Origin: Longimicrobiales bacterium
GTDB taxonomy: Bacteria; Gemmatimonadota; Gemmatimonadetes; Longimicrobiales; Gaopeijiaceae
Assembly (NCBI GenBank): GCA_965238005.1
Contig: OZ250165.1
Location: 864,001-928,000, forward strand
Direction of reading: 5' to 3'
DNA: 64,000 bases
Positions 1 to 64,000 of this stretch are shown here, in pieces; within the stretch, counting starts at the first letter, position 1; each line of letters opens with the position of its first letter. Made by a program: the position numbers and the translations under genes. The notes below the pieces were generated by a model, which did not search any database, was not told the DNA's origin, and saw only the letters and a list, made by a program, of their open reading frames with translations.

Positions 1-1
1 G

Positions 2-394
2 CAACTTCCCAAGACCGATCAAGTAGAACAAAGCAGAGCATCGAGAAAGCGACGCTTTGATGCAGAGGCATTTTACTCGGCCATTGATGCGGAGCGCAGG
101 AGTCGACGACAGACTTGGAAGTTGGTTGCAGAGGAGGCCCGGGTCAGCGCCTCCACCCTCACCCGTATGGGGCAAGGTAGGCGGCCGGACGTAGACAGTA
201 TGGCCGCCTTGATAGCGTGGTCTGGTTTGAGCGCAGACATGTTTGTGAAGGACGCCCAAGCAACGCCCGGGCCCAGCTCCTTATCCGTGATCTCAACCTC
301 CTTGAAGAGCGACCCTTACTTGACCCCAGAGGCAGCCGAAGCCCTAGACGAGTTGATGCGGGCAACTTACGAGCGGATGCGGAAGAAGGACTAG
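2..394 (+). CDS. XRE-family HTH transcriptional regulator (5' end outside window)
   Basis: Frame is open from base 2 (..FDAEAFYSAIDAERRSRRQTWKLVAEEARVSASTLTRMGQGRRPDVDS..), a typical Cro/CI HTH pattern. Confidence 0.75.
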   Translation, partial: QLPKTDQVEQSRASRKRRFDAEAFYSAIDAERRSRRQTWKLVAEEARVSASTLTRMGQGRRPDVDSMAALIAWSGLSADMFVKDAQATPGPSSLSVISTSLKSDPYLTPEAAEALDELMRATYERMRKKD

Positions 395-438
395 CTTGTC
401 ATGCAGAGGGGAGTTAATATGGGAGCAAACCCCTCTGC

Positions 439-518
439 TGGACTTGACCCGCTTTCGTGGACACCAAACCCTTGGTGGTAGAAGGAGTCCACGATGCCGA
501 ACACCAGAAAACCCTACC
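439..518 (+). mobile_element. Orphan left end of an IS3-family element (IR, RBS, first orfA codons)
   Basis: TGGACTTGACCCGCTTTCGTGGACACC...GGAGTCCACGATGCC (MPNTRKPY) closely matches the left end of the IS3 copies at 28854 and 32095 (TGGAGTTGACCCGCTTTGGTGGACACC...GGAGTCCACGATGCC, MPRTHAPY). Confidence 0.75.
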
Positions 519-653
519 GTACTCTCTATGTCGGCCTCCTCCTGGTTCGTCCTGAACCGTTCACTGCTCACAACAGGATGCGGCATCGCAGTGCCGGGAG
601 GAGTGAACCGCCCCGGGATTGTCGGAGGCCCCAGAGCTTGAAAGGATGGGGTC

Positions 654-1234
<581 letters not shown>

Positions 1235-1578
1235 TGATGAGCGATTTGGGCCTCAGAGGCGCGGTGCGGGGCCGGAGCTTCAAGGTTACCACGCACGCTC
1301 AGGAGGGCCTAGAGCGGCCCCAGGACTTGGTGGAGCGGAACTTTGCGGCCGAGCAACCGAACGAGCTGTGGGTGTCCGACCTCACCTACGTGCGGACCGG
1401 CCACAGGTTCGTCTATGTGGCATTCGTCATCGACGCGTTCAGCCGTAGGATCGTCGGCTGGCAGATCTCCAACTCACTCAGGAGCGATCTGGCGCTTGAT
1501 GCGCTGGAGCAGGCGATCGCCGAGCGGCTCGTCGAGAGCACGGACCGTCTCGTGCATCACTCGGACCGCGGCGTTCAA

Positions 1579-3041
1579 CCCGAACTCAATCGGTCGTCGC
1601 AACGCTCTGTGTCTGATTTGATCGTAGCAACTCGTTCAACGCTTCGGCAGGAGTTCGCCAGCCGAGGGTCTTCCGCGGCCGGGTGTTGAGCGTGAGAGCC
1701 ACGGCGCCAAGGTCGCTGGCACTGTGCACGCTCAGGTCCGTGCCCTTCGGGAAATACTGCCGCAGGAGCCCGTTGGTGTTTTCGTTCGTTCCGCGCTGCC
1801 AGGGGCTCTGAGGATCGCAGAAGTAGATCTGGAGCCCCGTGTCGATCCGCAGTCGCGCGTGCTGAGCCATCTCCGCACCCTGATCCCAGGCGAGCGACCG
1901 CCAGAGCTGTTCGGGCAAGACCGTGACCGCGCTGGTGATGGCCTCGCGAACCGCCTCGGCGCCATGCCCGGCGAGCGCTGGCCCGTTATTGGCGCGGGGC
2001 CCGCGGCCATGGTCCGTCATGCGGGGCAGGTGGAGGAGGAGGGTGAACCGTGTCGTACGCTCGACCAGCGTGCCGATCGCGGAGCTGCCCAGCCCCAGGA
2101 TGAGATCCCCCTCCCAGTGCCCCGGCACGGCGCGGTCGTCCGCTTCTGCGGGGCGCTCGCTGATCAGGAGCTCTGACGTCACGAACCCCTTGCCTCGACT
2201 ACGTGTGCGGGCGCGGGGCACGCGGAGCGTTCGCCCCGTGCGTAGGCAGGCCGTCAGGTCACGGCGCAGAGCGCCGCGGCCCTGGACGTACAGCGCCTGG
2301 TAGATCGCTTCGTGGCTGATGCGCATCGTCGGGTCATCCGGGAAGTCACGGGGGAGCCGATGCGCAATCTGCGCCGGGCTCCACGCGCGACCCCAGCGGC
2401 GAGGCTGCCGGCGCCCATGACGGCGCCCCTTCCACGGCACCGCCGGCCCGCGCACCGTCGCGCCGTTCGGGGCGACAATCCCTCCGGCGAGACGGTCCTG
2501 CACATACTGTCGGAGCGCTGCGTGTGTAGCCAGCTTCGCCAGCTTAGGGCGCCGTGTGGCCCGGTCAGCGTGCCACTGCGCGGTCGATGCGCGATACTCT
2601 AGCCCACCGCTGCGGGTGGCGGCATTGCGCCGCAGCTCTCGGGAGATTGTCGATGCCGCCCGACCGAGCCGGCGCGTGATCTCCCGCACGCCGTGCCTCT
2701 GGACGCGGAACAGGGCGATCTGCTCCCGCTCGGAGAACGACAGATACCTCCCGGAAAGCGGCGGATATGACAGGGTGAGATGCGATGGCGGCATACCACC
2801 ACTTTCCCGAAACCATCGTACCCCGACAACCGGCGACACGCGTGCGTCCGCCGCAGCGGCTTCGCTCGAGCAGCCGGCCGCAATCGCGGCCCAGAACCGC
2901 TGGCGATCCTCACGCCGTCCGACCGGCGGTCGTCCTGGCGAGCGCAGCTTGGCGCGTCCAGATCGATCCAAGCGCCGTCGCTTCGATCCCGTCATCGCAA
3001 CCTCCTCCGCTGGAGCGTTGCGATGACCGATTGAGTTCACC
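1579..3041 (-). mobile_element. IS30-family insertion sequence with CAA target duplication
   Basis: 26-bp subterminal IR GAACTCAATCGGTC(G/A)TCGCAACGCTC; CAA at 1576-1578 and 3042-3044. Confidence 0.9.
1586..2995 (-). CDS. IS30-family transposase
   Basis: STISRELRRN, ISHEAIY, GHWEGDL, WDQGAEM, PWQRGTNENTNGLLRQYFPKG; ATG at 2995 after GGAGGAGG. Confidence 0.95.
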   Translation of the reverse strand: MTGSKRRRLDRSGRAKLRSPGRPPVGRREDRQRFWAAIAAGCSSEAAAADARVSPVVGVRWFRESGGMPPSHLTLSYPPLSGRYLSFSEREQIALFRVQRHGVREITRRLGRAASTISRELRRNAATRSGGLEYRASTAQWHADRATRRPKLAKLATHAALRQYVQDRLAGGIVAPNGATVRGPAVPWKGRRHGRRQPRRWGRAWSPAQIAHRLPRDFPDDPTMRISHEAIYQALYVQGRGALRRDLTACLRTGRTLRVPRARTRSRGKGFVTSELLISERPAEADDRAVPGHWEGDLILGLGSSAIGTLVERTTRFTLLLHLPRMTDHGRGPRANNGPALAGHGAEAVREAITSAVTVLPEQLWRSLAWDQGAEMAQHARLRIDTGLQIYFCDPQSPWQRGTNENTNGLLRQYFPKGTDLSVHSASDLGAVALTLNTRPRKTLGWRTPAEALNELLRSNQTQSVATTD

Positions 3042-3321
3042 CAATATCTATCGATCCGCTACACGGAGCGCCTGGCTCTGGCCGGGATCGAGCCGTCGGT
3101 CGGCAGTCGCGGCGACAGCTACGACAATGCCCTGGCCGAATCGATCATCGGGCTCTACAAGACCGAGCTACGTCTGGTGGTTCAACAACCACCGGCTTCT
3201 CGAGACCATCGGCCACGTTCCCCCGGCCGAGTACGAAGCAGCGTATTACCTTCGACTTCAGACTCCCCCGGAGCTGGAGACACTCAAACCAATCAGTCTC
3301 CGGTAAACCCGGGGCGATTCA

Positions 3322-3742
3322 CTACCGCCAGGCCCGTGAGGCCGCCGACCGCCAGCGCGTGCTCGACTACGCGATGATGGACGCCGCGGCCTCGCTCGCC
3401 TCGACCGTCGAGAGCGCGCAGAGCTCGTTCGACGACCTGACCGCGAATGGCAATCTGTCCAACACGGCGCTCCAGCAGGCGCAGGTCGCGGCAGCGCTGA
3501 CGCAGGGCCGGATCAACGCCGCCGTGGCGCAGGTGCTCGCCTATCAGGCGGTCGAGCAGGCGAACCGGATGCAGCAGGCCGAGATCGACCGGCTCGAGCG
3601 GCTCGCCGAGTGGAGGGACGCGCGCCTCCGTACGAACGCGATGGCCGATGCGATGCGGGCGGCCGCGTTCCAGAACCGCGACCGGCTCCGGGAGGGGCTC
3701 CTCTTCAAGATCCCGTCGTTCTACATGGGCGGCCAGGCATAG
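3322..3742 (+). pseudogene. 5'-truncated VirB5/TrbJ-like T4SS gene
   Basis: Ala/Gln-rich helical ORF is open right up to the IS end and lies directly upstream of the virB6-like gene. Confidence 0.5.
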
Positions 3743-3760
3743 GCCCCGGGAGCCACTGTC

Positions 3761-4771
3761 ATGCAACTCCTGCCACCGCAGTCGATCGATCCGAACGTCC
3801 CGGCCCAGATCCCCGCGGATCAGCTCCAGGACTTCAAGGGGTTCCTGGACGTCGTGCTCGACACCGTGGTCGGTGGCGCGGCGCCCGACGTGCTCACGCT
3901 CGGCCACCAGCTGTGGGGCGGTCTCGCGGCGATCGTCGTCGCGTGGAGCGGGCTCAAGATCGCGTACAGCGGCACGCTAGAGCCGTGGGCGCTCGTGCGG
4001 GTCGTGCTCGGGATCGCGATCCCCCGGACGCTACTCCATTACTACAGCGTCCCGATCCCGGGCGTGGGCTTCACGTTTCCGGCCATGGTGGCGGCCGGAG
4101 GGATCTGGCTCCAGAACCTGTTCATCTCCGATGTCGTGTCGGTCGGCTACACGGAGATGACCGCGCTCGTCCAGGCGTTCGCCGCACGGCTCGGAGCGGC
4201 ATGGTCGGGCGGGAGCCTGATGACCCTCATGACCGAGGGCGTGAACGTCTTCTTCTCGTCCCTCGTCGCGCTGATGATGGGCGTGCCGCTCGTGCTCGGC
4301 CTGGTCGCGCTCTTCTGCCTGACCTACGCGCAGGTGATCTGGGCGCAGGTGGCGCTCGCGATCGTGATCCTGCTCGGCCCGGTCTTCATCCCCTGGCTGC
4401 TGTTCGAGCCGCTCGCGTTCCTGTTCTGGGGATGGTTCCGCACGCTCATGGTCTACACGCTCTACGGCGTCGTGGCCGGAGCCATCCTGAGGGTCTTCAT
4501 GGGCGTCGGCATGGGCTACGTCACGACCTACACCGGTGCTCTGATGGGCACCGGCTCCTCCGACCCGGCGGAGCTGGGGCTGTGGGTCGTCGTCCTCCTA
4601 CCGCTCGTCGTCTCCGGCCTGATGGCCGGCATGAAGGTGGGCGAGCTCGCCGCGATGCTCGTCTCAGGGTCCGGGTCCGTCGGGTCGGGCATGATGGCGC
4701 TCGTGGTCCGTGGAGGCGGACGCCTCAGCGCTGCCGCGAACCCCGCCCGCCCCCCAATCCCCGGAGGCTGA
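3761..4771 (+). CDS. virB6: VirB6/TrbL-like type IV secretion membrane protein
   Basis: Polytopic membrane protein with LLGPVFIPWLLFEPLAFLFWGWFR; T4SS gene context. Confidence 0.8.
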   Translation: MQLLPPQSIDPNVPAQIPADQLQDFKGFLDVVLDTVVGGAAPDVLTLGHQLWGGLAAIVVAWSGLKIAYSGTLEPWALVRVVLGIAIPRTLLHYYSVPIPGVGFTFPAMVAAGGIWLQNLFISDVVSVGYTEMTALVQAFAARLGAAWSGGSLMTLMTEGVNVFFSSLVALMMGVPLVLGLVALFCLTYAQVIWAQVALAIVILLGPVFIPWLLFEPLAFLFWGWFRTLMVYTLYGVVAGAILRVFMGVGMGYVTTYTGALMGTGSSDPAELGLWVVVLLPLVVSGLMAGMKVGELAAMLVSGSGSVGSGMMALVVRGGGRLSAAANPARPPIPGG

Positions 4772-4782
4772 AGGAGACGTCC

Positions 4783-5451
4783 ATGAACCGAGAACACGAT
4801 GCCGGCCGCGAGTACGCGGAGATCTGGGGCGAGACCGTCGAGGCGAACCGGAAGCTCCGGACGCTGGCGATGATCCTCGCCACCACATGCCTCACGCTCG
4901 GCGTGCTCCTGCTCCGGGTCGCGACCGTCGAGCCGCCCCGCCCGATCGTGGTGCGGGTCGACGAGGTCGGCCGCGCCGAAGCGGTGGCCTACGAGGCCGC
5001 AACGGCGCAGGCGGATCCGCTCGATCCCACGACCAAGTACTTCCTGAACCGGTTCATCGCCGACTTCTATTCGCGGCGCCAGGCGACGATCGAGGAGCAC
5101 TGGACGCGGAGCCTCCGCTTCCTCTCGACCGAGCTGGCGAACGCGGCGTTCACGCGCGACGGCGCCGAGGTCGCCGCCATGGCGGCCGGCACCGCCGACA
5201 CCGAGATCCAGGTCGAGCAGGTCGTGCTCCGCATCCACCCCGCACCGGAGGCGCCGCACGGCGCGACCGCCGACTTCGACCTGGTCCGCCTCCGGCAGGG
5301 GCAGGAGACGCTGAGGGAGCGGTGGTCGATCACGGTCCGGTTCACGTTCCTCACCGTCATCCCCTCCGAGCTCGTCGTCTACAACCCGATGGGCATCCTC
5401 ATCACCTACCTCCAGGCCGACCGTGCCCTGGTCACGGAGCAGCCCAGGTGA
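4783..5451 (+). CDS. virB8: VirB8/TrbF-family conjugal transfer protein
   Basis: Single TM followed by PIVVRVDEVGRAEAV, C-terminal NPMGILITY; RBS AAGGAG. Confidence 0.85.
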   Translation: MNREHDAGREYAEIWGETVEANRKLRTLAMILATTCLTLGVLLLRVATVEPPRPIVVRVDEVGRAEAVAYEAATAQADPLDPTTKYFLNRFIADFYSRRQATIEEHWTRSLRFLSTELANAAFTRDGAEVAAMAAGTADTEIQVEQVVLRIHPAPEAPHGATADFDLVRLRQGQETLRERWSITVRFTFLTVIPSELVVYNPMGILITYLQADRALVTEQPR

Positions 5452-6383
5452 TCGCCCATCTGCGGGGACGGGAAGCGGCGCTCGAGCCGTTCGGGTGGAC
5501 GGGACGCCAGGCCGAGTGGATCGCGCTGGCATGTCTGCACAGCGGCGTGTTCACCCGCGCCCAGCTCTCCGCCTATCTACGGATCGATCGCTGGCAGGCT
5601 CTTCGGTTCGTCCGGGCCATGTCGGAGCGAAGGCTGGCAGCCGACGAGACACTGGAAGGCCGGAAAGTCTGCCGGATCTGTGGGCGCGGGATCTACCGCG
5701 CGCTCGGCGCCGAGGACATCCGCCACCGCCGGACCGCTTCCGATGAAGTGCTCCTGCGGCGCCTGCTCTCGCTCGACTACGTGCTCGAGCACACCGGCTT
5801 GTCGTGGCTGCCCACCGAGCTGGAGAAGGTCGGCGCGTTCGAGGCGCTCGGCATCGAACGCCGGCTCCTGCCCATCCGGGTCTACCGCGGAGCCGCTGGC
5901 AACACCCGGCGCTATTTCCCGCTTAAACTGCCGGTCGCGCTCGAAGCCGAGCGCGCCGTGTTCGTCTACGTCGATCCCGGACACGATACCACGACGGCGC
6001 TACGCTCGTGGGCCGTGGCACATCGCGGCCTCTGGGAAGCGCTGCGGGAGCGCGGCCGATCCATCGAGGTCGTGGCCGTCGTCCGCACCGTGAGGGAGCT
6101 CGAGCGGGCCCAGACGATCCTCGAGAACTGGACCAACACATCTACAGCATCCGGCCCCTCCGCCGCTCCGGAACCCGACAGTGCGGCCCGCCGCGAGATC
6201 GCCCGAATCGAGCAGGCCATCCGCGCCAAGGATGAGCGGGTGCTCAAAGAGTATGGCGACCTGCAGGCCTGCCTCAAGCGGATCGTCGAGCTGAAGGACC
6301 TCCACCGATCCTCGACTCCAGGAACGATGATCCACGGCTTCGCGACATGGCGCTTGAGACGGCTCTCTGGAGGCGGATTTTGA
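5448..6383 (+). CDS. ICE hypothetical protein (wHTH-like N-terminus)
   Basis: GTGA overlap with the virB8 stop; FGWTGRQAEWIALACLHSGVFTRAQL..RYFPLKLPV..FVYVDPG. Confidence 0.7.
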   Translation: MIAHLRGREAALEPFGWTGRQAEWIALACLHSGVFTRAQLSAYLRIDRWQALRFVRAMSERRLAADETLEGRKVCRICGRGIYRALGAEDIRHRRTASDEVLLRRLLSLDYVLEHTGLSWLPTELEKVGAFEALGIERRLLPIRVYRGAAGNTRRYFPLKLPVALEAERAVFVYVDPGHDTTTALRSWAVAHRGLWEALRERGRSIEVVAVVRTVRELERAQTILENWTNTSTASGPSAAPEPDSAARREIARIEQAIRAKDERVLKEYGDLQACLKRIVELKDLHRSSTPGTMIHGFATWRLRRLSGGGF

Positions 6384-6447
6384 ACGCGGATCGGCGAGCG
6401 TCGGTGCTGATCGGCGAGTGCACATCAGACAACGGGGTGCATGTGCA

Positions 6448-6595
6448 CCGAAACGCCATTTCCATGTGCGCGCCAGCGCTCCCTTATGTGGCTGGCTGTC
6501 TTGCAGTTGTGGCACGGCCGCCGGAGCTGCGACGCCGCTCCGGAGCTTTCGGCCGAAGAAGGGAGCGACCCCCCCTTTGGGGATGCCTCGATCGG
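6448..6595 (+). repeat. 148-bp structured non-coding repeat, copy 1
   Basis: Near-identical to 24553-24700 in the same orientation. Confidence 0.9.
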
Positions 6596-6687
6596 CATCG
6601 GGGAGGGTTGGCATGTGCACACCCATGCCACCCTCCCACGCGGGGTCGCTCCCAGCCATGGATCCCTACGGGAAGGTTGTCACAGCG

Positions 6688-8205
6688 ATGCTGAGGCCGG
6701 CGACGCTCGTCCTCATGGGCCTCGCTTCGGCGGCCGCGATCGCCCACGCCTTCCGGGCGCCGTTCCCCGGACCCGGCGGCAACCCCGTGCTGGACTTGAT
6801 CGCCTACCACGATCCGGGCTTCCACACGGTGATCCGCGTCTGGTACTACGTGGCGCCCGCCGTCGCCGTGGTGCTCTTCGGCAGCCTCGGCCTCTCGGTC
6901 TGGAGAGTCTGGCTCCAGCCACGAGCGGGAGGAGGGCGCCGGGGCACGTTGCCACCCTGGCCCGCCTCGCCCGAGGACGAGACACCATCGCTGGTGATCG
7001 GCGAGCTCCACCATCCCGTCGTCCCGCGCGAGAGCGAGCGGCCGTCCTGGCTCGTCGTTCCCGAGACGGGGCTCTACACCGGCGTGCTCATCGTCGGGGC
7101 GGTCGGCTCCGGCAAGACCTCGGCCTGCATGTATCCGTTCGCCCAGCAGCTCCTCTCGTGGCAGGCCGACCGCCCCGCACGCCGGGCCAGCGCCTTGGTG
7201 CTCGAGGTCAAGGGCGACTTCTGCCACAGCGTGCGGGGGATCCTCGAGGAGGCCGGCCGCGTGGACGACTACCTGGAAATCGGGCTGGACGGGTCCTGGC
7301 AGTGGAACCCGCTCGACGATCCGCTGCTCGACACTTACTCGCTCGCCTACAGCGTCTCATCCCTGATCAACCAGCTCTTCGGCAAGAGCCGCGAGCCATT
7401 CTGGCAGCAAGCCTATACGAATCTCGTGCGCTGGATCGTCGAACTGCACCGGCTCCTGCCGGGGGGCTGGGTCACGCTGCAGGACGTCTACCGCTGCACG
7501 ATCGACGCGGAGCTGTTCGCGCAAAAGATCCGCGCGGCCCGGGACCTGGTGGCTGAGGCGTGCCCGGCGCGCGTCGTCATCTCCCACGACGACATGATCG
7601 GCCATCCGGAAGCGCTGAATGACTGGGTCTGGATATATACCTCCGGTGAGGACACGGTGACGTGCCGGCTCGACCCGGTCCTCCGGGATCGGCTCGCCGA
7701 GCTCGAGATCCCGTTCGAGACCGAGGAAGGCGAGAGCGGCGCAGGCAGCGAACTCAGGGAGCAGGTGGAGGCGATCGAGCGCTGGTACCTGAATGACTGG
7801 ATGGCGCTCGATGCCAAGCTCCGCACCTCGATCGTCGAGGGCATCTCCGTCTTCCTCTCGCTCTTCGACCAGCCGCAGGTCGCGAGCGTGTTCTGTCCGC
7901 CGCCGCCGGAATCGGATGAGTCCCCATCTATACATATAGGTACCGATGCGCCCGACGAGGATGCGGCGGCCGTCCGGCCCATGCCGGGCCTCCGCCGCCG
8001 GCTGCCGCCGCTCGCCGAGTTGATCGAGGGCGGCAAGGTCCTCGCGCTCAACATGCCCGCGGGCGCGAACCCGGCGCTCGGACGCGCGATCGGCGTGCTG
8101 CTCAAGAACGCCTGGATGCAGGCGCTGCTGCGGCGGCCCGCCGAGGCCGCCCGCCGGCCCGGCCGCTACCTCCGGCCCGCCGTGTTCATCTGCGACGAGT
8201 ACCAG
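6688..8205 (+). pseudogene. virD4: VirD4/TraD-like coupling protein, N-terminal part (interrupted by an integrated element)
   Basis: N-terminal TMs, Walker A GAVGSGKT, LEVKGD, WNPL, FWQQA; homology stops at Walker B FICDEYQ. Confidence 0.88.
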
Positions 8206-8266
8206 TCCGACAAGAAAAATATCATAACGCTATATGTAATAATTAGTTATGATGCCGTCGCTTGCC

Positions 8267-8292
8267 CGCGATCACCCCTGCAATCACCCTTT
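8267..8292 (+). promoter_or_regulatory. Putative integrase arm-type sites (left att)
   Basis: CGCGATCACCCCTgcaATCACCCTTT, matching 12243-12268. Confidence 0.7.
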
Positions 8293-8575
8293 GCGCGGCG
8301 GGTAGCGGAATCCCATGGAGCAGCCCCGTTCGCCGTTCAGTCGTTCGGCCGTCCCGTGGGACCCGGCGTCGTCCCATAGCGACTCCCGGCAACTCAAGTT
8401 CGACAGCGGCCGCATCTCGGGGATGAGACACGCCTCTCAAAATGGCCGGCCCGCAGGGCGGCTGTCCAGTGAAGCAACCGGCAACCCGAAAGCCGCGACC
8501 ACATCGCGCGTCCCTGCAAGTTATCATGATGAGCGACGGGACCCTGGCCACACTTCGGGCGAGGAGAAGGGGATT

Positions 8576-8908
8576 ATGACCAAGGCAGACCTGGTCGAGC
8601 AGGTCGCCGATGCGGTTGGACCGCGAGTCACCAAGAGGGACTGCGGGCTGGTGGTCGACGCCTTCCTCGACGCTGTGAAGGACGCGCTTGCGCACGGGGA
8701 GGGCATCGAGCTCCGGGGCTTCGGCACCTTCAAGGTGCGGCACCGCAAGGGCCGCAAGGCCCGCAACCCCAGGACCGGCAAACCTGTGGAGGTCCCGCCC
8801 CGCGCGGTGCCCGTCTTCCAACCGTCGAGACACCTCCGCAGGCAGGTGGACCGAGGCCACAGCTCGTCCGTCACGGGGGAGCCCTTGGAGGCCGTTGGCA
8901 AGCCGTAG
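8576..8908 (+). CDS. HU/IHF-family DNA-binding protein
   Basis: MTKADLVEQVA..IELRGFGTFKVRHRKGRKARNPRTGKPVEVP..PVFQPS. Confidence 0.95.
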   Translation: MTKADLVEQVADAVGPRVTKRDCGLVVDAFLDAVKDALAHGEGIELRGFGTFKVRHRKGRKARNPRTGKPVEVPPRAVPVFQPSRHLRRQVDRGHSSSVTGEPLEAVGKP

Positions 8909-9509
8909 CCTGCCCGCCACGACCGCGTCGCTGGCCGTGGGTGGAAGGGCTGGCTCACGCCCCTTAAGGTGCGTAAGCCAGCCCACGCAGTGTTTAACAC
9001 TGCGGCCTGGCAAGGGGGCGCTACGCCCCCCCTTAGACCCCCCGGCTTCCCGTCCCGCTGCCGGAGCGGCGGGCGGCGGGGTGCGACGCCCCCCGAACCC
9101 CGTCGCCGGTGCTGCGGCTGAGCGCTGCCCCGTCGTGGCCGACGATCCGGCCGACGTGATCCTCAACGGACCCGCAGCCGGGAACTTGGTCGTGACCGGC
9201 AAGGGCGTGAGGTTCCGCCCGTGGGGGAGTCCCGGCCGACGGGGTGGCGACCGCCGGGGCGACCGGCCCCGAGTCCCACCGAGCCCGGAACACCGCTCAC
9301 ACGGGGATTCCGGGCGTTCCGGGGCCGGTTGGGCGGAATCCGAGGCCGTAGGATCGCCTGTGACGCGCGAACTCGACACCCGGAGGGGTATCCCCCGGTT
9401 TCCCGACCGCCCTTCGCAGCCCCTTTGCTCGAATCACAGCAAAGAGGTTCTGCCCTGGGACGTTTCGGCTGCTCTTCAACGCACTGGTCGCGCGGCGTAG
9501 ATTGCTATC

Positions 9510-10325
9510 ATGATTAAGCTTACCGACATCTGGCCAGTCGAGAACCCGCACGATTACAAGGTGCATTTCGCGACTCGGAACAAAGATCGCACTGAGCCGC
9601 TTCTCGTCCTGGCACGCGACGCCGATGAATGGAAACGGTGGCAGGAATACCGCCCGAAAACGGACCAATTCAACCGGAAGTTCATCTTCTCGCTCGCGCG
9701 TGTCTACGACGAGGAGGACAGTTGGTTGTTTGGCGGGGTCTTCCGAGTCATTGAGCGCCTGCCCGAACGATACCAGGTTGAACTGACCGAACAAGGTGGA
9801 CCATTCGTTCGTCGCCTGAAGCTTCGCTCGCCCTATCGCGGCCGGGCGCGACGCGTGAACATGGAGGGGAGACTTGACGAGTTCGAGGTACAGGAAATCC
9901 TCCCCGAGCGCTATTCGGGCCTTCCATTCCCGGGCTTCGAGAGCATCGACCTAGCGTTCAGCGAGTTCGAGGTCCTCCACCGCAACAACCGCCCGGACTG
10001 GCAGGCGGCTTTGGAGAGCGTCAGTGGCGTTTACTTGATTACCGCGCGTACCCGAAGCGCGGTCCGTCAATACGTTGGCGCTGCCTACGGGGAACAGGGC
10101 ATCTGGTCGCGGTGGGTTGATTACCTGAAAACCGGTCACGGCGGAAACGCCGCGCTTCGAGAGCTTATTGGAAACGGGGGGTTACGTTACTGTCGCCGGC
10201 ACTTCCGGTTTGCTCTCCTCGAACACATGTCCCGGAATACGCTGGACGGGTCGATTCAGGACCGCGAGGCGCACTGGAAGAGAATCCTCGGAACCCGGGA
10301 CCGAGGAGGACTCAACCGGAACTAG
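9510..10325 (+). CDS. GIY-YIG nuclease family protein (COG3410-like)
   Basis: SGVYLIT..QYVGAAYG..IWSRW..GHGGN..REAHWK..GLNRN. Confidence 0.85.
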   Translation: MIKLTDIWPVENPHDYKVHFATRNKDRTEPLLVLARDADEWKRWQEYRPKTDQFNRKFIFSLARVYDEEDSWLFGGVFRVIERLPERYQVELTEQGGPFVRRLKLRSPYRGRARRVNMEGRLDEFEVQEILPERYSGLPFPGFESIDLAFSEFEVLHRNNRPDWQAALESVSGVYLITARTRSAVRQYVGAAYGEQGIWSRWVDYLKTGHGGNAALRELIGNGGLRYCRRHFRFALLEHMSRNTLDGSIQDREAHWKRILGTRDRGGLNRN

Positions 10326-11062
10326 CACTAGCGCTAGGCCAACCACATGAGGTCCCAGCATGCGGGTGCGCCTTCTCGAGACCCCAGCCTCCTGCGCCGC
10401 TGGACGCCGCGCCCGAACCCGCCGCCGGTGTGCTCGTGGCGGAGCGGCACCACCCCGGCCCGCTCCCGGCGCGATGCCGACGCACCATGCCACCGGTTGG
10501 AGGCATGGTGTCGGTCGCCCGGATCCCGAATTGCCGCGTCGAGGCGGGAGCCGGGCGACAGCCCGTGGACTTGCGCCGGAGCGCGGACCTGTCGGGGGTC
10601 GAAGGGGCGGAGCCCCTCGCCAGCCCTTGCCGGGGACCCGCGAAGCGTGGCCCCAAGGGGTATGCTGGCTTAGCCACATTAGAGTGGCTCAAGCCAGCCC
10701 TGCGGACGCCTCCGAAACGCGCTCCGAGCAGCCACCCGGAACAGCGGGCGAAGGGCCAACTCTTGCCCGCCAGATCGGCCGCCCGGTCGTTCATGAGCCG
10801 GTCGCTCCGAGGACCGAGAGCGGGGGCGGTAACGACGACGGCGGCGACTACGATGATCGGCGGGGAGCCCACCAGGCGCTCGTTCACGACGGCGGCGCTC
10901 TCTGCCGCGTGGCCGCGTTCCGCCCTACCGTAACCCCTCGGCGACCGGCGATCGTGCGTCAGAGGCGATCCTACGGCCCGCAGCTTTCCGGAAATGCCCG
11001 TGGAACGCCCCGGAAACGGCCTCTGAGCCCGTCGCGGAACCGGCGGCACAACAGGGGGGTGG

Positions 11063-12229
11063 TTAGGCTTCGGTGCTCGCTCTCCGCCCCGCCAGATACT
11101 CCGCCCACTGCTCCATCAGGACGCGGCGGCGCTCGAACAGGTCCGAGCGGGCGTAGGCGGCCTCCACCCTGTTGCGGACCGCGTGCGCCAGCGCCGCCTC
11201 CATAACCGCGTGCGGCGCGTCGGTGCGCTCCGCCGCCCAATCGCGGAAGCTCGAACGGAAGCCGTGCGGCACGGTCGCGATCCCGAGCGCCTTGAGAAGC
11301 CCGGCGAACTCGAAACTCGACAGCACCAGCCCCCGCGCCGACGGGAACACCCACTCCGAACGAGGCGCGTACGCCTTCGCCTCGGCCAAGATCTCCCTCG
11401 CTCGCGCCGACAGCGGCACCCGGTGCTCGCGCCGGCTCTTCATCCGCTCCGCCGGAATCGTCCACTCCCCGGCCTCCATGTCGATCTCCTCCCACCGCGT
11501 CCCACGCACCTCGCCCGACCGGCAGGCCGTCAGCACGAGGAACTCGATGCCCAGCTTCACCGCGACCCTCGCCTCGGCCCGCCGCACGGCCTCGACCGCC
11601 GCGGCCACCTCCCCGTAGGGCAGCGCCTTGTAGTGCTTCTGGATGCGAGGGGGTTTCGGCAACGCCGCCCCGATCGCATCGCCCGCCGGGTTGTCCACGC
11701 GGTAGCCCTGCGCGATCGCCCACCTCATCACCGTCGAAATCCGCTGACGGACCCGCTTGGCCGTCTGGTGCTTCTCGTTCCAGATCGGAAGCAACACGCC
11801 CATCACATCGGCCGATGAAATCCGGTCCACCCGCTTCCGCCCGACCCCCGGAAACGCGTACATGTGTAGCGTTGACATCCACTGGCCCGCGTGCCTGTCG
11901 GTCCAGGTCGGACGGTGCATCGCGAACACCTTGGCGGCCGCCTGCTCGAACGTCGGCACCGAGCGACGGGGTGTTGCCCTGGGGTCCCCGCCCGCTCTGG
12001 CCACCTTGCGGTTGGCCAGCGCGGCGTCGCGGGCCTCGGCCAGCGTCACGAGGCGGACGGGACCGAGCCCCAATTCTCTGCGCTTGCCGTGGACGAACAG
12101 GCGCTGGATCCACTGCTTGTAGCCGGACGGCTTGACCCGGAGCACGAGGCCGTGCTCGTCCCAGTAGAGGCCCGGCTGCCGGACGCTCCGCACGAAGGCG
12201 GCTGTGAGTTTCTTGCCGTGTCTGCCCAT
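11063..12229 (-). CDS. P4-like tyrosine integrase with N-terminal arm-binding domain
   Basis: GKRRELGLG..TLAEAR arm domain; catalytic TACRSGE, MK, HGFRSSF, LAH, AY. Confidence 0.95.
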   Translation of the reverse strand: MGRHGKKLTAAFVRSVRQPGLYWDEHGLVLRVKPSGYKQWIQRLFVHGKRRELGLGPVRLVTLAEARDAALANRKVARAGGDPRATPRRSVPTFEQAAAKVFAMHRPTWTDRHAGQWMSTLHMYAFPGVGRKRVDRISSADVMGVLLPIWNEKHQTAKRVRQRISTVMRWAIAQGYRVDNPAGDAIGAALPKPPRIQKHYKALPYGEVAAAVEAVRRAEARVAVKLGIEFLVLTACRSGEVRGTRWEEIDMEAGEWTIPAERMKSRREHRVPLSARAREILAEAKAYAPRSEWVFPSARGLVLSSFEFAGLLKALGIATVPHGFRSSFRDWAAERTDAPHAVMEAALAHAVRNRVEAAYARSDLFERRRVLMEQWAEYLAGRRASTEA

Positions 12230-12232
12230 CTG

Positions 12233-12268
12233 GTCACCCTTTCGCGATCACCCCTCTGATCACCCTTT
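12233..12268 (+). promoter_or_regulatory. Putative integrase arm-type sites (right att)
   Basis: Three RTCACCCYT units directly upstream of the integrase start codon. Confidence 0.7.
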
Positions 12269-12384
12269 CGGTGCTGGAACACACCGAACGCTCTGACACG
12301 GCAGTATAATATAAGTAGTTTTATAACAACAACTTCACTTGCTCTACGGGATTGCCTTAAACCTATCTGGACGGTGTGCAGAAG

Positions 12385-12921
12385 GAGTACCAGGCGTTCG
12401 CCACCGTGGGCCAGGACGACCCCGCTGGCGACGAGAAGGCCTTCGCGCTGACGCGGCAGTGCCGCTGCATCCCGATCGTCGCCACGCAGTCGATCTCCTC
12501 GCTCCGCTCCGTTCTGTCCGGCACGGACGCCTGGCGCACACTGGTCCAGACGCTCCGCACCCGGATCTTCCTGTCCTTGAGCGACGAGTCCTCGGCCAGG
12601 ATCGCGTCGGAGATGTGCGGCAGCGTCATGAAGACGCAGCCCTCCTACACGTTCACCGAGACCACGGGCCGGCCGGAGTTCTCGCTCCTGTCGGGACGCG
12701 CCGGAGGCGGACGGGGCACGATCGGCGCGAGCAAGTCGTTCCGGCAGGCGCGGGAGCCGGTCTTCACGCCCCGGGACTTCAGCCTCCTCGCCAACTATCA
12801 GGCGATCTGCCTGCCCTACGATGGCACGAAGTCCCTGCCGGCCCGGCGCGTCTACCTGAAGCCCCACTACCTGCCGAGGGGCACGGGTTACTGGCGGTTC
12901 CGCGAGGAGGGCCGGCTGTGA
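12385..12921 (+). pseudogene. virD4: VirD4/TraD-like coupling protein, C-terminal part
   Basis: EYQAFATVG..RQCRCIPIVATQSISSL..RTRIFLSLSD continues the N-terminal half in frame after excision. Confidence 0.88.
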
Positions 12922-13901
12922 AGCGCGCGAGCGGGATCGCGCACCTGCGACCGTTCCTGCCGGGCCTCGAGGCCGTGCTCGAGGATCCGGAGGTCTCCGA
13001 GCTCATGATCAACGGGCCGGGGAACGTCTGGGTCGAACGCGGCGGCGAGCTCGAGCCCATCGAGGCGCCGGCTCTCACCGCCGCCGCGCTCTACCGGGCG
13101 GCGATCCACATTGCGCGGCCGCTCGGGCTCGATCCCGCCGCCCGGCCCGTCCTCGACGCCCGGCTCGACGACGGCTCGAGGGTCGCCATATGCACGCCGC
13201 CCGCGAGCCCCCACGTGGCGATGACGATCCGCCGGTTCGGGGGCCGTGCGTTCTCCGCCGAGGACCTCGTCGGCCAGGGGGCTCTCCCCGAGACGGTGTT
13301 CCGGGCCGCCCGCGACGCCCTCCATTCCCGGCGCAACATCCTGGTCTCGGGAGGCACCGGCTCGGGCAAGACCACACTGCTGAACGCCCTGATCGAGCTG
13401 CTCCCCGAGGAGGAGCGGATCGTCGCCATCGAGGACACGCTCGAGCTCAGGATCGACCGGACCAACTGCCTGCGCTTCGAGGCCGGAGCCGCCGGCCTCG
13501 ACTCACCCGTGTCGATCCGCGACCTGGTCCGCCATGCGCTCCGCCACCGGCCCGACCACATCGTCGTCGGCGAGGTCAGGGGCGGCGAGGCCGCCGATCT
13601 GCTGCAGGCGCTGAACACCGGCCACGGCGGATCGCTCACCACCGTGCACGCGAACAACGCCCGCTCCGCGCTGTCGCGACTGGCGAGCTGCGCCATGCAG
13701 GCCGGAGGCGCCCTCCCCTGGGAGGTCACCTGCCGAGGCGTGGTCGACGGCATCCATCTGGTCGTCCACATGACCCGTCGAGGGGGCCGACGCTTCGTCG
13801 AGGAAGCGCTCCGTGTGAAGGGCTACGAGGCGGCCGCCAACCGCTGGCTCACCGAGACGATATGGAGGAAGGACGATGAAGAACAAACAGAAAAGGAGTG
13901 A
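12918..13901 (+). CDS. virB11: VirB11/CpaF-family secretion ATPase
   Basis: ELMINGP, GGTGSGKTT, IEDTLEL, LRHRPDHIVVGEVRG, NTGHGGSLTTVHA; GTGA coupling to virD4. Confidence 0.92.
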   Translation: MKRASGIAHLRPFLPGLEAVLEDPEVSELMINGPGNVWVERGGELEPIEAPALTAAALYRAAIHIARPLGLDPAARPVLDARLDDGSRVAICTPPASPHVAMTIRRFGGRAFSAEDLVGQGALPETVFRAARDALHSRRNILVSGGTGSGKTTLLNALIELLPEEERIVAIEDTLELRIDRTNCLRFEAGAAGLDSPVSIRDLVRHALRHRPDHIVVGEVRGGEAADLLQALNTGHGGSLTTVHANNARSALSRLASCAMQAGGALPWEVTCRGVVDGIHLVVHMTRRGGRRFVEEALRVKGYEAAANRWLTETIWRKDDEEQTEKE

Positions 13902-13905
13902 GGAC

Positions 13906-14109
13906 ATGGAAAGCGACGAGAAGATCGTCCGCGTCGAGACGCTCGACGACTTCGACCGCGAGCTCGCGCGCGACGGGGGCGAGGCCCTCGAGGTGCCAGC
14001 ATCGCTGGCCGAGCAGTACGGCCTCTTCCCCGAGGACGTGGGCACCGAAGACGAGATCCGGGACGCCTCGGAGGATCCGCACGGCCGGGAGGAGGAGGAG
14101 GACCGATGA
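13906..14109 (+). CDS. Small acidic hypothetical protein
   Basis: RBS (GAGGA) plus ATG; stop overlaps the ardC start (ATGA). Confidence 0.55.
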   Translation: MESDEKIVRVETLDDFDRELARDGGEALEVPASLAEQYGLFPEDVGTEDEIRDASEDPHGREEEEDR

Positions 14110-15134
14110 AACACGACGAATACCACCGCCAGTTCGCCGATGCGATCATCGAGCAGATCCGCCAGGGCACGGCACCGTGGCAGAAGCCCTGGGGGCCGGG
14201 CGAGCGTGTGCTCCCCGCTAACGTCGATACCGGACGCTCCTACGCGGGAGGCAACAGCCTGCACCTTGCCGCCGTCCAGCAGGAGCGCGGCTACGGCGAC
14301 GTGCGCTGGGGAACCTACCGCCAGATCCAGGCCCGGGGCGGACAGGTGCGGAAGGGCGAGCAGGGCACCCGCATCCTCTCATTCCAGGACCACCGGAGGA
14401 TCGCCGTCACCGACGAGCGCGGCCGGCCCGTCAGGGACAACGAAGGCAAGCGCGTCTACCGCCACGAGCGGATGCGCGCGCCCGTCGTCCGGCAGTACAC
14501 CGTCTTCAACGCAGAGCAGGCGGACGGGCTCCCGGCCCGGCCCGCGCCCGCTGCCGAGCCGCTCTGGAAGGCCCACCAGGAGGCCGAACGCGTCCTCGCG
14601 GACAGCGGCGTCCCCGTCCGTCACGTGGCGGGGGACCGGGCGTACTACAACCTGAACCGCGACGAGATCGTGCTGCCCGAGCGGGCACAGTTCCCCTCTG
14701 CCAATCACTACTACCAGACCGCGCTCCACGAGCTGGGGCACAGCACGGGCCACCCGGAGCGGATGAACCGCGCCACCCTCGTCGAGGGGATGAGCGAAGG
14801 GTTCGGCTCGCCGGCCTACGCGAAGGAGGAGCTCCGCGCCGAGATCAGCGCCATGATGACGGGCGAGCGGGTCGGCGTGGGCCACGACCCGAGCCGGGGC
14901 GCCGCCTACGTCGAGGGCTGGGTCGCCGCCCTCAAGGAGGACCCCCGCGAGATCCGCCGCGCCGCGGCCGACGCACAGAAGATCTCCGACTTCGTGCTCG
15001 CCCGAAGCCGTGAGCGCGAGCCCGAGCGCGAGCCGGCGCCCGTGGCGGCCACCCGCGCGCCCGCCCGGGAGCCCGCCGTCCGGCCGGAGCTTCCGCTGCC
15101 GCTACCGAACCGGAGCTTCGGCCCGCGCCGCTGA
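14106..15134 (+). CDS. ardC: ArdC-like ssDNA-binding antirestriction protein with zincin domain
   Basis: PWQKPW, YAGGN, WGTYRQ..GGQVRKGE, YTVFNAEQ, HELGH, YAKEELRAE. Confidence 0.92.
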   Translation: MKHDEYHRQFADAIIEQIRQGTAPWQKPWGPGERVLPANVDTGRSYAGGNSLHLAAVQQERGYGDVRWGTYRQIQARGGQVRKGEQGTRILSFQDHRRIAVTDERGRPVRDNEGKRVYRHERMRAPVVRQYTVFNAEQADGLPARPAPAAEPLWKAHQEAERVLADSGVPVRHVAGDRAYYNLNRDEIVLPERAQFPSANHYYQTALHELGHSTGHPERMNRATLVEGMSEGFGSPAYAKEELRAEISAMMTGERVGVGHDPSRGAAYVEGWVAALKEDPREIRRAAADAQKISDFVLARSREREPEREPAPVAATRAPAREPAVRPELPLPLPNRSFGPRR

Positions 15135-15152
15135 CGCCCAAGGAGGGACAAC

Positions 15153-16034
15153 ATGATGGACCGAACGATCGAATCGGACCCGCGCCCCGCCGCGCCACAA
15201 AGCCGCACTCACTACCGCATGCGGGACGGCCATCGCCGAGAATACGACGCGCGCGAGGGCGCCGGGTCCATCTCCTTCCGCGAACGGTGCCGTGGGGCGC
15301 TCGCCGACATCGGCATCTACGGCGCCGTCTCCGTCCGCGATCTCGCCGAGGCTCACTTCGGCGGCCATCCCTACACCACCCGGCGGGCCGTGAACGCCTG
15401 GACCCGCGAAGGGCTCGCCCAAGAAACCCGAGCCACTGGACCCAACGGCAACCCGTTCAAGGTTCTGACGCTCACACGGAGCGGCGTCGCCGCCACACGT
15501 GAGCTGGCCTCCGCGCGAGGGCTGGATCCCGGCCAGGAGATCGGTATCGCTCGCCTCCAACGCTCCCAGCTCGCACACGACACCGCGATCTACAGGGCCT
15601 GCGGGCTCGAACGCCAACGCCTGCTCGAGCGGGGCGCCCGGGTCCGGCGTGTCCGCTTGGACGGCGAGCTCAAGAGCACCGTCGCGCGCAAGAGCGAGGC
15701 CGCAAGGGCGAGAGACGGCCGGCGGGCCGCAGACGCCGAACGGCACCGCGCCGCCCAAGAACTGGACCTGCCTATCGACGCCCGGGGACGCGTGCTCTAC
15801 CCCGATGCACAGATCGAATACACCGACTCCGACGGGCGGAGCGGCCGCGTCAACATCGAGGTCGCCTCCGGCAACTACCGCCAGGGAGCGGTCCGGGCCA
15901 AGGCCGCCGCCGGGTTCCGGATGCACGCCAACGGACCGGCCGGGAGACGGGTCCTCCGAATCCTCGGGCCGGGCAGCGATCGTAGCTCCCTGCGTGGCCC
16001 GGCGGAGCACGACCCCGCGGCGCTCGAGCTCTAA
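15153..16034 (+). CDS. wHTH plus PD-(D/E)XK-like protein (replication-relaxation-like, tentative)
   Basis: wHTH-like N-terminal half, LAHD, YPDAQIEY..VNIEV..Y..K. Confidence 0.6.
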   Translation: MMDRTIESDPRPAAPQSRTHYRMRDGHRREYDAREGAGSISFRERCRGALADIGIYGAVSVRDLAEAHFGGHPYTTRRAVNAWTREGLAQETRATGPNGNPFKVLTLTRSGVAATRELASARGLDPGQEIGIARLQRSQLAHDTAIYRACGLERQRLLERGARVRRVRLDGELKSTVARKSEAARARDGRRAADAERHRAAQELDLPIDARGRVLYPDAQIEYTDSDGRSGRVNIEVASGNYRQGAVRAKAAAGFRMHANGPAGRRVLRILGPGSDRSSLRGPAEHDPAALEL

Positions 16035-16043
16035 GGACCTCGC

Positions 16044-16358
16044 GTGCAACCCTGGAAGATCAGCGTAGGGCTCAGCGCTGCCCTTGCCGGCTCGGTCGTC
16101 CTCCTAGCCGGATCCCGCCTCGAGTACCTCGCGCCGTTCTGGCCGCTGATCCTCGCCGACTATGGCGCCGTCGTGGTCATGCACCTGGGGTTGGCGCTAG
16201 CGGCGGTCCTGGCTTCCCTCTACGCCGTCGCGCGCGCCGCCGGGCTCTCCGACCTGGGGCGCCGCGTCGATCTCGTCGAACGCTCCGTTCGGCGCGGCGA
16301 AGGCGATCCCGCACTCGCCGACGCGCTCCGCAGGGATGCGGAGGGCGAGTGGGACTGA
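16044..16358 (+). CDS. Hypothetical membrane protein
   Basis: Two hydrophobic segments; RBS AAGGA. Confidence 0.55.
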   Translation: MQPWKISVGLSAALAGSVVLLAGSRLEYLAPFWPLILADYGAVVVMHLGLALAAVLASLYAVARAAGLSDLGRRVDLVERSVRRGEGDPALADALRRDAEGEWD

Positions 16359-16925
16359 GCCCAGACCCTTGCCGGGGCTGGACGCGTCCCCGGAAGACGC
16401 ACTCCCGATGTGGAGCTGGTGAGCCTCGAACTACGACTGGTGAAATGGATCGTCGGTGCCGCGCTGGCCGGCGCCGCCCTCGTCATCGCGGCCGTATGGC
16501 TCTTCGGCGGCCAGCCTTACATCCCCGTTTTTGGGGCTTAGGAGCCGTCCCAAGAAGGCTTAGCAGCTTCTGGGCGCCTAGAAGCCGTTTACCCCCCCGG
16601 ATCCGTCTCCAGGTCCTCGACGTCGGCCTGCTCCGCGCCGCCCTCGCCCTCCTGGAAGCCGAACTCGGCCGCGATGGACCAGCTGCAAGCGACCGGCAGC
16701 CCCAAGTCGCCGGTCGCGTCCAGCGTCGCGCCGAGGTCGGCCGATCGCCAAATCAAGACCACAGGCTCGCCGCCGAGCATCGTGATCGTCACGTCTCCTC
16801 CTCCTGGGCCATTCGGCAGGGTTGACCTCATCCGGGAATCGTGACCGTAGGGACCCGTAACCACGGGACACAGCGGCCGATATAGCCGGTGGAGGCCCGT
16901 CCGGTCTGGCCCGCCCGGGATCCAC

Positions 16926-17090
16926 CTACGCCTCGTGGGGGTCGGGCATGCGGTAGCCGACGCCGTGCTCGTTGAAGATGTAGGCGGGAGTGGAGGCGGT
17001 GTCGCCGAGCTTGCGGCGGAGCCTCCTGACCGCGGTTCGCACGCGGTCGGCGTCGCCGGACTCGCGCCTGCCCCACACCTGACGGAGCAG
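16926..17090 (-). pseudogene. C-terminal winged-helix fragment of an OmpR/KdpE-type regulator
   Basis: Manual translation LLRQVWG..RVRTAVRRLRRKLGDTASTPAYIFNEHGVGYRMP*; receiver domain absent. Confidence 0.8.
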
Positions 17091-17197
17091 GCCTCGGCGA
17101 ACCCGTTCCTCCGCCGGACTGCCGGGGACTGGGGGATAGCGCCGTCCGGGCCGCCTGTCACGACCATGACATGCGAGTTTTTCGCATTGTCACGGTA

Positions 17198-17226
17198 TTG
17201 GTCACTAAAACCGCGTAGATTAGAGT
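17198..17226 (+). promoter_or_regulatory. Candidate sigma70 promoter abutting the left lox-like site
   Basis: TTGGTC-N17-TAGAGT. Confidence 0.35.
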
Positions 17227-17260
17227 CAAGCTCCCGATAGTTGTAACTATCGGGAGCAAC
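17227..17260. other. lox-like recombination site (left)
   Basis: CAAGCTCCCGATA-GTTGTAAC-TATCGGGAGCAAC, 13-8-13; outer 3 nt of the right arm degenerate. Confidence 0.88.
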
Positions 17261-17308
17261 GCCGCATGGAAAGTGTGACGAAGCGGCTGCACGTCAACCC
17301 TTCGGCGC

Positions 17309-18295
17309 TCACTTGCGCTTCTGCAGCCGTGCGAGCTGCGCGGCGCCGTTCCGCTGCGCGAGAAGCCGCTCGCCGTAGCGCTGCACCATCGAGGCGCTCT
17401 TCCAGCGTCCGGCCTGCATGATTGCGGGGATCCCGATCCCCGAGGCGATCATGTCCTGGGCCGCGCCCACGCGCGGGCTGTGCCCGGAGATCCGCCGCAC
17501 CATGTCGGAAGGCAGGCCCGCGCGCTCGGCCATCGCGCGGTAGATGCGGGGCACCTGGCTTGCGTCGAGCGCCTCGCCCAAGGCGCCGTCCTTCGTGACC
17601 GAACGGAACAGCCTGCCCGAGGCGATGCCGCTCCGGTCGAGCCACGCCCGCACCAGCTTCACGGTGTCGCGGTGGAGGTAGAGCGTCGCGCCGCCGCCGC
17701 CGGAATCGGTCTTGCCGCACCGCACGAGGAGCGAGGCCGATCCTCCCCTATCCACGGTCATGTCAACGACTTGCAGCGCGACCAGCTCGGATCGCCGGAG
17801 CATCGCGTCGTAGGCGACGGCGAGGAGGGCGCGGTTCCGCAGGTCGATTGGCCGGTCGCCCGCGGCCGCGATCAGGCGCCGCCGGAGCCTCCAGGTCAGC
17901 CCCTGTACCTGCCTCTGCCGAGACCCATTCCTTCGGCGCATGCGCTGGAGCGCCCGCTGCACGGCGGCGTGCTCGAGCGGGCTTTGCTCCCCGGCCGCCC
18001 TGTGCGCCACGGTGAGGCTGAAGACGTAGCGGCGCACGGTGGCCGGGGCCCGGCCACCGGCCATCGCATCGACGTACGCCGCCACCGTCTCCGCTCGCGC
18101 GGGCAGCGGCGAGAGGTCCCGCTCGGCGCACCACGACGCGAACGCGTCCAGATCCGCCCTGAGCGCCCGGACGGTATGGCCGCTGAGGGCACCCCGGGCG
18201 TCATCGAGGCAGGCATCGAGGCGTTCTCCGGTTTGTGACAATGTGATGGCACGGTCTGAAGGACCTGACACGCGTCCCGGACCCGTAATCCGCAT
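17309..18295 (-). CDS. Cre-like tyrosine recombinase
   Basis: RNRALLAVAYDAMLRRSEL, GKTD, SGHSPRVGAAQDM, IPAIMQAGRW, MVQRY (R-K-H-R-W-Y set as in Cre); ATG after GGAGG. Confidence 0.93.
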   Translation of the reverse strand: MRITGPGRVSGPSDRAITLSQTGERLDACLDDARGALSGHTVRALRADLDAFASWCAERDLSPLPARAETVAAYVDAMAGGRAPATVRRYVFSLTVAHRAAGEQSPLEHAAVQRALQRMRRRNGSRQRQVQGLTWRLRRRLIAAAGDRPIDLRNRALLAVAYDAMLRRSELVALQVVDMTVDRGGSASLLVRCGKTDSGGGGATLYLHRDTVKLVRAWLDRSGIASGRLFRSVTKDGALGEALDASQVPRIYRAMAERAGLPSDMVRRISGHSPRVGAAQDMIASGIGIPAIMQAGRWKSASMVQRYGERLLAQRNGAAQLARLQKRK

Positions 18296-18330
18296 AAACA
18301 CCTCCGCAACAACAACATACGTGAATTCAG

Positions 18331-18364
18331 CAAGCTCCCGATAGTTACAACTATCGGGAGCTTG
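18331..18364. other. lox-like recombination site (right), inverted relative to the left site
   Basis: CAAGCTCCCGATA-GTTACAAC-TATCGGGAGCTTG; perfect arms; spacer is the reverse complement of the left spacer. Confidence 0.9.
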
Positions 18365-18389
18365 AAAACCCTGTCGCGAAAGGTTTGGG

Positions 18390-21300
18390 ATGTCGGAGGA
18401 AACGTGCTGGTCTGGTCAGCCGCGGGCAGAAGGTGGCGGAATCACTGGTCTCCGGCGCCAAATCGCGCGCCAGCCGGGACTTCTTGTGGGCGCCGGGCTG
18501 GTGTTTGCGCGTACCGCGTCCGCGACATGGCGGGGATTGCTCGTCGCGTCGCTCCTCGCCCCCGCTGCGGTGGCTTCCGCCCGCCCCGCCTCCGCACAAG
18601 CCGAGATCGAACTCCTGAGTGCGACGCTCACGCCGGCACAACAGCCGCCGCTGACGCTCACCGACGGTAGGATCCAGACCTTCATCGGCTGCCAGCAAGC
18701 TGTGTCCGAGCGCCGATGCAGCACCCACATGACGGACCACGACTTCACCGAAGAGGCCGTCAACTACATTGTCAAGACCTTAGTGTATGTACGCGAGGAA
18801 AGCGCTGAAAATGTCGCCCCAGCTATCTCGATAGTTTTCAATCCGGGGTTGTCGACCCGTCTCCAGACGATGACGCTGCAGGTCGGGGATTCTGCCTTGG
18901 CTTTCCCGGCGGCACGTGGATCCTACGATGGCAACAGCTTCTCTGATCGGACCTGGGATATTGGGTTCGAATGGACCGAAGGAACCCCCGTATCGATCCG
19001 GCTGACGCGTCCGAACGTCGCCCCCACGGCGGTCGACGGTGGAGTCGGGACGTACCTGAACGAGGCGTACACGTTCGAGGCGTCGGATTTCGGGTTTTCG
19101 GACGTGGACGAGGAGCACGGCCAGAGCCTTCAGAACGTGAGGATCGTGGCGCTCCCCGCCTCGGGGACGGTGATGCTCGGAGGCACGGCGGTGACGGCCG
19201 GCGAGTCGGTGGCGAAGGGGGACCTCGACGCCGGACGGCTCACGTACACCCAGCCCGGCACCGACCCGGAGGATGCGAGCTTCACCTTCAAGGTGAGCGA
19301 CGGCACGGCGGAGAGCGATGGGCCGTACACGATGGACATCGAGGTGCGTTCCCCGGCGCCGGGGCCGCCGGAGAACCTGACCGCCGCCGCAGGCGACGGC
19401 GCGGCTACCCTTGGCTGGGAGGCACCGGCGAACAGCGGCGCCTCGGCGATCGTCCGCTACGAAGTCCGCCATGCGGCGGCCAACTCGGTGCCGATGAACA
19501 CGGCCTGGCAGTCCGTCGGGCTGACTTTGAGCCACTCGATCACCGGGCTGACGAACGGGCAGGTCTACACGTTTGAGGTGCGCGCGGTGAACGGCTCCAA
19601 CCCGGCCGAAGGCCCTGCGGCGGAGGTGCGGGCCACGCCAGCACCAGTCGTCTCCATCACCCCCGGTTTCCTGTCCGTTGCCGAAGATGCCGGCGAGGCC
19701 GTGCTGACGGTTTCGCTGCACCGGCCCGCCGAGTCCGCGCTGTCGGTTTCCTGGCATACGCAGGATGAACGCGCGGACGCGCCGAACGACTACACGGCCC
19801 GGCAGGATGCGGTGACTTTCGCCGCCGGTGAAGACCGGAAGACCGTTTCCGTGCCCATCGTGGACGACGCGGTGCGGGAGGACCCGGTCCATGACGTACA
19901 CGAGACGTTCTTCGTCATCCTCGAGGCAGGCCAGGGCTACAGCCGGAGCGACAGCTCGTACGCCCTCGTGGAGATCGTCGACAACGACGGAGACGCCGCG
20001 CCGGACGTGACGCCGCCGCGGCTCCTCCAAAGGACGGTGAACGGCACCACGCTGGTGCTTACCTACGACGAGACGCTCGACGACGCGTCGGTCCCGGCCC
20101 CGGGCGACTTCGTCGTTGCGGCGGCTGGGAACACAATCAACGTGACCCAAGTGAGCGTCGACGGATCGAGAGTGACGCTGACGCTGGCCGTCCCCGTCCA
20201 GCCCAGCCAGGCGGTGTCGATCGACTACACGCCGGGGGCGACCCCGATCCAGGACGCGTCGGGCAACGACGCGGGTCCGATCTCGGGCATGGACGTACGG
20301 CCGCCGCAGCTCACCCGGGCGACGGTGAACGCAAGCAGGCTGGTCCTGACCTACGACGAGACGCTTGACGGCGCGTCGATCCCGGCCCCGGGCGACTTCG
20401 TCGTGACGGCGGCGGGGAGCACGGTCGGAGTGAACGGTGTGAGCGTGGGCGGCTCGGCGGTGACGCTGACGCTGGCCACCGCCGTCCAGGCGAACCAGGC
20501 GGTGACGCTCGACTACACGCCGGGCGCGAGCCCGACCCAGGACGTGGCGGGCAACGACGCGGCGGCGCTCTCCGGGCAGGCCGTGACCAACAACACTCCG
20601 GGAAGCGGTGAAGGCAGCGGCGGTGGTACTGGTGATCCCTCGGTGCCGGGCGCACCTGCGTCCCTGACGGCGACGGCGGGGGACGAAGAGGTGGCGCTCG
20701 TCTGGAGCGCGCCCGCGGACGATGGCGGCGCACCCGTCACCGGCTACGAGTACCGCTACACGGTGGGAGACGCGGTGCCCGGGGATACGCCGTGGCAGTC
20801 CGCCGGGCTCAACCTCGAGTGGACGGTGACCGGCCTGACCAATGGCCAGCAGTATGCCTTCGAGGTGCGGGCGCTGAGCCGCGTGGGCGAGGGTGCAGCA
20901 CGGGGAGCCCTGGCCACGCCGGTTGGGCGGCTGGGCGTGCCCGCATCCCTGACGGCGACGGCGGGCGACGAAGAGGTGGAGCTGGCCTGGAGCGCGCCCG
21001 CGGACGATGGCGGCGCGCCCGTCACCGGCTACGAGTACCGCTACGCGGCGGGAGCTGCGGTGCCCGAGGATACGCCGTGGCAGTCCGCCGGGCTCAACTT
21101 CGAGTGGACGGTGACCGGCCTGACCAATGGCCAACGATACGCCTTCGAGGTGCGGGCGCGGAACCGCGTGGGCGAAGGCGAGGCGCGGGGAGCCCTGGCC
21201 ACGCCGGTGGGGCGGCCGGGCGTGCTAGCATCCCTGACGGCGACGGCGGGCGATGGAGAGGTGGCGCTCGTCTGGAGTGCGCCCGCGGACGATGGCGGCG

Positions 21301-23705
21301 CACCCGTCACCGGCTACGAGTATCGCTACGCGGCGGGAGACGCGGTGCCCGGGGAGACGGCCTGGCAGGAGCCGGACGGCGACCGGGCGGCGACGGTCAC
21401 GGAGCTGGAGAACGAGACGCGCTACGCCTTCGAGGTGCGGGCGCGAAACCGCGTGGGCGAAGGCGAAGCGGCGAAGACGACGGCCCTGCCGCTTCGGCTG
21501 CGGGCGGAGTTGTTCAGCGCGTCGTCGGCGGCGGAAGGCGAGGCGCTCGTGATCGGGGTGCGCCGGAGCGGGGGGCTCGCGGTTCCGGCCCACGCCTACA
21601 TCGGCGTGACGGACAGCGCGCTGCCCGGCGTGACCGCGACGGACGAGGGGCGCGACGACGGGCTCGGCCGCCACCGGCTGGAGTTCGCAGCTGGCGCGGC
21701 CGAGGCGACGGTCGCGGTCACTATCGCCTTCGACGGCGAGCTCCGACAGGACCGTGCCTTGACCGCGACGCTCGATTCCGCGGAAACGGAGGTCGACGGC
21801 GTAACGCGGGCCCATGAACTCGTCACCCCGACGCTGGTTGTTCCGGTGACGGAGGGGGACGCCGGGGTGTCGGTGGCCGATGCCCGAGTGCAGGGAGGGA
21901 GCGTGGTGCTGGCGTTCACGGTGAGCATGGACCGCACGCGGGACGCGGCTGTGCGGGTGGACTACGCCACGGAAGACGGTTCGGCCAGGGCCGGCGAGGA
22001 CTACACTCCGGTCACGGGGACACTGACGATCGCCCCCGGCGGGCGCGAGGGCACGGTGGAGGTGCCGGTGCTTCCGGCCCTGCACGTGACGGGCGAACGG
22101 ACGCTGACCCTGAAGCTGTCGAATGCCACCAACGCGGTGATCGACGACGCGTCGGCGACGGGCACGATCGTTCGCGAATCGGAGCTGCCCAAGGCTTGGC
22201 TGGCGCGGTTCGGGCGGACGGCCTCGGACCACGCGGCCCAGGCGATCGCGACGCGGCTCGAGGCCGGCCGGCGGGAGACACAGGTGACGGTGGCCGGCCG
22301 GCGTGTGGACGGGCTGTCGGTGGGCGGCCTGGTGTTGGGGGCGCTACCGTCGGGCGGATGGAGGCCGGCTTCGGCTGTTGAGGACATGGCGACCAGGCTG
22401 GCGGCGCCCGCTCTGGCGGCTTCAGGCGCATCGGGCGCGGGTCCGGGTGTACCGGGTGTGTCACCCGGCGCCTGGGGCGGGGCTCCGGGCACGTTGGACC
22501 GGGAGTCCTCCGTAGATGCCGGGCAGGCGTTGCGCCGGGCCGTGCTTCCCGACTTCGGGTCCCGCCTGCCGGGGGCGGAGGAAGCGCTCCTGGGCAGCTC
22601 ATTCTACGTCGAAGGCGGAGCACAAGCCGCCGAGGGCGGCGGCACGTGGGCCGCATGGGGCGACGTGGCTGCGACCCGTTTCGAGGGCGATGCGAACGGG
22701 CTTGCGCTCGACGGCGACGTGGTGACGGGCACGCTAGGCCTGGACCGGCAGTGGCGGGCACTCCTGGTCGGGATCGCGCTCTCGAGGAGCAGCGGGGAGG
22801 GCGCCTACGGTCCGGGCGCGGGGACGATCGCGAGCACGCTGACGAGCGTCCACCCGTACGCGCAAGTACGGCTCGCGGACCGCGCGCAGCTGTGGGGCGC
22901 GGCGGGCTGGGGCCGGGGCGGGCTCGAGATCACGCCGGAGAGGGGGACCGCGCTCGAGGCGGATCTCACGAACAGGATGGGGGCACTCGGCGGGCGGGCA
23001 GTGCTCGCGGGCGCCGGTGCGCTCGAGATCGCGCTCCGCTCCGACCTGCTCTGGACGGAGACGTCCTCCGACGAGACCACTGGGCTGGCGGAGGCCGTGG
23101 GCACGGCGAGCCGCGGGCGGCTGATGCTCGAGGGCGCGGGCCGGATCCGGGGGCTCGGTGGCGTCGTGCGGCCCAGGATCGAAGGCGGCGTCCGCTACGA
23201 CGGCGGGGACGCGGAGACCGGACGAGGGTTCGAGGTGGGCGGCGGGCTCGGCTGGGCCCGGGGATCGCTCATGCTCGAGGCGAGCGGGAGAGTGCTCGTC
23301 GCCCACGCCGACGAGTCCTACGAGGAGTGGGGCTACAGCGGCTCGCTCGTCTACGCGCCGGGCGCCGACGGCCTCGGTCTCCAGATGCGGGTCGGATCCA
23401 CAGCGGGGGCGGCGGCGATGGGCGTCCGTAGCCTGTGGGCTGCAGAGAACGCGAGCGGCCTGGTGCGCCCGGGCCACGGCGGGATGCCCCTCGCGCAACG
23501 GTTCGACGCCGAGGTCGGCTACGGGCTCGGGGGCGGAGCACTGTGGTACCCGTACTTCGTCGCCGACGACTCCGGGCTGACGAGGTTCGGCCTCGAGCTC
23601 ACCTCGGCAGACGTGCTCGGCGTCGGCCTCGAGTTCGGGCGAAGGGAGGGTGTGGACCTTGGGCCGGAGGACACCATGCTCCTCCGGGGGGAGCTCAGGT
23701 TCTAG
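18390..23705 (+). CDS. Large surface adhesin/autotransporter-like protein (cadherin-like, 4 Fn3, 2 Calx-beta, 2 SwmB-type repeats, C-terminal beta-barrel); exact start uncertain
   Basis: Signal-like LLVASLLAPAAVASARPASAQ; FTFKVSDG; GLTNGQxYxFEVRA; YATEDGSARAGEDY; LVLTYDETLD; terminal GELRF. Confidence 0.88.
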   Translation: MSEETCWSGQPRAEGGGITGLRRQIARQPGLLVGAGLVFARTASATWRGLLVASLLAPAAVASARPASAQAEIELLSATLTPAQQPPLTLTDGRIQTFIGCQQAVSERRCSTHMTDHDFTEEAVNYIVKTLVYVREESAENVAPAISIVFNPGLSTRLQTMTLQVGDSALAFPAARGSYDGNSFSDRTWDIGFEWTEGTPVSIRLTRPNVAPTAVDGGVGTYLNEAYTFEASDFGFSDVDEEHGQSLQNVRIVALPASGTVMLGGTAVTAGESVAKGDLDAGRLTYTQPGTDPEDASFTFKVSDGTAESDGPYTMDIEVRSPAPGPPENLTAAAGDGAATLGWEAPANSGASAIVRYEVRHAAANSVPMNTAWQSVGLTLSHSITGLTNGQVYTFEVRAVNGSNPAEGPAAEVRATPAPVVSITPGFLSVAEDAGEAVLTVSLHRPAESALSVSWHTQDERADAPNDYTARQDAVTFAAGEDRKTVSVPIVDDAVREDPVHDVHETFFVILEAGQGYSRSDSSYALVEIVDNDGDAAPDVTPPRLLQRTVNGTTLVLTYDETLDDASVPAPGDFVVAAAGNTINVTQVSVDGSRVTLTLAVPVQPSQAVSIDYTPGATPIQDASGNDAGPISGMDVRPPQLTRATVNASRLVLTYDETLDGASIPAPGDFVVTAAGSTVGVNGVSVGGSAVTLTLATAVQANQAVTLDYTPGASPTQDVAGNDAAALSGQAVTNNTPGSGEGSGGGTGDPSVPGAPASLTATAGDEEVALVWSAPADDGGAPVTGYEYRYTVGDAVPGDTPWQSAGLNLEWTVTGLTNGQQYAFEVRALSRVGEGAARGALATPVGRLGVPASLTATAGDEEVELAWSAPADDGGAPVTGYEYRYAAGAAVPEDTPWQSAGLNFEWTVTGLTNGQRYAFEVRARNRVGEGEARGALATPVGRPGVLASLTATAGDGEVALVWSAPADDGGAPVTGYEYRYAAGDAVPGETAWQEPDGDRAATVTELENETRYAFEVRARNRVGEGEAAKTTALPLRLRAELFSASSAAEGEALVIGVRRSGGLAVPAHAYIGVTDSALPGVTATDEGRDDGLGRHRLEFAAGAAEATVAVTIAFDGELRQDRALTATLDSAETEVDGVTRAHELVTPTLVVPVTEGDAGVSVADARVQGGSVVLAFTVSMDRTRDAAVRVDYATEDGSARAGEDYTPVTGTLTIAPGGREGTVEVPVLPALHVTGERTLTLKLSNATNAVIDDASATGTIVRESELPKAWLARFGRTASDHAAQAIATRLEAGRRETQVTVAGRRVDGLSVGGLVLGALPSGGWRPASAVEDMATRLAAPALAASGASGAGPGVPGVSPGAWGGAPGTLDRESSVDAGQALRRAVLPDFGSRLPGAEEALLGSSFYVEGGAQAAEGGGTWAAWGDVAATRFEGDANGLALDGDVVTGTLGLDRQWRALLVGIALSRSSGEGAYGPGAGTIASTLTSVHPYAQVRLADRAQLWGAAGWGRGGLEITPERGTALEADLTNRMGALGGRAVLAGAGALEIALRSDLLWTETSSDETTGLAEAVGTASRGRLMLEGAGRIRGLGGVVRPRIEGGVRYDGGDAETGRGFEVGGGLGWARGSLMLEASGRVLVAHADESYEEWGYSGSLVYAPGADGLGLQMRVGSTAGAAAMGVRSLWAAENASGLVRPGHGGMPLAQRFDAEVGYGLGGGALWYPYFVADDSGLTRFGLELTSADVLGVGLEFGRREGVDLGPEDTMLLRGELRF
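20640..21490 (+). repeat. Three tandem ~285-bp Fn3-coding repeats
   Basis: Near-identical units ASLTATAGD..WSAPADDGGAPVTGYEYRY with 285-nt period. Confidence 0.85.
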
Positions 23706-24238
23706 CGGCTGGGGCTCGGGGAGGTGGATACGCTGCGGGCCCGGGCGGCCGCGCCCGCGGCCTGCCGAAGTCCGGCTGGCGACATTCTCCGCTCGTGCGG
23801 TCAGACACTCTCGGTTCCTCCGTGGCGTCCGCTCCGGTCCCGGTCCCCCCGAGTTGGACGCCCCTGCCCGCATCGATGCGATGCACGGCGCTCTAGCCCC
23901 GGGCCGCGCTTGGTCGGGCAGTTCGCGACTCGCCTAGCAAACACACTCGCAGATCGCGTATCGACCGTTGCCGCCGCGGAGACGTTGGCCGGGCACGTCC
24001 GATCGCGACCGGCTGCGTCCCTCGACCGCACGGGCATGAGAACATCCACGCTCGGTCGGCAAGCGGTGGGCGATCCGATCCCGGTGCGTCAGCTACGCCG
24101 TGGCCGCTCTCCAAGGCTGGCGATGGCCTGCCAGGTCCCCGTGTTCATCGAAGCCTGCCGCCGGGCCCAAGTGGCCCCTGTTCCCTCCCGGGGCAACGCG
24201 CCCCGCAATTCTTCACCGAACAGAACGGAGGCAGACCG

Positions 24239-24466
24239 ATGACGAGAGCAATGGAACAGGGCATGGACGCGCCCGCGCGCGTCCTGAGGTTACCTCGAGT
24301 GCAGGCCCGCACGGGGCTGGCGCGGAGCACGATCTACGTGCGGGTGGCCGACGGGAGCTTTCCCCAACCGATCCGGCTAGGCGCGCGCGCCGTCGGCTGG
24401 ATCGAGTCCGAAGTGGATGCGTGGATCCGAGAACAGATCGCCGCGAGCCGCAGCAGTGCCGAGTGA
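24239..24466 (+). CDS. alpA: AlpA-family regulator/excisionase
   Basis: VLRLPRVQARTGLARSTIY..GSFPQPIRLGARAVGWIESEVDAWI. Confidence 0.93.
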   Translation: MTRAMEQGMDAPARVLRLPRVQARTGLARSTIYVRVADGSFPQPIRLGARAVGWIESEVDAWIREQIAASRSSAE

Positions 24467-24552
24467 TCTGAGACGGAAATCATCTGACAGTTCGCCATGA
24501 GAGAGGACAGGGGCCATCGACAAACTGCCCTCCCGCAAGGTTCGCTCCTTCG

Positions 24553-24700
24553 CCGAAACGCCATTTTCATGTGCGCGCCAGCGCTCCCTTATGTGGCTGC
24601 CTGTCTTGCAGTTGCGGCACGGCCGCCGGAGCGGCGACGCCGCTCCTGAGCTTTCGGCCGTAGAAGGGAGCGACCCCCCCTTTGGGGATGCCTCGATCGG
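24553..24700 (+). repeat. 148-bp structured non-coding repeat, copy 2
   Basis: Near-identical to 6448-6595. Confidence 0.9.
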
Positions 24701-24722
24701 GGAAGCGGCTGGCGCTGGGCGT

Positions 24723-25010
24723 CTACGTCTTTTTCGCTGGCTCGACGATGATTCGCCCGCGCCCGCGTTTGACCACATAGCCGCCAGAACGAATCGCAAG
24801 CTTGCCTTGCTCAACAAGGGACCAAAGACTTTCGGCGATCAACTCGGCGTTCCGGTCGCTCGCCCTTGCGGTTGCCGGCCGGGAGAGCCACTCGGCGAAC
24901 GCCCGCTCGCCGATATCTTCGCCGACGGACTTGCGAAGTGCGTTCAGCTTGCGGAGGTGGCCCTTCGTTAGAGCACTCTCATCAATGTCCCTCGAGGATG
25001 TCTGCGGCAT
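24723..25010 (-). CDS. Hypothetical protein
   Basis: Purine-rich RBS plus ATG; protein-like composition. Confidence 0.6.
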   Translation of the reverse strand: MPQTSSRDIDESALTKGHLRKLNALRKSVGEDIGERAFAEWLSRPATARASDRNAELIAESLWSLVEQGKLAIRSGGYVVKRGRGRIIVEPAKKT

Positions 25011-25127
25011 AGCTCTCCCTTCCGTGATACTTATGTGCTGAGACCGTGGTGTGATTATAGCAGATTAGGGCCTTCGTCAACCTCCTCCCGCCGATGAGGT
25101 CTCCACGGCGGCTCTCCTTGAGGGGAG

Positions 25128-25310
25128 CTATTGATCTTCGATCCCTGTAAGCAGGTCCGCTTGGATGCGGCGACTCTTCCTGACCACCTGGCAGACCTGA
25201 CGAGCGGCCGCGGGGGTCTCGGCATAGTAGTTTGCGTGGGCGAGGTGATCGCGCAGATCACGGATCTCATTGAAGCCGCGCTTTACTGTGGTGGACGACA
25301 CCGAGCGCAA
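25128..25310 (-). pseudogene. Fragment with HEPN/Swt1-like RxxxxH motif
   Basis: FNEIRDLRDHLAHANYYA; no plausible N-terminus. Confidence 0.4.
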
Positions 25311-25396
25311 GTGCTTGATCTTCGGCTCCAGCGGGTGGGTACGTAGTCGTCAAAGATGGCAATCGGGTGGCCGACGTGTCCGCCAAGGTCCGCTAG

Positions 25397-26997
25397 GAGT
25401 CTGCGCCGCAGAACCCTGCGGCGGCTATCTTTGGTGGTAGCGAAGGCATTGGGAAGGCTTGCGGATCACCGAGGGGGGTGAATGGGAACGACATTTCGAC
25501 CGTACGATCCGGAGCAGATGTTGTTGCTGCCTCCGGATCTTCGGGAGTGGGTGTCGGAGGGTCATTTGGCGCACCATGTGAGCGACCTGGTGGACGCGGT
25601 GGAGCTGAGCGCGTTCTACGGGCGGTACCGGGGGGACGGGCGGCGCAACTCGCCGTACGACCCTCGGATGATGGTCAAGGTGCTGATCTACGCGTATGCG
25701 ACGGGCACCTTCTCGTCGCGGAAGATGGCGAGGAAGCTGGAGGAGGATGTCGCGTTTCGGATGCTGGCGGCGGAGAACTTCCCGAAGCACCGGACGCTGT
25801 GCGAGTTCCGCAAGCGCCATCTCGGGGATTTCCGGGCGGTGTTTGTGGAGGTGGTGATGCTCGCGCGGGCCTTGGGGCTGGCGGGGCTTGGCAGGGTGTC
25901 GGTGGACGGGACGAAGGTTCGGGCGAACGCGAACAAGCGCAAGGCGATGAGCTACGGCCGGATGGTGACCGGGGAGCCTCGGCTGGAGGCGGAGATCCGG
26001 GGGCTGTTGGAGAGGGCCGAGGCGGTGGACGAAGCGGAAGACGAGCGCTACGGCGAGGAAGCATGCGGAGACGAGGTGCCGGAGGAGCTCAAGCGGCGCG
26101 AGGACCGGCTGGCGGCGATCCGGGAGGCGAAGGCGCGCCTGGAAGCCGAGCAGAGAGCGGCGGACGACGCACGGGGCCGCAAGCCGGGGCAGACGCGCAA
26201 CCCGAAGGGCGGCAGGCCCTACAAGCGGGAGTACGGAGAGCCGGACGAGGCGGCGCAGAGCAACTTCACGGACCCTGAGAGCCGGATCATGAAGACGAGT
26301 TCGGAGGGGTTCCAGCAGTGCTACAACGCACAGACGGTCGTGGAGGGGGAGAACCAGCTGGTGGTCGGGGCCGAGGTGACGGACAACGCGAGCGACCAGG
26401 GCCAGCTGGTGCCCATGGTCGACGCGGTGGCGCAAGCGTACGGCGAGACGCCGGCGCAGGTGCTGGCGGACACGGGCTATTGCAACGAGCGGGATCTCGA
26501 GGAACTGGAAGAGCGAGACATCGACGGGTATGTGGCGCTGGCCCGGGAGGGCAAGGCCGCCCCCACGGTTGACAAGGAGGAATATCCGGCGAAAGTCCGC
26601 ATGGCGGAGAAGCTGGCGAGCGAAGATGGCCGCAGACGCTACGCACGGCGAAAGTCGCAGGCCGAGGCGCCCATCGGCTGGATCAAGGAAGTGATGGGCT
26701 TTCGACGATTCAGCTTCCGGGGCCTCGAGAAGGTCCGGGCCGAGTGGACCCTCGTGTGCCTGGCACTCAATGTGAAGCGGCTGCACACCCTTCAGGCGGC
26801 ATGACTGCACGAGGGTTCACCCGCATCTGCCGGCGCGAGGGCTCTCGTAGCTCTCTTGCCCCCCCAACGCATCCATTCCGCTCTCCCGATCCGTCGCAGA
26901 CACAAGTCCTCAACCTCCCAATCACCCGGATCCGCCTCGCCGCGGACGGCTCGATGACCATTCGGCTCAGTCAGCTGTGCTTCTGCGGCGCAGACTC
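25397..26997 (+). mobile_element. IS1182-family insertion sequence, CTAG target duplication
   Basis: IR GAGTCTGCGCCGCAGAA / TTCTGCGGCGCAGACTC; CTAG at 25393-25396 and 26998-27001. Confidence 0.92.
25482..26804 (+). CDS. IS1182-family transposase
   Basis: PYDPRMMVKVLIYAY..SSR, VDGTKVRANA, TDPESRIM, YNAQ, LADTGY, GFRRFSFRGLEKV. Confidence 0.93.
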   Translation: MGTTFRPYDPEQMLLLPPDLREWVSEGHLAHHVSDLVDAVELSAFYGRYRGDGRRNSPYDPRMMVKVLIYAYATGTFSSRKMARKLEEDVAFRMLAAENFPKHRTLCEFRKRHLGDFRAVFVEVVMLARALGLAGLGRVSVDGTKVRANANKRKAMSYGRMVTGEPRLEAEIRGLLERAEAVDEAEDERYGEEACGDEVPEELKRREDRLAAIREAKARLEAEQRAADDARGRKPGQTRNPKGGRPYKREYGEPDEAAQSNFTDPESRIMKTSSEGFQQCYNAQTVVEGENQLVVGAEVTDNASDQGQLVPMVDAVAQAYGETPAQVLADTGYCNERDLEELEERDIDGYVALAREGKAAPTVDKEEYPAKVRMAEKLASEDGRRRYARRKSQAEAPIGWIKEVMGFRRFSFRGLEKVRAEWTLVCLALNVKRLHTLQAA

Positions 26998-27135
26998 CTA
27001 GGGTCGTTTGGAATCCAGTTCCTAAAATGGGTATGAAAAGGGGACAACCAAAGAGATAGCATATATATATCGTGGTACTACAGTAACTTATCAGATTCAT
27101 CATGATTCTTGCCGTGATTCACGCCACCGGCATTT

Positions 27136-27177
27136 CGCTTATCAGGCGTGCGCTCTAACCACCTGAGCTACAGGCCC
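27136..27177 (-). pseudogene. 5' half of tRNA-Ile(GAT), probable att remnant
   Basis: GGGCCTGTAGCTCAGGTGGTTAGAGCGCACGCCTGATAAGCG; stops 3 nt after the anticodon loop, no T-arm. Confidence 0.88.
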
Positions 27178-27291
27178 CAAGAACCGAAAAAGCTAGCAAT
27201 TCCGGTGCCTTTCCTCAACCGCTTCATTCCTCTCGAATCCCTCTTGGTGTCAATTCCGGTGTCAACAAACTGTTGAAGCCTCACTTCTGAA

Positions 27292-27450
27292 CTATCCATG
27301 CATCCCGGATGTCGTCTGCCGAACATCATCGTAGATGTCTCGGAGCGTGGTCCACCGTGTGCCGGCCATGCCCTCCTGGATCTTTGGAGGGAGATTCCTA
27401 AACCACGGGTCCCGCACACCGCTACGCTTTTCCGAGTGAAAACCGACACT
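27292..27450 (-). pseudogene. Possible C-terminal fragment of a tyrosine integrase
   Basis: GFHSEKR..LPPKIQEGMAGT..TLRDIY ending ~115 bp from the tRNA fragment; AATTCCGGTG and GGTGTCAA repeats lie in between. Confidence 0.4.
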
Positions 27451-27633
27451 GGCGGATCGTGTTGTTTCGCCGTCGCGTCTCCCGTTGAAGCTCGAGAGCG
27501 GCCACAAATTGGAGCTGTCCCGTTTCAGTGGACGGGTGAACACTGAGGTTTATAGTCTGTCCCCCTCGCTGGGGAGAGGAAAGCTTCCCCCGCGCAGCGG
27601 GGGAGTAAAGGGCAACTTGGCCACGCAGGTTTC

Positions 27634-28485
27634 TCATGCTGCCGCTCCGTGGCGACGCTCGAAGTTGATGGGCGACAGCTGACCCAGTGCCGAGTGTCGC
27701 CTCCGGGGGTTGTAGAAGCCCTCGATGAAGTCGAACACGGCCATCTTCGCCTCGGCCTGGGTCCGGAAGCGCTGCCGGTCGAGTAGCTCGCACTCGAGCG
27801 TCGCGAAGAAGCTCTCGCACATCGCGTTGTCGTAGGCGTCGCCCACGGAGCCCATCGAGGGCCGCACACCGACATCGTTGCAGCGTAGGCCGAAGGCGAT
27901 CGAGGTGTACTGGGTTCCCTGATCACTGTGATGGATGACGCATTCGGGCCGGCGCTGCCAGGTCGCCATGTTCAGCGCGTCCAGGACGAGCTCGGTGCGC
28001 AGGTGCGTAGCCATCGACCACCCGACCACCCGCCTGCTCCAGACGTCGAGCACAACCGCGAGGTACAAGAACCCCGCCCAGGTCGGGATGTAGGTGATGT
28101 CGGCCACCCACAACTGGTCTGGCCCGTCTGCGCTGAAGTCCCGCTCGATGAGATCCGGCGCGGGACGGGCGTCCTCGTTGCGCCTGGTCGTCTTCGGGCC
28201 GCGCCGCCTCCGGCTAGCTCCCACAATCTCGGCCTGCTTCATGAGCCGGCCCACCCGCTTCTCACCGACCCGCTCGCCAGCTTCCTTGAGGTCCGCGTAG
28301 ATGCGGGGCCGGCCATAGACCCTTCGGTTCTCGCGCCAGACCGTCTCGATCCGCTCTGTGAGCTCCTCATCTCGCTTCGCCCGAGCCGAAGGCTCGCGAT
28401 CCAACCAGGCGTAGTAGCCGCTGGGGGAGAGATCCAGCACACGGCACATCGCCCGCACAGGGAAGTCGGCCTGATTCGTCTTCAT
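27634..28485 (-). CDS. IS3 transposase OrfB
   Basis: WVADITY, HHSDQGTQY, DNAMCESFFATLECE. Confidence 0.95.
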   Translation of the reverse strand: MKTNQADFPVRAMCRVLDLSPSGYYAWLDREPSARAKRDEELTERIETVWRENRRVYGRPRIYADLKEAGERVGEKRVGRLMKQAEIVGASRRRRGPKTTRRNEDARPAPDLIERDFSADGPDQLWVADITYIPTWAGFLYLAVVLDVWSRRVVGWSMATHLRTELVLDALNMATWQRRPECVIHHSDQGTQYTSIAFGLRCNDVGVRPSMGSVGDAYDNAMCESFFATLECELLDRQRFRTQAEAKMAVFDFIEGFYNPRRRHSALGQLSPINFERRHGAAA

Positions 28486-28796
28486 GAACTCGAACCCCGT
28501 TCCGGGATCGAGTTGCTCTCCCGAGCAAACCAGGCGGCGGCTTTTTTTAGAATCTCCTGCTCCATGCGCAGACGCTTGTTGTCACGCCGAAGCTGCCTGA
28601 GTTCCCCACGCTCCTCCGTCGTCAGCCCGTCACTGCGACGGCCTTCATCCAAGTCAGCTTGTTTGACCCAGTTCCGTATCGCCCCGTTTGAGGGCTCGAA
28701 CTCCCGGGCCAGCTCCTCCACGGAGCGGCCCGACCTGACCAACTCGACCATCTGCCGCCGAAACTCCGGCGGGTACGGCGCATGTGTTCTTGGCAT
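28482..28796 (-). CDS. IS3 transposase OrfA
   Basis: YPPEFRRQMVELV..IRNWVKQ..EILKKAAAWFA. Confidence 0.93.
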   Translation of the reverse strand: MPRTHAPYPPEFRRQMVELVRSGRSVEELAREFEPSNGAIRNWVKQADLDEGRRSDGLTTEERGELRQLRRDNKRLRMEQEILKKAAAWFARESNSIPERGSSS

Positions 28797-29033
28797 CGTG
28801 GACTCCTCCTGTCTCCCTCACTACTGAGGTGTCCACCAAAGCGGGTCAACTCCAAATTGCCGGCTCAGCGAGTGGCGGATCAGGAGCCTCTGAACGTCGT
28901 CTGGCATCGCAGGACGACGCTGATCGTCGCCGACGAGCAGGTCTCGGCCCTCGATGCTCGACGATCGGTATTAGGGCCCGTACGTATACTCACGATCTAA
29001 AGATACGTAACCTCTACAGGGGTCGGCTCTCGA

Positions 29034-29285
29034 TCAGGTGGGTAACGGGTTCTTGGACAGGAGCGGCTTGCCGTCGACCGTGAAGTCGGCCGCGAAGTTG
29101 AAGACAGAGTTGAGCCGGCGAAACTCCGCGTCGAGGCCGCCGTACCGCACCGGCTTCGGCTGTCGGTATCCGCGCCTCCACCTCCCCTCGGCGTCCGGTC
29201 GGAGCCCCGGCGCCACCACCTCGAGCGAGCGACGCTTCCTGCAGCAGGCTTTCACGCGCACCGCATCCACGTCGGCGACGTCCAG
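29034..29285 (-). pseudogene. Possible integrase core-binding-domain fragment
   Basis: LDAEFRRLNSVFNFAA..LLSKNPL resembles the SAM-like domain ending in NP. Confidence 0.45.
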
Positions 29286-29289
29286 GTCC

Positions 29290-29480
29290 GGAGCCCACGA
29301 CCCCAAATCCCGCGAAGCCACATCAGCTTGATCCGCCGAATCTCGTCCGATCATCCCGAGTGGGGCGAGGACCGGATCGACCTGGAGCTCAAGGCGAAAC
29401 TGGGGGTGGAGCACGCTCCCAGCACCATCCGCCGGTACATGGTCACCCGGAAGGGAGACGGTGCACCCGTCTCCACCACC
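29290..29480 (+). pseudogene. Transposase (integrase-core type) fragment
   Basis: LIRRISSDHPEWGEDRIDLELKAKLGVEHAPSTIRRYM. Confidence 0.6.
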
Positions 29481-29560
29481 TGGATTCTTGCTCTCTGGCG
29501 CCGCCTCCCAATCGAGTTTATCGTTTCTGCCCTCGAATCACCCGCTGAAGGAGAGCCTCC

Positions 29561-29824
29561 ATGGCAACGATCTTCCTACGCCACTCGGTCGCCGACTACG
29601 ACGCCTGGCGCCCCTTGTACGACGACGACGTGGCCCGCCGCGATACCGCCGGGCTGACGGAGGTCGGCGTCTTCCGGGACGCATCCGACCCCAACTCGGT
29701 GCTCCTCGTCTGGGACACAGACGACGTCAGCGGGTTCGAAGCAATGCTCGCCGACGAAGGGCTCAAGGCGGTGATGGACGAGGCCGGCGTAACGGGTCCC
29801 CCGGAGGTGTGGATCGCAGGTTAG
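29561..29824 (+). CDS. Small cyclase/ABM-like dimeric alpha-beta barrel protein
   Basis: RHSVADYDAWRPLYD..FRDASDPNSV..MDEAGVTGPPEV; RBS AAGGAG. Confidence 0.75.
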   Translation: MATIFLRHSVADYDAWRPLYDDDVARRDTAGLTEVGVFRDASDPNSVLLVWDTDDVSGFEAMLADEGLKAVMDEAGVTGPPEVWIAG

Positions 29825-30874
29825 CAGCCGGCAGTGGGGCGGCGTCTCCATCTGGACTTCTTTCAGGCCAAGTTAGGGGCGGCACGCGAAGGCCGAGAGT
29901 CGTATGGATGAGCTACTGGAAGAGGCACCCGACTTTCCCGTCGTTGACATTGTGGCCTTCAGAGCGATCCGTGGCCGGGCTTCGAATGACACACGCAGCG
30001 GTGTGGGGTTGGGTCTGCGATCCCAATGGCTTGTGGCCAGCAAGCCGGTTATCATTTTTGTATACCATCGACGAGAGGGTTGTCATGCTATCTAGTGTTC
30101 TTCGCTCCAGCGTCGTCGTTTTGGCTTGCTTACTCCTCCACGAATCAGAGGCCTCAGCGCAAACCCGGGACGAAGCTCAAGGGCCGTTACTCTACCCGCG
30201 GATGCTGTTCGACCAGCGAGCCACCATGCGGGACGGAATCGAGCTTTCCGCCGAGGTCTATTTGCCCAAAGAGCCCGGACAGTATCCAGCCCTCCTCATC
30301 CGAACTCCATACCTCAACAATGGGGAGTCTTCCCTGGAGTTTGGACGATACTTCGCCCGCGCAGGCTACGCGGTGGTCATCCAGGATGTGCGTGGCCGCG
30401 GTGAGTCGGACGGTGAGTTCGATGTTTATTTTCAGGAAGACGAGGATGGCTACGACACGGTGGAATGGGGGGCGCTAAACAACAGCCCTGGTGTAACGGG
30501 AAGGTCGGACTGATGGGTGGCTCGTATCTGGGCTTCGTTCAGTGGGCGGCGGCCAAGCTCAGGCCGCCCCACCTGGTCGCCCTCGCGAGTACGGCTGCAG
30601 TGGGCAGGACGTTCCGCGAATACCACTACAACTACGGAGCAGTCAACCTGTATCCCCTGCGCTGGTACTTTGGTGTCTCAGGAAGGACCAGCCAGAATTC
30701 CGATATTGTGGATTGGGCCACGGTCTACAACCACCTCCCAACTCCACGATTGGAGCTGTCCCGTTTCAGTGGACGGGTGAACACTGAGGTTTATAGTCTG
30801 TCCCCCTCGCTGGGGAGAGGAAAGCTTCCCCCGCGCAGCGGGGGAGTAAAGGGCAACTTGGCCACGCAGGTTTC

Positions 30875-31726
30875 TCATGCTGCCGCTCCGTGGCGACGCT
30901 CGAAGTTGATGGGCGACAGCTGACCCAGTGCCGAGTGTCGCCTCCGGGGGTTGTAGAAGCCCTCGATGAAGTCGAACACGGCCATCTTCGCCTCGGCCTG
31001 GGTCCGGAAGCGCTGCCGGTCGAGTAGCTCGCACTCGAGCGTCGCGAAGAAGCTCTCGCACATCGCGTTGTCGTAGGCGTCGCCCACGGAGCCCATCGAG
31101 GGCCGCACACCGACATCGTTGCAGCGTAGGCCGAAGGCGATCGAGGTGTACTGGGTTCCCTGATCACTGTGATGGATGACGCATTCGGGCCGGCGCTGCC
31201 AGGTCGCCATGTTCAGCGCGTCCAGGACGAGCTCGGTGCGCAGGTGCGTAGCCATCGACCACCCGACCACCCGCCTGCTCCAGACGTCGAGCACAACCGC
31301 GAGGTACAAGAACCCCGCCCAGGTCGGGATGTAGGTGATGTCGGCCACCCACAACTGGTCTGGCCCGTCTGCGCTGAAGTCCCGCTCGATGAGATCCGGC
31401 GCGGGACGGGCGTCCTCGTTGCGCCTGGTCGTCTTCGGGCCGCGCCGCCTCCGGCTAGCTCCCACAATCTCGGCCTGCTTCATGAGCCGGCCCACCCGCT
31501 TCTCACCGACCCGCTCGCCAGCTTCCTTGAGGTCCGCGTAGATGCGGGGCCGGCCATAGACCCTTCGGTTCTCGCGCCAGACCGTCTCGATCCGCTCTGT
31601 GAGCTCCTCATCTCGCTTCGCCCGAGCCGAAGGCTCGCGATCCAACCAGGCGTAGTAGCCGCTGGGGGAGAGATCCAGCACACGGCACATCGCCCGCACA
31701 GGGAAGTCGGCCTGATTCGTCTTCAT
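30875..31726 (-). CDS. IS3 transposase OrfB
   Basis: Translation identical to 27634-28485. Confidence 0.95.
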   Translation of the reverse strand: MKTNQADFPVRAMCRVLDLSPSGYYAWLDREPSARAKRDEELTERIETVWRENRRVYGRPRIYADLKEAGERVGEKRVGRLMKQAEIVGASRRRRGPKTTRRNEDARPAPDLIERDFSADGPDQLWVADITYIPTWAGFLYLAVVLDVWSRRVVGWSMATHLRTELVLDALNMATWQRRPECVIHHSDQGTQYTSIAFGLRCNDVGVRPSMGSVGDAYDNAMCESFFATLECELLDRQRFRTQAEAKMAVFDFIEGFYNPRRRHSALGQLSPINFERRHGAAA

Positions 31727-32037
31727 GAACTCGAACCCCGTTCCGGGATCGAGTTGCTCTCCCGAGCAAACCAGGCGGCGGCTTTTTTTAGAATCTCCTG
31801 CTCCATGCGCAGACGCTTGTTGTCACGCCGAAGCTGCCTGAGTTCCCCACGCTCCTCCGTCGTCAGCCCGTCACTGCGACGGCCTTCATCCAAGTCAGCT
31901 TGTTTGACCCAGTTCCGTATCGCCCCGTTTGAGGGCTCGAACTCCCGGGCCAGCTCCTCCACGGAGCGGCCCGACCTGACCAACTCGACCATCTGCCGCC
32001 GAAACTCCGGCGGGTACGGCGCATGTGTTCTTGGCAT
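31723..32037 (-). CDS. IS3 transposase OrfA
   Basis: Translation identical to 28482-28796. Confidence 0.93.
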   Translation of the reverse strand: MPRTHAPYPPEFRRQMVELVRSGRSVEELAREFEPSNGAIRNWVKQADLDEGRRSDGLTTEERGELRQLRRDNKRLRMEQEILKKAAAWFARESNSIPERGSSS

Positions 32038-33477
32038 CGTGGACTCCTCCTGTCTCCCTCACTACTGAGGTGTCCACCAAAGCGGGTCAACTCCAGATGG
32101 ATGAGGCGATGGGAATGCCCTCCCAGATGTGGCAGGATTACATCGAGCACTCCACCTTCGACGATTACTGGAAGCGAATGGATCTCGCAGGCCATTTCGA
32201 GAACATCGACTATCCGGCCCTTCACATCACCGGCTGGTTTGACGGGGACCAGGGGGGAGAGATGTTCTTTTATGAAGGTATGACCGCCGAGTCGCCGGCG
32301 GCGGATCGCCAATGGCTCCTCCTCGGCCCGTGGACCCACGGCGGCACCCGCAACCCGAGGCTCGAGGTGGCTGACTTCTCGTTCGATAAAGAGGCCATTG
32401 TCGATATGAAGGAACTGCACCTTCAGTGGTTCGACTACTGGCTGAAGGACAAGACCGACAACGGCATCGACAAAGAACCCAAGGTGAAGTACTACCTGAC
32501 CGGCATAAACAAATGGCTGACTTCTCCGTCGTGGCCGCCCCCGCGGGTGAGCACGGAGAACTGGTACCTGCACAGTGGCGGAACGGCCAACACCATGGCC
32601 GGTGACGGAGTGCTTTCGCGCGAACCGCCGGGATCCGAGACGCCCGACCGCTACATCTACAACCCGGAATTCCCGGTTCCAACGACTCCTGACAAGGCAT
32701 TGTCGTGGACACACTCCGGGCAATCGTTGGACCAGCGTTTTGTCGAGCGACGCGACGACGTATTGGTCTACACGAGTGAGTTGCTGACCGAACCGGTGGC
32801 CATTGCAGGCCGCATCAAGCTCGTGTTCTACGCGTCCAGTGACGCTCGTGATACCGATTTCATGGCGAAGCTGATTGACGTACACCCGGACGAGCGCGCC
32901 GTGATGTTGGGACCGTATATCGGCGCAATCCGGGCTCGCTTCCGCGATTCGTTATCCGAGCCACGGCTGATGACGCCAGGCGAGATCTATCGGTTCGAAA
33001 TCGATTTGAGCCATGTCGGACACGTGTTCCAGCCCGGGCATCGTGTCCGCGTGGAAATCACGAGCAGCAACTTTCCACTCTATGCTCGGAACCCGAATAC
33101 CGGTGCACCGATCGGCACTACCACCGAGATGCGGCTCGCCCGGCAGACCATCTTTCACGACAGCGAGCACCCTTCCACGCTCATTCTGCCGGTGCTGCCG
33201 GCCGAAGTGTATCGCAATGCAGACCGCGCGAGTGGGAACCTTCAGAATTAGTATGAAGGATGCTTCACCTTCCAGACGCTCCCCGGCGGGACGCTCGTTC
33301 CCAAAGACGAGATCCGAATCGAGCTGACACAAGACGGGGTCCCTACGGATGAGCCAGGAGGTGGGCCATGGACAGGTGGCCAGGTGTCGAAGCCTTCGTT
33401 GGGGAAGCGGCGGCAGCTGGAAAGCTGACTGAGGGTCAGCTCGCCAAATGGGTGCGAAGACACATCGGCCCACGCGC

Positions 33478-33630
33478 TCACCGTGGCGCACGACGCAGAT
33501 GGCGGTCGAAGAACGCCGCCGCCCGTCGCACGAAGTCGTATCGCGACGCCTCGGTCTGAATCGTGTGCGGCTCGACCGGATAGTACATCACCTCGAAATC
33601 CTTCTCGAGTTCGATCAGCTTCTGCACAAG
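33478..33630 (-). pseudogene. S9 peptidase C-terminal fragment
   Basis: Manual translation LVQKLIELEKDFEVMYYPVEPHTI..FFDRHL..*. Confidence 0.75.
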
Positions 33631-33877
33631 CCGGGCGGCCCTTGCGAAGGCTCTGGCGGATCGCTCAGTGCGTCAGGCGCGGGTCCGCCGCAGAAGCCCT
33701 AGACGCTAGCATCAGCGCAACTCCAATCGGTCCGTTTGACCGATCATCCAAGAAGTGAGCACCCCGGCCATAGCCACGCTATACCACTCGGCATATGTTT
33801 TCCTCCGGGTTCTCTTTTCATCCGAGGCAGACAAAGCACATTCCGCGATCACACCCAACTCCAACAGGATGTAGCGC

Positions 33878-35074
33878 ATGGCATTCGGAGTCATTGGAGA
33901 CGAGACAGTAGAAACGGACCAGGCAGAGAAAAAAATCGTCAAAGCCATCACCACGGAGACCATCGTTTCCTTGGTTATCGCCGGAGGCTTGTTTGGTGTC
34001 TTCGCGTCGATAATGGGTCTTGCCTACACACTCAAGACTATGATGGGGACGGCTCACGATCTCATACTGAACACCGTCTTCTTCCTGATGGGAGTCATCA
34101 TCATCGCGGGTGCCTTCACGTCAGTCATCTCCGAGTTCGGCATCGTGAGCATCGCCAACCGAATCCTGTCTCCGCTGATGAAGCCGCTCTTTGGACTACC
34201 CGGCGCGATTTCGGTCGGCGCTGTTGCCACCTATCTATCGGACAATCCCGCCGTCATGCCGTTGAGCGCCGATAAAGGGTTCCTGAAGTACTTCAAGAAA
34301 TGGCAAGTCACGACGTTGGTGAACTTGGGCACCGTCTTCGGCATGGGGCTCATCGTGACAACGTTCATGTTGGCTTTGTCATCAGATACTGAGTCGTTGG
34401 GGAGAGCAGTCCTGCTGGGTAACATCGGCGCGATTCTAGGGGGCGTTGTCAGCGTCAGGCTCATGGGGTACTTCGGAAAGAAGAAATACGGGAAAGACGA
34501 GGACGTAGTCTCCGGGGAGGTAGAAGGTTACGACATTTTTCGTTATCGAGAAGTCCGTCAAGGCAACGTCGCGCAGCGGGTCCTGCAAGCCATGCTCGAC
34601 GGCGGCGTCCATGGTGTCAAGACGGGTTTCGACATCATGCCCGGGGTCATCATCATCACCACCATGGTCATGATGCTCGCCTATGGACAACCGAGCGAGG
34701 GAGTGTATACCGGAGGTGCATATGAAGGGATCGCTTTCTTTCCTTGGATCGGAGGGAAACTGTCCTTCATCATCGAACCGCTGTTTGGGTTCTCCAATCC
34801 GGAAGCTATCGCGTTCCCGGTCACGTCTCTGGGATCGGTTGGCGCCGCAATTGCCATGGTTCCGCAGTTCCTGGAGAGCGGTATCATAGACGCCAAAGCC
34901 GTTTGTGTCTTTACCGCTATCGGCATCTGCAACGCAGGCTTCCTGAGTACTCATGTGGGCATGATGGACGGCATCAAGGAGCGGGACCTGACCAGCGTGG
35001 CCATCGCCACCCACTTCACCGGTGGTCTCTGCGCTGGAGTGATAGGGCACATGCTCTTCCTGCTTTTTGGGTGA
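33878..35074 (+). CDS. Polytopic membrane protein, CD0519/CD1768-like (Gate-domain transporter)
   Basis: About 10 TMs; TYLSDNPA..FLKYFKK..NLGTVFGMG, GFLSTHVGMMD. Confidence 0.7.
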   Translation: MAFGVIGDETVETDQAEKKIVKAITTETIVSLVIAGGLFGVFASIMGLAYTLKTMMGTAHDLILNTVFFLMGVIIIAGAFTSVISEFGIVSIANRILSPLMKPLFGLPGAISVGAVATYLSDNPAVMPLSADKGFLKYFKKWQVTTLVNLGTVFGMGLIVTTFMLALSSDTESLGRAVLLGNIGAILGGVVSVRLMGYFGKKKYGKDEDVVSGEVEGYDIFRYREVRQGNVAQRVLQAMLDGGVHGVKTGFDIMPGVIIITTMVMMLAYGQPSEGVYTGGAYEGIAFFPWIGGKLSFIIEPLFGFSNPEAIAFPVTSLGSVGAAIAMVPQFLESGIIDAKAVCVFTAIGICNAGFLSTHVGMMDGIKERDLTSVAIATHFTGGLCAGVIGHMLFLLFG

Positions 35075-35163
35075 AGGGGGTAACCACTCTCGCCTTTCCC
35101 CTCCCCGCCCGACCACAACGCACTGACTTGAAGCCGGCCACATGATGGTCATCTTGGCTGGCC

Positions 35164-38100
35164 CTATTGCCACCACCACTGTCTCGGCAGGGCGCGCTGC
35201 CGGGGCCAAACCTCGTCCAGCGTGTCGGCGTCATAGAGGCGGCCATTCAGCATGACGAAGCGGATCGACTGCGTGTTTCGGATATCGAGCAGCGGATTCC
35301 GATCAAGGACCTGGAGGTCCGCCAATTTCCCCGTCTCCAACGAGCCCAGATCCTGATCGAGGCCCAGGGCGATGGCCCCATTGATCGTCGCGGAACGGAG
35401 GATCTCCCGGCTGGGGATATCACCCATGCCATGCATCTCCAGCTCCCAGTGATAGCCCAAGCCTTGGAGGTTGCCGTGCCCACCGATGGCCAACAACGCC
35501 CCTGCCTCGATCATCTTCCTGAGCCCCTCGGCGTCTTGCTTTAAGGTGAACTGGTTCTCCGCGTACCAGTTTCCTCGACGCAGTACTCGCCGATCGATCT
35601 CCTCGTGCGGGACGAACCGCCGAAGCTTGGGATCATCGTGGATGTTCCGCCGATAGTAAAAATAGTCTTCACCCTGGGCTGAGCTGGTGAGGGACGTGAT
35701 CAACGTGGCGGTGAAGGCGACCTTACTGGCCGCGACGACCGTCACGAGGTCCTTGTAGATCGGAAGGAAGGGCCATCCATGGCCGATCTCGTGATACCCG
35801 TCCCACACTTCGGTGAGATACTTGGCCATGTCCATGTCGGGATCGGTCACTGCGGTGACGCGCTTCTCCCGAGCGGCCATGATGATCCATTGTCGCACCT
35901 TCCGCTCGCCCGGGGAGTACTCCTTTATATAGTTCGTCCCGTAGAAGTCGTGATATCGGGCAATGAGGTTGCGCGCCTCCTCGAGGCTGGTGATGTTTTG
36001 GTCTCCGTGAAGCGCCGGACCCGTCGCGTACAGCCGCGGGCCGAACATCGCCCCCGTCTGCACCAGCTCCGCGTAGCCAAACGCATCCATACCTGTCGAG
36101 GGATCGCGGATCGTCGTGATTCCGTAGGCCACGTTCGCGTGGTACTCCCACTTGCTTGTACGCAGGAGATCCCATGTGCCGGCACCGACGTGCCCGTGGG
36201 CGTCGACATAGCCCGGCAGGATCGTCTTACCCCTGACATCGATCACCTCCGCCCCCTCAGGAATCGCCACCCGTCCAGAGGCACCGACAGCCGTGATCCG
36301 GTTATCGGTTACCACCAGATCACCATTCTCGATGACCTCGCTACCGTTCATCGTGATCAGTCGCGCGCCGCGGAACACCACGGTTCCTTGCGGTCGATCC
36401 TGGGGAACAACAAGCGTGACATCGAGCCGTCGCGCGGGGCTCCTTCCATCGTTCGCCCCATCGGCCGTAGAGGGTGCATCGATCGTGAAGAAAGATCGGC
36501 CGATCGAATAGTGGATGGTCTTTGCATCCCGGCTCCAGTCGGGGAAATGCGCCGCGATCGACGTGAGCTTGCGGAGGGGCACTCCAGACGCCGCCGGCGT
36601 CACGAGGTTGATGGTGGCTGCCGGCACACCGGGCATGGCAAAATGGTAGAGCTGCGGTCCGGGACCGCCCGTGGCAATGGCTTGGGCCCCATCGGGCGAG
36701 ATCCAGACATTCTGGGCGCCTGGAACCTTCACCTCCACCCGTCGGTCCTGACCATCCCAGCGCATCGAGACTAGCTCGACCGATCCGCTCCCGTCATTGG
36801 CCGCGACCCAGACGCGCGAGGTATCGCTGATGAACTGGGGCGTGGCAGTGCCCGGTGCGATGACCGTCGCCTCCCCACCATCGCTCGGCAGCCACACCAG
36901 ATCGCTCAGCTCGGCCCCGTCCCCCCGCAGCTGCTGCTGCCGCCCGCGGCGCCGGGCTACGATGCGGCGTCCGTCGGAGGAATAGGTTGGCGTGTCGTAG
37001 TGCGCACGACGGGTTGTGAGGCGTTTCGGCGGCTCCGGTGTGGACGATGTTGCCGAGACGCGGTATATGTCACCCCCTGGATTCTGCCCTTCGTTGGTCC
37101 AGGTCACATACGCGATGAACTGTCCATCAGGAGACCAGACAGGCCCATGTTCGCCTAACTCAGACGCTTCGCTGGTGAGGCGACGTGGCCGGCATGCGGA
37201 CCGGCTACCAGCTCCCGACTCGCAGCCGACGAGATCCATCACCCACAGTTTGTTGAGCGCCGTGAACACCAGACGGCGCCCGTCGGGCGATGGCCGCGCC
37301 CCCCGGATCTGACGTACCAGAAGCGTGCTGTCTTTCAGCGGATACTGGAAGCGCTCCAGCGGAGCGAGGCCCAGCTCGACATCGGCCGTAAAGGGAATCT
37401 TGGTGGCCAGCCCCCCCGGAATCGCGATTCGCCAGAAGCTGCCCTTGTTGTAGATGATGAGTGCCTGGCCATCAGGGGTAAACGCCGAGGCGGGCATGAG
37501 GTCACGCGACGTCCAACCCTCCTGCTCGTCCCGCTGCGCGTCCGCCACCAGCATCCGATCATCGCCGGTAGTGAGATCCACGAGCCGGAGCGCCTGGCCC
37601 GCCTCATGACGGGTGCCGTACACCAGCCAGCGGTTGTCGGGGCTGATGATGGGCCGCACCGCACCTCCACGCCTCCGCACGCGCGTCTCGGTCTTGCCGG
37701 TATGTCGGTCGTATACGACGATGGACCGACTACCGTAGCCTACGAGCGCTCCGGCCGCGGCGTAGACGTACCGGGGATCCGAGCCAAAGGCGGGTCCCGA
37801 GACAGACTTGCCTCCGGTCACCGGAAGAGGCGTCCCGGTCCCGCCCCTGAGGTCAAGGAGGACCAGCTCATAGGAATCGTATTCAGGATAGTGACGGACG
37901 GGAAAGGGTGTGCGCACGCGCGACGTCACACCAGCCCCGCGCAGTACGGCGATGTGCCCGTCGGGCGTCCACTCCGGTGATTGATAACGGGAATCATCAC
38001 CCTGCGTAATCATGCGCAGACTGTTCCCGTCGGCCGCACCGATCCAGACGTTATGGGCCCCGCCGCGATCACTCACGAAGACGATTTGCGCGCCGTCCGG

Positions 38101-38397
38101 AGAGAACCGCGGCTGCGCGTCGTAACTGAATCCGCTCGTAATACGCGTCGCCTTCCCCCCGGTGATCGGCAGCGTGTAGAGATCGCCCAACATCTCGAAG
38201 ACGATTGTGCGCCCGTCGGGCGACACGTCCAGATCCAGCCAGGTGCCCTCGTCTGTGGTGAAGCTGACCGTGCGCGTCGGCTCAAGGGGGAACCCCACGG
38301 GATCTGCCCGCTGCGCTTCACCGGCCACGGGTATGGCTACCAGGGCACAGACCAACAGTGCGACCATCAACATGCCCCGGTCGAGATATCGCTTCAT
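35164..38397 (-). CDS. Secreted amidohydrolase with TolB-like PD40 propellers
   Basis: Signal peptide; repeated SPDG; GKTILPGYVDAHGH; GSLETGKLADL. Confidence 0.9.
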   Translation of the reverse strand: MKRYLDRGMLMVALLVCALVAIPVAGEAQRADPVGFPLEPTRTVSFTTDEGTWLDLDVSPDGRTIVFEMLGDLYTLPITGGKATRITSGFSYDAQPRFSPDGAQIVFVSDRGGAHNVWIGAADGNSLRMITQGDDSRYQSPEWTPDGHIAVLRGAGVTSRVRTPFPVRHYPEYDSYELVLLDLRGGTGTPLPVTGGKSVSGPAFGSDPRYVYAAAGALVGYGSRSIVVYDRHTGKTETRVRRRGGAVRPIISPDNRWLVYGTRHEAGQALRLVDLTTGDDRMLVADAQRDEQEGWTSRDLMPASAFTPDGQALIIYNKGSFWRIAIPGGLATKIPFTADVELGLAPLERFQYPLKDSTLLVRQIRGARPSPDGRRLVFTALNKLWVMDLVGCESGAGSRSACRPRRLTSEASELGEHGPVWSPDGQFIAYVTWTNEGQNPGGDIYRVSATSSTPEPPKRLTTRRAHYDTPTYSSDGRRIVARRRGRQQQLRGDGAELSDLVWLPSDGGEATVIAPGTATPQFISDTSRVWVAANDGSGSVELVSMRWDGQDRRVEVKVPGAQNVWISPDGAQAIATGGPGPQLYHFAMPGVPAATINLVTPAASGVPLRKLTSIAAHFPDWSRDAKTIHYSIGRSFFTIDAPSTADGANDGRSPARRLDVTLVVPQDRPQGTVVFRGARLITMNGSEVIENGDLVVTDNRITAVGASGRVAIPEGAEVIDVRGKTILPGYVDAHGHVGAGTWDLLRTSKWEYHANVAYGITTIRDPSTGMDAFGYAELVQTGAMFGPRLYATGPALHGDQNITSLEEARNLIARYHDFYGTNYIKEYSPGERKVRQWIIMAAREKRVTAVTDPDMDMAKYLTEVWDGYHEIGHGWPFLPIYKDLVTVVAASKVAFTATLITSLTSSAQGEDYFYYRRNIHDDPKLRRFVPHEEIDRRVLRRGNWYAENQFTLKQDAEGLRKMIEAGALLAIGGHGNLQGLGYHWELEMHGMGDIPSREILRSATINGAIALGLDQDLGSLETGKLADLQVLDRNPLLDIRNTQSIRFVMLNGRLYDADTLDEVWPRQRALPRQWWWQ

Positions 38398-38427
38398 CTG
38401 GCCTACCCTCCCTCTTTACCTGTCGGG

Positions 38428-40323
38428 TTACGGACTTCTGCCAAGGATGCGCGTGTCGAGACTCACCAGCCCGGAGCGGAACCGTCTTCCCGGCTCCACC
38501 GGCCGAATGTCGGTGATTCGAAAGGTGAGCGTCCTTGGCGACGACACTCCTCCCGGGGCGAGCACTGCTCCGGAGAGCTGCGGGCTGAAATCCCACACGG
38601 CTCCGGTTCCGTTCTCGCCGTTATCCGTGTTCAGAATCTCTGCAATACCCAGCTGGGACTCGAGCCGGAGCACCCGAACCTTCACTGGAGCCACGACGGT
38701 TTCTTTCGAAGTATTCCGGAGCTGGGCCGTCAAGGTCAGCGTGCCCGTTGCCCGATCGAAGCTCTGGCGGGAGAGCTCCAGGCGCAGCGAGCTGCTGATG
38801 TCGTCCAGTCCCGCGAGATCGGGAGCCCCATTTCTTACCGCGGTGCCATCCACCGTCACTGACGTCGTCCAGAGCTGCATTACGCCTGTTCGACTGTCGC
38901 TCCAGACTGGATGAAAGGTGCCGTCCAGGTCGGCGGCTAATCCCCCCGTATCACCGCCGCCGATCAAATGTCGCGAGATCACGGCGCTCATCCCCTGGCC
39001 ACCCCGGACGATGATCGGCCACTCGGTTGTTGGCGAGTAGATGTCGTGGGCGACATCGGTGAGCGCCACACTCGCCGAGAAGGTCTCGCCCCCGTCGAGC
39101 GAGGCCGCACCCCGCACGATCCAACCAAGACCATCTCTGGCGTCGCGGGTGTCGTTCCAGGTCACCAGCACGACGCCATCGTTGTTCACGGCCACGACAG
39201 GGAGCAGATGATCAGACGCCGGCTCACCAGGCCCCGGATTTCGATCATCGTTGACGATCACTGGCCGCGACCAGGTCTTGCCCTTGTCCGTCGAATGGAT
39301 GAACTGCACCTGGCCTCGGCTATCCCCGCTGGCCGACGAGGCGGGGAATACCGCATAGAGCCGGTCCTTGAAGGCCTCGCTGCCTGGGTCGACCGCCATC
39401 TGGCCTTGCGGCCACGCGCCTGGTGTGCGGCTCAAGGCGACGGTGAAATCACCAATCTTGGACGCTTCCGAGAAGGTCTCTCCACCGTCGCTCGTGGTGA
39501 CCACGTAGGCCTCCATGTTGGGCCCGAGGAATGGCTGATACTCGTTGTCCCTCCCCCCGGAGGCCCGGCCTGGCTTGCCAAGCCCAAACCAGATGGCGAA
39601 CGTTCCGTCCTGCAGCACCGCACCCGTACCGAAGCCGAGGATGCTTGCCATCTCCGGGTAGAGCGCTTGCACCGGTCCGAGAAACGTGCTCCCGCCATCG
39701 AGCGACCGCCAGAGCTGTACCGCATAACGGGTTCCGACCGACGACGTAATGCCTGGGACGGCCAAATGGCCTGCGACATAGAGGCGGCCGGGATACTTGC
39801 CGTTCCGATCGATTCCGATGTACGGGCGGTCGGTGAACTCGAACCGCGACGCCTCCTTCCATGTGCGGCCCCCATCGGTCGACTTGTACACGACAGTATG
39901 CGCGCTAAAGCCCCAGCTAGTCCCGGGAATGACCGGAATCACGAGAATGACCACGTAGACGTCGTCTCCGAGCCCATAGACGACCGTGGGATCGGCCTGG
40001 GTCGTAGCCTCGGTGACCTGCAAAGTGAGGTCCCAGGTCTTGCCGCCATCGAACGTTACGTAGCAGTTCGTGTCCCGGTCCCGGTCGGGCTCCCTCGCCA
40101 GCACCTGGGAGCACGCGATCAGGCGACCGGGATGCCCCGGGTCGCTCGCGGCCAGAATCTCGTAATGCATCAAGTTCGGTTCCGCCTTGCTCACCTGCAC
40201 GGCGGGCCCGGCGGTGATCGACACCTTCGCGCGTCGGATACTTTGCCCCGAGGCCTGCTGGACGACACATCCCATGAATGCGCCGACGAGGATTACTCCA
40301 CTCACTCGCATCTTCGTCTCCAT
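38428..40323 (-). CDS. Sialidase-like BNR/Asp-box protein
   Basis: Signal peptide; six (S/T)xDxGxT(W/F) Asp-boxes. Confidence 0.8.
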   Translation of the reverse strand: METKMRVSGVILVGAFMGCVVQQASGQSIRRAKVSITAGPAVQVSKAEPNLMHYEILAASDPGHPGRLIACSQVLAREPDRDRDTNCYVTFDGGKTWDLTLQVTEATTQADPTVVYGLGDDVYVVILVIPVIPGTSWGFSAHTVVYKSTDGGRTWKEASRFEFTDRPYIGIDRNGKYPGRLYVAGHLAVPGITSSVGTRYAVQLWRSLDGGSTFLGPVQALYPEMASILGFGTGAVLQDGTFAIWFGLGKPGRASGGRDNEYQPFLGPNMEAYVVTTSDGGETFSEASKIGDFTVALSRTPGAWPQGQMAVDPGSEAFKDRLYAVFPASSASGDSRGQVQFIHSTDKGKTWSRPVIVNDDRNPGPGEPASDHLLPVVAVNNDGVVLVTWNDTRDARDGLGWIVRGAASLDGGETFSASVALTDVAHDIYSPTTEWPIIVRGGQGMSAVISRHLIGGGDTGGLAADLDGTFHPVWSDSRTGVMQLWTTSVTVDGTAVRNGAPDLAGLDDISSSLRLELSRQSFDRATGTLTLTAQLRNTSKETVVAPVKVRVLRLESQLGIAEILNTDNGENGTGAVWDFSPQLSGAVLAPGGVSSPRTLTFRITDIRPVEPGRRFRSGLVSLDTRILGRSP

Positions 40324-40604
40324 TTCGTTAAGGAATCCCCTCAGTTCCGGTTTGCCGGGGGTCGGCCGAGGACCTTCCCATCGAACTTGAGTAGCTCAAA
40401 CGCCGATCGCTGCCGCGGATCCGCCGCCTCCGCACGCGCGAGTCGGAAGCGCAGGACCTTTTCCCCGGTCGTGGCCCCGGTGCGAGCGCGCCCCCGGGCG
40501 CGGCCAGAAAGGCGAGGGAATGGCAGGGAAGAGGCGATGGACAGAGCGCGTGAAGATGAGAAGTTCTCCCAGGGTGGAGCGTGGCCGGCTGGGGTTCGTG
40601 TCAT

Positions 40605-42857
40605 TCACCTCGGTCCCGACGGCAGATACGTCAAAAAGTGCCGCGCCATGAGCATGCGGACGTGCAGCGACGTGCCCTCCCCTTCGGAGATGCCGTGATT
40701 GCGATTCGGGTAGGTCATGTAATCGAACGTTTTTCCCAGCTCGACCAGCCGGTTGACGAGGAGCTCAACCCCTTGGAACAAGCAGTTCGTTTCTCCGGTG
40801 CCATGGATGATTAAGAGATGCCCGCGTAGTCCTTCCGCATAGTTGATCGGCGAGCTCAGTCGGTATCCTTCGGGATTCTCGGCGGGTGTGCCTAGATAGG
40901 TTCGTTGCCAGCCGTCATAGTACGTCTCGGGAACCGGCTTGGACGCGACGGCGACCCCGACCTTGAATAGGTCTCCCTGCCGGAACAGCGCGTTGAGCGT
41001 ATTCGATCCGCCGCCGCTCCAGCCCCAGATGCCGACCCGGGTCGAATCCACATACGGCCTCATTTGCGCCAGCCGCCGTATCCCTGCCGCCTGGTCTTGT
41101 ACCGCAAGTGGGCCCATCTCGCGAGCCCCCGCTCGTCGCCACGCGGTTCCCTTCGGCGCCGGCGTCCCACGATTGTCGATCGACATCACGAGGTAGCCAG
41201 CGTCGGCCATCGCCCGGTGGAACATCGGGCCCCCGCTGATGTTCCACGCATCTTCGACGGTGGTCCCCCCGTTCTCGCCGTAGATGTACACGATCACGGG
41301 ATACTTCTTCGTGGGGTCGAAATCACGCGGTTTGATCAGCCACGCGTCCATGACCACTCCGCCGCCGATGTCCAGCTTGAGGAATTCGGTCGGGCGAGGA
41401 ATCCAGGTCCTCCGTTTTTCTCGCAGCTCGGCGTTGGATTCAAGTACGCGTACTAGGCGATGCGACGGGAGCTCCACGAGCTCCGTCACGGGCGGTGAGT
41501 CGATCGTCGAGTAGGTGTGAAAGGCCCAGCGCCCGTCCGAAGAAAGCCGGTAGGAGTGCTGTCCCGGCTGATCCGCGGGAGTGACTCGATCCGCCTCTCC
41601 CGTTCCATCCGGCCGGACCTTATACAGATAGTTCTGTGTCGCATTATCGGGTGACGCAGAAAAATACAACCACTCGCCTTTCTGATCGCTCATGGGTTGC
41701 AAGTGGTCGTACGCTCCCCTCGTCAAGCGCGTCTCCTTCCCGTCACGCGAGATGGAGTAGATGTGGCTCCAACCATCCCGGTCCATGTCCACGTACATCC
41801 GGTCGCCGCGGATGACCGGTCGCTGGCGGCGGCCCCAGGGGGCCTCCTGGCGGTAGAGCCGCCTGACGGTCCCCGAGGCCGCGTTCGCGAGAAGAATGTC
41901 TCGCACGACGCTCCCGCGACTGTCCTGAACGATCATGACATGCTTCGAATCGTCCTCCCAGGACCATTCGAAGTTCCAACCCTCGGCTCCGTCCGAGTAC
42001 TCAGGGAGGGACAGCCAGCGGGTCTCGCCGCCCGTCGCGCTCACTATGCCCAGCCGATACGAACCGCCCGGCGCTCCCACACGGCTGTAATACACATAGC
42101 GAACCGTCGGAACGGCCGAGTCTGTATTGTTGAGAAGGGGGATCCTGGGCACTTTGCTGATGTCCGACTGAAGGTATGCGATCTGCTGACCGTCCGGGCT
42201 CCACCGCACACCGGGGGCTTGAGAAGCGCCTTGGACAACCACGAACACCCGCATTCCGTAGAATTTCAGAGAGTCGGCTTTGCCGTCCCTCGTGATCCGC
42301 GTAATCACTTTGGTTCGGACATCCTCTACGACTAGATCCGCGTCGCGCACGTAGGCCACGCGCTGGCCATCGGGTGAGAGGGTGGCGCTCGCCGACCACA
42401 CGCCGGAGGCCACCTGCCGGAGTGAACCTGTCGTGCGATCGAGCAACCAGAGATCGGCGAGGTCGATAGGACGGCCGACGACTGGGCGAGTGTTGGTCTT
42501 GAAGAGCACCCGCTCGGCGTTCTTCGACAGCTCGTACTGCCTGACTTCCAGCGGCTTTGAAGCACCCGGCGGCGTCACCTGCGCGATCGAGACGAAGACG
42601 GTGCGGTTGCCGCTGGAAGGCTCATAATGCACGATCTCCTGGCCAGTGCCTGATGCCGCCGGCTCTAGCACGAGGTAGCCAGAGCCGTCGGGCAACCAAT
42701 TGGCTCGAAAGCCTTTGGCTGTGAACTCGTTCTTCTCGTAGATCGCTCGCAAACGTGCCTCGAGTTCGGCGGGAACCTGTGCCGGAGCGGGCACGGCCGC
42801 CGAAACGAGGAGGAGGTAGGAGAGCAAGGGAGCTCTTGGGAAGCTCGAGGTGATCAT
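40605..42857 (-). CDS. S9B/DPP-IV-like peptidase, duplicate A
   Basis: Signal peptide, propeller, GWSGGG, HGTGETN, YPNRNHG; ATG after GGAGG. Confidence 0.92.
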   Translation of the reverse strand: MITSSFPRAPLLSYLLLVSAAVPAPAQVPAELEARLRAIYEKNEFTAKGFRANWLPDGSGYLVLEPAASGTGQEIVHYEPSSGNRTVFVSIAQVTPPGASKPLEVRQYELSKNAERVLFKTNTRPVVGRPIDLADLWLLDRTTGSLRQVASGVWSASATLSPDGQRVAYVRDADLVVEDVRTKVITRITRDGKADSLKFYGMRVFVVVQGASQAPGVRWSPDGQQIAYLQSDISKVPRIPLLNNTDSAVPTVRYVYYSRVGAPGGSYRLGIVSATGGETRWLSLPEYSDGAEGWNFEWSWEDDSKHVMIVQDSRGSVVRDILLANAASGTVRRLYRQEAPWGRRQRPVIRGDRMYVDMDRDGWSHIYSISRDGKETRLTRGAYDHLQPMSDQKGEWLYFSASPDNATQNYLYKVRPDGTGEADRVTPADQPGQHSYRLSSDGRWAFHTYSTIDSPPVTELVELPSHRLVRVLESNAELREKRRTWIPRPTEFLKLDIGGGVVMDAWLIKPRDFDPTKKYPVIVYIYGENGGTTVEDAWNISGGPMFHRAMADAGYLVMSIDNRGTPAPKGTAWRRAGAREMGPLAVQDQAAGIRRLAQMRPYVDSTRVGIWGWSGGGSNTLNALFRQGDLFKVGVAVASKPVPETYYDGWQRTYLGTPAENPEGYRLSSPINYAEGLRGHLLIIHGTGETNCLFQGVELLVNRLVELGKTFDYMTYPNRNHGISEGEGTSLHVRMLMARHFLTYLPSGPR

Positions 42858-43012
42858 GACATAGCCTCCGGCAATTGCCTCGCGGATCACTGTCCGCCAG
42901 AAGGGAGATGTTCGAGGAAGTACCGCGCGATGAGTCGGCGTACGTGGGGGGTGGACCCGGGGCCTTCCCTCAGCCCCAGGGTGGAGTGTGGCCGGGCTGG
43001 GGTTCGTGTCAT

Positions 43013-45262
43013 TCACCTCGGTCCCGACGGCAGATACGTCAAAAAGTGCCGCGCCATGCGCATGCGGACGTGCAGCGACGTGCCCTCCCCTTCGGAGATG
43101 CCGTGATTGCGATTCGGGTAGGTCATGTAATCGAACGTTTTTCCCAGCTCGACCAGCCGGTTGACGAGGAGCTCAACCCCTTGGAACAAGCAGTTCGTGT
43201 CTCCGGTGCCATGGATGATTAGGAGATGCCCGCGCAGTCCTTCCGCATAGTTGATCGGCGAGCTCAGTCGGTATCCTTCGGGATTCTCGGCGGGTGTGCC
43301 TAGATAGGTTCGTTGCCAGCTGTCATAGTACGTCCTGGGAACCGGCTTGGACGCGACGGCGACCCCGACCTTGAATAGGTCTCCCTGCCGGAACAGCGCG
43401 TTGAGCGTATTCGATCCGCCGCCGCTCCAGCCCCAGATGCCGACCCGGGTCGAATCCACATACGGCCTCATTTGCGCCAGCCGCCGTATCCCTGCCGCCT
43501 GGTCTTGTACCGCAAGTGGGCCCATCTCGCGAGCCCCCGCTCGTCGCCACGCGGTTCCCTTCGGCGCCGGCGTCCCACGATTGTCGATCGACATCACGAG
43601 GTAGCCAGCGTCGGCCATCGCCCGGTGGAACATCGGGCCCCCGCTGATGTTCCACGCATCTTCGACGGTGGTCCCCCCGTTCTCGCCGTAGATGTACACG
43701 ATCACGGGATACTTCTTCGTGGGGTCGAAATCACGCGGTTTGATCAGCCACGCGTCCATGACCACTCCGCCGCCGATGTCCAGCTTGAGGAATTCGGTCG
43801 GGCGAGGAATCCAGGTCCTCCGTTTTTCTCGCAGCTCGGCGTTGGATTCAAGTACGCGTACTAGGCGATGCGACGGGAGCTCCACGAGCTCCGTCACGGG
43901 CGGTGAGTCGATCGTCGAGTAGGTGTGAAAGGCCCAGCGCCCGTCCGAAGAAAGCCGGTAGGAGTGCTGTCCCGGCTGATCCGCGGGAGTGACTCGATCC
44001 GCCTCTCCCGTTCCATCCGGCCGGACCTTATACAGATAGTTCTGTGTCGCATTATCGGGTGACGCAGAAAAATACAACCACTCGCCTTTCTGATCGCTCA
44101 TGGGTTGCAAGTGGTCGTACGCTCCCTTCGTCAAGCGCGTCTCCTTCCCGTCACGCGAGATGGAGTAGATGTGGCTCCAACCATCCCGGTCCATGTCCAC
44201 GTACATCCGGTCGCCGCGGATGACCGGTCGCTGGCCGCGGCCCCAGGGGGCCTCCTGGCGGTAGAGTCGCCTGACGGTCCCCGTGGCCGCGTTCGCGAGA
44301 AGAATGTCTCGCACGACGCTCCCGCGACTGTCCTGAACGATCATGAGATGCTTCGAATCGTCCTCCCAGGACCATCCGAAGCTATAACCGGTGACTCCGT
44401 CCGAGTACTCAGGGAGGGACAGCCAGCGGGTCTCGCCGCCCGTCGCGCTCACTATGCCCAGCCGATACGACTCGCCGGGCGCTCCCACACGGCTGTAATA
44501 CACATAGCGAACCGTCGGAACGGCCGAGTCTGTATTGTTGAGAAGGGGGATCCTGGGCACTTTGCTGATGTCCGACTGAACGTATGCGATCTGCTGACCG
44601 TCCGGGCTCCACCGCACACCGGGGGCTTGAGAAGCGCCTTCGCCCACGAACACCCGCATTCCGTAGAATTTCAGAGAGTCGGCCTGACCGTCCCTCGTGA
44701 TCCGCGTAGTCACCTCGGTTCGGACATCCTCTACGACTAGATCCGCGTCGCGCACGTAGGCCACGCGCTGGCCATCGGGTGAGAGGGTGGCGCTCGCTGA
44801 CCACACGCCGGAGGCCACCTGCCGGAGTGAACCTGTCGTGCGATCGAGCAACCAGAGATCGGCGAGGTCGATAGGACGGCCGACGACCGGGCGAGTGTTG
44901 GTCTTGAAAAGCACCCGCTCGGCGTTCTTCGACAGCTCGTACTGCCTGACTTCCAGCGGCTTTGAAGCACCCGGCGGCGTCACCTGCGCGATCGAGACGA
45001 AGACGGTGCGGTTGCCGCTGGAAGGCTCATAATGCACGATCTCCTGGCCAGTGCCTGATGCCGCCGGCTCTAGCACGAGGTAGCCAGAGCCGTTGGGCAA
45101 CCAATTGGCTCGAAAGCCTTTGGCTGTGAACTCGTTCTTCTCGTAGATCGCTCGCAAACGTGCCTCGAGTTCGGCGGGAACCTGTGCCGGAGCGGGCACG
45201 GCCGCCGAAACGAGGAGGAGGTAGGAGAGCAGGGGAGCTCTTGGGAAGCTCGAGGTGATCAT
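43013..45262 (-). CDS. S9B/DPP-IV-like peptidase, duplicate B
   Basis: GWSGGG, HGTGDTN, YPNRNHG. Confidence 0.92.
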   Translation of the reverse strand: MITSSFPRAPLLSYLLLVSAAVPAPAQVPAELEARLRAIYEKNEFTAKGFRANWLPNGSGYLVLEPAASGTGQEIVHYEPSSGNRTVFVSIAQVTPPGASKPLEVRQYELSKNAERVLFKTNTRPVVGRPIDLADLWLLDRTTGSLRQVASGVWSASATLSPDGQRVAYVRDADLVVEDVRTEVTTRITRDGQADSLKFYGMRVFVGEGASQAPGVRWSPDGQQIAYVQSDISKVPRIPLLNNTDSAVPTVRYVYYSRVGAPGESYRLGIVSATGGETRWLSLPEYSDGVTGYSFGWSWEDDSKHLMIVQDSRGSVVRDILLANAATGTVRRLYRQEAPWGRGQRPVIRGDRMYVDMDRDGWSHIYSISRDGKETRLTKGAYDHLQPMSDQKGEWLYFSASPDNATQNYLYKVRPDGTGEADRVTPADQPGQHSYRLSSDGRWAFHTYSTIDSPPVTELVELPSHRLVRVLESNAELREKRRTWIPRPTEFLKLDIGGGVVMDAWLIKPRDFDPTKKYPVIVYIYGENGGTTVEDAWNISGGPMFHRAMADAGYLVMSIDNRGTPAPKGTAWRRAGAREMGPLAVQDQAAGIRRLAQMRPYVDSTRVGIWGWSGGGSNTLNALFRQGDLFKVGVAVASKPVPRTYYDSWQRTYLGTPAENPEGYRLSSPINYAEGLRGHLLIIHGTGDTNCLFQGVELLVNRLVELGKTFDYMTYPNRNHGISEGEGTSLHVRMRMARHFLTYLPSGPR

Positions 45263-45291
45263 GACATAGCCTCCGGCAATCGCTTCGCGGA

Positions 45292-47586
45292 TCACTGTCC
45301 GCCAGGAGGGAGATGTTCGAGGAAGTACCGCGCGATGAGTCGGCGTACGTGGGGGGTGGACCCGGGGCCTTCCCTCAGCCCATGGTTGCGATCGGGGTAC
45401 ACCATGTAGTCGAACGGCTTGCCGAGCTCGACCAGACGATTTACCAGATGCTCGACGTGCTGGAGATGGGTATTCGTCTCTCCCGAGCCGTGCATGATGA
45501 GTAGGCGCCCCTTCAACCCCTCGGCGAAATTAAGGGGGTCCGCCAGGCGGTAGCCCTCGGGATTATCCTCCCGGGTCCTCATGTACCGTTCCTGGAACCC
45601 TGCACTGTACAGATCGGGCCGCGGCTTCGGGGCGACCGCGACGCCCACGTGATACTGGTCCGGCTTGCGAAAGAGTGCGTTCAACGTGTTGGTCCCGCCC
45701 GCGCTCCAGCCCCAGATCCCCACCCGCGAGAGGTCGACGTACGGCCGCGTGCGCCCCAGCTCGCGCAGGCCGGCCGCCTGCTCTTCGGTCGACAGCGGCC
45801 CCATGCTGGGGAAGATAGCCCGGCGCCAGGCCGCACCCTTGGGCGCCGGCGTACCCTGGTTGTCCCACGACACCACCAGATACCCCTCGTCCGCGATTGC
45901 CTGATGGAAGAGGTGATTGCCCTGCTGGGCACCCCAAGCGTTCTCCACCACGGCGTCCGCCGGCTCGGCGTAGATGAAGACGATCACAGGGTATTTCTTG
46001 CCCGCATCGAAGTCCCGGGGCTTGATCATCAGCGCGTCCATCACGATACCGTTGCCGATGTCCAGCGTGAAGAACTCGGTCGGGTTTATGAACCACGCTT
46101 TCATCTTCTCGCGAAGCGCCGCATTGTCCTCCAGCACGCGCACGACGCGGTGGGAGGGGAGCTCGACGAGGTCGGTCACCGGCGGCGTGTCGAAGGTCGA
46201 ATAGCTATGGAAGGCGTACCGACCGTTGGGCGACGGAACATACTGGTGGAACCCCGAGGCCGTCGCCGGCGTCACCCGTTCGGCCTTTCCGCTGCCGTCC
46301 AACGGGACGCGATAGAGATGGGACTCAGTGGCATTGTCGGGCGAGGCGTGATAGTAGAACCAGCCTCCCGTCTCGTCGACCATGCCGATGGGACGCCCGC
46401 GGCCGGCGGTTTGGATATCGTGCGGCCCGGGCGTCAGCAGCGTCTGCGTCTTGCCGTCACGCGACAGGAGAAATGCGTGCCGCCAGCCGTCTCGCTCGCT
46501 GATCAGCAGGAACCTCTTGCCATCGCGTAGCGGCTCGAGCGTGAGACGCACCCACGCCGAGTCGCTTTCGTGGTACATCGGGGTGACCGCACTGGTCCGT
46601 ACGTTCACGTAGAAAGCGCTGAACACGTCCCGTCCCCGAGATTGCTGCTCCAGCAGCAGCTCGTCGGAACTACCTGCCCAACTCGCGCTGAGGTAATACG
46701 TACCCGGTTTTCCCGGAACGGCGATCCACTGGGTCGGGCCGCCATCCGCGTTCACCACGCCCACCCGTGTCGTCGCGATTGGGGTGCCCACCTTGGCGTA
46801 ACGGGTGTCTCTCACCACCGGATACGTTGCCTCAGTAAATTTGACGATCGGGAACCTCCCGACGCTCCGTTGGTCTCGCTGCGTGTAAGCGACCTTCTGC
46901 CCGTCAGGACTCCAGTAACCAGTATTCGTGACGCTATCCGGTAGCGCATCCCGCGTGAGCACCACGTGTCGCTCAGTGTCGAGATCGTACACGTACAGGT
47001 TGCCCCCCCTCACGTAGAGGAGGTGCCGCCCATCGGGGGAAAGACCCCCCGACAGATCCCCAGACCCGCTACACGACTCGGCGTCGGAGACGAGCTTCCG
47101 AAGGGTGTGTGCCCTGCGGTCCAGCAGCCAGCAATCGCCCCCAGTGCCACCCCCGGGCAGCGGGCGGGTGTTCGAACGAAAGAGCATGCGCCCTCCGTCG
47201 GCCGAGAGGGCATAATCTTCGATGGTGAGCGGCTGGGAGGTACCCGCCGGCACAAGATCCGAAGCCGACACGAGTGTGCTGCGCTCTCCCGTCGCGGCAT
47301 CGTACTGCACTAGCTCTCTTGACCGGTCTGCGCCGAGCTCGAGGGCCAGGTAACCGGAGCCATCTGGGAGCCACCGCAAGTCAACCAAACGCCCCCGAGG
47401 CATGATCTGTTCGGCCTCGAGCTCATTCGTCGTATAAAGGGAATGGATCCGCGCTTCCAACGCCGCCGGCAGCTCCGCGCTACGCACGGCCTGCCGCGTG
47501 GCGGCGTCTGGCCCGCAACCAGCAACGACAGCACACAGCGCCAGCGTGGTCACGGTCACCGTGGACTTGTGGACATCGGTGGTCAT
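45292..47586 (-). CDS. S9B/DPP-IV-like peptidase (probable lipoprotein)
   Basis: VAGC lipobox, GWSAGG, HGSGETN, YPDRNHG. Confidence 0.92.
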   Translation of the reverse strand: MTTDVHKSTVTVTTLALCAVVAGCGPDAATRQAVRSAELPAALEARIHSLYTTNELEAEQIMPRGRLVDLRWLPDGSGYLALELGADRSRELVQYDAATGERSTLVSASDLVPAGTSQPLTIEDYALSADGGRMLFRSNTRPLPGGGTGGDCWLLDRRAHTLRKLVSDAESCSGSGDLSGGLSPDGRHLLYVRGGNLYVYDLDTERHVVLTRDALPDSVTNTGYWSPDGQKVAYTQRDQRSVGRFPIVKFTEATYPVVRDTRYAKVGTPIATTRVGVVNADGGPTQWIAVPGKPGTYYLSASWAGSSDELLLEQQSRGRDVFSAFYVNVRTSAVTPMYHESDSAWVRLTLEPLRDGKRFLLISERDGWRHAFLLSRDGKTQTLLTPGPHDIQTAGRGRPIGMVDETGGWFYYHASPDNATESHLYRVPLDGSGKAERVTPATASGFHQYVPSPNGRYAFHSYSTFDTPPVTDLVELPSHRVVRVLEDNAALREKMKAWFINPTEFFTLDIGNGIVMDALMIKPRDFDAGKKYPVIVFIYAEPADAVVENAWGAQQGNHLFHQAIADEGYLVVSWDNQGTPAPKGAAWRRAIFPSMGPLSTEEQAAGLRELGRTRPYVDLSRVGIWGWSAGGTNTLNALFRKPDQYHVGVAVAPKPRPDLYSAGFQERYMRTREDNPEGYRLADPLNFAEGLKGRLLIMHGSGETNTHLQHVEHLVNRLVELGKPFDYMVYPDRNHGLREGPGSTPHVRRLIARYFLEHLPPGGQ

Positions 47587-47819
47587 CTCGCCTCCAGAGA
47601 AATTGGTCTCCTGGATATGCGCCCCGAAATCTGAACCGGTTTCGGGGCCGCTCCTCATAGTGACACGTCATCTGCGCATCCGCCACCCGGCCGAGCTCCA
47701 GGAGGTCCTGAGCCTCCAGTAGCAAGGAGCGATTCTCCACATTGAAGCGGGCCCGGAAGGACTCACTACGAAATCTGGGGCGGCGGACGAGCTCTTGGTG
47801 GAGCCGGGTCAAGAGGTCA

Positions 47820-48127
47820 CCCGCGGTCCCGATGGTGCCCCCAGGTGAGGCGGGTCCTCTCCTTGGTCTCCGTATCCACGGCCTAGATGGATCCGTGCTA
47901 GGCGTTGGCCTCCCGATCCATACGGGTCACCACGAAGGCCACCCGTCGTCCATCGGGATGGATCTGGGGCTCCCGAACCTCTTGGATTGCGAACAGATTC
48001 TCCGGCCTGACGGCGACGGAACTGCCCGGTCCAGATTCCGGCTGCAACGCCTTGAGCTATGGCTACCATGTAGAGTGGAACGTACGCGATCCGAGAGCGA
48101 TCCTTCCTTTGCACCTTCCTTTGCATC
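47820..48127 (-). pseudogene. Degraded N-terminus of an S9 peptidase
   Basis: PENLFAIQEVREPQIHPDGRRVAFVVTRMDREANA followed by in-frame stops. Confidence 0.55.
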
Positions 48128-48263
48128 CAATTGCGTTCCCGTTCGGTCGAGGCGATTCTTGAGATCCATGGGTCTCGATTTCGGATGGCGCGCTCTCCAT
48201 AAACGGCGATGAGTGACAGAATTCGGGCACCTTCAAGGATCTCTGAGGCTCGAGGGGAGAACG

Positions 48264-50648
48264 ATGAATCGAAACAAGAGTTCCTGGTGGACCTGGCTCG
48301 CCATGGCATTCGTGCTCGTTCCCGTAGCGGCGGGAGCGCAGGGGACGCGCGCCGACTACCAGCGCGCCGAGCAGTTCCTGTCGCCGAACGTCGACGAGCT
48401 GGTGCTGAACGAGAGCGTCAATCCGGAATGGATCGGCGAGAGCGATCGGTTCTGGTACCGACGGCAGCTGCCTGACGGCAAGCTATTCCTCGTCGTCGAC
48501 GCCGATCGCGCGACCCGAGAGCCCGCATTCGATCACGGGCGACTGGCGAGCGCCCTGTCGCAGGCCACCGGCACAACGTTCGAGGCCGACAACTTGCCCT
48601 TCGAGACGTTCGAGCTCGGCGAGGAAGTTCGGCTGGGCGGCGACGCCCGCGGCTCGATCGAGCTGACGGCTGACGAGCTTGCGTACCGCTGCGATCTACA
48701 GAGCTACGCCTGCGAGCCAGCCGAAGGACGGCGCGGGGAACGCGGCGGCGGACGGGGCGGAGCCGGCTTCGGCGGCCAACCAAGACTCGACCGCCCCTCC
48801 CCCGACGGCAAGTGGGTGGCATTCCACCGCGATCACAACCTCTGGGTCCGCTCCACCGAGTCGGGAGAAGAGATCCAACTCAGCGACGACGGCGAGGCGG
48901 CCAACGACTACATGGAGTCGCTGCCGTCGCCGCGCAACATGGTGGCGGCACAGACCGAGCACGTCGAGATGCCGGTCGCGGCGACCTGGTCGCCGGACTC
49001 CCGCAAGATCATCTCGTACCGGCTCGACCGCCGTTCGGCGCGGACCTTCACGGTGGTCCAAGCGGTGCCAGAGAACCAGGTGAGGCCGATCTCCTACACC
49101 TACCACTACGCCCTGCCGGGCGAGGTGGGCATCACCCACGCCGAGCCGGTCGTCTTCGACGTCTACAAGAGGATCAAGGTCGCGGTCGAGACGCCGCCAG
49201 TCGACCTCCTCTACTACCCGCTGCTGCTCGATGACCGCGAAGGCCCGCGCTTCACCTGGTTCGAAGACGGCGAGCGCTTCTATTTCCGACGCCAGGAGCG
49301 CGGCTACCAGATGAGCGAGATCGTTGAGGTCGATGCGGCGACGGGGAAGACGCGCGCCCTCGTTCACGAGCGGCTCGAGCCACACATCAATAGCTGGAGC
49401 CACGTCTGGCGCGTGCTCGGCGACGGCGCCGAGGTGCTGTGGTCCTCCGAACGCGACGGCTGGAACCACCTCTACCTCTACGACGGCGTGACGGGAGAGG
49501 TGAAGCGGCAGCTGACGAGCGGCAAGTGGGTCGTCCGGGATCTGGCCCGCGTCGACGAGGAGTCTCGCGCTGTCTACTTCATGGCCGGCGGCCGCGAGGC
49601 CGGCCGCGATCCCTATCTCCGGCACCTTTACCGGGTAGGCATGGACGGCGGCGAGGTCACCCTTCTGACCCCGGAGAACGCCGAGCACGCGGTAGACTTC
49701 TCGTTCAGCGGGCGCTTTTTCGTCGACACCTACTCGCGCGCCGACACCGTGCCCGTCTCGGTGCTGCGCCGCAGCGACGACGGCGAGGTCGTCATGGAGC
49801 TCGAGAAGGCCGACATCGAGCGCCTCCTGGCGACCGGGTGGAAGTGGCCGGAGCCCTTCAAGGGGAAGGCGCGTGACGGGCAAACCGACATCTACGGCAT
49901 CATCTGGCGGCCGTCGAACCTCGATCCGTCCCAGAAGTACCCCGTTGTCGAGCTGATCTACACCGGTCCGCACGGCTCCTTCGTGCCCAAGACCTTCCGC
50001 GCGTACCGCAACATGTCGCAGGCGATCGCCGAACTGGGCTTCATCTCGGTTCAAATCGACGGCCTGGGCACGAACCATCGAGGGAAGGAGTTCGGCGACT
50101 TCTCCTACGAGAACCTCGGCGACAGCGGCATCCCCGACCACATCGCTCTGATGCGACGGATGGCCGAGGAATATCCCTACATCGACCTCGACCGAGTCGG
50201 CATCTGGGGCGGTTCGGCCGGCGGCTACGGCTCGACGCACGCCATCTTGATGCATCCGGACTTCTACAAGGTCGCGGTCTCGACCTCCGGCAATCACGAC
50301 CACCGGATGGACAAGGCGAGCTGGAACGAGATGTGGATGGGGTTCCCGCTCGGCGACCACTACATCCAGCAGAGCAACGTAACCAACGCCCACAGGCTCG
50401 AGGGCAAGCTGTTCCTGGCCCACGGCGAGCTCGACGACAACGTGCCGGTCTCGTCGACCCTGCAGGTCGTCGATGCCCTCATCAAGGCGAACAAGGACTT
50501 CGACCTGCTGATCATGCCGGGTCGCTTCCACGGCCTGGGCGGCCCGTACTTCGACCGCAAGCGTTGGGACTATTTCGTCGAGCACCTGCTCGGGGTCGAG
50601 CCGCCCGCCGGATACGAGATCGGCGCCGGCAACGGCGCCTCGCGGTGA
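48264..50648 (+). CDS. S9B/DPP-IV-like peptidase
   Basis: Signal peptide, SERDGWNHLYLY, GGSAGG, HGELDDNV, PGRFHG. Confidence 0.93.
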   Translation: MNRNKSSWWTWLAMAFVLVPVAAGAQGTRADYQRAEQFLSPNVDELVLNESVNPEWIGESDRFWYRRQLPDGKLFLVVDADRATREPAFDHGRLASALSQATGTTFEADNLPFETFELGEEVRLGGDARGSIELTADELAYRCDLQSYACEPAEGRRGERGGGRGGAGFGGQPRLDRPSPDGKWVAFHRDHNLWVRSTESGEEIQLSDDGEAANDYMESLPSPRNMVAAQTEHVEMPVAATWSPDSRKIISYRLDRRSARTFTVVQAVPENQVRPISYTYHYALPGEVGITHAEPVVFDVYKRIKVAVETPPVDLLYYPLLLDDREGPRFTWFEDGERFYFRRQERGYQMSEIVEVDAATGKTRALVHERLEPHINSWSHVWRVLGDGAEVLWSSERDGWNHLYLYDGVTGEVKRQLTSGKWVVRDLARVDEESRAVYFMAGGREAGRDPYLRHLYRVGMDGGEVTLLTPENAEHAVDFSFSGRFFVDTYSRADTVPVSVLRRSDDGEVVMELEKADIERLLATGWKWPEPFKGKARDGQTDIYGIIWRPSNLDPSQKYPVVELIYTGPHGSFVPKTFRAYRNMSQAIAELGFISVQIDGLGTNHRGKEFGDFSYENLGDSGIPDHIALMRRMAEEYPYIDLDRVGIWGGSAGGYGSTHAILMHPDFYKVAVSTSGNHDHRMDKASWNEMWMGFPLGDHYIQQSNVTNAHRLEGKLFLAHGELDDNVPVSSTLQVVDALIKANKDFDLLIMPGRFHGLGGPYFDRKRWDYFVEHLLGVEPPAGYEIGAGNGASR

Positions 50649-50677
50649 GCCCTCGTTGCGGCCTTGGGTTCAGCACG

Positions 50678-52972
50678 TCAGTTCATTGTCATCTTCACCC
50701 TCGGCCCGGGAGGCATGAACCTGTGTAAGAAGTCGGTTCGCAGGTTGTACAAGTGATCCTGCGTATTTCGACCTACTCTCAATCCATGGTTGCGGTTGGG
50801 ATATACCATCATGCTGAACTGCTTCTCGTGGGCGACTAATTCATTGACCAGAGATTCAAAACTCTGGTAATGCACGTTCGAGTCTCCGCTACCGTGAATG
50901 ATGAGCAAATTGCCTTCGAGGCGATGTGCCCAGGTTATCGGCGAGCCGTTTTCGTAGCCCTCCATATTCTCGTCGATGAGTCCCATAAAACGTTCTTGAT
51001 AGCCGGGATGGTAAAACCGCTGGTGGCTCACAAACGAGGACGGCATGGCGAGCTTGTACAGATCCGGGTACCGAAAGATGAGATTGAGGCTCATCTGGCC
51101 TCCACCGCTGTGTCCGTAGATCCCGACTCTTTCGGGGTCCAAGTATGGGGTGGTGGCGAGGATCTCCGTTGTGGCGGCGGCGTGGTCCTTGGCCGCTAAG
51201 ATTCCGAGCTGACGGTGAATACTCTTGCGCCAAATGCGACTTCTGGGAGCCGAGGTACCCCGAGGGTCGACACTCATCACAACGTATCCCTGCTGCGTGA
51301 GCATCAGATGCCACAGGTATCTCGTGCCGGCCCATGAGTCCAACACGGTCTGTCCGGCAGGCTCTCCGTAGATGTAAAAAAACAGCGGATACTTCTGTTG
51401 TGGATCAAAATCCGGTGGCTTGATGGTAAACGCGTCCAACTCCAATCCGTCCCCAATATCCACGCGGAAAAATTCCGTGGGACTCTTCTCGAGCTCGGCC
51501 AACTTTTGGCGAAGGTCGGTGTTGTCCTCGAGCACCCTCGCGGAGCGGTGATCCGGAATGCGAATCAGATCGACCTCCGGCGGGGTGTCTTTCGTCGAGA
51601 AGGTGTGGATGGCCCAATTGAAATCAGGCGACACCTGATAGCCATGGGTGCCGGGGGATTCCATCGGAGTGATCCGTTCGGAAGTCCCGCTACCGTCCAG
51701 CGGTACCCGGAACAAGAAACGCTGTGTCGCGTTGTCCGGCGACGCCATGTAGTAGAGCCACCCTTCTTCTTCATCTATTCCCTGAATCACGATGACGTCG
51801 AACGGGCCCGGCGTGAGCAAACCCAACTCCTGCCCCGTGCGTGAGTACAAGTACACGTGCGACCACCCGTCACGTTCACTCACAAACGTGAACTTCTCAC
51901 CACCGTCGAGCCAATAGATGTTGTTCGGCTCGACCCAGGCGCTGTCTGTTTCGACGAGGATCGACCGGACGGCACCCTCTGGAACATCCGCCAGCAACAC
52001 CCGCAGAGTGTTCTGACGTCGGTTCATGATTTGCAACACCAATTCACTGGAACTGGCCGCCCAATCCATCCGCCACAGATAGTCTTCGTGAGGATCTGCC
52101 GGTAGATCCAACCAGCTCGTCTCTCCTCCGCCGGAGGCGACAACGCCCACCCGGAACGAGGCCATCTTCTGTCCCACTTTTACATAGGGAAACGATACGA
52201 TCTCAGGATAGAGGGTCTCGGTGTTGTTGATCATGTAGAAGTCCGGAACGTCGCTCCAGTCCGACTGCACATAAACGACGAGTTTGCCGTCCGGACTCCA
52301 GGCGTATCCACCCTTGCCCGCAATCAGGTCTCCGTATCGCCTGTTGAGCATGGAATTGCTGGCGGATTTGATTCTCCCGTTGAACAGCCGCTCCGCCCCG
52401 TCCGTCGTCAACCGGATGATCTCGAATGACGTAAGGTCTTCCACATAGATGTCATTGTCTTTGACGTAACTGACGCGACGCCCCTCCGGGGAGAACCTGG
52501 CAGTCTGCAACGATTGGGGGGCCGCATCGCGTCCAAGCTTGTGCCAGTTCCATCCCAGGAGGTCGAGGACCCAGTAGTCCTGTGCTGCACTGCCTCGGAC
52601 CACCTGTTTGAGATTGGTGGATATGAGAAGTTTGGATCCGTTAGGGGACCAGGAATAACTCTCGATCTCCATCGGTGATGACTCGCCCGGCAGGATCAGT
52701 CTCCACGCCGGAACCGCCACCACCTTCGCGCCGGTCTCCGCGTCGTACCTCACCACATCTCTCGCGCCGTCGTTAGTATCCGATGCTTCCAAAAGGGTGT
52801 AACTGGCCCCACCCGCCGACCACACCACGGGCCCGAATGACTTGGCCCGGAACCCTGAACTCAAGATTCTCTCTACGGTCAGCAGTGAAGAGTCGTCTTG
52901 CTGAGCAAGGGCCGGAAAACGTGGCACTGCCAGAACGGTTATTGCCAGTACCGTTATTGCCAGATTTCTCAT
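50678..52972 (-). CDS. S9B/DPP-IV-like peptidase
   Basis: ATG after GGAGG; signal peptide; GHSGGG, HGSGDSNVH, YPNRNHG. Confidence 0.93.
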   Translation of the reverse strand: MRNLAITVLAITVLAVPRFPALAQQDDSSLLTVERILSSGFRAKSFGPVVWSAGGASYTLLEASDTNDGARDVVRYDAETGAKVVAVPAWRLILPGESSPMEIESYSWSPNGSKLLISTNLKQVVRGSAAQDYWVLDLLGWNWHKLGRDAAPQSLQTARFSPEGRRVSYVKDNDIYVEDLTSFEIIRLTTDGAERLFNGRIKSASNSMLNRRYGDLIAGKGGYAWSPDGKLVVYVQSDWSDVPDFYMINNTETLYPEIVSFPYVKVGQKMASFRVGVVASGGGETSWLDLPADPHEDYLWRMDWAASSSELVLQIMNRRQNTLRVLLADVPEGAVRSILVETDSAWVEPNNIYWLDGGEKFTFVSERDGWSHVYLYSRTGQELGLLTPGPFDVIVIQGIDEEEGWLYYMASPDNATQRFLFRVPLDGSGTSERITPMESPGTHGYQVSPDFNWAIHTFSTKDTPPEVDLIRIPDHRSARVLEDNTDLRQKLAELEKSPTEFFRVDIGDGLELDAFTIKPPDFDPQQKYPLFFYIYGEPAGQTVLDSWAGTRYLWHLMLTQQGYVVMSVDPRGTSAPRSRIWRKSIHRQLGILAAKDHAAATTEILATTPYLDPERVGIYGHSGGGQMSLNLIFRYPDLYKLAMPSSFVSHQRFYHPGYQERFMGLIDENMEGYENGSPITWAHRLEGNLLIIHGSGDSNVHYQSFESLVNELVAHEKQFSMMVYPNRNHGLRVGRNTQDHLYNLRTDFLHRFMPPGPRVKMTMN

Positions 52973-53025
52973 TCTGTCCTCCATGTTGTCAGCCGAGCAG
53001 TCGAATTCGGACCTAGCGCAACGCC

Positions 53026-55362
53026 TCACTCCAATGCGCTCGCAGCCTCGCGAATCATCGTGATGTCGGCGACGAAGATGCTGCGACCGTGTGTGCCTAT
53101 GACGAGTTCTGGATCCCGCGGATGAACTACCAGATCGTAAACGGCTGCCGTGGGCAGATCGGCACAAAGCGAGTGCCAGGTGGCACCGCCATCGACACTC
53201 GCGTACACGCCAAGGTCGGTACCCACGTAGAGAATCCGTGCATCGGTGGGATCTTCAGCGATGACGTTTATCGGTTCGGATGGCATATTCGCCGCGATCG
53301 ACACCCAGGATTCGCCGAAATCAGTCGAGCGATATACGTACTTTTCGAAGTCGTCGTCGCGGTACCCTGTGAAGGACACATACACGGTACGAAGATCGTA
53401 CCGTGACGCCGCTACTCGGCTCACCCACTTCTCCGGCAAGCCACCATCGATCCTGGCCCAGGTTGCACCGTCGTCGCGCGTTACGTGGATGTAACCGTCA
53501 TCCGCTCCGGTGTAGAGCAGGCCTCGGCGCAAAGGCGATTCGGATACCGTCGTCAGAGTTCCGAAGGGAACGTTGCCCTGGGTCGATGGCTGGCTCGTGA
53601 GATCCGGACTGATGGCGCTCCAAGAGTCGCCGCGGTCCAACGACTTGAAGAGGATGTTCGCACCGTAATAGAGGGTCCGAGGATCGTAGTACGAAATGAA
53701 GAACGGCGTCATCCAATTCGAGCGGAGCGCGGGTTGGCCTTCCTCCGCCTGCGGCCGGATTCGGGGTGCCGTGTCCGCAGCCATTTCCTTCCGTCGCAGG
53801 TCTCCAAACTGATGCTCGTAATAGATCACGTCGGGATTGGTCGGATCGCGGTAGGTGAAGTAGGAATCCCCACCACCCCACCGGTCGAGATAGACATGCC
53901 TCCAAGGATCGTCAACGTCCCACTCGACGACGTGGGTGCTCGGGCCCCAGAGCGCCGCGTCGTCTTGTGTGCCGCCGTAAATATTGTACGGCCACTCCAT
54001 ATCCACCGAGACCGCGTAGAACTCACCGATCGGCAGGTTATTGAGGTGAAGCCACGACTCCCCTCGGTCGTAGGAGACGTGGAGACCTCCGTCGTTACCG
54101 AGGATCATATGATCGGGGTCTTGCGGATTGATCCAAAGCTCGTGCTGGTCGAGGTGAAGCACGCGGGAGCCGTGCGGTAAGAGGTGCACCAGCGTGCCCT
54201 CTATCTGCCGGTACGTCCTGCCGCCGTTCTCCGACGCCCAGAACCGGTTGCCAGGTACGTACACCACGTCCTCGTTGTCCGGTGCGATCTTGATGATGCA
54301 GAAGTCGTAGCCCGCCGGGACGCGCTCCTCGTTCACCTTCCTCCACGTGGCCCCGCGGTCGTCGGAACGATAGACCTCACCGCCGATCCTTCTCGGTCCC
54401 CGTTCATCCCGGGTAGTGTCCGGATCGGGGAGGTGGTTGTCGAGAAGTGCGTACACCACGTTCGGGTTCGACGGCGCAACGTCAATAGCGATACGACCCA
54501 CGCCCTCACCTGTGGGGAAACCGTTGGTGAGCTTCTCCCATGAGTTACCACCGTCGGTCGTCTTGTAGATGCCGCTCCCCTCCCCGCTCGCCGTATGCCC
54601 CCAGGCCTTTCTCGTCCGTTGCCACGCCGTGGCGTAGAGGGTGTTGGGATCGGAGGGATCCATGACGAGATCCACAACGCCGACACGATCGCTTATGTAG
54701 AGGATTTTTTCCCAGGTGTCTCCACCGTCGACGGTCTTGTAGAGACCTCTTTCCTCGTTGAACGTGTAGAGGTGACCGATCGCCGCGACGTACACGATGT
54801 CGGGGTCGCGCGGGTGGATCAGTACTTGTCCGATGTGGTGCGTGTCCGCGAGCCCCATGTGCTGCCACGTTTCACCGGCGTCGACGGACTTGAACACACC
54901 GGTTCCCGCATAGGAGCTGCGGGCCATGAGCACTTCACCAGTTCCGACCCAGACGACGTTCGGGTCCGACTCCGCCACAGCCACGTCGCCGATCGCAAAC
55001 GTCGACTGCTTCTCGAAGATCGGCGTCCACGTCGTGCCGTTGGTCACCGTCTTCCAGAGGTTCCCCGATCCCACTCCGACATAGAACGTGGAGGTCTCAC
55101 CGGCAGGTACGGCTATGCTTTCGATCCGACCCCCCTGCTTTTGCGGTCCGACTGCCCGCCATTCGAGATCGGCGAAGGGTGATTCGCGTTCCATTCGCTG
55201 GTGCTGCTCCCAGGAGCGCAGCCGAGTCGTTACATCGGTTGGGTTCTCACGACCGCGAAGTGTCTGACGCGAAGCGTCGATTTGATCGGCCGAGAGAGGG
55301 ACGGACAGAAGCGCGAGCGCGGCCATTACCAAGAACGTCGTTGCTGAGCTTCTCAATTTCAT
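53026..55362 (-). CDS. VPS10/BNR-repeat glycosyl-hydrolase-like protein
   Basis: Many SxDGGxTW repeats, WRAVGP, GGTQDD, GTHGRS. Confidence 0.88.
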   Translation of the reverse strand: MKLRSSATTFLVMAALALLSVPLSADQIDASRQTLRGRENPTDVTTRLRSWEQHQRMERESPFADLEWRAVGPQKQGGRIESIAVPAGETSTFYVGVGSGNLWKTVTNGTTWTPIFEKQSTFAIGDVAVAESDPNVVWVGTGEVLMARSSYAGTGVFKSVDAGETWQHMGLADTHHIGQVLIHPRDPDIVYVAAIGHLYTFNEERGLYKTVDGGDTWEKILYISDRVGVVDLVMDPSDPNTLYATAWQRTRKAWGHTASGEGSGIYKTTDGGNSWEKLTNGFPTGEGVGRIAIDVAPSNPNVVYALLDNHLPDPDTTRDERGPRRIGGEVYRSDDRGATWRKVNEERVPAGYDFCIIKIAPDNEDVVYVPGNRFWASENGGRTYRQIEGTLVHLLPHGSRVLHLDQHELWINPQDPDHMILGNDGGLHVSYDRGESWLHLNNLPIGEFYAVSVDMEWPYNIYGGTQDDAALWGPSTHVVEWDVDDPWRHVYLDRWGGGDSYFTYRDPTNPDVIYYEHQFGDLRRKEMAADTAPRIRPQAEEGQPALRSNWMTPFFISYYDPRTLYYGANILFKSLDRGDSWSAISPDLTSQPSTQGNVPFGTLTTVSESPLRRGLLYTGADDGYIHVTRDDGATWARIDGGLPEKWVSRVAASRYDLRTVYVSFTGYRDDDFEKYVYRSTDFGESWVSIAANMPSEPINVIAEDPTDARILYVGTDLGVYASVDGGATWHSLCADLPTAAVYDLVVHPRDPELVIGTHGRSIFVADITMIREAASALE

Positions 55363-55420
55363 CCTCCATGATGTTCGCGCTCGGGGGGACAGATTCCTCA
55401 GGGATTCAGGGAGCACCAAC

Positions 55421-57157
55421 TCAACCACCGAGATCGGGACGTCTTCGATAGAAACCCGCCGTGTCCTGGTACGCCTTCGCCAAAGCGAGGAGCTTTTCCT
55501 CACCGTAGACGGCGCCGACAAACGCAATGCCGGTGGGAGTGCCCTGCCCCGTGAAGCCGTTGGGAACCGCAACGACCGGGTGACCCGTCATGCTGGTGAG
55601 CGGATTGATCGATCGATACGGCGCAACGAGGACATCGATCCCGTCCATCGCCTCGGCTACCTCTTGCATGAGAAGCATCCGAATGCGATTTGCCTGGAGG
55701 TACTCGACCGCCGGCACTAGCTGTGAGACACGAAGCTCTCCGCGGTGGTTTTGCCTCCGCAGGCCCACGTCCTGGCGTGTGTGTGTGAATTCTTGGAAGC
55801 CTGCCGCCCGCTCAACGTATTCGATGAAATAAATGAGACGGTTTTGGGGGATCTCCACAGCTTGGAGTGGCAAGCCCATCGACCGGAGGGTATCCAGTAC
55901 CGCCTTGGCGTTCGCTGTATCCTCCGCACGTTGCTGCGGACGCTGGGTGCGCCGACCAAGGTCGTCCAAGCGCTGTTCATCAAACGCCGACTCGAAGTAC
56001 CCAACGCGAAGAGTTCCTATATCCAGGTTTGCGTCCCAGTTGAATGGCACGTCGCGCGGCACCGCGAGGTCTTTACCGTCCGGCCCTGCAATGGCGTGCA
56101 AAACGACTGCACAGTCTTCGGCCATGCGACACATCGGCCCGATCTTGTCGAGGCTGTAGCCCGCGGCCATGGCTCCATACCGACTCACGCGTCCAAACGT
56201 CGGTCTCAGTCCCACGACACCGCATCGCACCGAGGGCGAGAGAATGGATCCTCCGGTGTCGGTCCCTATGCCGAAGCCGACGAGGCCCGCAGCCGTCGCC
56301 GAGCCTGAGCCCGCTGACGAGCCGCTCGAGCCTTGCTGCGGGTCCCATGGGTTGTTGGTGCGACCGCCAAACCAGGTATCTCCAAAGGCCAGCTCACCGG
56401 TAGTCAGCTTCGCAACTAGAATCGCGCCCGCTTCGTCCAGACGCTCCACGACGGTGGCGTCGTAGTCGAAGACCTGATTCTCGAACTGCGCCGCACCCCA
56501 CGTCGTTCGGTATCCTGCGACGGAGATGATGTCTTTGACTCCCCAAGGAATACCGTGCAGCGGACCACGGTACCGACCTGCTGCAATTTCGGCGTCGGCC
56601 TGTGCGGCCTGCTCCCGGGCCCGGCGTTCGGTGAGCGTTACCACGCAGTTCAACGTCCCGTTGTAACGCTTGAGCCGATTCAAATACATCTCCGTCAGCT
56701 CGCTCGGCGCGACCTGACGCGACTCGATTAACTGCGCGAGCCGAGTCACGGGCCAAAACGCCACCTCCTCGAGTCGTGACGGACGGGTCTCGGCTGGTAT
56801 ATCGCTCAGCACGAGCGACCCCTCGCTTCGATCGGCGGCCGTTCCCGGTACGACGGGATTGAAGTAAAAAGGCGGTGGCACGCTGTTGTCGAGGTGAGTT
56901 TCTCTGATTTCCTCAATAGTTTCGAGACTCTCGCGTACACCTTCGACCATCATCTCGAGTTCTTCCTGGTTGAAATCCAGGCCGGCGACTTGCGAAGCGG
57001 CCTTCACCATCTCGAGCGTGATTGTCTGATCCTGGGTCTCGTGGACCTTTGCCCACAGCGCGCCCGGCATGAGTGTGGACGACAAGCCGATGCCGGAGAA
57101 ATACCCAAGAAAGCGACGCCGTGATTGAGGATGGTCTCGAACGGTTTCGGTATTCAT
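55421..57157 (-). CDS. Amidase-signature family enzyme with Tat-like signal
   Basis: SRRRFL; GPLHGIPWGVKD, GSSGSSAGS, GTDTGGSI. Confidence 0.92.
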   Translation of the reverse strand: MNTETVRDHPQSRRRFLGYFSGIGLSSTLMPGALWAKVHETQDQTITLEMVKAASQVAGLDFNQEELEMMVEGVRESLETIEEIRETHLDNSVPPPFYFNPVVPGTAADRSEGSLVLSDIPAETRPSRLEEVAFWPVTRLAQLIESRQVAPSELTEMYLNRLKRYNGTLNCVVTLTERRAREQAAQADAEIAAGRYRGPLHGIPWGVKDIISVAGYRTTWGAAQFENQVFDYDATVVERLDEAGAILVAKLTTGELAFGDTWFGGRTNNPWDPQQGSSGSSAGSGSATAAGLVGFGIGTDTGGSILSPSVRCGVVGLRPTFGRVSRYGAMAAGYSLDKIGPMCRMAEDCAVVLHAIAGPDGKDLAVPRDVPFNWDANLDIGTLRVGYFESAFDEQRLDDLGRRTQRPQQRAEDTANAKAVLDTLRSMGLPLQAVEIPQNRLIYFIEYVERAAGFQEFTHTRQDVGLRRQNHRGELRVSQLVPAVEYLQANRIRMLLMQEVAEAMDGIDVLVAPYRSINPLTSMTGHPVVAVPNGFTGQGTPTGIAFVGAVYGEEKLLALAKAYQDTAGFYRRRPDLGG

Positions 57158-57779
57158 GGTTCCTCCGTTGCGGTTCGTTGTGTCTCTCTACTGGCTCCAG
57201 CCAAGAAAAACCCGCGCCTCCTTCGACGACGACGCGCGAGCCCATCCAGCGCTCAACCGTCTCGCCAAGACGGGGTCGAGCGGGTCGCGCTCCTAGGGAG
57301 CCCCGGAGTGCGTGGGCGCAAAATACTCGGCGCACAGCGGTGCGGCAATCCTGAGCTGGAGGCCGCTCACTCCCCCCCTCAGTTACGAGGACCCAAGGAT
57401 TCGGGCCATCTCGCGGAAAGAGAACCCTGTCAGACGCTTACAAGCACGTTCTGAGCGCTTTCGGGCTTTATTCGGTTTCCTGGGGGCCTTCCCGTGGCAG
57501 GCGTTTGCCGCGCTGAGGGCAAGGCCAGTCCACTCTTACCGACTCCTCTACCGCTGTTGCCATGAGCCATCTCCTCCACCATGAGGAGCTGCACACATTT
57601 GACAAGCGCAAGTATCTCCAGCAAACTGGCCATTGTTCTGCAAGAGGCGGGGAACGTGAAGAAGTCAATGTTTAAGAAGGCCTGGGGGCGGATCATGTCG
57701 ACGCCCCAATCGCTTCTGCCAACCTCGTGAAACCCTCGCATCCCCAGGAGATGTGCCGATGCTGAAAGGGACGAGCATT

Positions 57780-59252
57780 ATGAAAACGACCCTTTACATC
57801 GCCGCTGTTCTTCCGCCGATGGGAATCATGAGCTTGCTTGGGTGTGTCTCTGAGGCGGCGTCCGCAGCCGATGCCGCCGTACCTCCATGTCCGGAGGACG
57901 AGTCGACCCCCTGCTGGTCAGTTATGATGGTGGGGGGTGTCGAGGGGTCCCCGACTGTCTGTGACCTCGACGGCGATGGACGTCTCGAAGCGCTGGTTCC
58001 CATATCGGTGTTCGACCAGCCCGATAAAAGTTATCTGATCGCGCTCGACGCTATAACTGGAAGCGTTCTTTGGCAATCCGCGATGGGGGGCGCCAGTTAC
58101 TCGTATCCGTACTGTGTCGATGTCAACGGCGATGGCGTTGAGGACCTCCTTGTCGGGGGCCGAACCATGGACGTGACCGCGTTGTCCGGGGTGGACGGCG
58201 AGCGCCTCTGGTCACTCGCCCAGACCTATCCGGACGAGTTTCCCGGAAACCTCTCGTCTGGCAACACGTCCTCTGTCGCAGGAGCCTCGATCGAGGCCCA
58301 GACCCTGTTTGTCTCCGCGGGAGGTTCCCACAGCGACGCCCCCGGCCGACTGCTCGCATTGCGACCGGATGGGTCGTTGTTGCAAACCTGGTTCGAGCCC
58401 GCGAACCAACCGGTTTACTCGAGCCCCGCCGTCGTGCGGCTTTTTACCGGCGAGTTACTCGTTGCGGTCGGCTCCGGGGGGGAGAAGTCCCCGGGAAGCC
58501 TCCATTGGTTGCAATTCGACGAGTCCACCGACCGCTTTTCGTACCGCGCCGGGATTGCGTCTGCCTGTCTGGAGGGGGGATTCATCTCCTCGCCTTTTTG
58601 GGGCGACCTAACCGGGGACGCTCTTCCGGAGTTGGTGGGTACCGATTTTTGTGGTGGGGTCCACGCGGTCTCAATCGATGGATCTAGGCTGTGGAGCTAT
58701 GCGGACGAAGTCTTGTATGCTACCGCGAATCCGCTGTTGGCGGATCTCACCGGCGACGGAACGTTCGACGTCGTCGCCGCTTTCCATTCGTTTAACTTCA
58801 GTCTTCCCGAAACCTGGGAACCGGTCGCAAGCGCAGTGGTCGCTCTCGATGGATTGACCGGAGATCTGCTATGGCGGACGGAGCTGTCCACAATCGTGTT
58901 CGCCTCGCCCATCTCGGCCGACTTTGACCTCGATGGCGTAGAGGATGTCTGGATCGTGGGCACCGGGCTCCCCGACCAGGAGAACGAATTTACTGTGCTC
59001 TCGGGCACCTCGGGCGAACTCCTTTATACGAAGGTTGGGGGAGGCGGCTTTGGAACCCCGGTTCTTGGCGACTTCGACCGTAACGGTAGTATAGATGTGT
59101 TGTTTACGGAGATGGAGAGTGTGAGGGACCCCTTGGGGCCGGGCCGCATCCTTCGAATGGAGTTCGCGGACCGTCCGTATACACCGACGGCGTCGTTCAG
59201 CGGCTTTCGCGGGGTGCCGGTTCACAGTGGCCATCGGCCATCCCCCCCTTAG
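57780..59252 (+). CDS. FG-GAP/PQQ-like beta-propeller protein (possible lipoprotein)
   Basis: LLGC lipobox; repeated DLDGDG/DVNGDG/DLTGDG loops. Confidence 0.78.
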   Translation: MKTTLYIAAVLPPMGIMSLLGCVSEAASAADAAVPPCPEDESTPCWSVMMVGGVEGSPTVCDLDGDGRLEALVPISVFDQPDKSYLIALDAITGSVLWQSAMGGASYSYPYCVDVNGDGVEDLLVGGRTMDVTALSGVDGERLWSLAQTYPDEFPGNLSSGNTSSVAGASIEAQTLFVSAGGSHSDAPGRLLALRPDGSLLQTWFEPANQPVYSSPAVVRLFTGELLVAVGSGGEKSPGSLHWLQFDESTDRFSYRAGIASACLEGGFISSPFWGDLTGDALPELVGTDFCGGVHAVSIDGSRLWSYADEVLYATANPLLADLTGDGTFDVVAAFHSFNFSLPETWEPVASAVVALDGLTGDLLWRTELSTIVFASPISADFDLDGVEDVWIVGTGLPDQENEFTVLSGTSGELLYTKVGGGGFGTPVLGDFDRNGSIDVLFTEMESVRDPLGPGRILRMEFADRPYTPTASFSGFRGVPVHSGHRPSPP

Positions 59253-59269
59253 GCTGGCGCTGCCCCTCG

Positions 59270-59467
59270 GTCAGTGTGATTGATGGAACCCCGGCCAACG
59301 ACACGCGCACCGGCCTGGCCGAATGGAGTCAGATCCCTGTCTCCGCGATCGAGAGGATCGAGGTTCTTCGTGGCTCGGCGTCGGTGGTCTATGGCGATGC
59401 AGCGCTCGGTGCCGTGGTACACGTCGTGACCCGCGGTGGATCGAGACCAGCCTTGGCCGGTTCCTGA
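59270..59467 (+). pseudogene. TonB-dependent receptor plug-domain fragment
   Basis: IDGTP..IPVSAIERIEVLRGSASVVYGDAALGAVVHVVTR with no barrel following. Confidence 0.8.
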
Positions 59468-59487
59468 CGGATTAGGCTCGAGGCTGC

Positions 59488-60959
59488 CTACGAGGCATAG
59501 TCCTCCAAAATCAGTTGCGCCCGGTTCTCTTCGGAGACGCGCTGGCGGTACGGGCGAGCCGCGAACCAGAATCCGATCCCCGTGGCGCTGAGCGCCCCGA
59601 GGATCAGCCATTCAAGAGGCCAGACGAGTACGCTCGGACTGTTAGGAATGAGCATCACGGCCAGGATAAACAGCGAGCCGGCGGCCGCCACGTAGGCAAG
59701 CGCGTTACCGCCGGGCATCCTGTACGGACGTTCCATGTGTGGGAACTTCTTGCGCAGTTGGACGAGCGAGAGCGCCACCCCCAGGAACGCCAGCGCGATA
59801 CAAAACGAGCCGACGTCGACAAACGCGATGATCGCCCCTCGCCCGAGGCACGCGGAGAGGAACGTTACCAGACCGCTGAACAGGACCGCATTTGCGGGGG
59901 TCCCGTATCGAGGATGGGTCTGGCCGAACGATTCGTGGATGATGTGGGCGCGCCCTAGAGAAAAGAGCACACGGGAGCCCGCCAGGAAGAAGCCGTTCCA
60001 ACTCGTGAGCAGGCCGATCAACCCGGCGACGAGCACGAGGTTGACAAGCAGCCGGGACTCGAACGCCGACTCGAACGCCGCGGCTGTGGGCAGGTCTTCG
60101 CCCACGATGCTCCGCCAGGGCGCCGTCATACCTGCTCCGAGGATGATCGCAATATAGAAAATCGTCGAGCCGACGATGGCGAGGATGACGTAAAGGCCGA
60201 GCCGATGGAGGGGCGAGTTTTCTCGGCGCTCCTCGGCCGCCTGGGGAATCGTGTCGAAGCCGACGTACCAGAATGGAACGTCACGAAGACGGCGAGCATG
60301 CCCCCCAGGGCGCCCCTCAGGCCGCTACTCCCGGGAGATCTGTCCCCGAAATAGGGGGCCAGGTTGCCGATCTCGCCGCTGGCGATGCCCGAGACTACAA
60401 AAAAGACGGCGCAGAGCAGGAAAAGGGCCGTCAGCGCGATCTGGACCCGCAAGGCGATCGCCACGCCGAAATAGTTGATCGCGGTGATGAAGCCAGTAAA
60501 GAAGAGGGCCAGCAGTAGGTGCGATGCGTAGACCGTCGAGTCCGCGATCTCGTAGAGCGGAAGAACGTCGATCTGCGGGACCAAGAACGAGAGGACCAAC
60601 CCTACCGAAATGGCTTCGAATGCCGAGACGGACAGATAGCCGAAAGCCAAGAACCATCCGATGACGAAGGCCCTGGAGGTGTCATAGGCCTTATAGGCGT
60701 ATGCCACCTCTCCGCCGGTCACCGGAAGCATGGGTGTGACCTCGGCGTAACAGAGCCCGATGACCAGCATGAGCGTGCCGCCCAGCGTAAACGCAAGCAT
60801 CGCCCCGACCGGGCCGGCTTGCTCGAACCAGCCGCCCAAGGCGGTGATCCAACCGACGCCGATGATCGAGCCGAAAGCGAGCGCGAAAAAACCGAAGCCG
60901 CTGATCGCCCGTTTCAGCTCCGGGCGCGCGGTGGATACCTCTGTGGAATCGGTGGGCAT
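59488..60959 (-). pseudogene. APC-family amino acid permease with 1-nt frameshift near 60281
   Basis: FGSIIGVGW, YAE..P..GGE; VFVT|VPFWYVGFDTIPQAAEE continues in another frame; SRVLFSLGR. Confidence 0.85.
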
Positions 60960-61371
60960 GAAACCCTGCTCAATGCTCCCGGCAACGTCGTCATGTCCGC
61001 GGACCGGGGTGACGACGGGAGGAGGTCCTCGGAAAGAACGATCATGTCGGCCAGCTTGCCCGGCTCGAGTCCGAAGTAACCGGGCTAGCTCCGGCAAGGA
61101 TAGTAGCCCCAGGGGCCACCCAAACTCCACTCTTGGGGGGAATTAGTCAGGAGATGATTGAGCGCATCCGCGTGACTATTCCTAAAGGGCCGGCTGGCCA
61201 CCGTGGACGAGATCGACTGGATTGCGGAAAAGCTCCGATACCCCGACGGAGGATTGATTTGAGAGAGTGGTTGCTCTATACCTTCGGCGATGCCCGCTGG
61301 TCTGAAATTGCCACCTTCGATGTGAGGTTCGTATGTGCCGAGCCAAGAGTGAGTCGCACATTGTAGTCGCG

Positions 61372-62625
61372 ATGTCTGCCATGCTGTCCCTGGGCGCCGT
61401 CCTGATGACAGGCTGCACCGGTCCCGACGCCGGTAGCGAGGCGGCTGTGACCGTGTTCGAAGGCGCTCGCCTCATCGTCGGGGACGGAAGCGCACCGATC
61501 GAGGACGCGGTGTTCGTCGTCGAGAGCGACCGCTTCACGCACGCGGGGCGAAGGGCGGATGTAGAGATTCCGGGAGGCGCCACCCGCGTCGATCTCAGCG
61601 GCAAGACCGTCATGCCGGCGATCGTGAACGCCCACATCCACCTGGCGTCCACACGGGACGAACGGGTCGATCAGCTCCAGCACATGGCGTACTACGGGGC
61701 CGGCGTGGTCGTGAGCCTGGGCCTGGACAGCGGCGACGTGCCATTCGAGATGCGGGACGAGGCGGTGCCCCACGGGGCCCGGTCACGCACCGCGGGGCGC
61801 GGGATCACCTCCCCGGAACCTGGGCGGTCGGAAGTCCCCTTCTGGGTCACGAGCGAGGCGGAGGCGCGGACCGCCGTGCAGGAGCTGGCCGCTCAGGAGG
61901 TGGACCTGGTCAAGATCTGGGTCGACGATCGCAGCGGCCGCTACGAGAAGCTCTCCCCGGCATTATACGGCGCGGTCATCGACGAGGCCCACAGGCACAG
62001 TCTTCGTGTCACGGCTCACGTGTACACCCTGGAGGACGCGAAGGGGCTTCTCCGGGCGGGGCTCGACGCGTTCGCCCACGGGGTGCGCGACCTTGACGCT
62101 GACGATGAGCTCATGGCGCTCTGGAGCGAGCGCCCCGACGTGGTCCTGGTTCCGAACCTCCCCAATCCGGGGGTGGCGGTAGATCTCGGCTGGCTGAGCG
62201 GGACGGTCCCCCCCGACGAGTTGCAAGAGATGCAGGAGGCGCAGAGGGATCGGCCGGCGGCCCAGGAGTCCTTCGGCATCCAGGCCCGTAACCTGGATAG
62301 GTTCAACCAAGCGGGAGTGAGGATTGCGTTCGGCACGGACGGGAGCACGCCGTGGAGCACCCATCTCGAGATGGAGGACATGGTGAGGTCCGGAATGACC
62401 CCCGCCGAGGTCATCGTCGCGGCAACGCGCAACTCAGCCGAGCTGATGCAGCTAACGGACGTCGGCACGGTGGCGGTGGGCAAGAGCGCAGACTTCATCG
62501 TCCTGGATGCGAACCCCCTTGAGGACATCAAGAACACGAGGCGGATCTCCGCGGTCTATCTCCGCGGCATTGCGGTCGACCGGGACGCGCTAGGAGCGCG
62601 CTTCAGCGGCGGGCCGTCCCCCTAA
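61372..62625 (+). CDS. Amidohydrolase family protein (probable lipoprotein; start uncertain)
   Basis: MTGC lipobox, GKTVMPAIVNAHIH, VKIW, TAH, FGTDG, GKSADFIVL. Confidence 0.9.
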   Translation: MSAMLSLGAVLMTGCTGPDAGSEAAVTVFEGARLIVGDGSAPIEDAVFVVESDRFTHAGRRADVEIPGGATRVDLSGKTVMPAIVNAHIHLASTRDERVDQLQHMAYYGAGVVVSLGLDSGDVPFEMRDEAVPHGARSRTAGRGITSPEPGRSEVPFWVTSEAEARTAVQELAAQEVDLVKIWVDDRSGRYEKLSPALYGAVIDEAHRHSLRVTAHVYTLEDAKGLLRAGLDAFAHGVRDLDADDELMALWSERPDVVLVPNLPNPGVAVDLGWLSGTVPPDELQEMQEAQRDRPAAQESFGIQARNLDRFNQAGVRIAFGTDGSTPWSTHLEMEDMVRSGMTPAEVIVAATRNSAELMQLTDVGTVAVGKSADFIVLDANPLEDIKNTRRISAVYLRGIAVDRDALGARFSGGPSP

Positions 62626-62734
62626 CGGACGACTCAATACTGCTACGATCCCGTTACCGCCGGGTCACACGTCCATGAGCGGCTACGATCGGACTGTGCC
62701 CATCATGCAGCATCACCACGTCCGGGAGGCTGAA

Positions 62735-64000
62735 ATGAAGCGAGAGGGGCATCAAGGAGGTCGACGTACGTCGTCCCAGACAGCTGGCCCCATCCTGGAA
62801 GGAGTGAAGCTGTTCGTATGCTTGCTGCTCATCGTAGGCCCAGTCTCGGCGCAGGAGTGGTCCGAATATCCGGATCCGTTCCGGGGGGGCTACCCTTCCA
62901 TGGACGGGAGCAGCGGCGGCGGCAAGATGTATATGGAAGGCTACTTTCCACCCCCCGTGACGGCATCGCCGACCTATCCTTCCTGGTCGCCCGACGGTGA
63001 GTCGCTGGCGTTCGCGTATCAGGGACGGATCTGGGTCGTTTCCGTCGAGGGCGGAATAGCGCGTCAGTTGACGACCGGGCCGGGGTATCACTCCCAGCCG
63101 AGCTGGTCGCCGGACGGCCGCTACGTGGCCTATGCGGCCGATGTAGATAGGAATTTCGACATCTACGTCCTGGACCGAGAGGCCGGCGAATCACGACGGA
63201 TCACGAATCATCCACACCTCGACCTCCGTCCCCGGTGGTCGCCGGACGGGTCCCGGATTCTGTTCACGACCTCCCGGGACGGGACGTTCGACCTCTGGGC
63301 CTACGACGTGGAGAGAGGTGTTGCCGAGCCTGTCGTAGCTGATTCCAACCAGCATGACATGGCGGGCGACTGGATCGGGGAGGGAGGAGACCTGGTCTTC
63401 GTCTCGAAGCGAGGCGAGGCCGCGCTGGGCTCCGGCTCCCTGTGGCGGTGGAGTGCATCGAGCCGGCAGGCGGAACTGCTTCTCCGCGTGGAGACCAACT
63501 ACCAGGCCGCGCCGGTCGTCGCCCCCCACGGCGGATCGGTCGCATACATCACCGATGCGTCGGGGAACAACGATCTGTATCTGGTGCCGAGCGAGAAGGC
63601 GGCGAGGGGGATCCAGCCGGTGCGCCTGACTCATACGAAGACCGACGAGTACTTTCCCGCCTGGTCACCGGACGGCGAGCAGCTGGTATACGCGCGCAAC
63701 GGCGGGACGCCGGATCAGGTGAGAACGGCAGATCGGGGGATGGGCTTTTCCCTTTACACTGTCTCGAGGGGCGGGGGCGAGCCCCGGCGGGTGCGCATCG
63801 AAGATTACGCGTGGTCGGTGCCGTCCGGGAAGGTCCGGGTCCGCGTGAGCGATTCGAACGGGGGGCTACTCCCGTCCCGCATCTATCTCCGGGGGGCCGA
63901 CGGACGTAGCTACTTTCCGGACGGTAGTTATCCGAGAGTCGTAAGCGTGACGGAGGACTACTACTTCCACACGGACGGAAGCTTCTCGGCAACGCTACCT
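62735..64000 (+). CDS. TolB-like PD40-repeat secreted protein, probably with C-terminal CehA/McbA-like metallohydrolase domain (runs off window)
   Basis: Manual translation from ATG after GGAGG: signal peptide, repeated P-x-WSPDG, then LPSRIYLRGADGRSYFP..YFHTDGSF. Confidence 0.8.
   Translation, partial: MKREGHQGGRRTSSQTAGPILEGVKLFVCLLLIVGPVSAQEWSEYPDPFRGGYPSMDGSSGGGKMYMEGYFPPPVTASPTYPSWSPDGESLAFAYQGRIWVVSVEGGIARQLTTGPGYHSQPSWSPDGRYVAYAADVDRNFDIYVLDREAGESRRITNHPHLDLRPRWSPDGSRILFTTSRDGTFDLWAYDVERGVAEPVVADSNQHDMAGDWIGEGGDLVFVSKRGEAALGSGSLWRWSASSRQAELLLRVETNYQAAPVVAPHGGSVAYITDASGNNDLYLVPSEKAARGIQPVRLTHTKTDEYFPAWSPDGEQLVYARNGGTPDQVRTADRGMGFSLYTVSRGGGEPRRVRIEDYAWSVPSGKVRVRVSDSNGGLLPSRIYLRGADGRSYFPDGSYPRVVSVTEDYYFHTDGSFSATLP

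Follow-up and report, generated by a model that had tools for sequence, protein, structure and literature searches.

The 64-kb stretch of DNA analyzed here (the window) contains part of a conjugative element whose gene for a VirD4-like coupling protein (T4CP) is split by a 4.2-kb insert. Genes for VirB6/TrbL-like (3761-4768) and VirB8-like (4771-5448) proteins precede the split gene, and those for a VirB11-like ATPase (12918-13901) and an ArdC-like protein (14106-15134) follow it, all on the forward strand. This host element is a remnant: its homology with other copies starts at ~3321, behind insertion sequences, and no virB4, virB9 or virB10 is found adjacent to it in the window. The same genome encodes three intact T4CP paralogues, and its ICE copies are heavily fragmented, with many other integrases lodged within other backbone genes.

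The N-terminal part of the T4CP (6658..8205, forward strand; 516 aa, ending in DEYQ) shows in translation two hydrophobic N-terminal stretches, a Walker A motif (GAVGSGKT) and a Walker B motif (VFICDE). The ORF that starts at 6658 reads AVFICDEYQ and then passes into the insert-derived SDKKNIITLY, while the T4CP frame picks up downstream of the insert at EYQAFATVGQDD. There the C-terminal part (12385..12921, forward strand; 178 aa and a stop) matches the Pfam domains TraG-D_C (2.2e-7) and TrwB_AAD_bind (3.4e-5). The two halves overlap by EYQ and, rejoined in frame, would give 691 aa against the 689 aa of the three intact paralogues, to which the N part is 74-75% and the C part 90-98% identical. 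The translations thus bear out the original prediction of a virD4 gene broken at FICDEYQ whose halves rejoin in frame, with the two copies of a 9-bp core 4188 bp apart. The N half alone has no match in Pfam and a weak one, below cut-off, to a VirD4-like family in NCBIfam (2.6e-9); it is assigned to the T4CPs because an intact paralogue matches both TrwB_AAD_bind (4.9e-10, 39.3 bits against a cut-off of 20.5) and TraG-D_C (1e-7, 32.3 bits against a cut-off of 22), the latter from residue 506, the Walker B motif. A PDB sequence search with the intact T4CP returned insignificant P-loop matches only. The neighbors of the intact paralogue are VirB4-, VirB9-, VirB10-, VirB6-, VirB8- and VirB11-like genes and ArdC. 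With its Walker A and B motifs and its place in a T4SS cluster, the split gene is, as read from its sequence, a coupling protein of the VirD4/TraG/TraD type, and the family was found in 40 of 401 genomes in a phylum-wide search that scored two candidates per genome. A GTG at 12376, considered as an element-donated start for the C-terminal piece, was rejected, as a TAG interrupts the frame at that point in the sibling copy at 710 kb.

The left 9-bp core, GAGTACCAG (8197..8205, forward strand), specifies the E-Y-Q that immediately follows the Walker B aspartate and is the putative crossover region of attL; its duplicate at 12385..12393 (forward strand) marks attR. These are the only two copies in the window, against 0.27 expected, and one of 100 shuffles reached two. 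The unoccupied site of the T4CP paralogue at genome position 493.9 kb reads GACGAGTACCAGGCGTTC, and across the paralogues the unoccupied sites are GAGTACCAG (twice), GAATACCAG (four times), GAGTACCAA (once) and GAATATCAA (once). From the junction sequences only, the attP core reads as the 13-bp GGA-GTACCAG-TCC.

Between the two cores, the insert begins with an AT-rich tract (8206..8260, forward strand), a candidate bending or IHF-binding region. For this AT-rich left end, the sibling at genome position 702163 shows 89% identity across 206 bp, and its counterpart also adjoins the core in a copy from Bryobacterales. Two arm-type repeats, ATCACCCCT and ATCACCCTT (8271..8291, forward strand), are kept in the siblings. 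They are followed by a gene for a 110-aa IHF/HU-like DNA-bending protein (8576..8908, forward strand; Pfam Bac_DNA_binding, 5.5e-31), for which the IHF-beta (1.2e-26) and IHF-alpha models of NCBIfam outscore the HU models; among the 11 loci whose integrases share at least 80% identity, 8 encode a homologue near the integrase. A 19+19-nt palindrome lies 3' of this gene (8946..8984), and together with a related copy at 10664-10701 it brackets the cargo, a 271-aa protein (9510..10325, forward strand). Segments homologous to the palindromes also flank the cargo of the sibling copy L023. The Uzume anti-phage system consists of a single gene, and the cargo matches its protein UzuA (PADLOC PDLC03973, E 3.6e-46) with residues 23-271 on profile positions 23-278 of 278, with no match in Pfam or NCBIfam; we predict that this UzuA homologue acts in defense. 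Both the IHF-like gene and the defense cargo had been missed in the earlier reading of the insert.

At the other end, on the reverse strand, lies an open reading frame for a 388-aa P4-like heterobivalent tyrosine integrase (11063..12229), whose three domains all score above the curated Pfam cut-offs (PF13356 Arm-DNA-bind_3, 1.3e-14; PF22022 Phage_int_M, 6.6e-28; PF00589 Phage_integrase, 2.3e-18). Its translation, read by eye, contains ACRSGE, HGFRSSFRDW and EAAYARSD, which are candidates for the catalytic R...H-x-x-R...Y motifs. Directly upstream of its start are three further arm-type repeats, GTCACCCTT, ATCACCCCT and ATCACCCTT (12233..12267, forward strand), kept in all close siblings, and then an AT-rich tract with the integrase-proximal core arm (12296..12384, forward strand), which ends in GCAGAAG before the core. 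The degenerate repeat RTCACCCYT occurs eight times in the window against 1.6 expected, a number reached by none of 100 shuffles, and five of the eight matches lie in the insert ends (8271, 8283, 12233, 12247 and 12259), all on the forward strand. The GC fraction at both insert ends falls to 0.57-0.62, compared with ~0.70 around them. Hence, the duplicated core, the intact P4-like integrase, the matching repeat arrays near both ends and the AT-rich tracts beside each core, all part of the original prediction, are recovered here, and the insert possesses, as an integrative and mobilizable element (IME) does, its own integration/excision module in the form of the integrase and att-type ends. IMEs also have an oriT and/or a relaxase or other mobilization gene. 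No excisionase-like, relaxase, mobilization or replication gene is recognized among its ORFs (four searched against Pfam, three each against NCBIfam and PADLOC); with these three collections, the integrase, the IHF-like protein and UzuA are the only parts of the insert to be recognized, and P4 satellite genes are absent. Scanning the insert with promoter and terminator consensus sequences also found nothing.

Nine copies of the element with integrases at least 86% identical occur in five genomes, and seven of them adjoin exactly the same T4CP position. Both junctions are visible in four of these, namely the window copy, the copy at genome positions 702162/710041, the copy L023 and that of G471, a Bryobacterales (Acidobacteriota) MAG; one junction is visible at genome position 329088 and in L302 and L017. 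Of the remaining two, the one at genome position 2109814 shares the 9-bp core but adjoins a non-T4CP flank, and that in L303 is broken in the arm. The element in G471 is 99.4% identical in DNA over 2269 bp (integrase 99.2%), placing it in two phyla, and despite this near-identity the flanking T4CP is only ~50-56% identical in protein sequence. The element is reversed at this same site in L023, L302 and L017, the attP core being inverted relative to the arms; L023 has GAGTACCAG at both junctions, with a T4CP 95-99% identical to that of the window and an integrase 88% identical. The insertions at this site are independent, since a near-identical element lies in a strongly diverged T4CP in G471 and a reversed one in a closely similar T4CP in L023.

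In the integrase tree, these copies fall within one clade of 11 rows (support 98/97), whereas siblings at 80-85% identity, which use other targets, branch separately or as derived lineages. Two members of the clade, L019 and L020 (85% identity), have a different overlap and lie in different genes; as one close copy also lies outside a T4CP, specificity for the T4CP site is not absolute. A search of five sibling loci (80-82% identity) with Rfam found no RNA gene at the target. Integrases of other islands in the same genome are 53-59% identical, and the best match among viral contigs reaches 51%, with no close relatives there; a metagenome scan with an unspecific 14-base arm motif found no family member encoded in the 80 loci fetched among the matches listed. 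The cargo varies between siblings, which carry a HEC-05/GmrSD-type protein (E 4e-211) and McrBC. Because the same site has been hit repeatedly and independently, the Walker B site of the T4CP is, judged from these insertions, a primary rather than a secondary target of this integrase. The idea that a conserved catalytic motif serves as attB thus gains support from the recurrent use of Walker-B-coding DNA in a VirD4-like gene, and the check proposed with it, whether close integrase homologues sit in split virD4 genes, gave the seven of nine cases above, with other targets used by the siblings at 80-85% identity.

We therefore favor, with good though not full confidence, the reading that the insert is a minimal site-specific integrative island whose attB lies in the E-Y-Q codons after the Walker B aspartate of an ICE-type VirD4-like T4CP. 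Its anatomy suggests that the N-terminal domain of the integrase would bind the RTCACCCYT arm sites at both ends while the element-encoded IHF-like protein bends the AT-rich tracts. Judging from the junctions, strands would be exchanged within the 7 bp GTACCAG, an overlap that attP borders with GGA on one side and its inverted counterpart TCC on the other. By integrating, the element would duplicate the 9 bp and split the gene, which precise excision would restore. The slot between the integrase and IHF-like genes holds different anti-phage genes in different copies. The motif was probably chosen because it is conserved across very different conjugative elements, because insertion there costs the cell nothing and because the site brings with it a vehicle by which the island could move between cells.

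One possibility, which we consider rather unlikely, is that the island acts as a hyperparasitic switch, blocking conjugation of the host ICE and releasing it by excising, and spreading inside the ICE or mobilized by it. Gene-interrupting elements of the skin or 'active lysogeny' type work as switches through regulated, precise excision that restores the gene. Here the split costs an essential ATPase its C-terminal third in a way that is exactly reversible on paper, in that excision would restore the reading frame; the three intact paralogues could stand in for it in trans; the element has moved between ICE backbones that differ widely; and the same idea has been raised for Firmicute IMEs in traG (PMC5357655, PMC5704250). 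Against this, the contig-level read data, from four runs of four studies whose contigs cover the interior of the element, contain no excision product assignable to the window locus. One X13 contig does join 8196 to 12385, skipping 4188 bp, with 24 letters on its shorter side, and loose contig ends at 8205 and 12385 run on into T4CP sequence. Such empty-site joints cannot be assigned to this locus because the same genome and its relatives carry naturally empty paralogues and depth over the flanks exceeds that over the insert by a factor of 10-100 in the run contigs; none of the 15 joints listed is the back-joining (circle) joint. The absence of a relaxase gene among the insert ORFs (Pfam, NCBIfam) and the decay of several copies, with left ends missing at 329 kb and 2110 kb and IS elements in an arm of the G471 copy, also speak against a switch. 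Since the host element is truncated by insertion sequences at ~3321 and stands without adjacent virB4, virB9 or virB10, nothing functional would be switched in the window. Hence, the earlier proposal that conjugation is conditional on excision is not borne out there, and of the term hyperparasite the site-specific integration into an ICE coupling gene holds, while the control of conjugation, with no relaxase found, stays conjectural.

Alternatively, these could be ordinary defense islets of benefit to the cell, retained since insertion into dead or selfish ICE DNA is neutral and having no interplay with conjugation, an account to which we give somewhat less than an even chance. It fits with the fact that all identified cargo is anti-phage (UzuA, HEC-05/GmrSD, McrBC) and with the fragmented, integrase-riddled state of the ICE copies in this genome. 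Neutral retention, however, fails to explain the base-precise reuse of one 9-bp site, in both orientations, in T4CPs that are ~50% identical, a pattern that requires a motif-specific integrase. Recurrence would be only apparent if a single ancient insertion had been inherited through duplication of the ICE. The window and 702-710 kb copies are similarly divergent in element and flank (~84-88%), so a single old insertion, duplicated together with the ICE, may be the origin of this pair. As an account of all the copies the idea is very improbable, being contradicted by the 99% identical element in the diverged flank of G471, by the inverted copies in L023, L302 and L017, and by the combination, in L023, of a T4CP nearly the same as that of the window with a different integrase in the other orientation.

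The site-specific island in a coupling-protein gene belongs to a very clear natural series, in which one 9-bp catalytic-motif site is used in ~50% identical T4CPs and in both orientations, with sibling integrases using a different overlap elsewhere. This makes several questions testable, including target change by heterobivalent integrases, the policing or exploitation of ICEs by islands and the movement of defense genes between phyla. We tentatively raise the possibility, which we regard as falling short of probable, of a radiation of P4-like integrases specialized on conserved conjugation-gene motifs, which would retarget or reverse via the 7-bp overlap between GGA-N7-TCC half-sites and be independent of the host through their own IHF-like protein; such a host-independent module would explain a 99%-identical element in both Gemmatimonadota and Acidobacteriota. 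If so, this would be a broad-host-range, easily reprogrammed integration system that parasitizes ICEs across phyla and ferries defense genes. Being compact and self-contained, the module of integrase and IHF-like protein could also attract interest as a tool for integration. Record titles and run labels suggest a sponge-associated habitat.

Heterobivalent integrases of the lambda/P4 type use arm-type and core-type sites in an IHF-assisted intasome and commonly target the 3' ends of tRNA or tmRNA genes. The island shares with them the architecture of Arm-DNA-bind_3, Phage_int_M and catalytic domains, arm-type repeats at either end, separated from the core by AT-rich tracts, and a short segment of attP/attB identity. 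It differs in that its target is the internal catalytic-motif codons of a mobile-element gene, its bending protein is element-encoded, and P4 satellite genes are absent by Pfam, NCBIfam and PADLOC. Until now, the elements described as landing in the conjugation machinery of other elements came from Firmicutes and relied on serine recombinases; here the same strategy has arisen in uncultured Gemmatimonadota and Acidobacteriota around a recombinase of another class. The closest precedent is that of the Firmicute IMEs that integrate in traG, the VirD4 coupling-protein gene of Tn5252-superfamily ICEs (PMC5357655; Guedon et al. 2017, PMC5704250), whose authors speak of hunters or parasites of ICEs. 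They too are small elements that use fixed internal sites of a coupling-protein gene as attB and disrupt it, and more than one site per gene is used. They differ in relying on serine recombinases, where the present island combines a P4-like tyrosine integrase, arm sites and an IHF-like protein that it encodes itself, and in usually carrying replication or mobilization genes, whereas the island has no recognized mobilization gene and bears defense cargo. Their hosts are Firmicutes, as opposed to Gemmatimonadota and Acidobacteriota, and the site of the present island is the Walker B codons, entered in both orientations.

The island at ~8197-12393 splits a gene whose product is identified as a VirD4-like coupling protein (T4CP) of an ICE-type element, on account of the domain matches of its C-terminal part and of an intact paralog, together with the neighboring T4SS genes. 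The C-terminal part matches TraG-D_C and TrwB_AAD_bind; the N-terminal part alone has no Pfam match, and its match to an NCBIfam VirD4-like family is weak and sub-threshold. The intact paralog at 841 kb of the genome scores above the curated Pfam thresholds for both domains, with its TraG-D_C match beginning at residue 506, at the sequence AVFICDEYQ; no solved structure is near enough in sequence to the intact T4CP to help. Genes for VirB6/TrbL-like and VirB8-like proteins lie upstream and those for VirB11-like and ArdC-like proteins downstream, and a fuller copy of the backbone at 812-852 kb additionally codes for AlpA-like, VirB4-like, VirB9-like and VirB10-like proteins and two further tyrosine recombinases. 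No relaxase was recognizable in the scanned parts of the host element.

Homology of the N-terminal part to the paralogs runs from 6658 through the Walker A motif GAVGSGKT to ...AVFICDEYQ, after which the upstream ORF enters unrelated sequence for 58 codons. The downstream frame restarts at EYQAFATVGQDD and reaches a stop at 12921. The two parts, of 516 and 178 aa, have EYQ in common and would give 691 aa if rejoined; the three uninterrupted paralogs of the same genome are 689 aa each. The 9-bp core GAGTACCAG is found twice in the 64-kb window, at 8197-8205 and 12385-12393 (0.27 occurrences expected; 1 of 100 shuffles reached two). It comprises the E-Y-Q codons; the Walker B D-E remains on the N-terminal fragment and the insertion severs the C-terminal third of the ATPase. 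The window has eight matches to the RTCACCCYT repeat versus 1.6 expected, five of them at the two ends of the insert in the same orientation, and the GC content drops from ~0.70 to 0.57-0.62 at both ends. The split virD4 with its 9-bp duplication, the repeat arrays at both ends and the AT-rich end tracts of the original prediction are thus all borne out.

The 4.84 Mb genome, a single contig, contains 12-15 T4CP pieces and, among 29 matches to the integrase family, four integrases of the clade of the island (88-100% identical). A second element of 7.9 kb (702162/710041) lies between T4CP pieces; its two junctions have the core of the window element, and its arm and AT-rich ends match as well. 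The third copy, at 329 kb, retains the integrase-side junction alone, along with the T4CP C-terminal part. The fourth (L098, 2109802-2113620) has the same integrase-side end and 9-bp core, lacks the left ~250 bp and a second copy of the core, and adjoins a tyrosine/glycine-rich gene rather than a T4CP, making it the sole clear off-target case; the stretches on its two sides have tyrosine/glycine-rich translations on the opposite strand (YYGPYY, DYTYYDWY). An empty site with a perfect core is seen in the paralog at 493 kb (GACGAGTACCAGGCGTTC), and the other uninterrupted paralogs have GAATACCAG (three cases) or GAGTACCAA (one case).

Beyond this genome, a scan of genome contigs confirmed 592 integrase relatives and supplied the best 80 of them, and a family-level genome search added two close copies. 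In a Bryobacterales MAG of the Acidobacteriota (locus L018, genome G471), the element DNA is 99.4% identical over 2269 bp, and the integrase and UzuA-like proteins are 99.2% and 99.3% identical to those of the window. At its integrase-side end, GAGTACCAG is joined to a T4CP C-terminal part 56% identical to that of the window; the N-terminal part, ~8.4 kb off and 50% identical to the reference paralog, ends in ...VFVCDEYQ and is followed by the first 27 bases of the left end of the element, after which an IS copy breaks the arm. Two 1.4-kb IS copies, 97% identical and IS1595-like in the appearance of their transposase (by eye), lie 25 bp apart in this AT-rich left arm (L018 reverse complement 1289-4113; G471:C1 ~4.603-4.607 Mb), separating the core from the arm repeats. 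A paralog with a perfect empty site is also present in G471. In L023, a locus from a Longimicrobiales MAG, the T4CP N- and C-terminal parts are 95% and 99% identical to those of the window; the element is reversed, has an integrase 88% identical and carries an McrBC cargo, and GAGTACCAG is nonetheless repeated in direct orientation at its two junctions. The loci L302 and L017 share this inverted junction, that of L017 being GAGTATCAG, in agreement with its own T4CP, and the copy at L303 is broken within the arm and gives no information. The original prediction had proposed collecting integrase homologs and asking whether they sit in split coupling-protein genes: among the nine copies with integrases at least 86% identical, seven occupy the T4CP site, both junctions being seen in four of these, another lies elsewhere and the last is uninformative, so close relatives do mainly reside there.

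At 80-85% integrase identity we covered seven sibling loci (L019-L022 and L024-L026, with L072 and L306 left out), and no T4CP match at E<=1e-6 lies within 7 kb of any of them. L019 and L020, which lie at the 3' terminus of a different P4-like integrase gene and within an adenosine deaminase gene, respectively, have a common junction, ...GGA-TTCCCAG. The other five (L021, L022, L024, L025 and L026) have in common a GC-rich non-coding junction amid unrelated neighbors, with no Rfam match at the target. The integrases of L024 (a Gemmatimonadota MAG) and L026 (a MAG titled Gammaproteobacteria) are nearly identical (branch lengths 0.005 and 0) with the same junction, pointing to a second transfer across phyla or else to the misbinning of a 40-kb contig. 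In a 39-row integrase tree, every T4CP-site copy falls in one 11-row clade (support 98/97), which also takes in the long-branched pair L019/L020 and has the intergenic group as its sister. The simplest reading of this phylogeny would be that the clade started out with Walker-B specificity, followed by a single retargeting and a single reversal of orientation.

The architecture of the core was inferred from junction sequences alone. For the element of the window, the arm on the integrase side runs up to the core with ...AAG and the far arm opens with TCC after the core; joining the ends would hence give GGA-GTACCAG-TCC, in which inverted triplets flank a 7-bp segment. Where the element is inverted, the arm next to the integrase terminates in ...AAGGA and CTGGTAC-TC comes next, the first base of the far arm being C; this is the 13-mer of the window element, reversed relative to the arms. 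As the T4CP site is CGA-GTACCAG-GCG, the identity amounts to 9 bp in either orientation. L019 and L020 keep GGA, and their next seven bases, TTCCCAG, have two changes versus GTACCAG. As a rule, identity of the overlap determines both target and orientation, and the junction pattern appears to fit this.

The insert codes for the integrase noted in the original prediction (11063-12229, minus strand), which has Arm-DNA-bind_3, Phage_int_M and Phage_integrase domains, and for two proteins that had gone unnoticed. One is an IHF-like protein (8576-8908; Bac_DNA_binding, 5.5e-31), for which IHF-beta and IHF-alpha models outscore those of HU. The other is a 271-aa UzuA-like protein (9510-10325), which matches nearly the entire profile of the PADLOC UzuA (Uzume) model (E 3.6e-46) and no Pfam or NCBIfam model; by literature-search term counts, Uzume is named in defense-system papers. 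No excisionase-like, relaxase or replication genes were recognized in the insert. The slot between the integrase and IHF-like genes, occupied by the UzuA-like gene in the window, holds a HEC-05/GmrSD-type protein (E 4e-211) in the 702-710 kb copy, which also codes for a trypsin-like protein on the other side of the IHF-like gene, and McrB and McrC in L023; it is empty in the 2110-kb copy. An IHF-like gene is at most 7 kb away in 8 of the 11 loci with integrases at least 80% identical. From this association and the varying slot content, the integrase and IHF-like gene are read as a conserved frame and the defense genes as its exchangeable load. The cargo is flanked by a 19+19 nt palindrome (8946-8984; related copy at 10664-10701) and a 46-nt inverted repeat (9344-9389/10933-10978, 78% complementary). 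Homologs of these segments are also found on either side of the cargo of L023, which is a different one, and they may serve as terminators or as sites of cargo exchange.

The island is a real site-specific integrative island whose target is the Walker-B codons of a T4CP gene, and this much of the original prediction stands. Its further proposal, that the island makes host conjugation conditional on its own excision, is unproven and inapplicable to the decayed window copy. The host element in the window is a remnant, with homology to other ICE copies from 3321 onward, behind IS-type transposase genes; the genome has VirB4-, VirB9- and VirB10-like genes in four other locations, none adjoining this copy, and damage is also seen in several island copies. 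In the sequencing runs, available only as contigs, empty-site joints are present; these are also expected from the paralogs and, since flank depth is 10-100 times that of the insert, from other organisms. No circle junction is among the joints listed from these runs. The interior of the element (7600-13000) is contig-covered in four runs from four studies (X1, X9, X11 and X13) with 0-6 differences per piece, and all four runs share a 30-letter replacement joint (8611 to 12966), which probably derives from a related locus. The island has moved between ICE backbones only ~50% identical, and is thereby shown to be, or recently to have been, mobile on its own. It could cross between cells as a passenger of an ICE with T4CP supplied in trans, as three intact paralogs exist here, or it could do so via an unrecognized oriT or another route.

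Elsewhere in the genome, whose coordinates equal the window position plus 864000, a further ~19 P4-like integrases (30-59% identical to that of the window; e.g., at 839667, 2751568, 2834518, 739275, 2749220, 2732837, 756059, 2768535 and 787245) have a junction 190-340 bp beyond each start, with the ICE backbone starting behind several of these. Their targets in T4CP genes are the start codon (three cases), ~aa 191 (one) and ~aa 257-265 (one, 30% identical; CTGCACCGGC); others are a VirB11-like gene (one, equivalent to window ~13638), a multi-copy recombinase gene (one) and the backbone upstream of the T4CP (two, corresponding to ~5035 and ~5926 of the window). A common CACCGGCTC breakpoint marks the start of the T4CP pieces at 493 kb and 2735 kb. 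In the window, 17312-23702 comprises an XerC/D-like recombinase gene followed by that for a giant 1771-aa surface protein with Calx-beta/FN3/SWM repeats. This pair is seen again at 815240-819980, where another ICE copy starts, so it looks like the conserved left end of the family and points to tandem copies of the ICE. IS elements occupy 654-3040, 25482-26801, 27637-28796 and 30878-32037, with an IS3-type pair (283-aa and 104-aa ORFs) present as two copies ~3.2 kb apart, and the integrase flanks at 996 kb and 1525 kb run into ~480-bp segments that are 99-100% identical at 10 or more sites. The fragmentation of the ICE copies appears to be caused by IS activity.

The concept of islands inserting in coupling-protein genes is already known. 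Coluzzi et al. 2017 (PMC5357655) and Guedon et al. 2017 (PMC5704250) describe serine-recombinase IMEs of streptococci and clostridia with fixed internal sites in the traG (VirD4), maff2 and snf2 genes of Tn5252-superfamily ICEs, traG holding two different IME sites; there, such insertion is expected to abolish ICE transfer, and these IMEs are called hunters of conjugative elements. Nested elements in Faecalibacterium were termed "matryoshkas" in a 2025 study (PMC12084326). In a literature search spanning titles and the starts of abstracts, with subscription journals outside its coverage, we found neither a tyrosine-integrase island in a coupling-protein gene nor such islands in Gemmatimonadota. 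Hence, relative to the traG IMEs of Firmicutes, what is new here is the class of recombinase, a tyrosine integrase versus a serine recombinase, and, further, the self-encoded IHF-like protein, the Walker-B site, the use of both orientations at one site, the defense cargo and the near-identical copy in another phylum.

Follow-up and report, generated by a model that had tools for sequence, protein, structure and literature searches.

Recombinases of the Cre type are known in nature as enzymes of plasmid and phage resolution and integration, each with a single target site beside its gene. A different arrangement is found in Salmonella, where the Hin segment carries an outward promoter that serves a neighboring surface-structure gene, and Hin itself is a serine invertase that requires an enhancer and Fis. 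The account of this layout in PMC5903667 places the recombinase gene inside the inverted segment. Tyrosine recombinases also run inversion switches: the UPEC ipuS switch (IpuA-IpuB) is described in PMC6083910 as controlling a regulator and an autotransporter adhesin, ipuR-upaE, and the cmrRST switch of C. difficile (RecV) is described as controlling a signal-transduction system. These switches and fimS are promoter elements of 260 to 300 bp with 7- to 9-bp repeats, and their recombinases, which belong to a FimB/XerC-like group rather than the Cre type, lie outside the element or are merely clipped by it. For Cre-type enzymes, PMC10250229 gives a definition by six residues (R-K-H-R-W-Y) and search criteria of a length of 300 to 400 aa and a palindromic 13-8-13-like site near the gene; a supplementary table of that paper holds about 500 predicted recombinase/site pairs. 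Outside that predicted-pair table, which lay beyond our comparison, a literature search on gene-enclosing Cre-type layouts and on recombinases of Gemmatimonadota symbionts returned nothing relevant.

We analyzed a stretch of 64,000 nucleotides from a Longimicrobiales bacterium (GCA_965238005.1 OZ250165.1:864001-928000), referred to here as the window. It contains a 1.1-kb segment that is probably a self-contained site-specific inversion cassette flipped by its own Cre-type recombinase. The features of the locus and of the island to its left are as follows, in window coordinates.

932-1048, strand not given: IS3 fragments with an ALIL frameshift pseudoknot (Rfam, 100 bits)
3761-4768, strand not given: TrbL/VirB6, left-hand island
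8315-8905, strand not given: HU, left-hand island
11066-12229, strand not given: P4-type integrase with an arm-binding domain, left-hand island
12339-13898, strand not given: VirB11-like ATPase, left-hand island
14106-15134, strand not given: ArdC, left-hand island
16926..17078, minus strand: regulator remnant, last ~50 codons, Trans_reg_C (Pfam, 1.1e-09)
17134..17226, minus strand: retained leader of the lost regulator gene, with four GTGAC-type boxes and then GCTATCC (17134-17140)
17227..17260, no strand: siteD, the downstream lox-like site, 13-8-13, CAAGCTCCCGATA-GTTGTAAC-TATCGGGAGCAAC; 17226-17257 is one inverted-repeat arm
17261..17308, minus strand: trailer, from stop codon to siteD, with a family-conserved GTCACA (TGTGAC on the plus strand, 17274-17279)
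17309..18295, minus strand: Cre-type tyrosine recombinase gene, intact, 328 aa from the ATG at 18295 or 330 aa from a GTG at 18301
18296..18330, minus strand: leader, from siteU to start codon, short (~34 nt in relatives)
18331..18364, no strand: siteU, the upstream lox-like site, 13-8-13, CAAGCTCCCGATA-GTTACAAC-TATCGGGAGCTTG; 18334-18365 is the partner arm
18390..23705, plus strand: divergent neighbor, a 1771-aa surface protein with FN3, Calx-beta, SWM, and cadherin-like repeats, annotated start 25 nt from siteU

A first-pass annotation of the window had placed two 13-8-13 sites at 17227-17260 and 18331-18364, had described their spacers as exact reverse complements asymmetric only at the central 2 bp, and had stated that they enclose the recombinase gene alone. 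All three readings held up. A repeat search of the window reported, at the two sites, a 32-nt inverted repeat, 17226-17257 and 18334-18365, that is 100% complementary. The 8-bp spacers GTTGTAAC and GTTACAAC are exact reverse complements whose asymmetry is confined to the central GT/AC, and the only ORF with coding-like GC3 between the sites is the recombinase itself (17309-18301, minus strand). The right-hand site, siteU, is a 16-2-16 palindrome and the left-hand site, siteD, a 13-2-13 palindrome, the inner arm deviating only at its three outermost bases. With up to three mismatches allowed, the 28-nt site core matched twice in the window against 0.00 expected from 100 shuffles, and in the whole genome (4,839,169 bases) it was found only at these two places. 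Both sites are palindromes of the Cre type, with 13- to 15-bp arms around an 8-bp spacer less than 1 kb from the gene; siteU lies 30 nt 5' of the recombinase ATG and siteD 48 nt 3' of the stop codon. Their disposition, inverted and bounding a segment with a cognate recombinase at the same locus, is that of an inversion switch. No direct repeat of the kind left by target-site duplication abutted either site, in the window or in the homologous copies inspected directly.

Homologues favor the ATG at 18295 as the recombinase start codon. Pfam identified a Phage_integrase domain (2.2e-18) and a SAM-like N domain in the protein, and the NCBIfam profiles contained no specific model for it, giving only weak Xer matches far under the cut-offs. 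When we compared it with the PDB by phmmer, residues 34-319 aligned with Cre 32-333 (E 1.3e-31), and the top 17 matches were all to Cre or its Tre derivative (E ~1e-31), with XerD next at 6.6e-07. All six Cre-type catalytic positions are present: R169, K197, H274, R277, W300, and Y309, numbered from the GTG, correspond to R173, K201, H289, R292, W315, and Y324 of Cre. The close match to the Cre C-terminal motif claimed in the first-pass annotation is therefore confirmed, and at 328 to 330 aa the protein has both the length of a Cre-type enzyme and similarity to Cre over its full extent. We expect its fold and chemistry to match those of Cre. Given a leader of about 34 nt, any recombinase promoter must presumably overlap the site. 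The GTCACA motif of the trailer recurs in most copies of the cassette.

The locus resembles Cre/loxP of P1 in its near full-length protein alignment (E 1e-31), in the conserved R-K-H-R-W-Y residues, and in having a 34-bp 13-8-13 site close to the gene. The proteins are about 30% identical, and the site is probably unrelated to loxP apart from its geometry. Whereas loxP is a single site beside its gene, the window has two inverted sites enclosing the gene; its spacer is asymmetric only at the central 2 bp; and loci of this type are chromosomal and multicopy, with conserved neighboring genes. Among the characterized sites that we compared, SloxP was the most similar. PMC3082901 prints SloxM1 as CTCGTGTCCGATA ACTGTAAT TATCGGACACGAG, and we located the natural SloxP at NC_008573 260252-260278, on a plasmid of Shewanella sp. 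ANA-3. The window sites have 19 to 20 of 34 bases in common with it, including the inner arm CCGATA/TATCGG, 5 of the 8 spacer bases, and the TGTAA core, and one relative (L025) matches SloxP at 21 of 34 positions and 7 of 8 spacer bases. The other 14 to 15 positions differ from those of the window sites, SloxP is a single site rather than an enclosing pair, and the best recombinase match on its plasmid (264486-265601, about 4.2 kb from SloxP), a candidate SCre, is 30% identical to the window protein. The likeness to SloxP suggested by the first-pass annotation is thus real in the bases and arms but only partial, the proteins being ~30% identical; neither site nor enzyme is near-identical to SCre/SloxP, as a shared specificity would imply. 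The pair could be orthogonal to known Cre-family tools, as that annotation also proposed. The ANA-3 plasmid carries two more Cre-like genes, near 255.7-256.7 kb (L089) and 204.0-204.9 kb (L090), each having, no more than ~1.3 kb away, a palindrome of 13-8-13-like form around a GATA-N8-TATC core; these palindromes may also be lox-like sites.

The layout shares with Hin/hix a recombinase gene inside an inverted segment of about 1 kb. It differs in pairing lox-like sites with a tyrosine recombinase of the Cre type, and in the promoter proposed below for the cassette family, of which one part lies in the segment and the other in the crossover site. Like ipuS, fimS, and cmrRST, the cassette would be a tyrosine-recombinase inversion switch, and in its logic it resembles ipuS, which drives a regulator and an autotransporter. 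The locus falls in the class of Cre-type recombinases with a lox-like site; its enclosing inverted pair would act as an inversion switch.

We searched genome contigs for homologues and obtained 79 loci. Those at 61 to 84% protein identity came nearly all from metagenome-assembled genomes (MAGs) titled Longimicrobiales or Candidatus Palauibacter, often with several copies per contig (up to 8 or more), and a few came from MAGs titled Vicinamibacterales, Latescibacterota, and Rariloculaceae. An order-wide search detected the recombinase in 12 of 201 genomes, in one family and in 5 of 80 genera. In metagenome contigs, an exact scan with a degenerate site motif gave 0 matches, and a protein scan gave 76 loci with only two close relatives (L093 and L094). 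We then compared the 350 nt 5' of the gene with the 350 nt 3' of it, without reference to any motif, for inverted repeats of 18 nt or longer; this covered the 88 of 155 loci, from genome and metagenome contigs together, that had a full gene and sufficient flank. At ≥61% identity such a repeat enclosed the gene at 43 of 49 loci, and at ≤55% at none of 39. The six misses are accounted for by IS insertions that displace a site (L006, L047, and L048), by diverged sites (L011 and L022), and by a replaced flank (L015). By this comparison the enclosed-recombinase architecture is a family trait, of what appears to be a previously undescribed family.

The sites of the family lie ~55 to 66 nt ahead of the start codon and 45 to 78 nt past the stop, the latter spacing being found for the siteD equivalent in 43 of 49 close homologues. 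Most copies retain perfect inverted repeats of 30 to 38 nt. Across the 43 loci with both sites we counted 10 arm variants and ~15 spacer variants (one row, L022, is misregistered). The paired spacers within a locus are identical in 28 of the 43 and differ by a base or two in 15, the misregistered L022 included, so some copies may be locked. The genome of the window (G000) has two further copies, at 1-1007 and 815167-816290, both with one shared spacer, ACTGTAGT, unlike the GTTGTAAC of the window. The G000 contig (G000:C1:1-2600; also 813500-820000) begins inside one of these further recombinase copies, at residue ~315, and joining the contig ends does not restore the gene. The cassettes of that copy and of the other, which is frameshifted, are 99.4% identical and lie in opposite orientations relative to regulator fragments that are 98.6% identical.

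The orientation of the cassette relative to its neighbors proved to be variable. We examined 82 sequences, among which 46 loci had regulator evidence; L007 is nearly identical to L008, and the two may not count as independent. In the common state (43 loci), the regulator gene lies past the 3' end of the recombinase gene and is codirectional with it. In the rare state (3 loci: G000 copy 1, L006, and L016), the regulator gene lies beside the 5' end and is reversed. The window's own genome has copies in both states. Comparison of L006 with G000 809-822 kb, which holds that genome's second copy (815-816 kb), revealed an exact inversion of the cassette. On either side of it the two loci are collinear, at 98.6% over the regulator flank and at 92 to 97.4% over the surface-protein flank, whereas the segment between the sites is reversed at 96.6 to 98.9%, and the alignment ends overlap inside both sites. 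When L016 and L020 were compared in gene orientation, the cassettes were collinear (92%), the upstream flank of L016 matched the reversed downstream flank of L020 (96.6% and 97.9%), and the downstream flank of L016 matched the reversed upstream flank of L020 (88.4%). The recombinases of these two lineages are just 78% identical and their sites differ, which points to two independent inversion events. At the inverted loci a large codirectional ORF lies downstream, as a simple flip predicts.

For family members, therefore, both orientations occur between the same flanks. The first-pass annotation had held that homologues should carry flanking palindromes and should not all share one orientation; the motif-free search (43 of 49 loci at ≥61% identity) and the orientation survey (43 versus 3 loci, with L006 against the G000 copy and L016 against L020) agree with it on both points. 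Its further claim that the 1.07-kb segment flips is supported for the relatives by two clean inversions and is only plausible for the partly decayed window copy itself. The window copy is represented in seven public runs (Logan contigs), of which X2, X3, X5, and X6 were mapped, with contig ends or starts at 17255/17228 and 18363/18336. The mapped k=31 contigs list no strand-changing joint and speak for neither orientation, since an inverted repeat of 32 nt exceeds the word length of the assembly. We infer that the encoded enzyme performs the flip and that switching is frequent, as in phase variation; given the heavy 43:3 skew, the inversions may instead be rare evolutionary events rather than programmed switching.

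Members of the family sit in a conserved setting. By BLAST, the usual conserved unit begins exactly at the upstream site and runs ~2.5 kb downstream (3936 to ~7600 in L007); copies are alike well past the sites. The gene downstream of the cassette in L007 encodes a 781-aa fusion, GAF-PAS-HisKA-HATPase-REC-Trans_reg_C (winged helix-turn-helix), that is, a sensor kinase/response regulator. In the window this gene has undergone an internal deletion of ~2.3 kb with its joint near 17095-17100, L007 5097-7426 having no window counterpart, and everything except the leader and the last ~50 codons has been lost. The four GTGAC boxes of the leader, at 17200-17205, 17188-17193, 17167-17172, and 17156-17161, are spaced 11/21/11 bp on the gene strand, and the block of boxes plus GCTATCC adjoined siteD in 20 of 20 loci inspected. 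This four-box leader looks like an OmpR-type autoregulated promoter, which the window would have kept. The GTGA(C) boxes and the related GTCACA motif ~13 nt inside the cassette may bind a response regulator, and such binding could affect recombination.

On the other side, homologous large repeat proteins occupy the place of the 1771-aa surface protein at other loci (LRR plus FN3 in L007). As annotated, these ORFs start only 25 to 36 nt away from the upstream site, a gap that could hardly hold a separate promoter, although later in-frame starts are possible. The sequences past the regulator stop codon fall into several unrelated classes, and no third site or half-site was found at the far end of the regulator gene. 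A pair of genes encoding 293 and 104 aa (15153-16358 in the window) recurs past the regulator gene at at least 10 other loci. The window cassette is one partly decayed member of a multicopy three-gene module comprising surface protein, cassette, and sensor-regulator; its regulator has been deleted and its promoter motif is degenerate, with the recombinase and sites intact.

A consensus scan of L007 3600-5500 gave one sigma-70-like site, TTGCCG-18-TACAAT at 5028-5057, which reads outward (0.1 expected). Its −35 element lies in the trailer and its −10 element in the spacer of the downstream site. The trailer supplies the −35 hexamer TTGCCG of such an outward promoter-like site in many relatives; the window has ATGCGG. 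As the paired sites are copies in inverted orientation, each end of a cassette has this −10 element facing outward, and the −35 element can come only from the trailer. The split arrangement, with at least 4/6 matches in both hexamers, was present reading outward at 20 of 45 downstream sites versus 5 of 46 upstream sites, the 20 positive loci not being independent because they belong mostly to one closely related subfamily. The window copy (ATGCGG / TACAAC) fell below the ≥4/6 threshold, and promoter and terminator scans of the window cassette returned 0 and 0.

In the mechanism that we propose, the Cre-type recombinase would bind the pair of lox-like sites at the ends of the segment that encodes it. 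With the spacers inverted (GT versus AC at the center), recombination would flip the segment, recombinase gene included. Cassettes of the family have a giant surface-protein gene on one side and the gene of a fused sensor kinase/response regulator on the other, and a flip would swap which of these neighbors lies downstream of the cassette 3' end, where many relatives have a predicted outward promoter with its −35 element in the cassette end and its −10 element in the site spacer. We infer that the switch controls the surface protein. In a model consistent with this arrangement, the surface protein would be silent in the common orientation and driven in the flipped one. The regulator gene, with an apparent promoter of its own, may be independent of the cassette.

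Of the rival readings, the most serious takes the cassette for a relic with no programmed switch. Its sites would be real targets, serving autoregulation (with the recombinase binding where its own promoter lies) or letting copies recombine with one another on occasion, and the inversions would be rare accidents that regulate nothing. The 43:3 skew in orientation fits this reading, as do the unequal paired spacers at 15 of 43 loci, the IS insertions in L006, L047, and L048, the frameshifted or truncated recombinases, and the regulators deleted in the window, L009, L017, L030, L031, and L034. L006 is moreover a mosaic suggestive of exchange between copies: its regulator flank is that of one G000 copy (99.8%), its surface-protein flank that of the other (97.4%). 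We nevertheless consider a relic unlikely. Most copies keep perfect inverted repeats of 30 to 38 nt while arms and spacers diverge between loci, which argues for selection on matched pairs, and two independent clean inversions were found among only ~46 loci. The insertions themselves (L006 2560-3992, L048 1154-4012, and L047 ~5000-7200) are IS sized; they interrupt the recombinase gene within its leader or at its 5' end, or else part it from its downstream site, and appear to be independent knockouts of the switch. The state of the G000 copies and the L006 mosaic suggest intercopy recombination or duplication, or an assembly break at a repeat.

Two other origins for the enclosed gene seem less probable still. 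The cassette might be a small mobile element, either a tyrosine-recombinase transposon with terminal inverted repeats or a cassette excisable through its near-symmetric spacer; its multiple copies (up to 8 or more per contig), its patchy distribution (12 of 201 genomes and 5 of 80 genera of the order), the 85 to 88% identical DNA units in MAGs titled Vicinamibacterales and Latescibacterota, and the symmetry of the spacer at all but 2 bp are what such an element would show. A transposon's likeness should be confined between its repeats, in unrelated contexts, yet in the copies compared similarity never ends at the downstream site, and the regulator leader follows in every copy examined. Nor was there a target-site duplication in the window or the copies inspected, or, in three genomes queried with the regulator protein, a cassette-free regulator locus with a single site: nine of the ten regulator matches adjoin a cassette, and the tenth (L176) is cut by an IS. 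What travels is apparently the cassette plus the regulator, not the cassette alone, and we regard an autonomous element as improbable. Very unlikely, in our judgment, is a system for multimer resolution or integration belonging to the adjacent conjugative-element remnant, in the way that Cre/loxP serves P1. The left-hand island does hold TrbL/VirB6, a VirB11-type ATPase, ArdC, and HU, and Cre-like genes are common on plasmids (2573 matching records). Such a system should have one site per replicon or directly repeated cores, whereas here two inverted sites hug the gene; the island has a separate P4-type integrase (11066-12229); and the two-site layout is missing from the plasmid-type relatives at ≤55% identity. 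The candidate role of the Cre-like gene as integrase of that remnant was dropped on the P4-type integrase and the unfit site geometry. The DNA left of the locus is a mosaic of conjugative-element and IS remnants with this integrase of its own, and the mobile-element patchwork spans window positions 1-16400.

A broader version of the inversion-cassette reading is also possible, and we put it forward tentatively. The family would be a horizontally spreading set of self-contained Cre-type switches, in which a split promoter (−35 in the segment, −10 in the crossover spacer) is rebuilt at whichever end faces outward and activates a giant eukaryote-like adhesin or else the side with the linked autoregulated sensor-regulator. 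Uncultured Gemmatimonadota would in this way have, in each genome, several independent loci that vary the cell surface, with cross talk limited by diversified spacers and arms. Cassette-plus-regulator units lie on megabase contigs from other phyla (L027 and L031, from MAGs titled Vicinamibacterales; L037 and L038, Latescibacterota; and L023, L049, and L050). They share 85 to 88% DNA identity with Longimicrobiales copies over ~3.66 kb, and the similarity begins precisely with the upstream site. The unit thus appears to have passed horizontally, and recently, between phyla.

A clade in which the gene lies between two inverted sites, together with comparative evidence of flipping, would give Cre-type enzymes a natural role as inversion switches, and it suggests that very large surface proteins phase-vary in an uncultured phylum. 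Our literature search returned no paper describing phase variation of such surface proteins in Gemmatimonadota. The family also amounts to a large natural set of recombinase/site pairs with codiverged arms and spacers (~15 spacers and 10 arm variants at 43 loci), with two different spacers in the window's own genome alone. Pairs of this kind are raw material for orthogonal genome-engineering tools and for working out rules of specificity, and if the switch-family reading is true, they would already make up a panel of at least a dozen lox/recombinase pairs, all orthogonal to one another.

Two further repeats lie to the right of the locus. Two identical IS3-family copies, 3241 bp apart, occupy window positions 27508-31726, and a 2.4-kb tandem duplication, 97 to 100% identical and containing small ORFs, spans 40587-45029.
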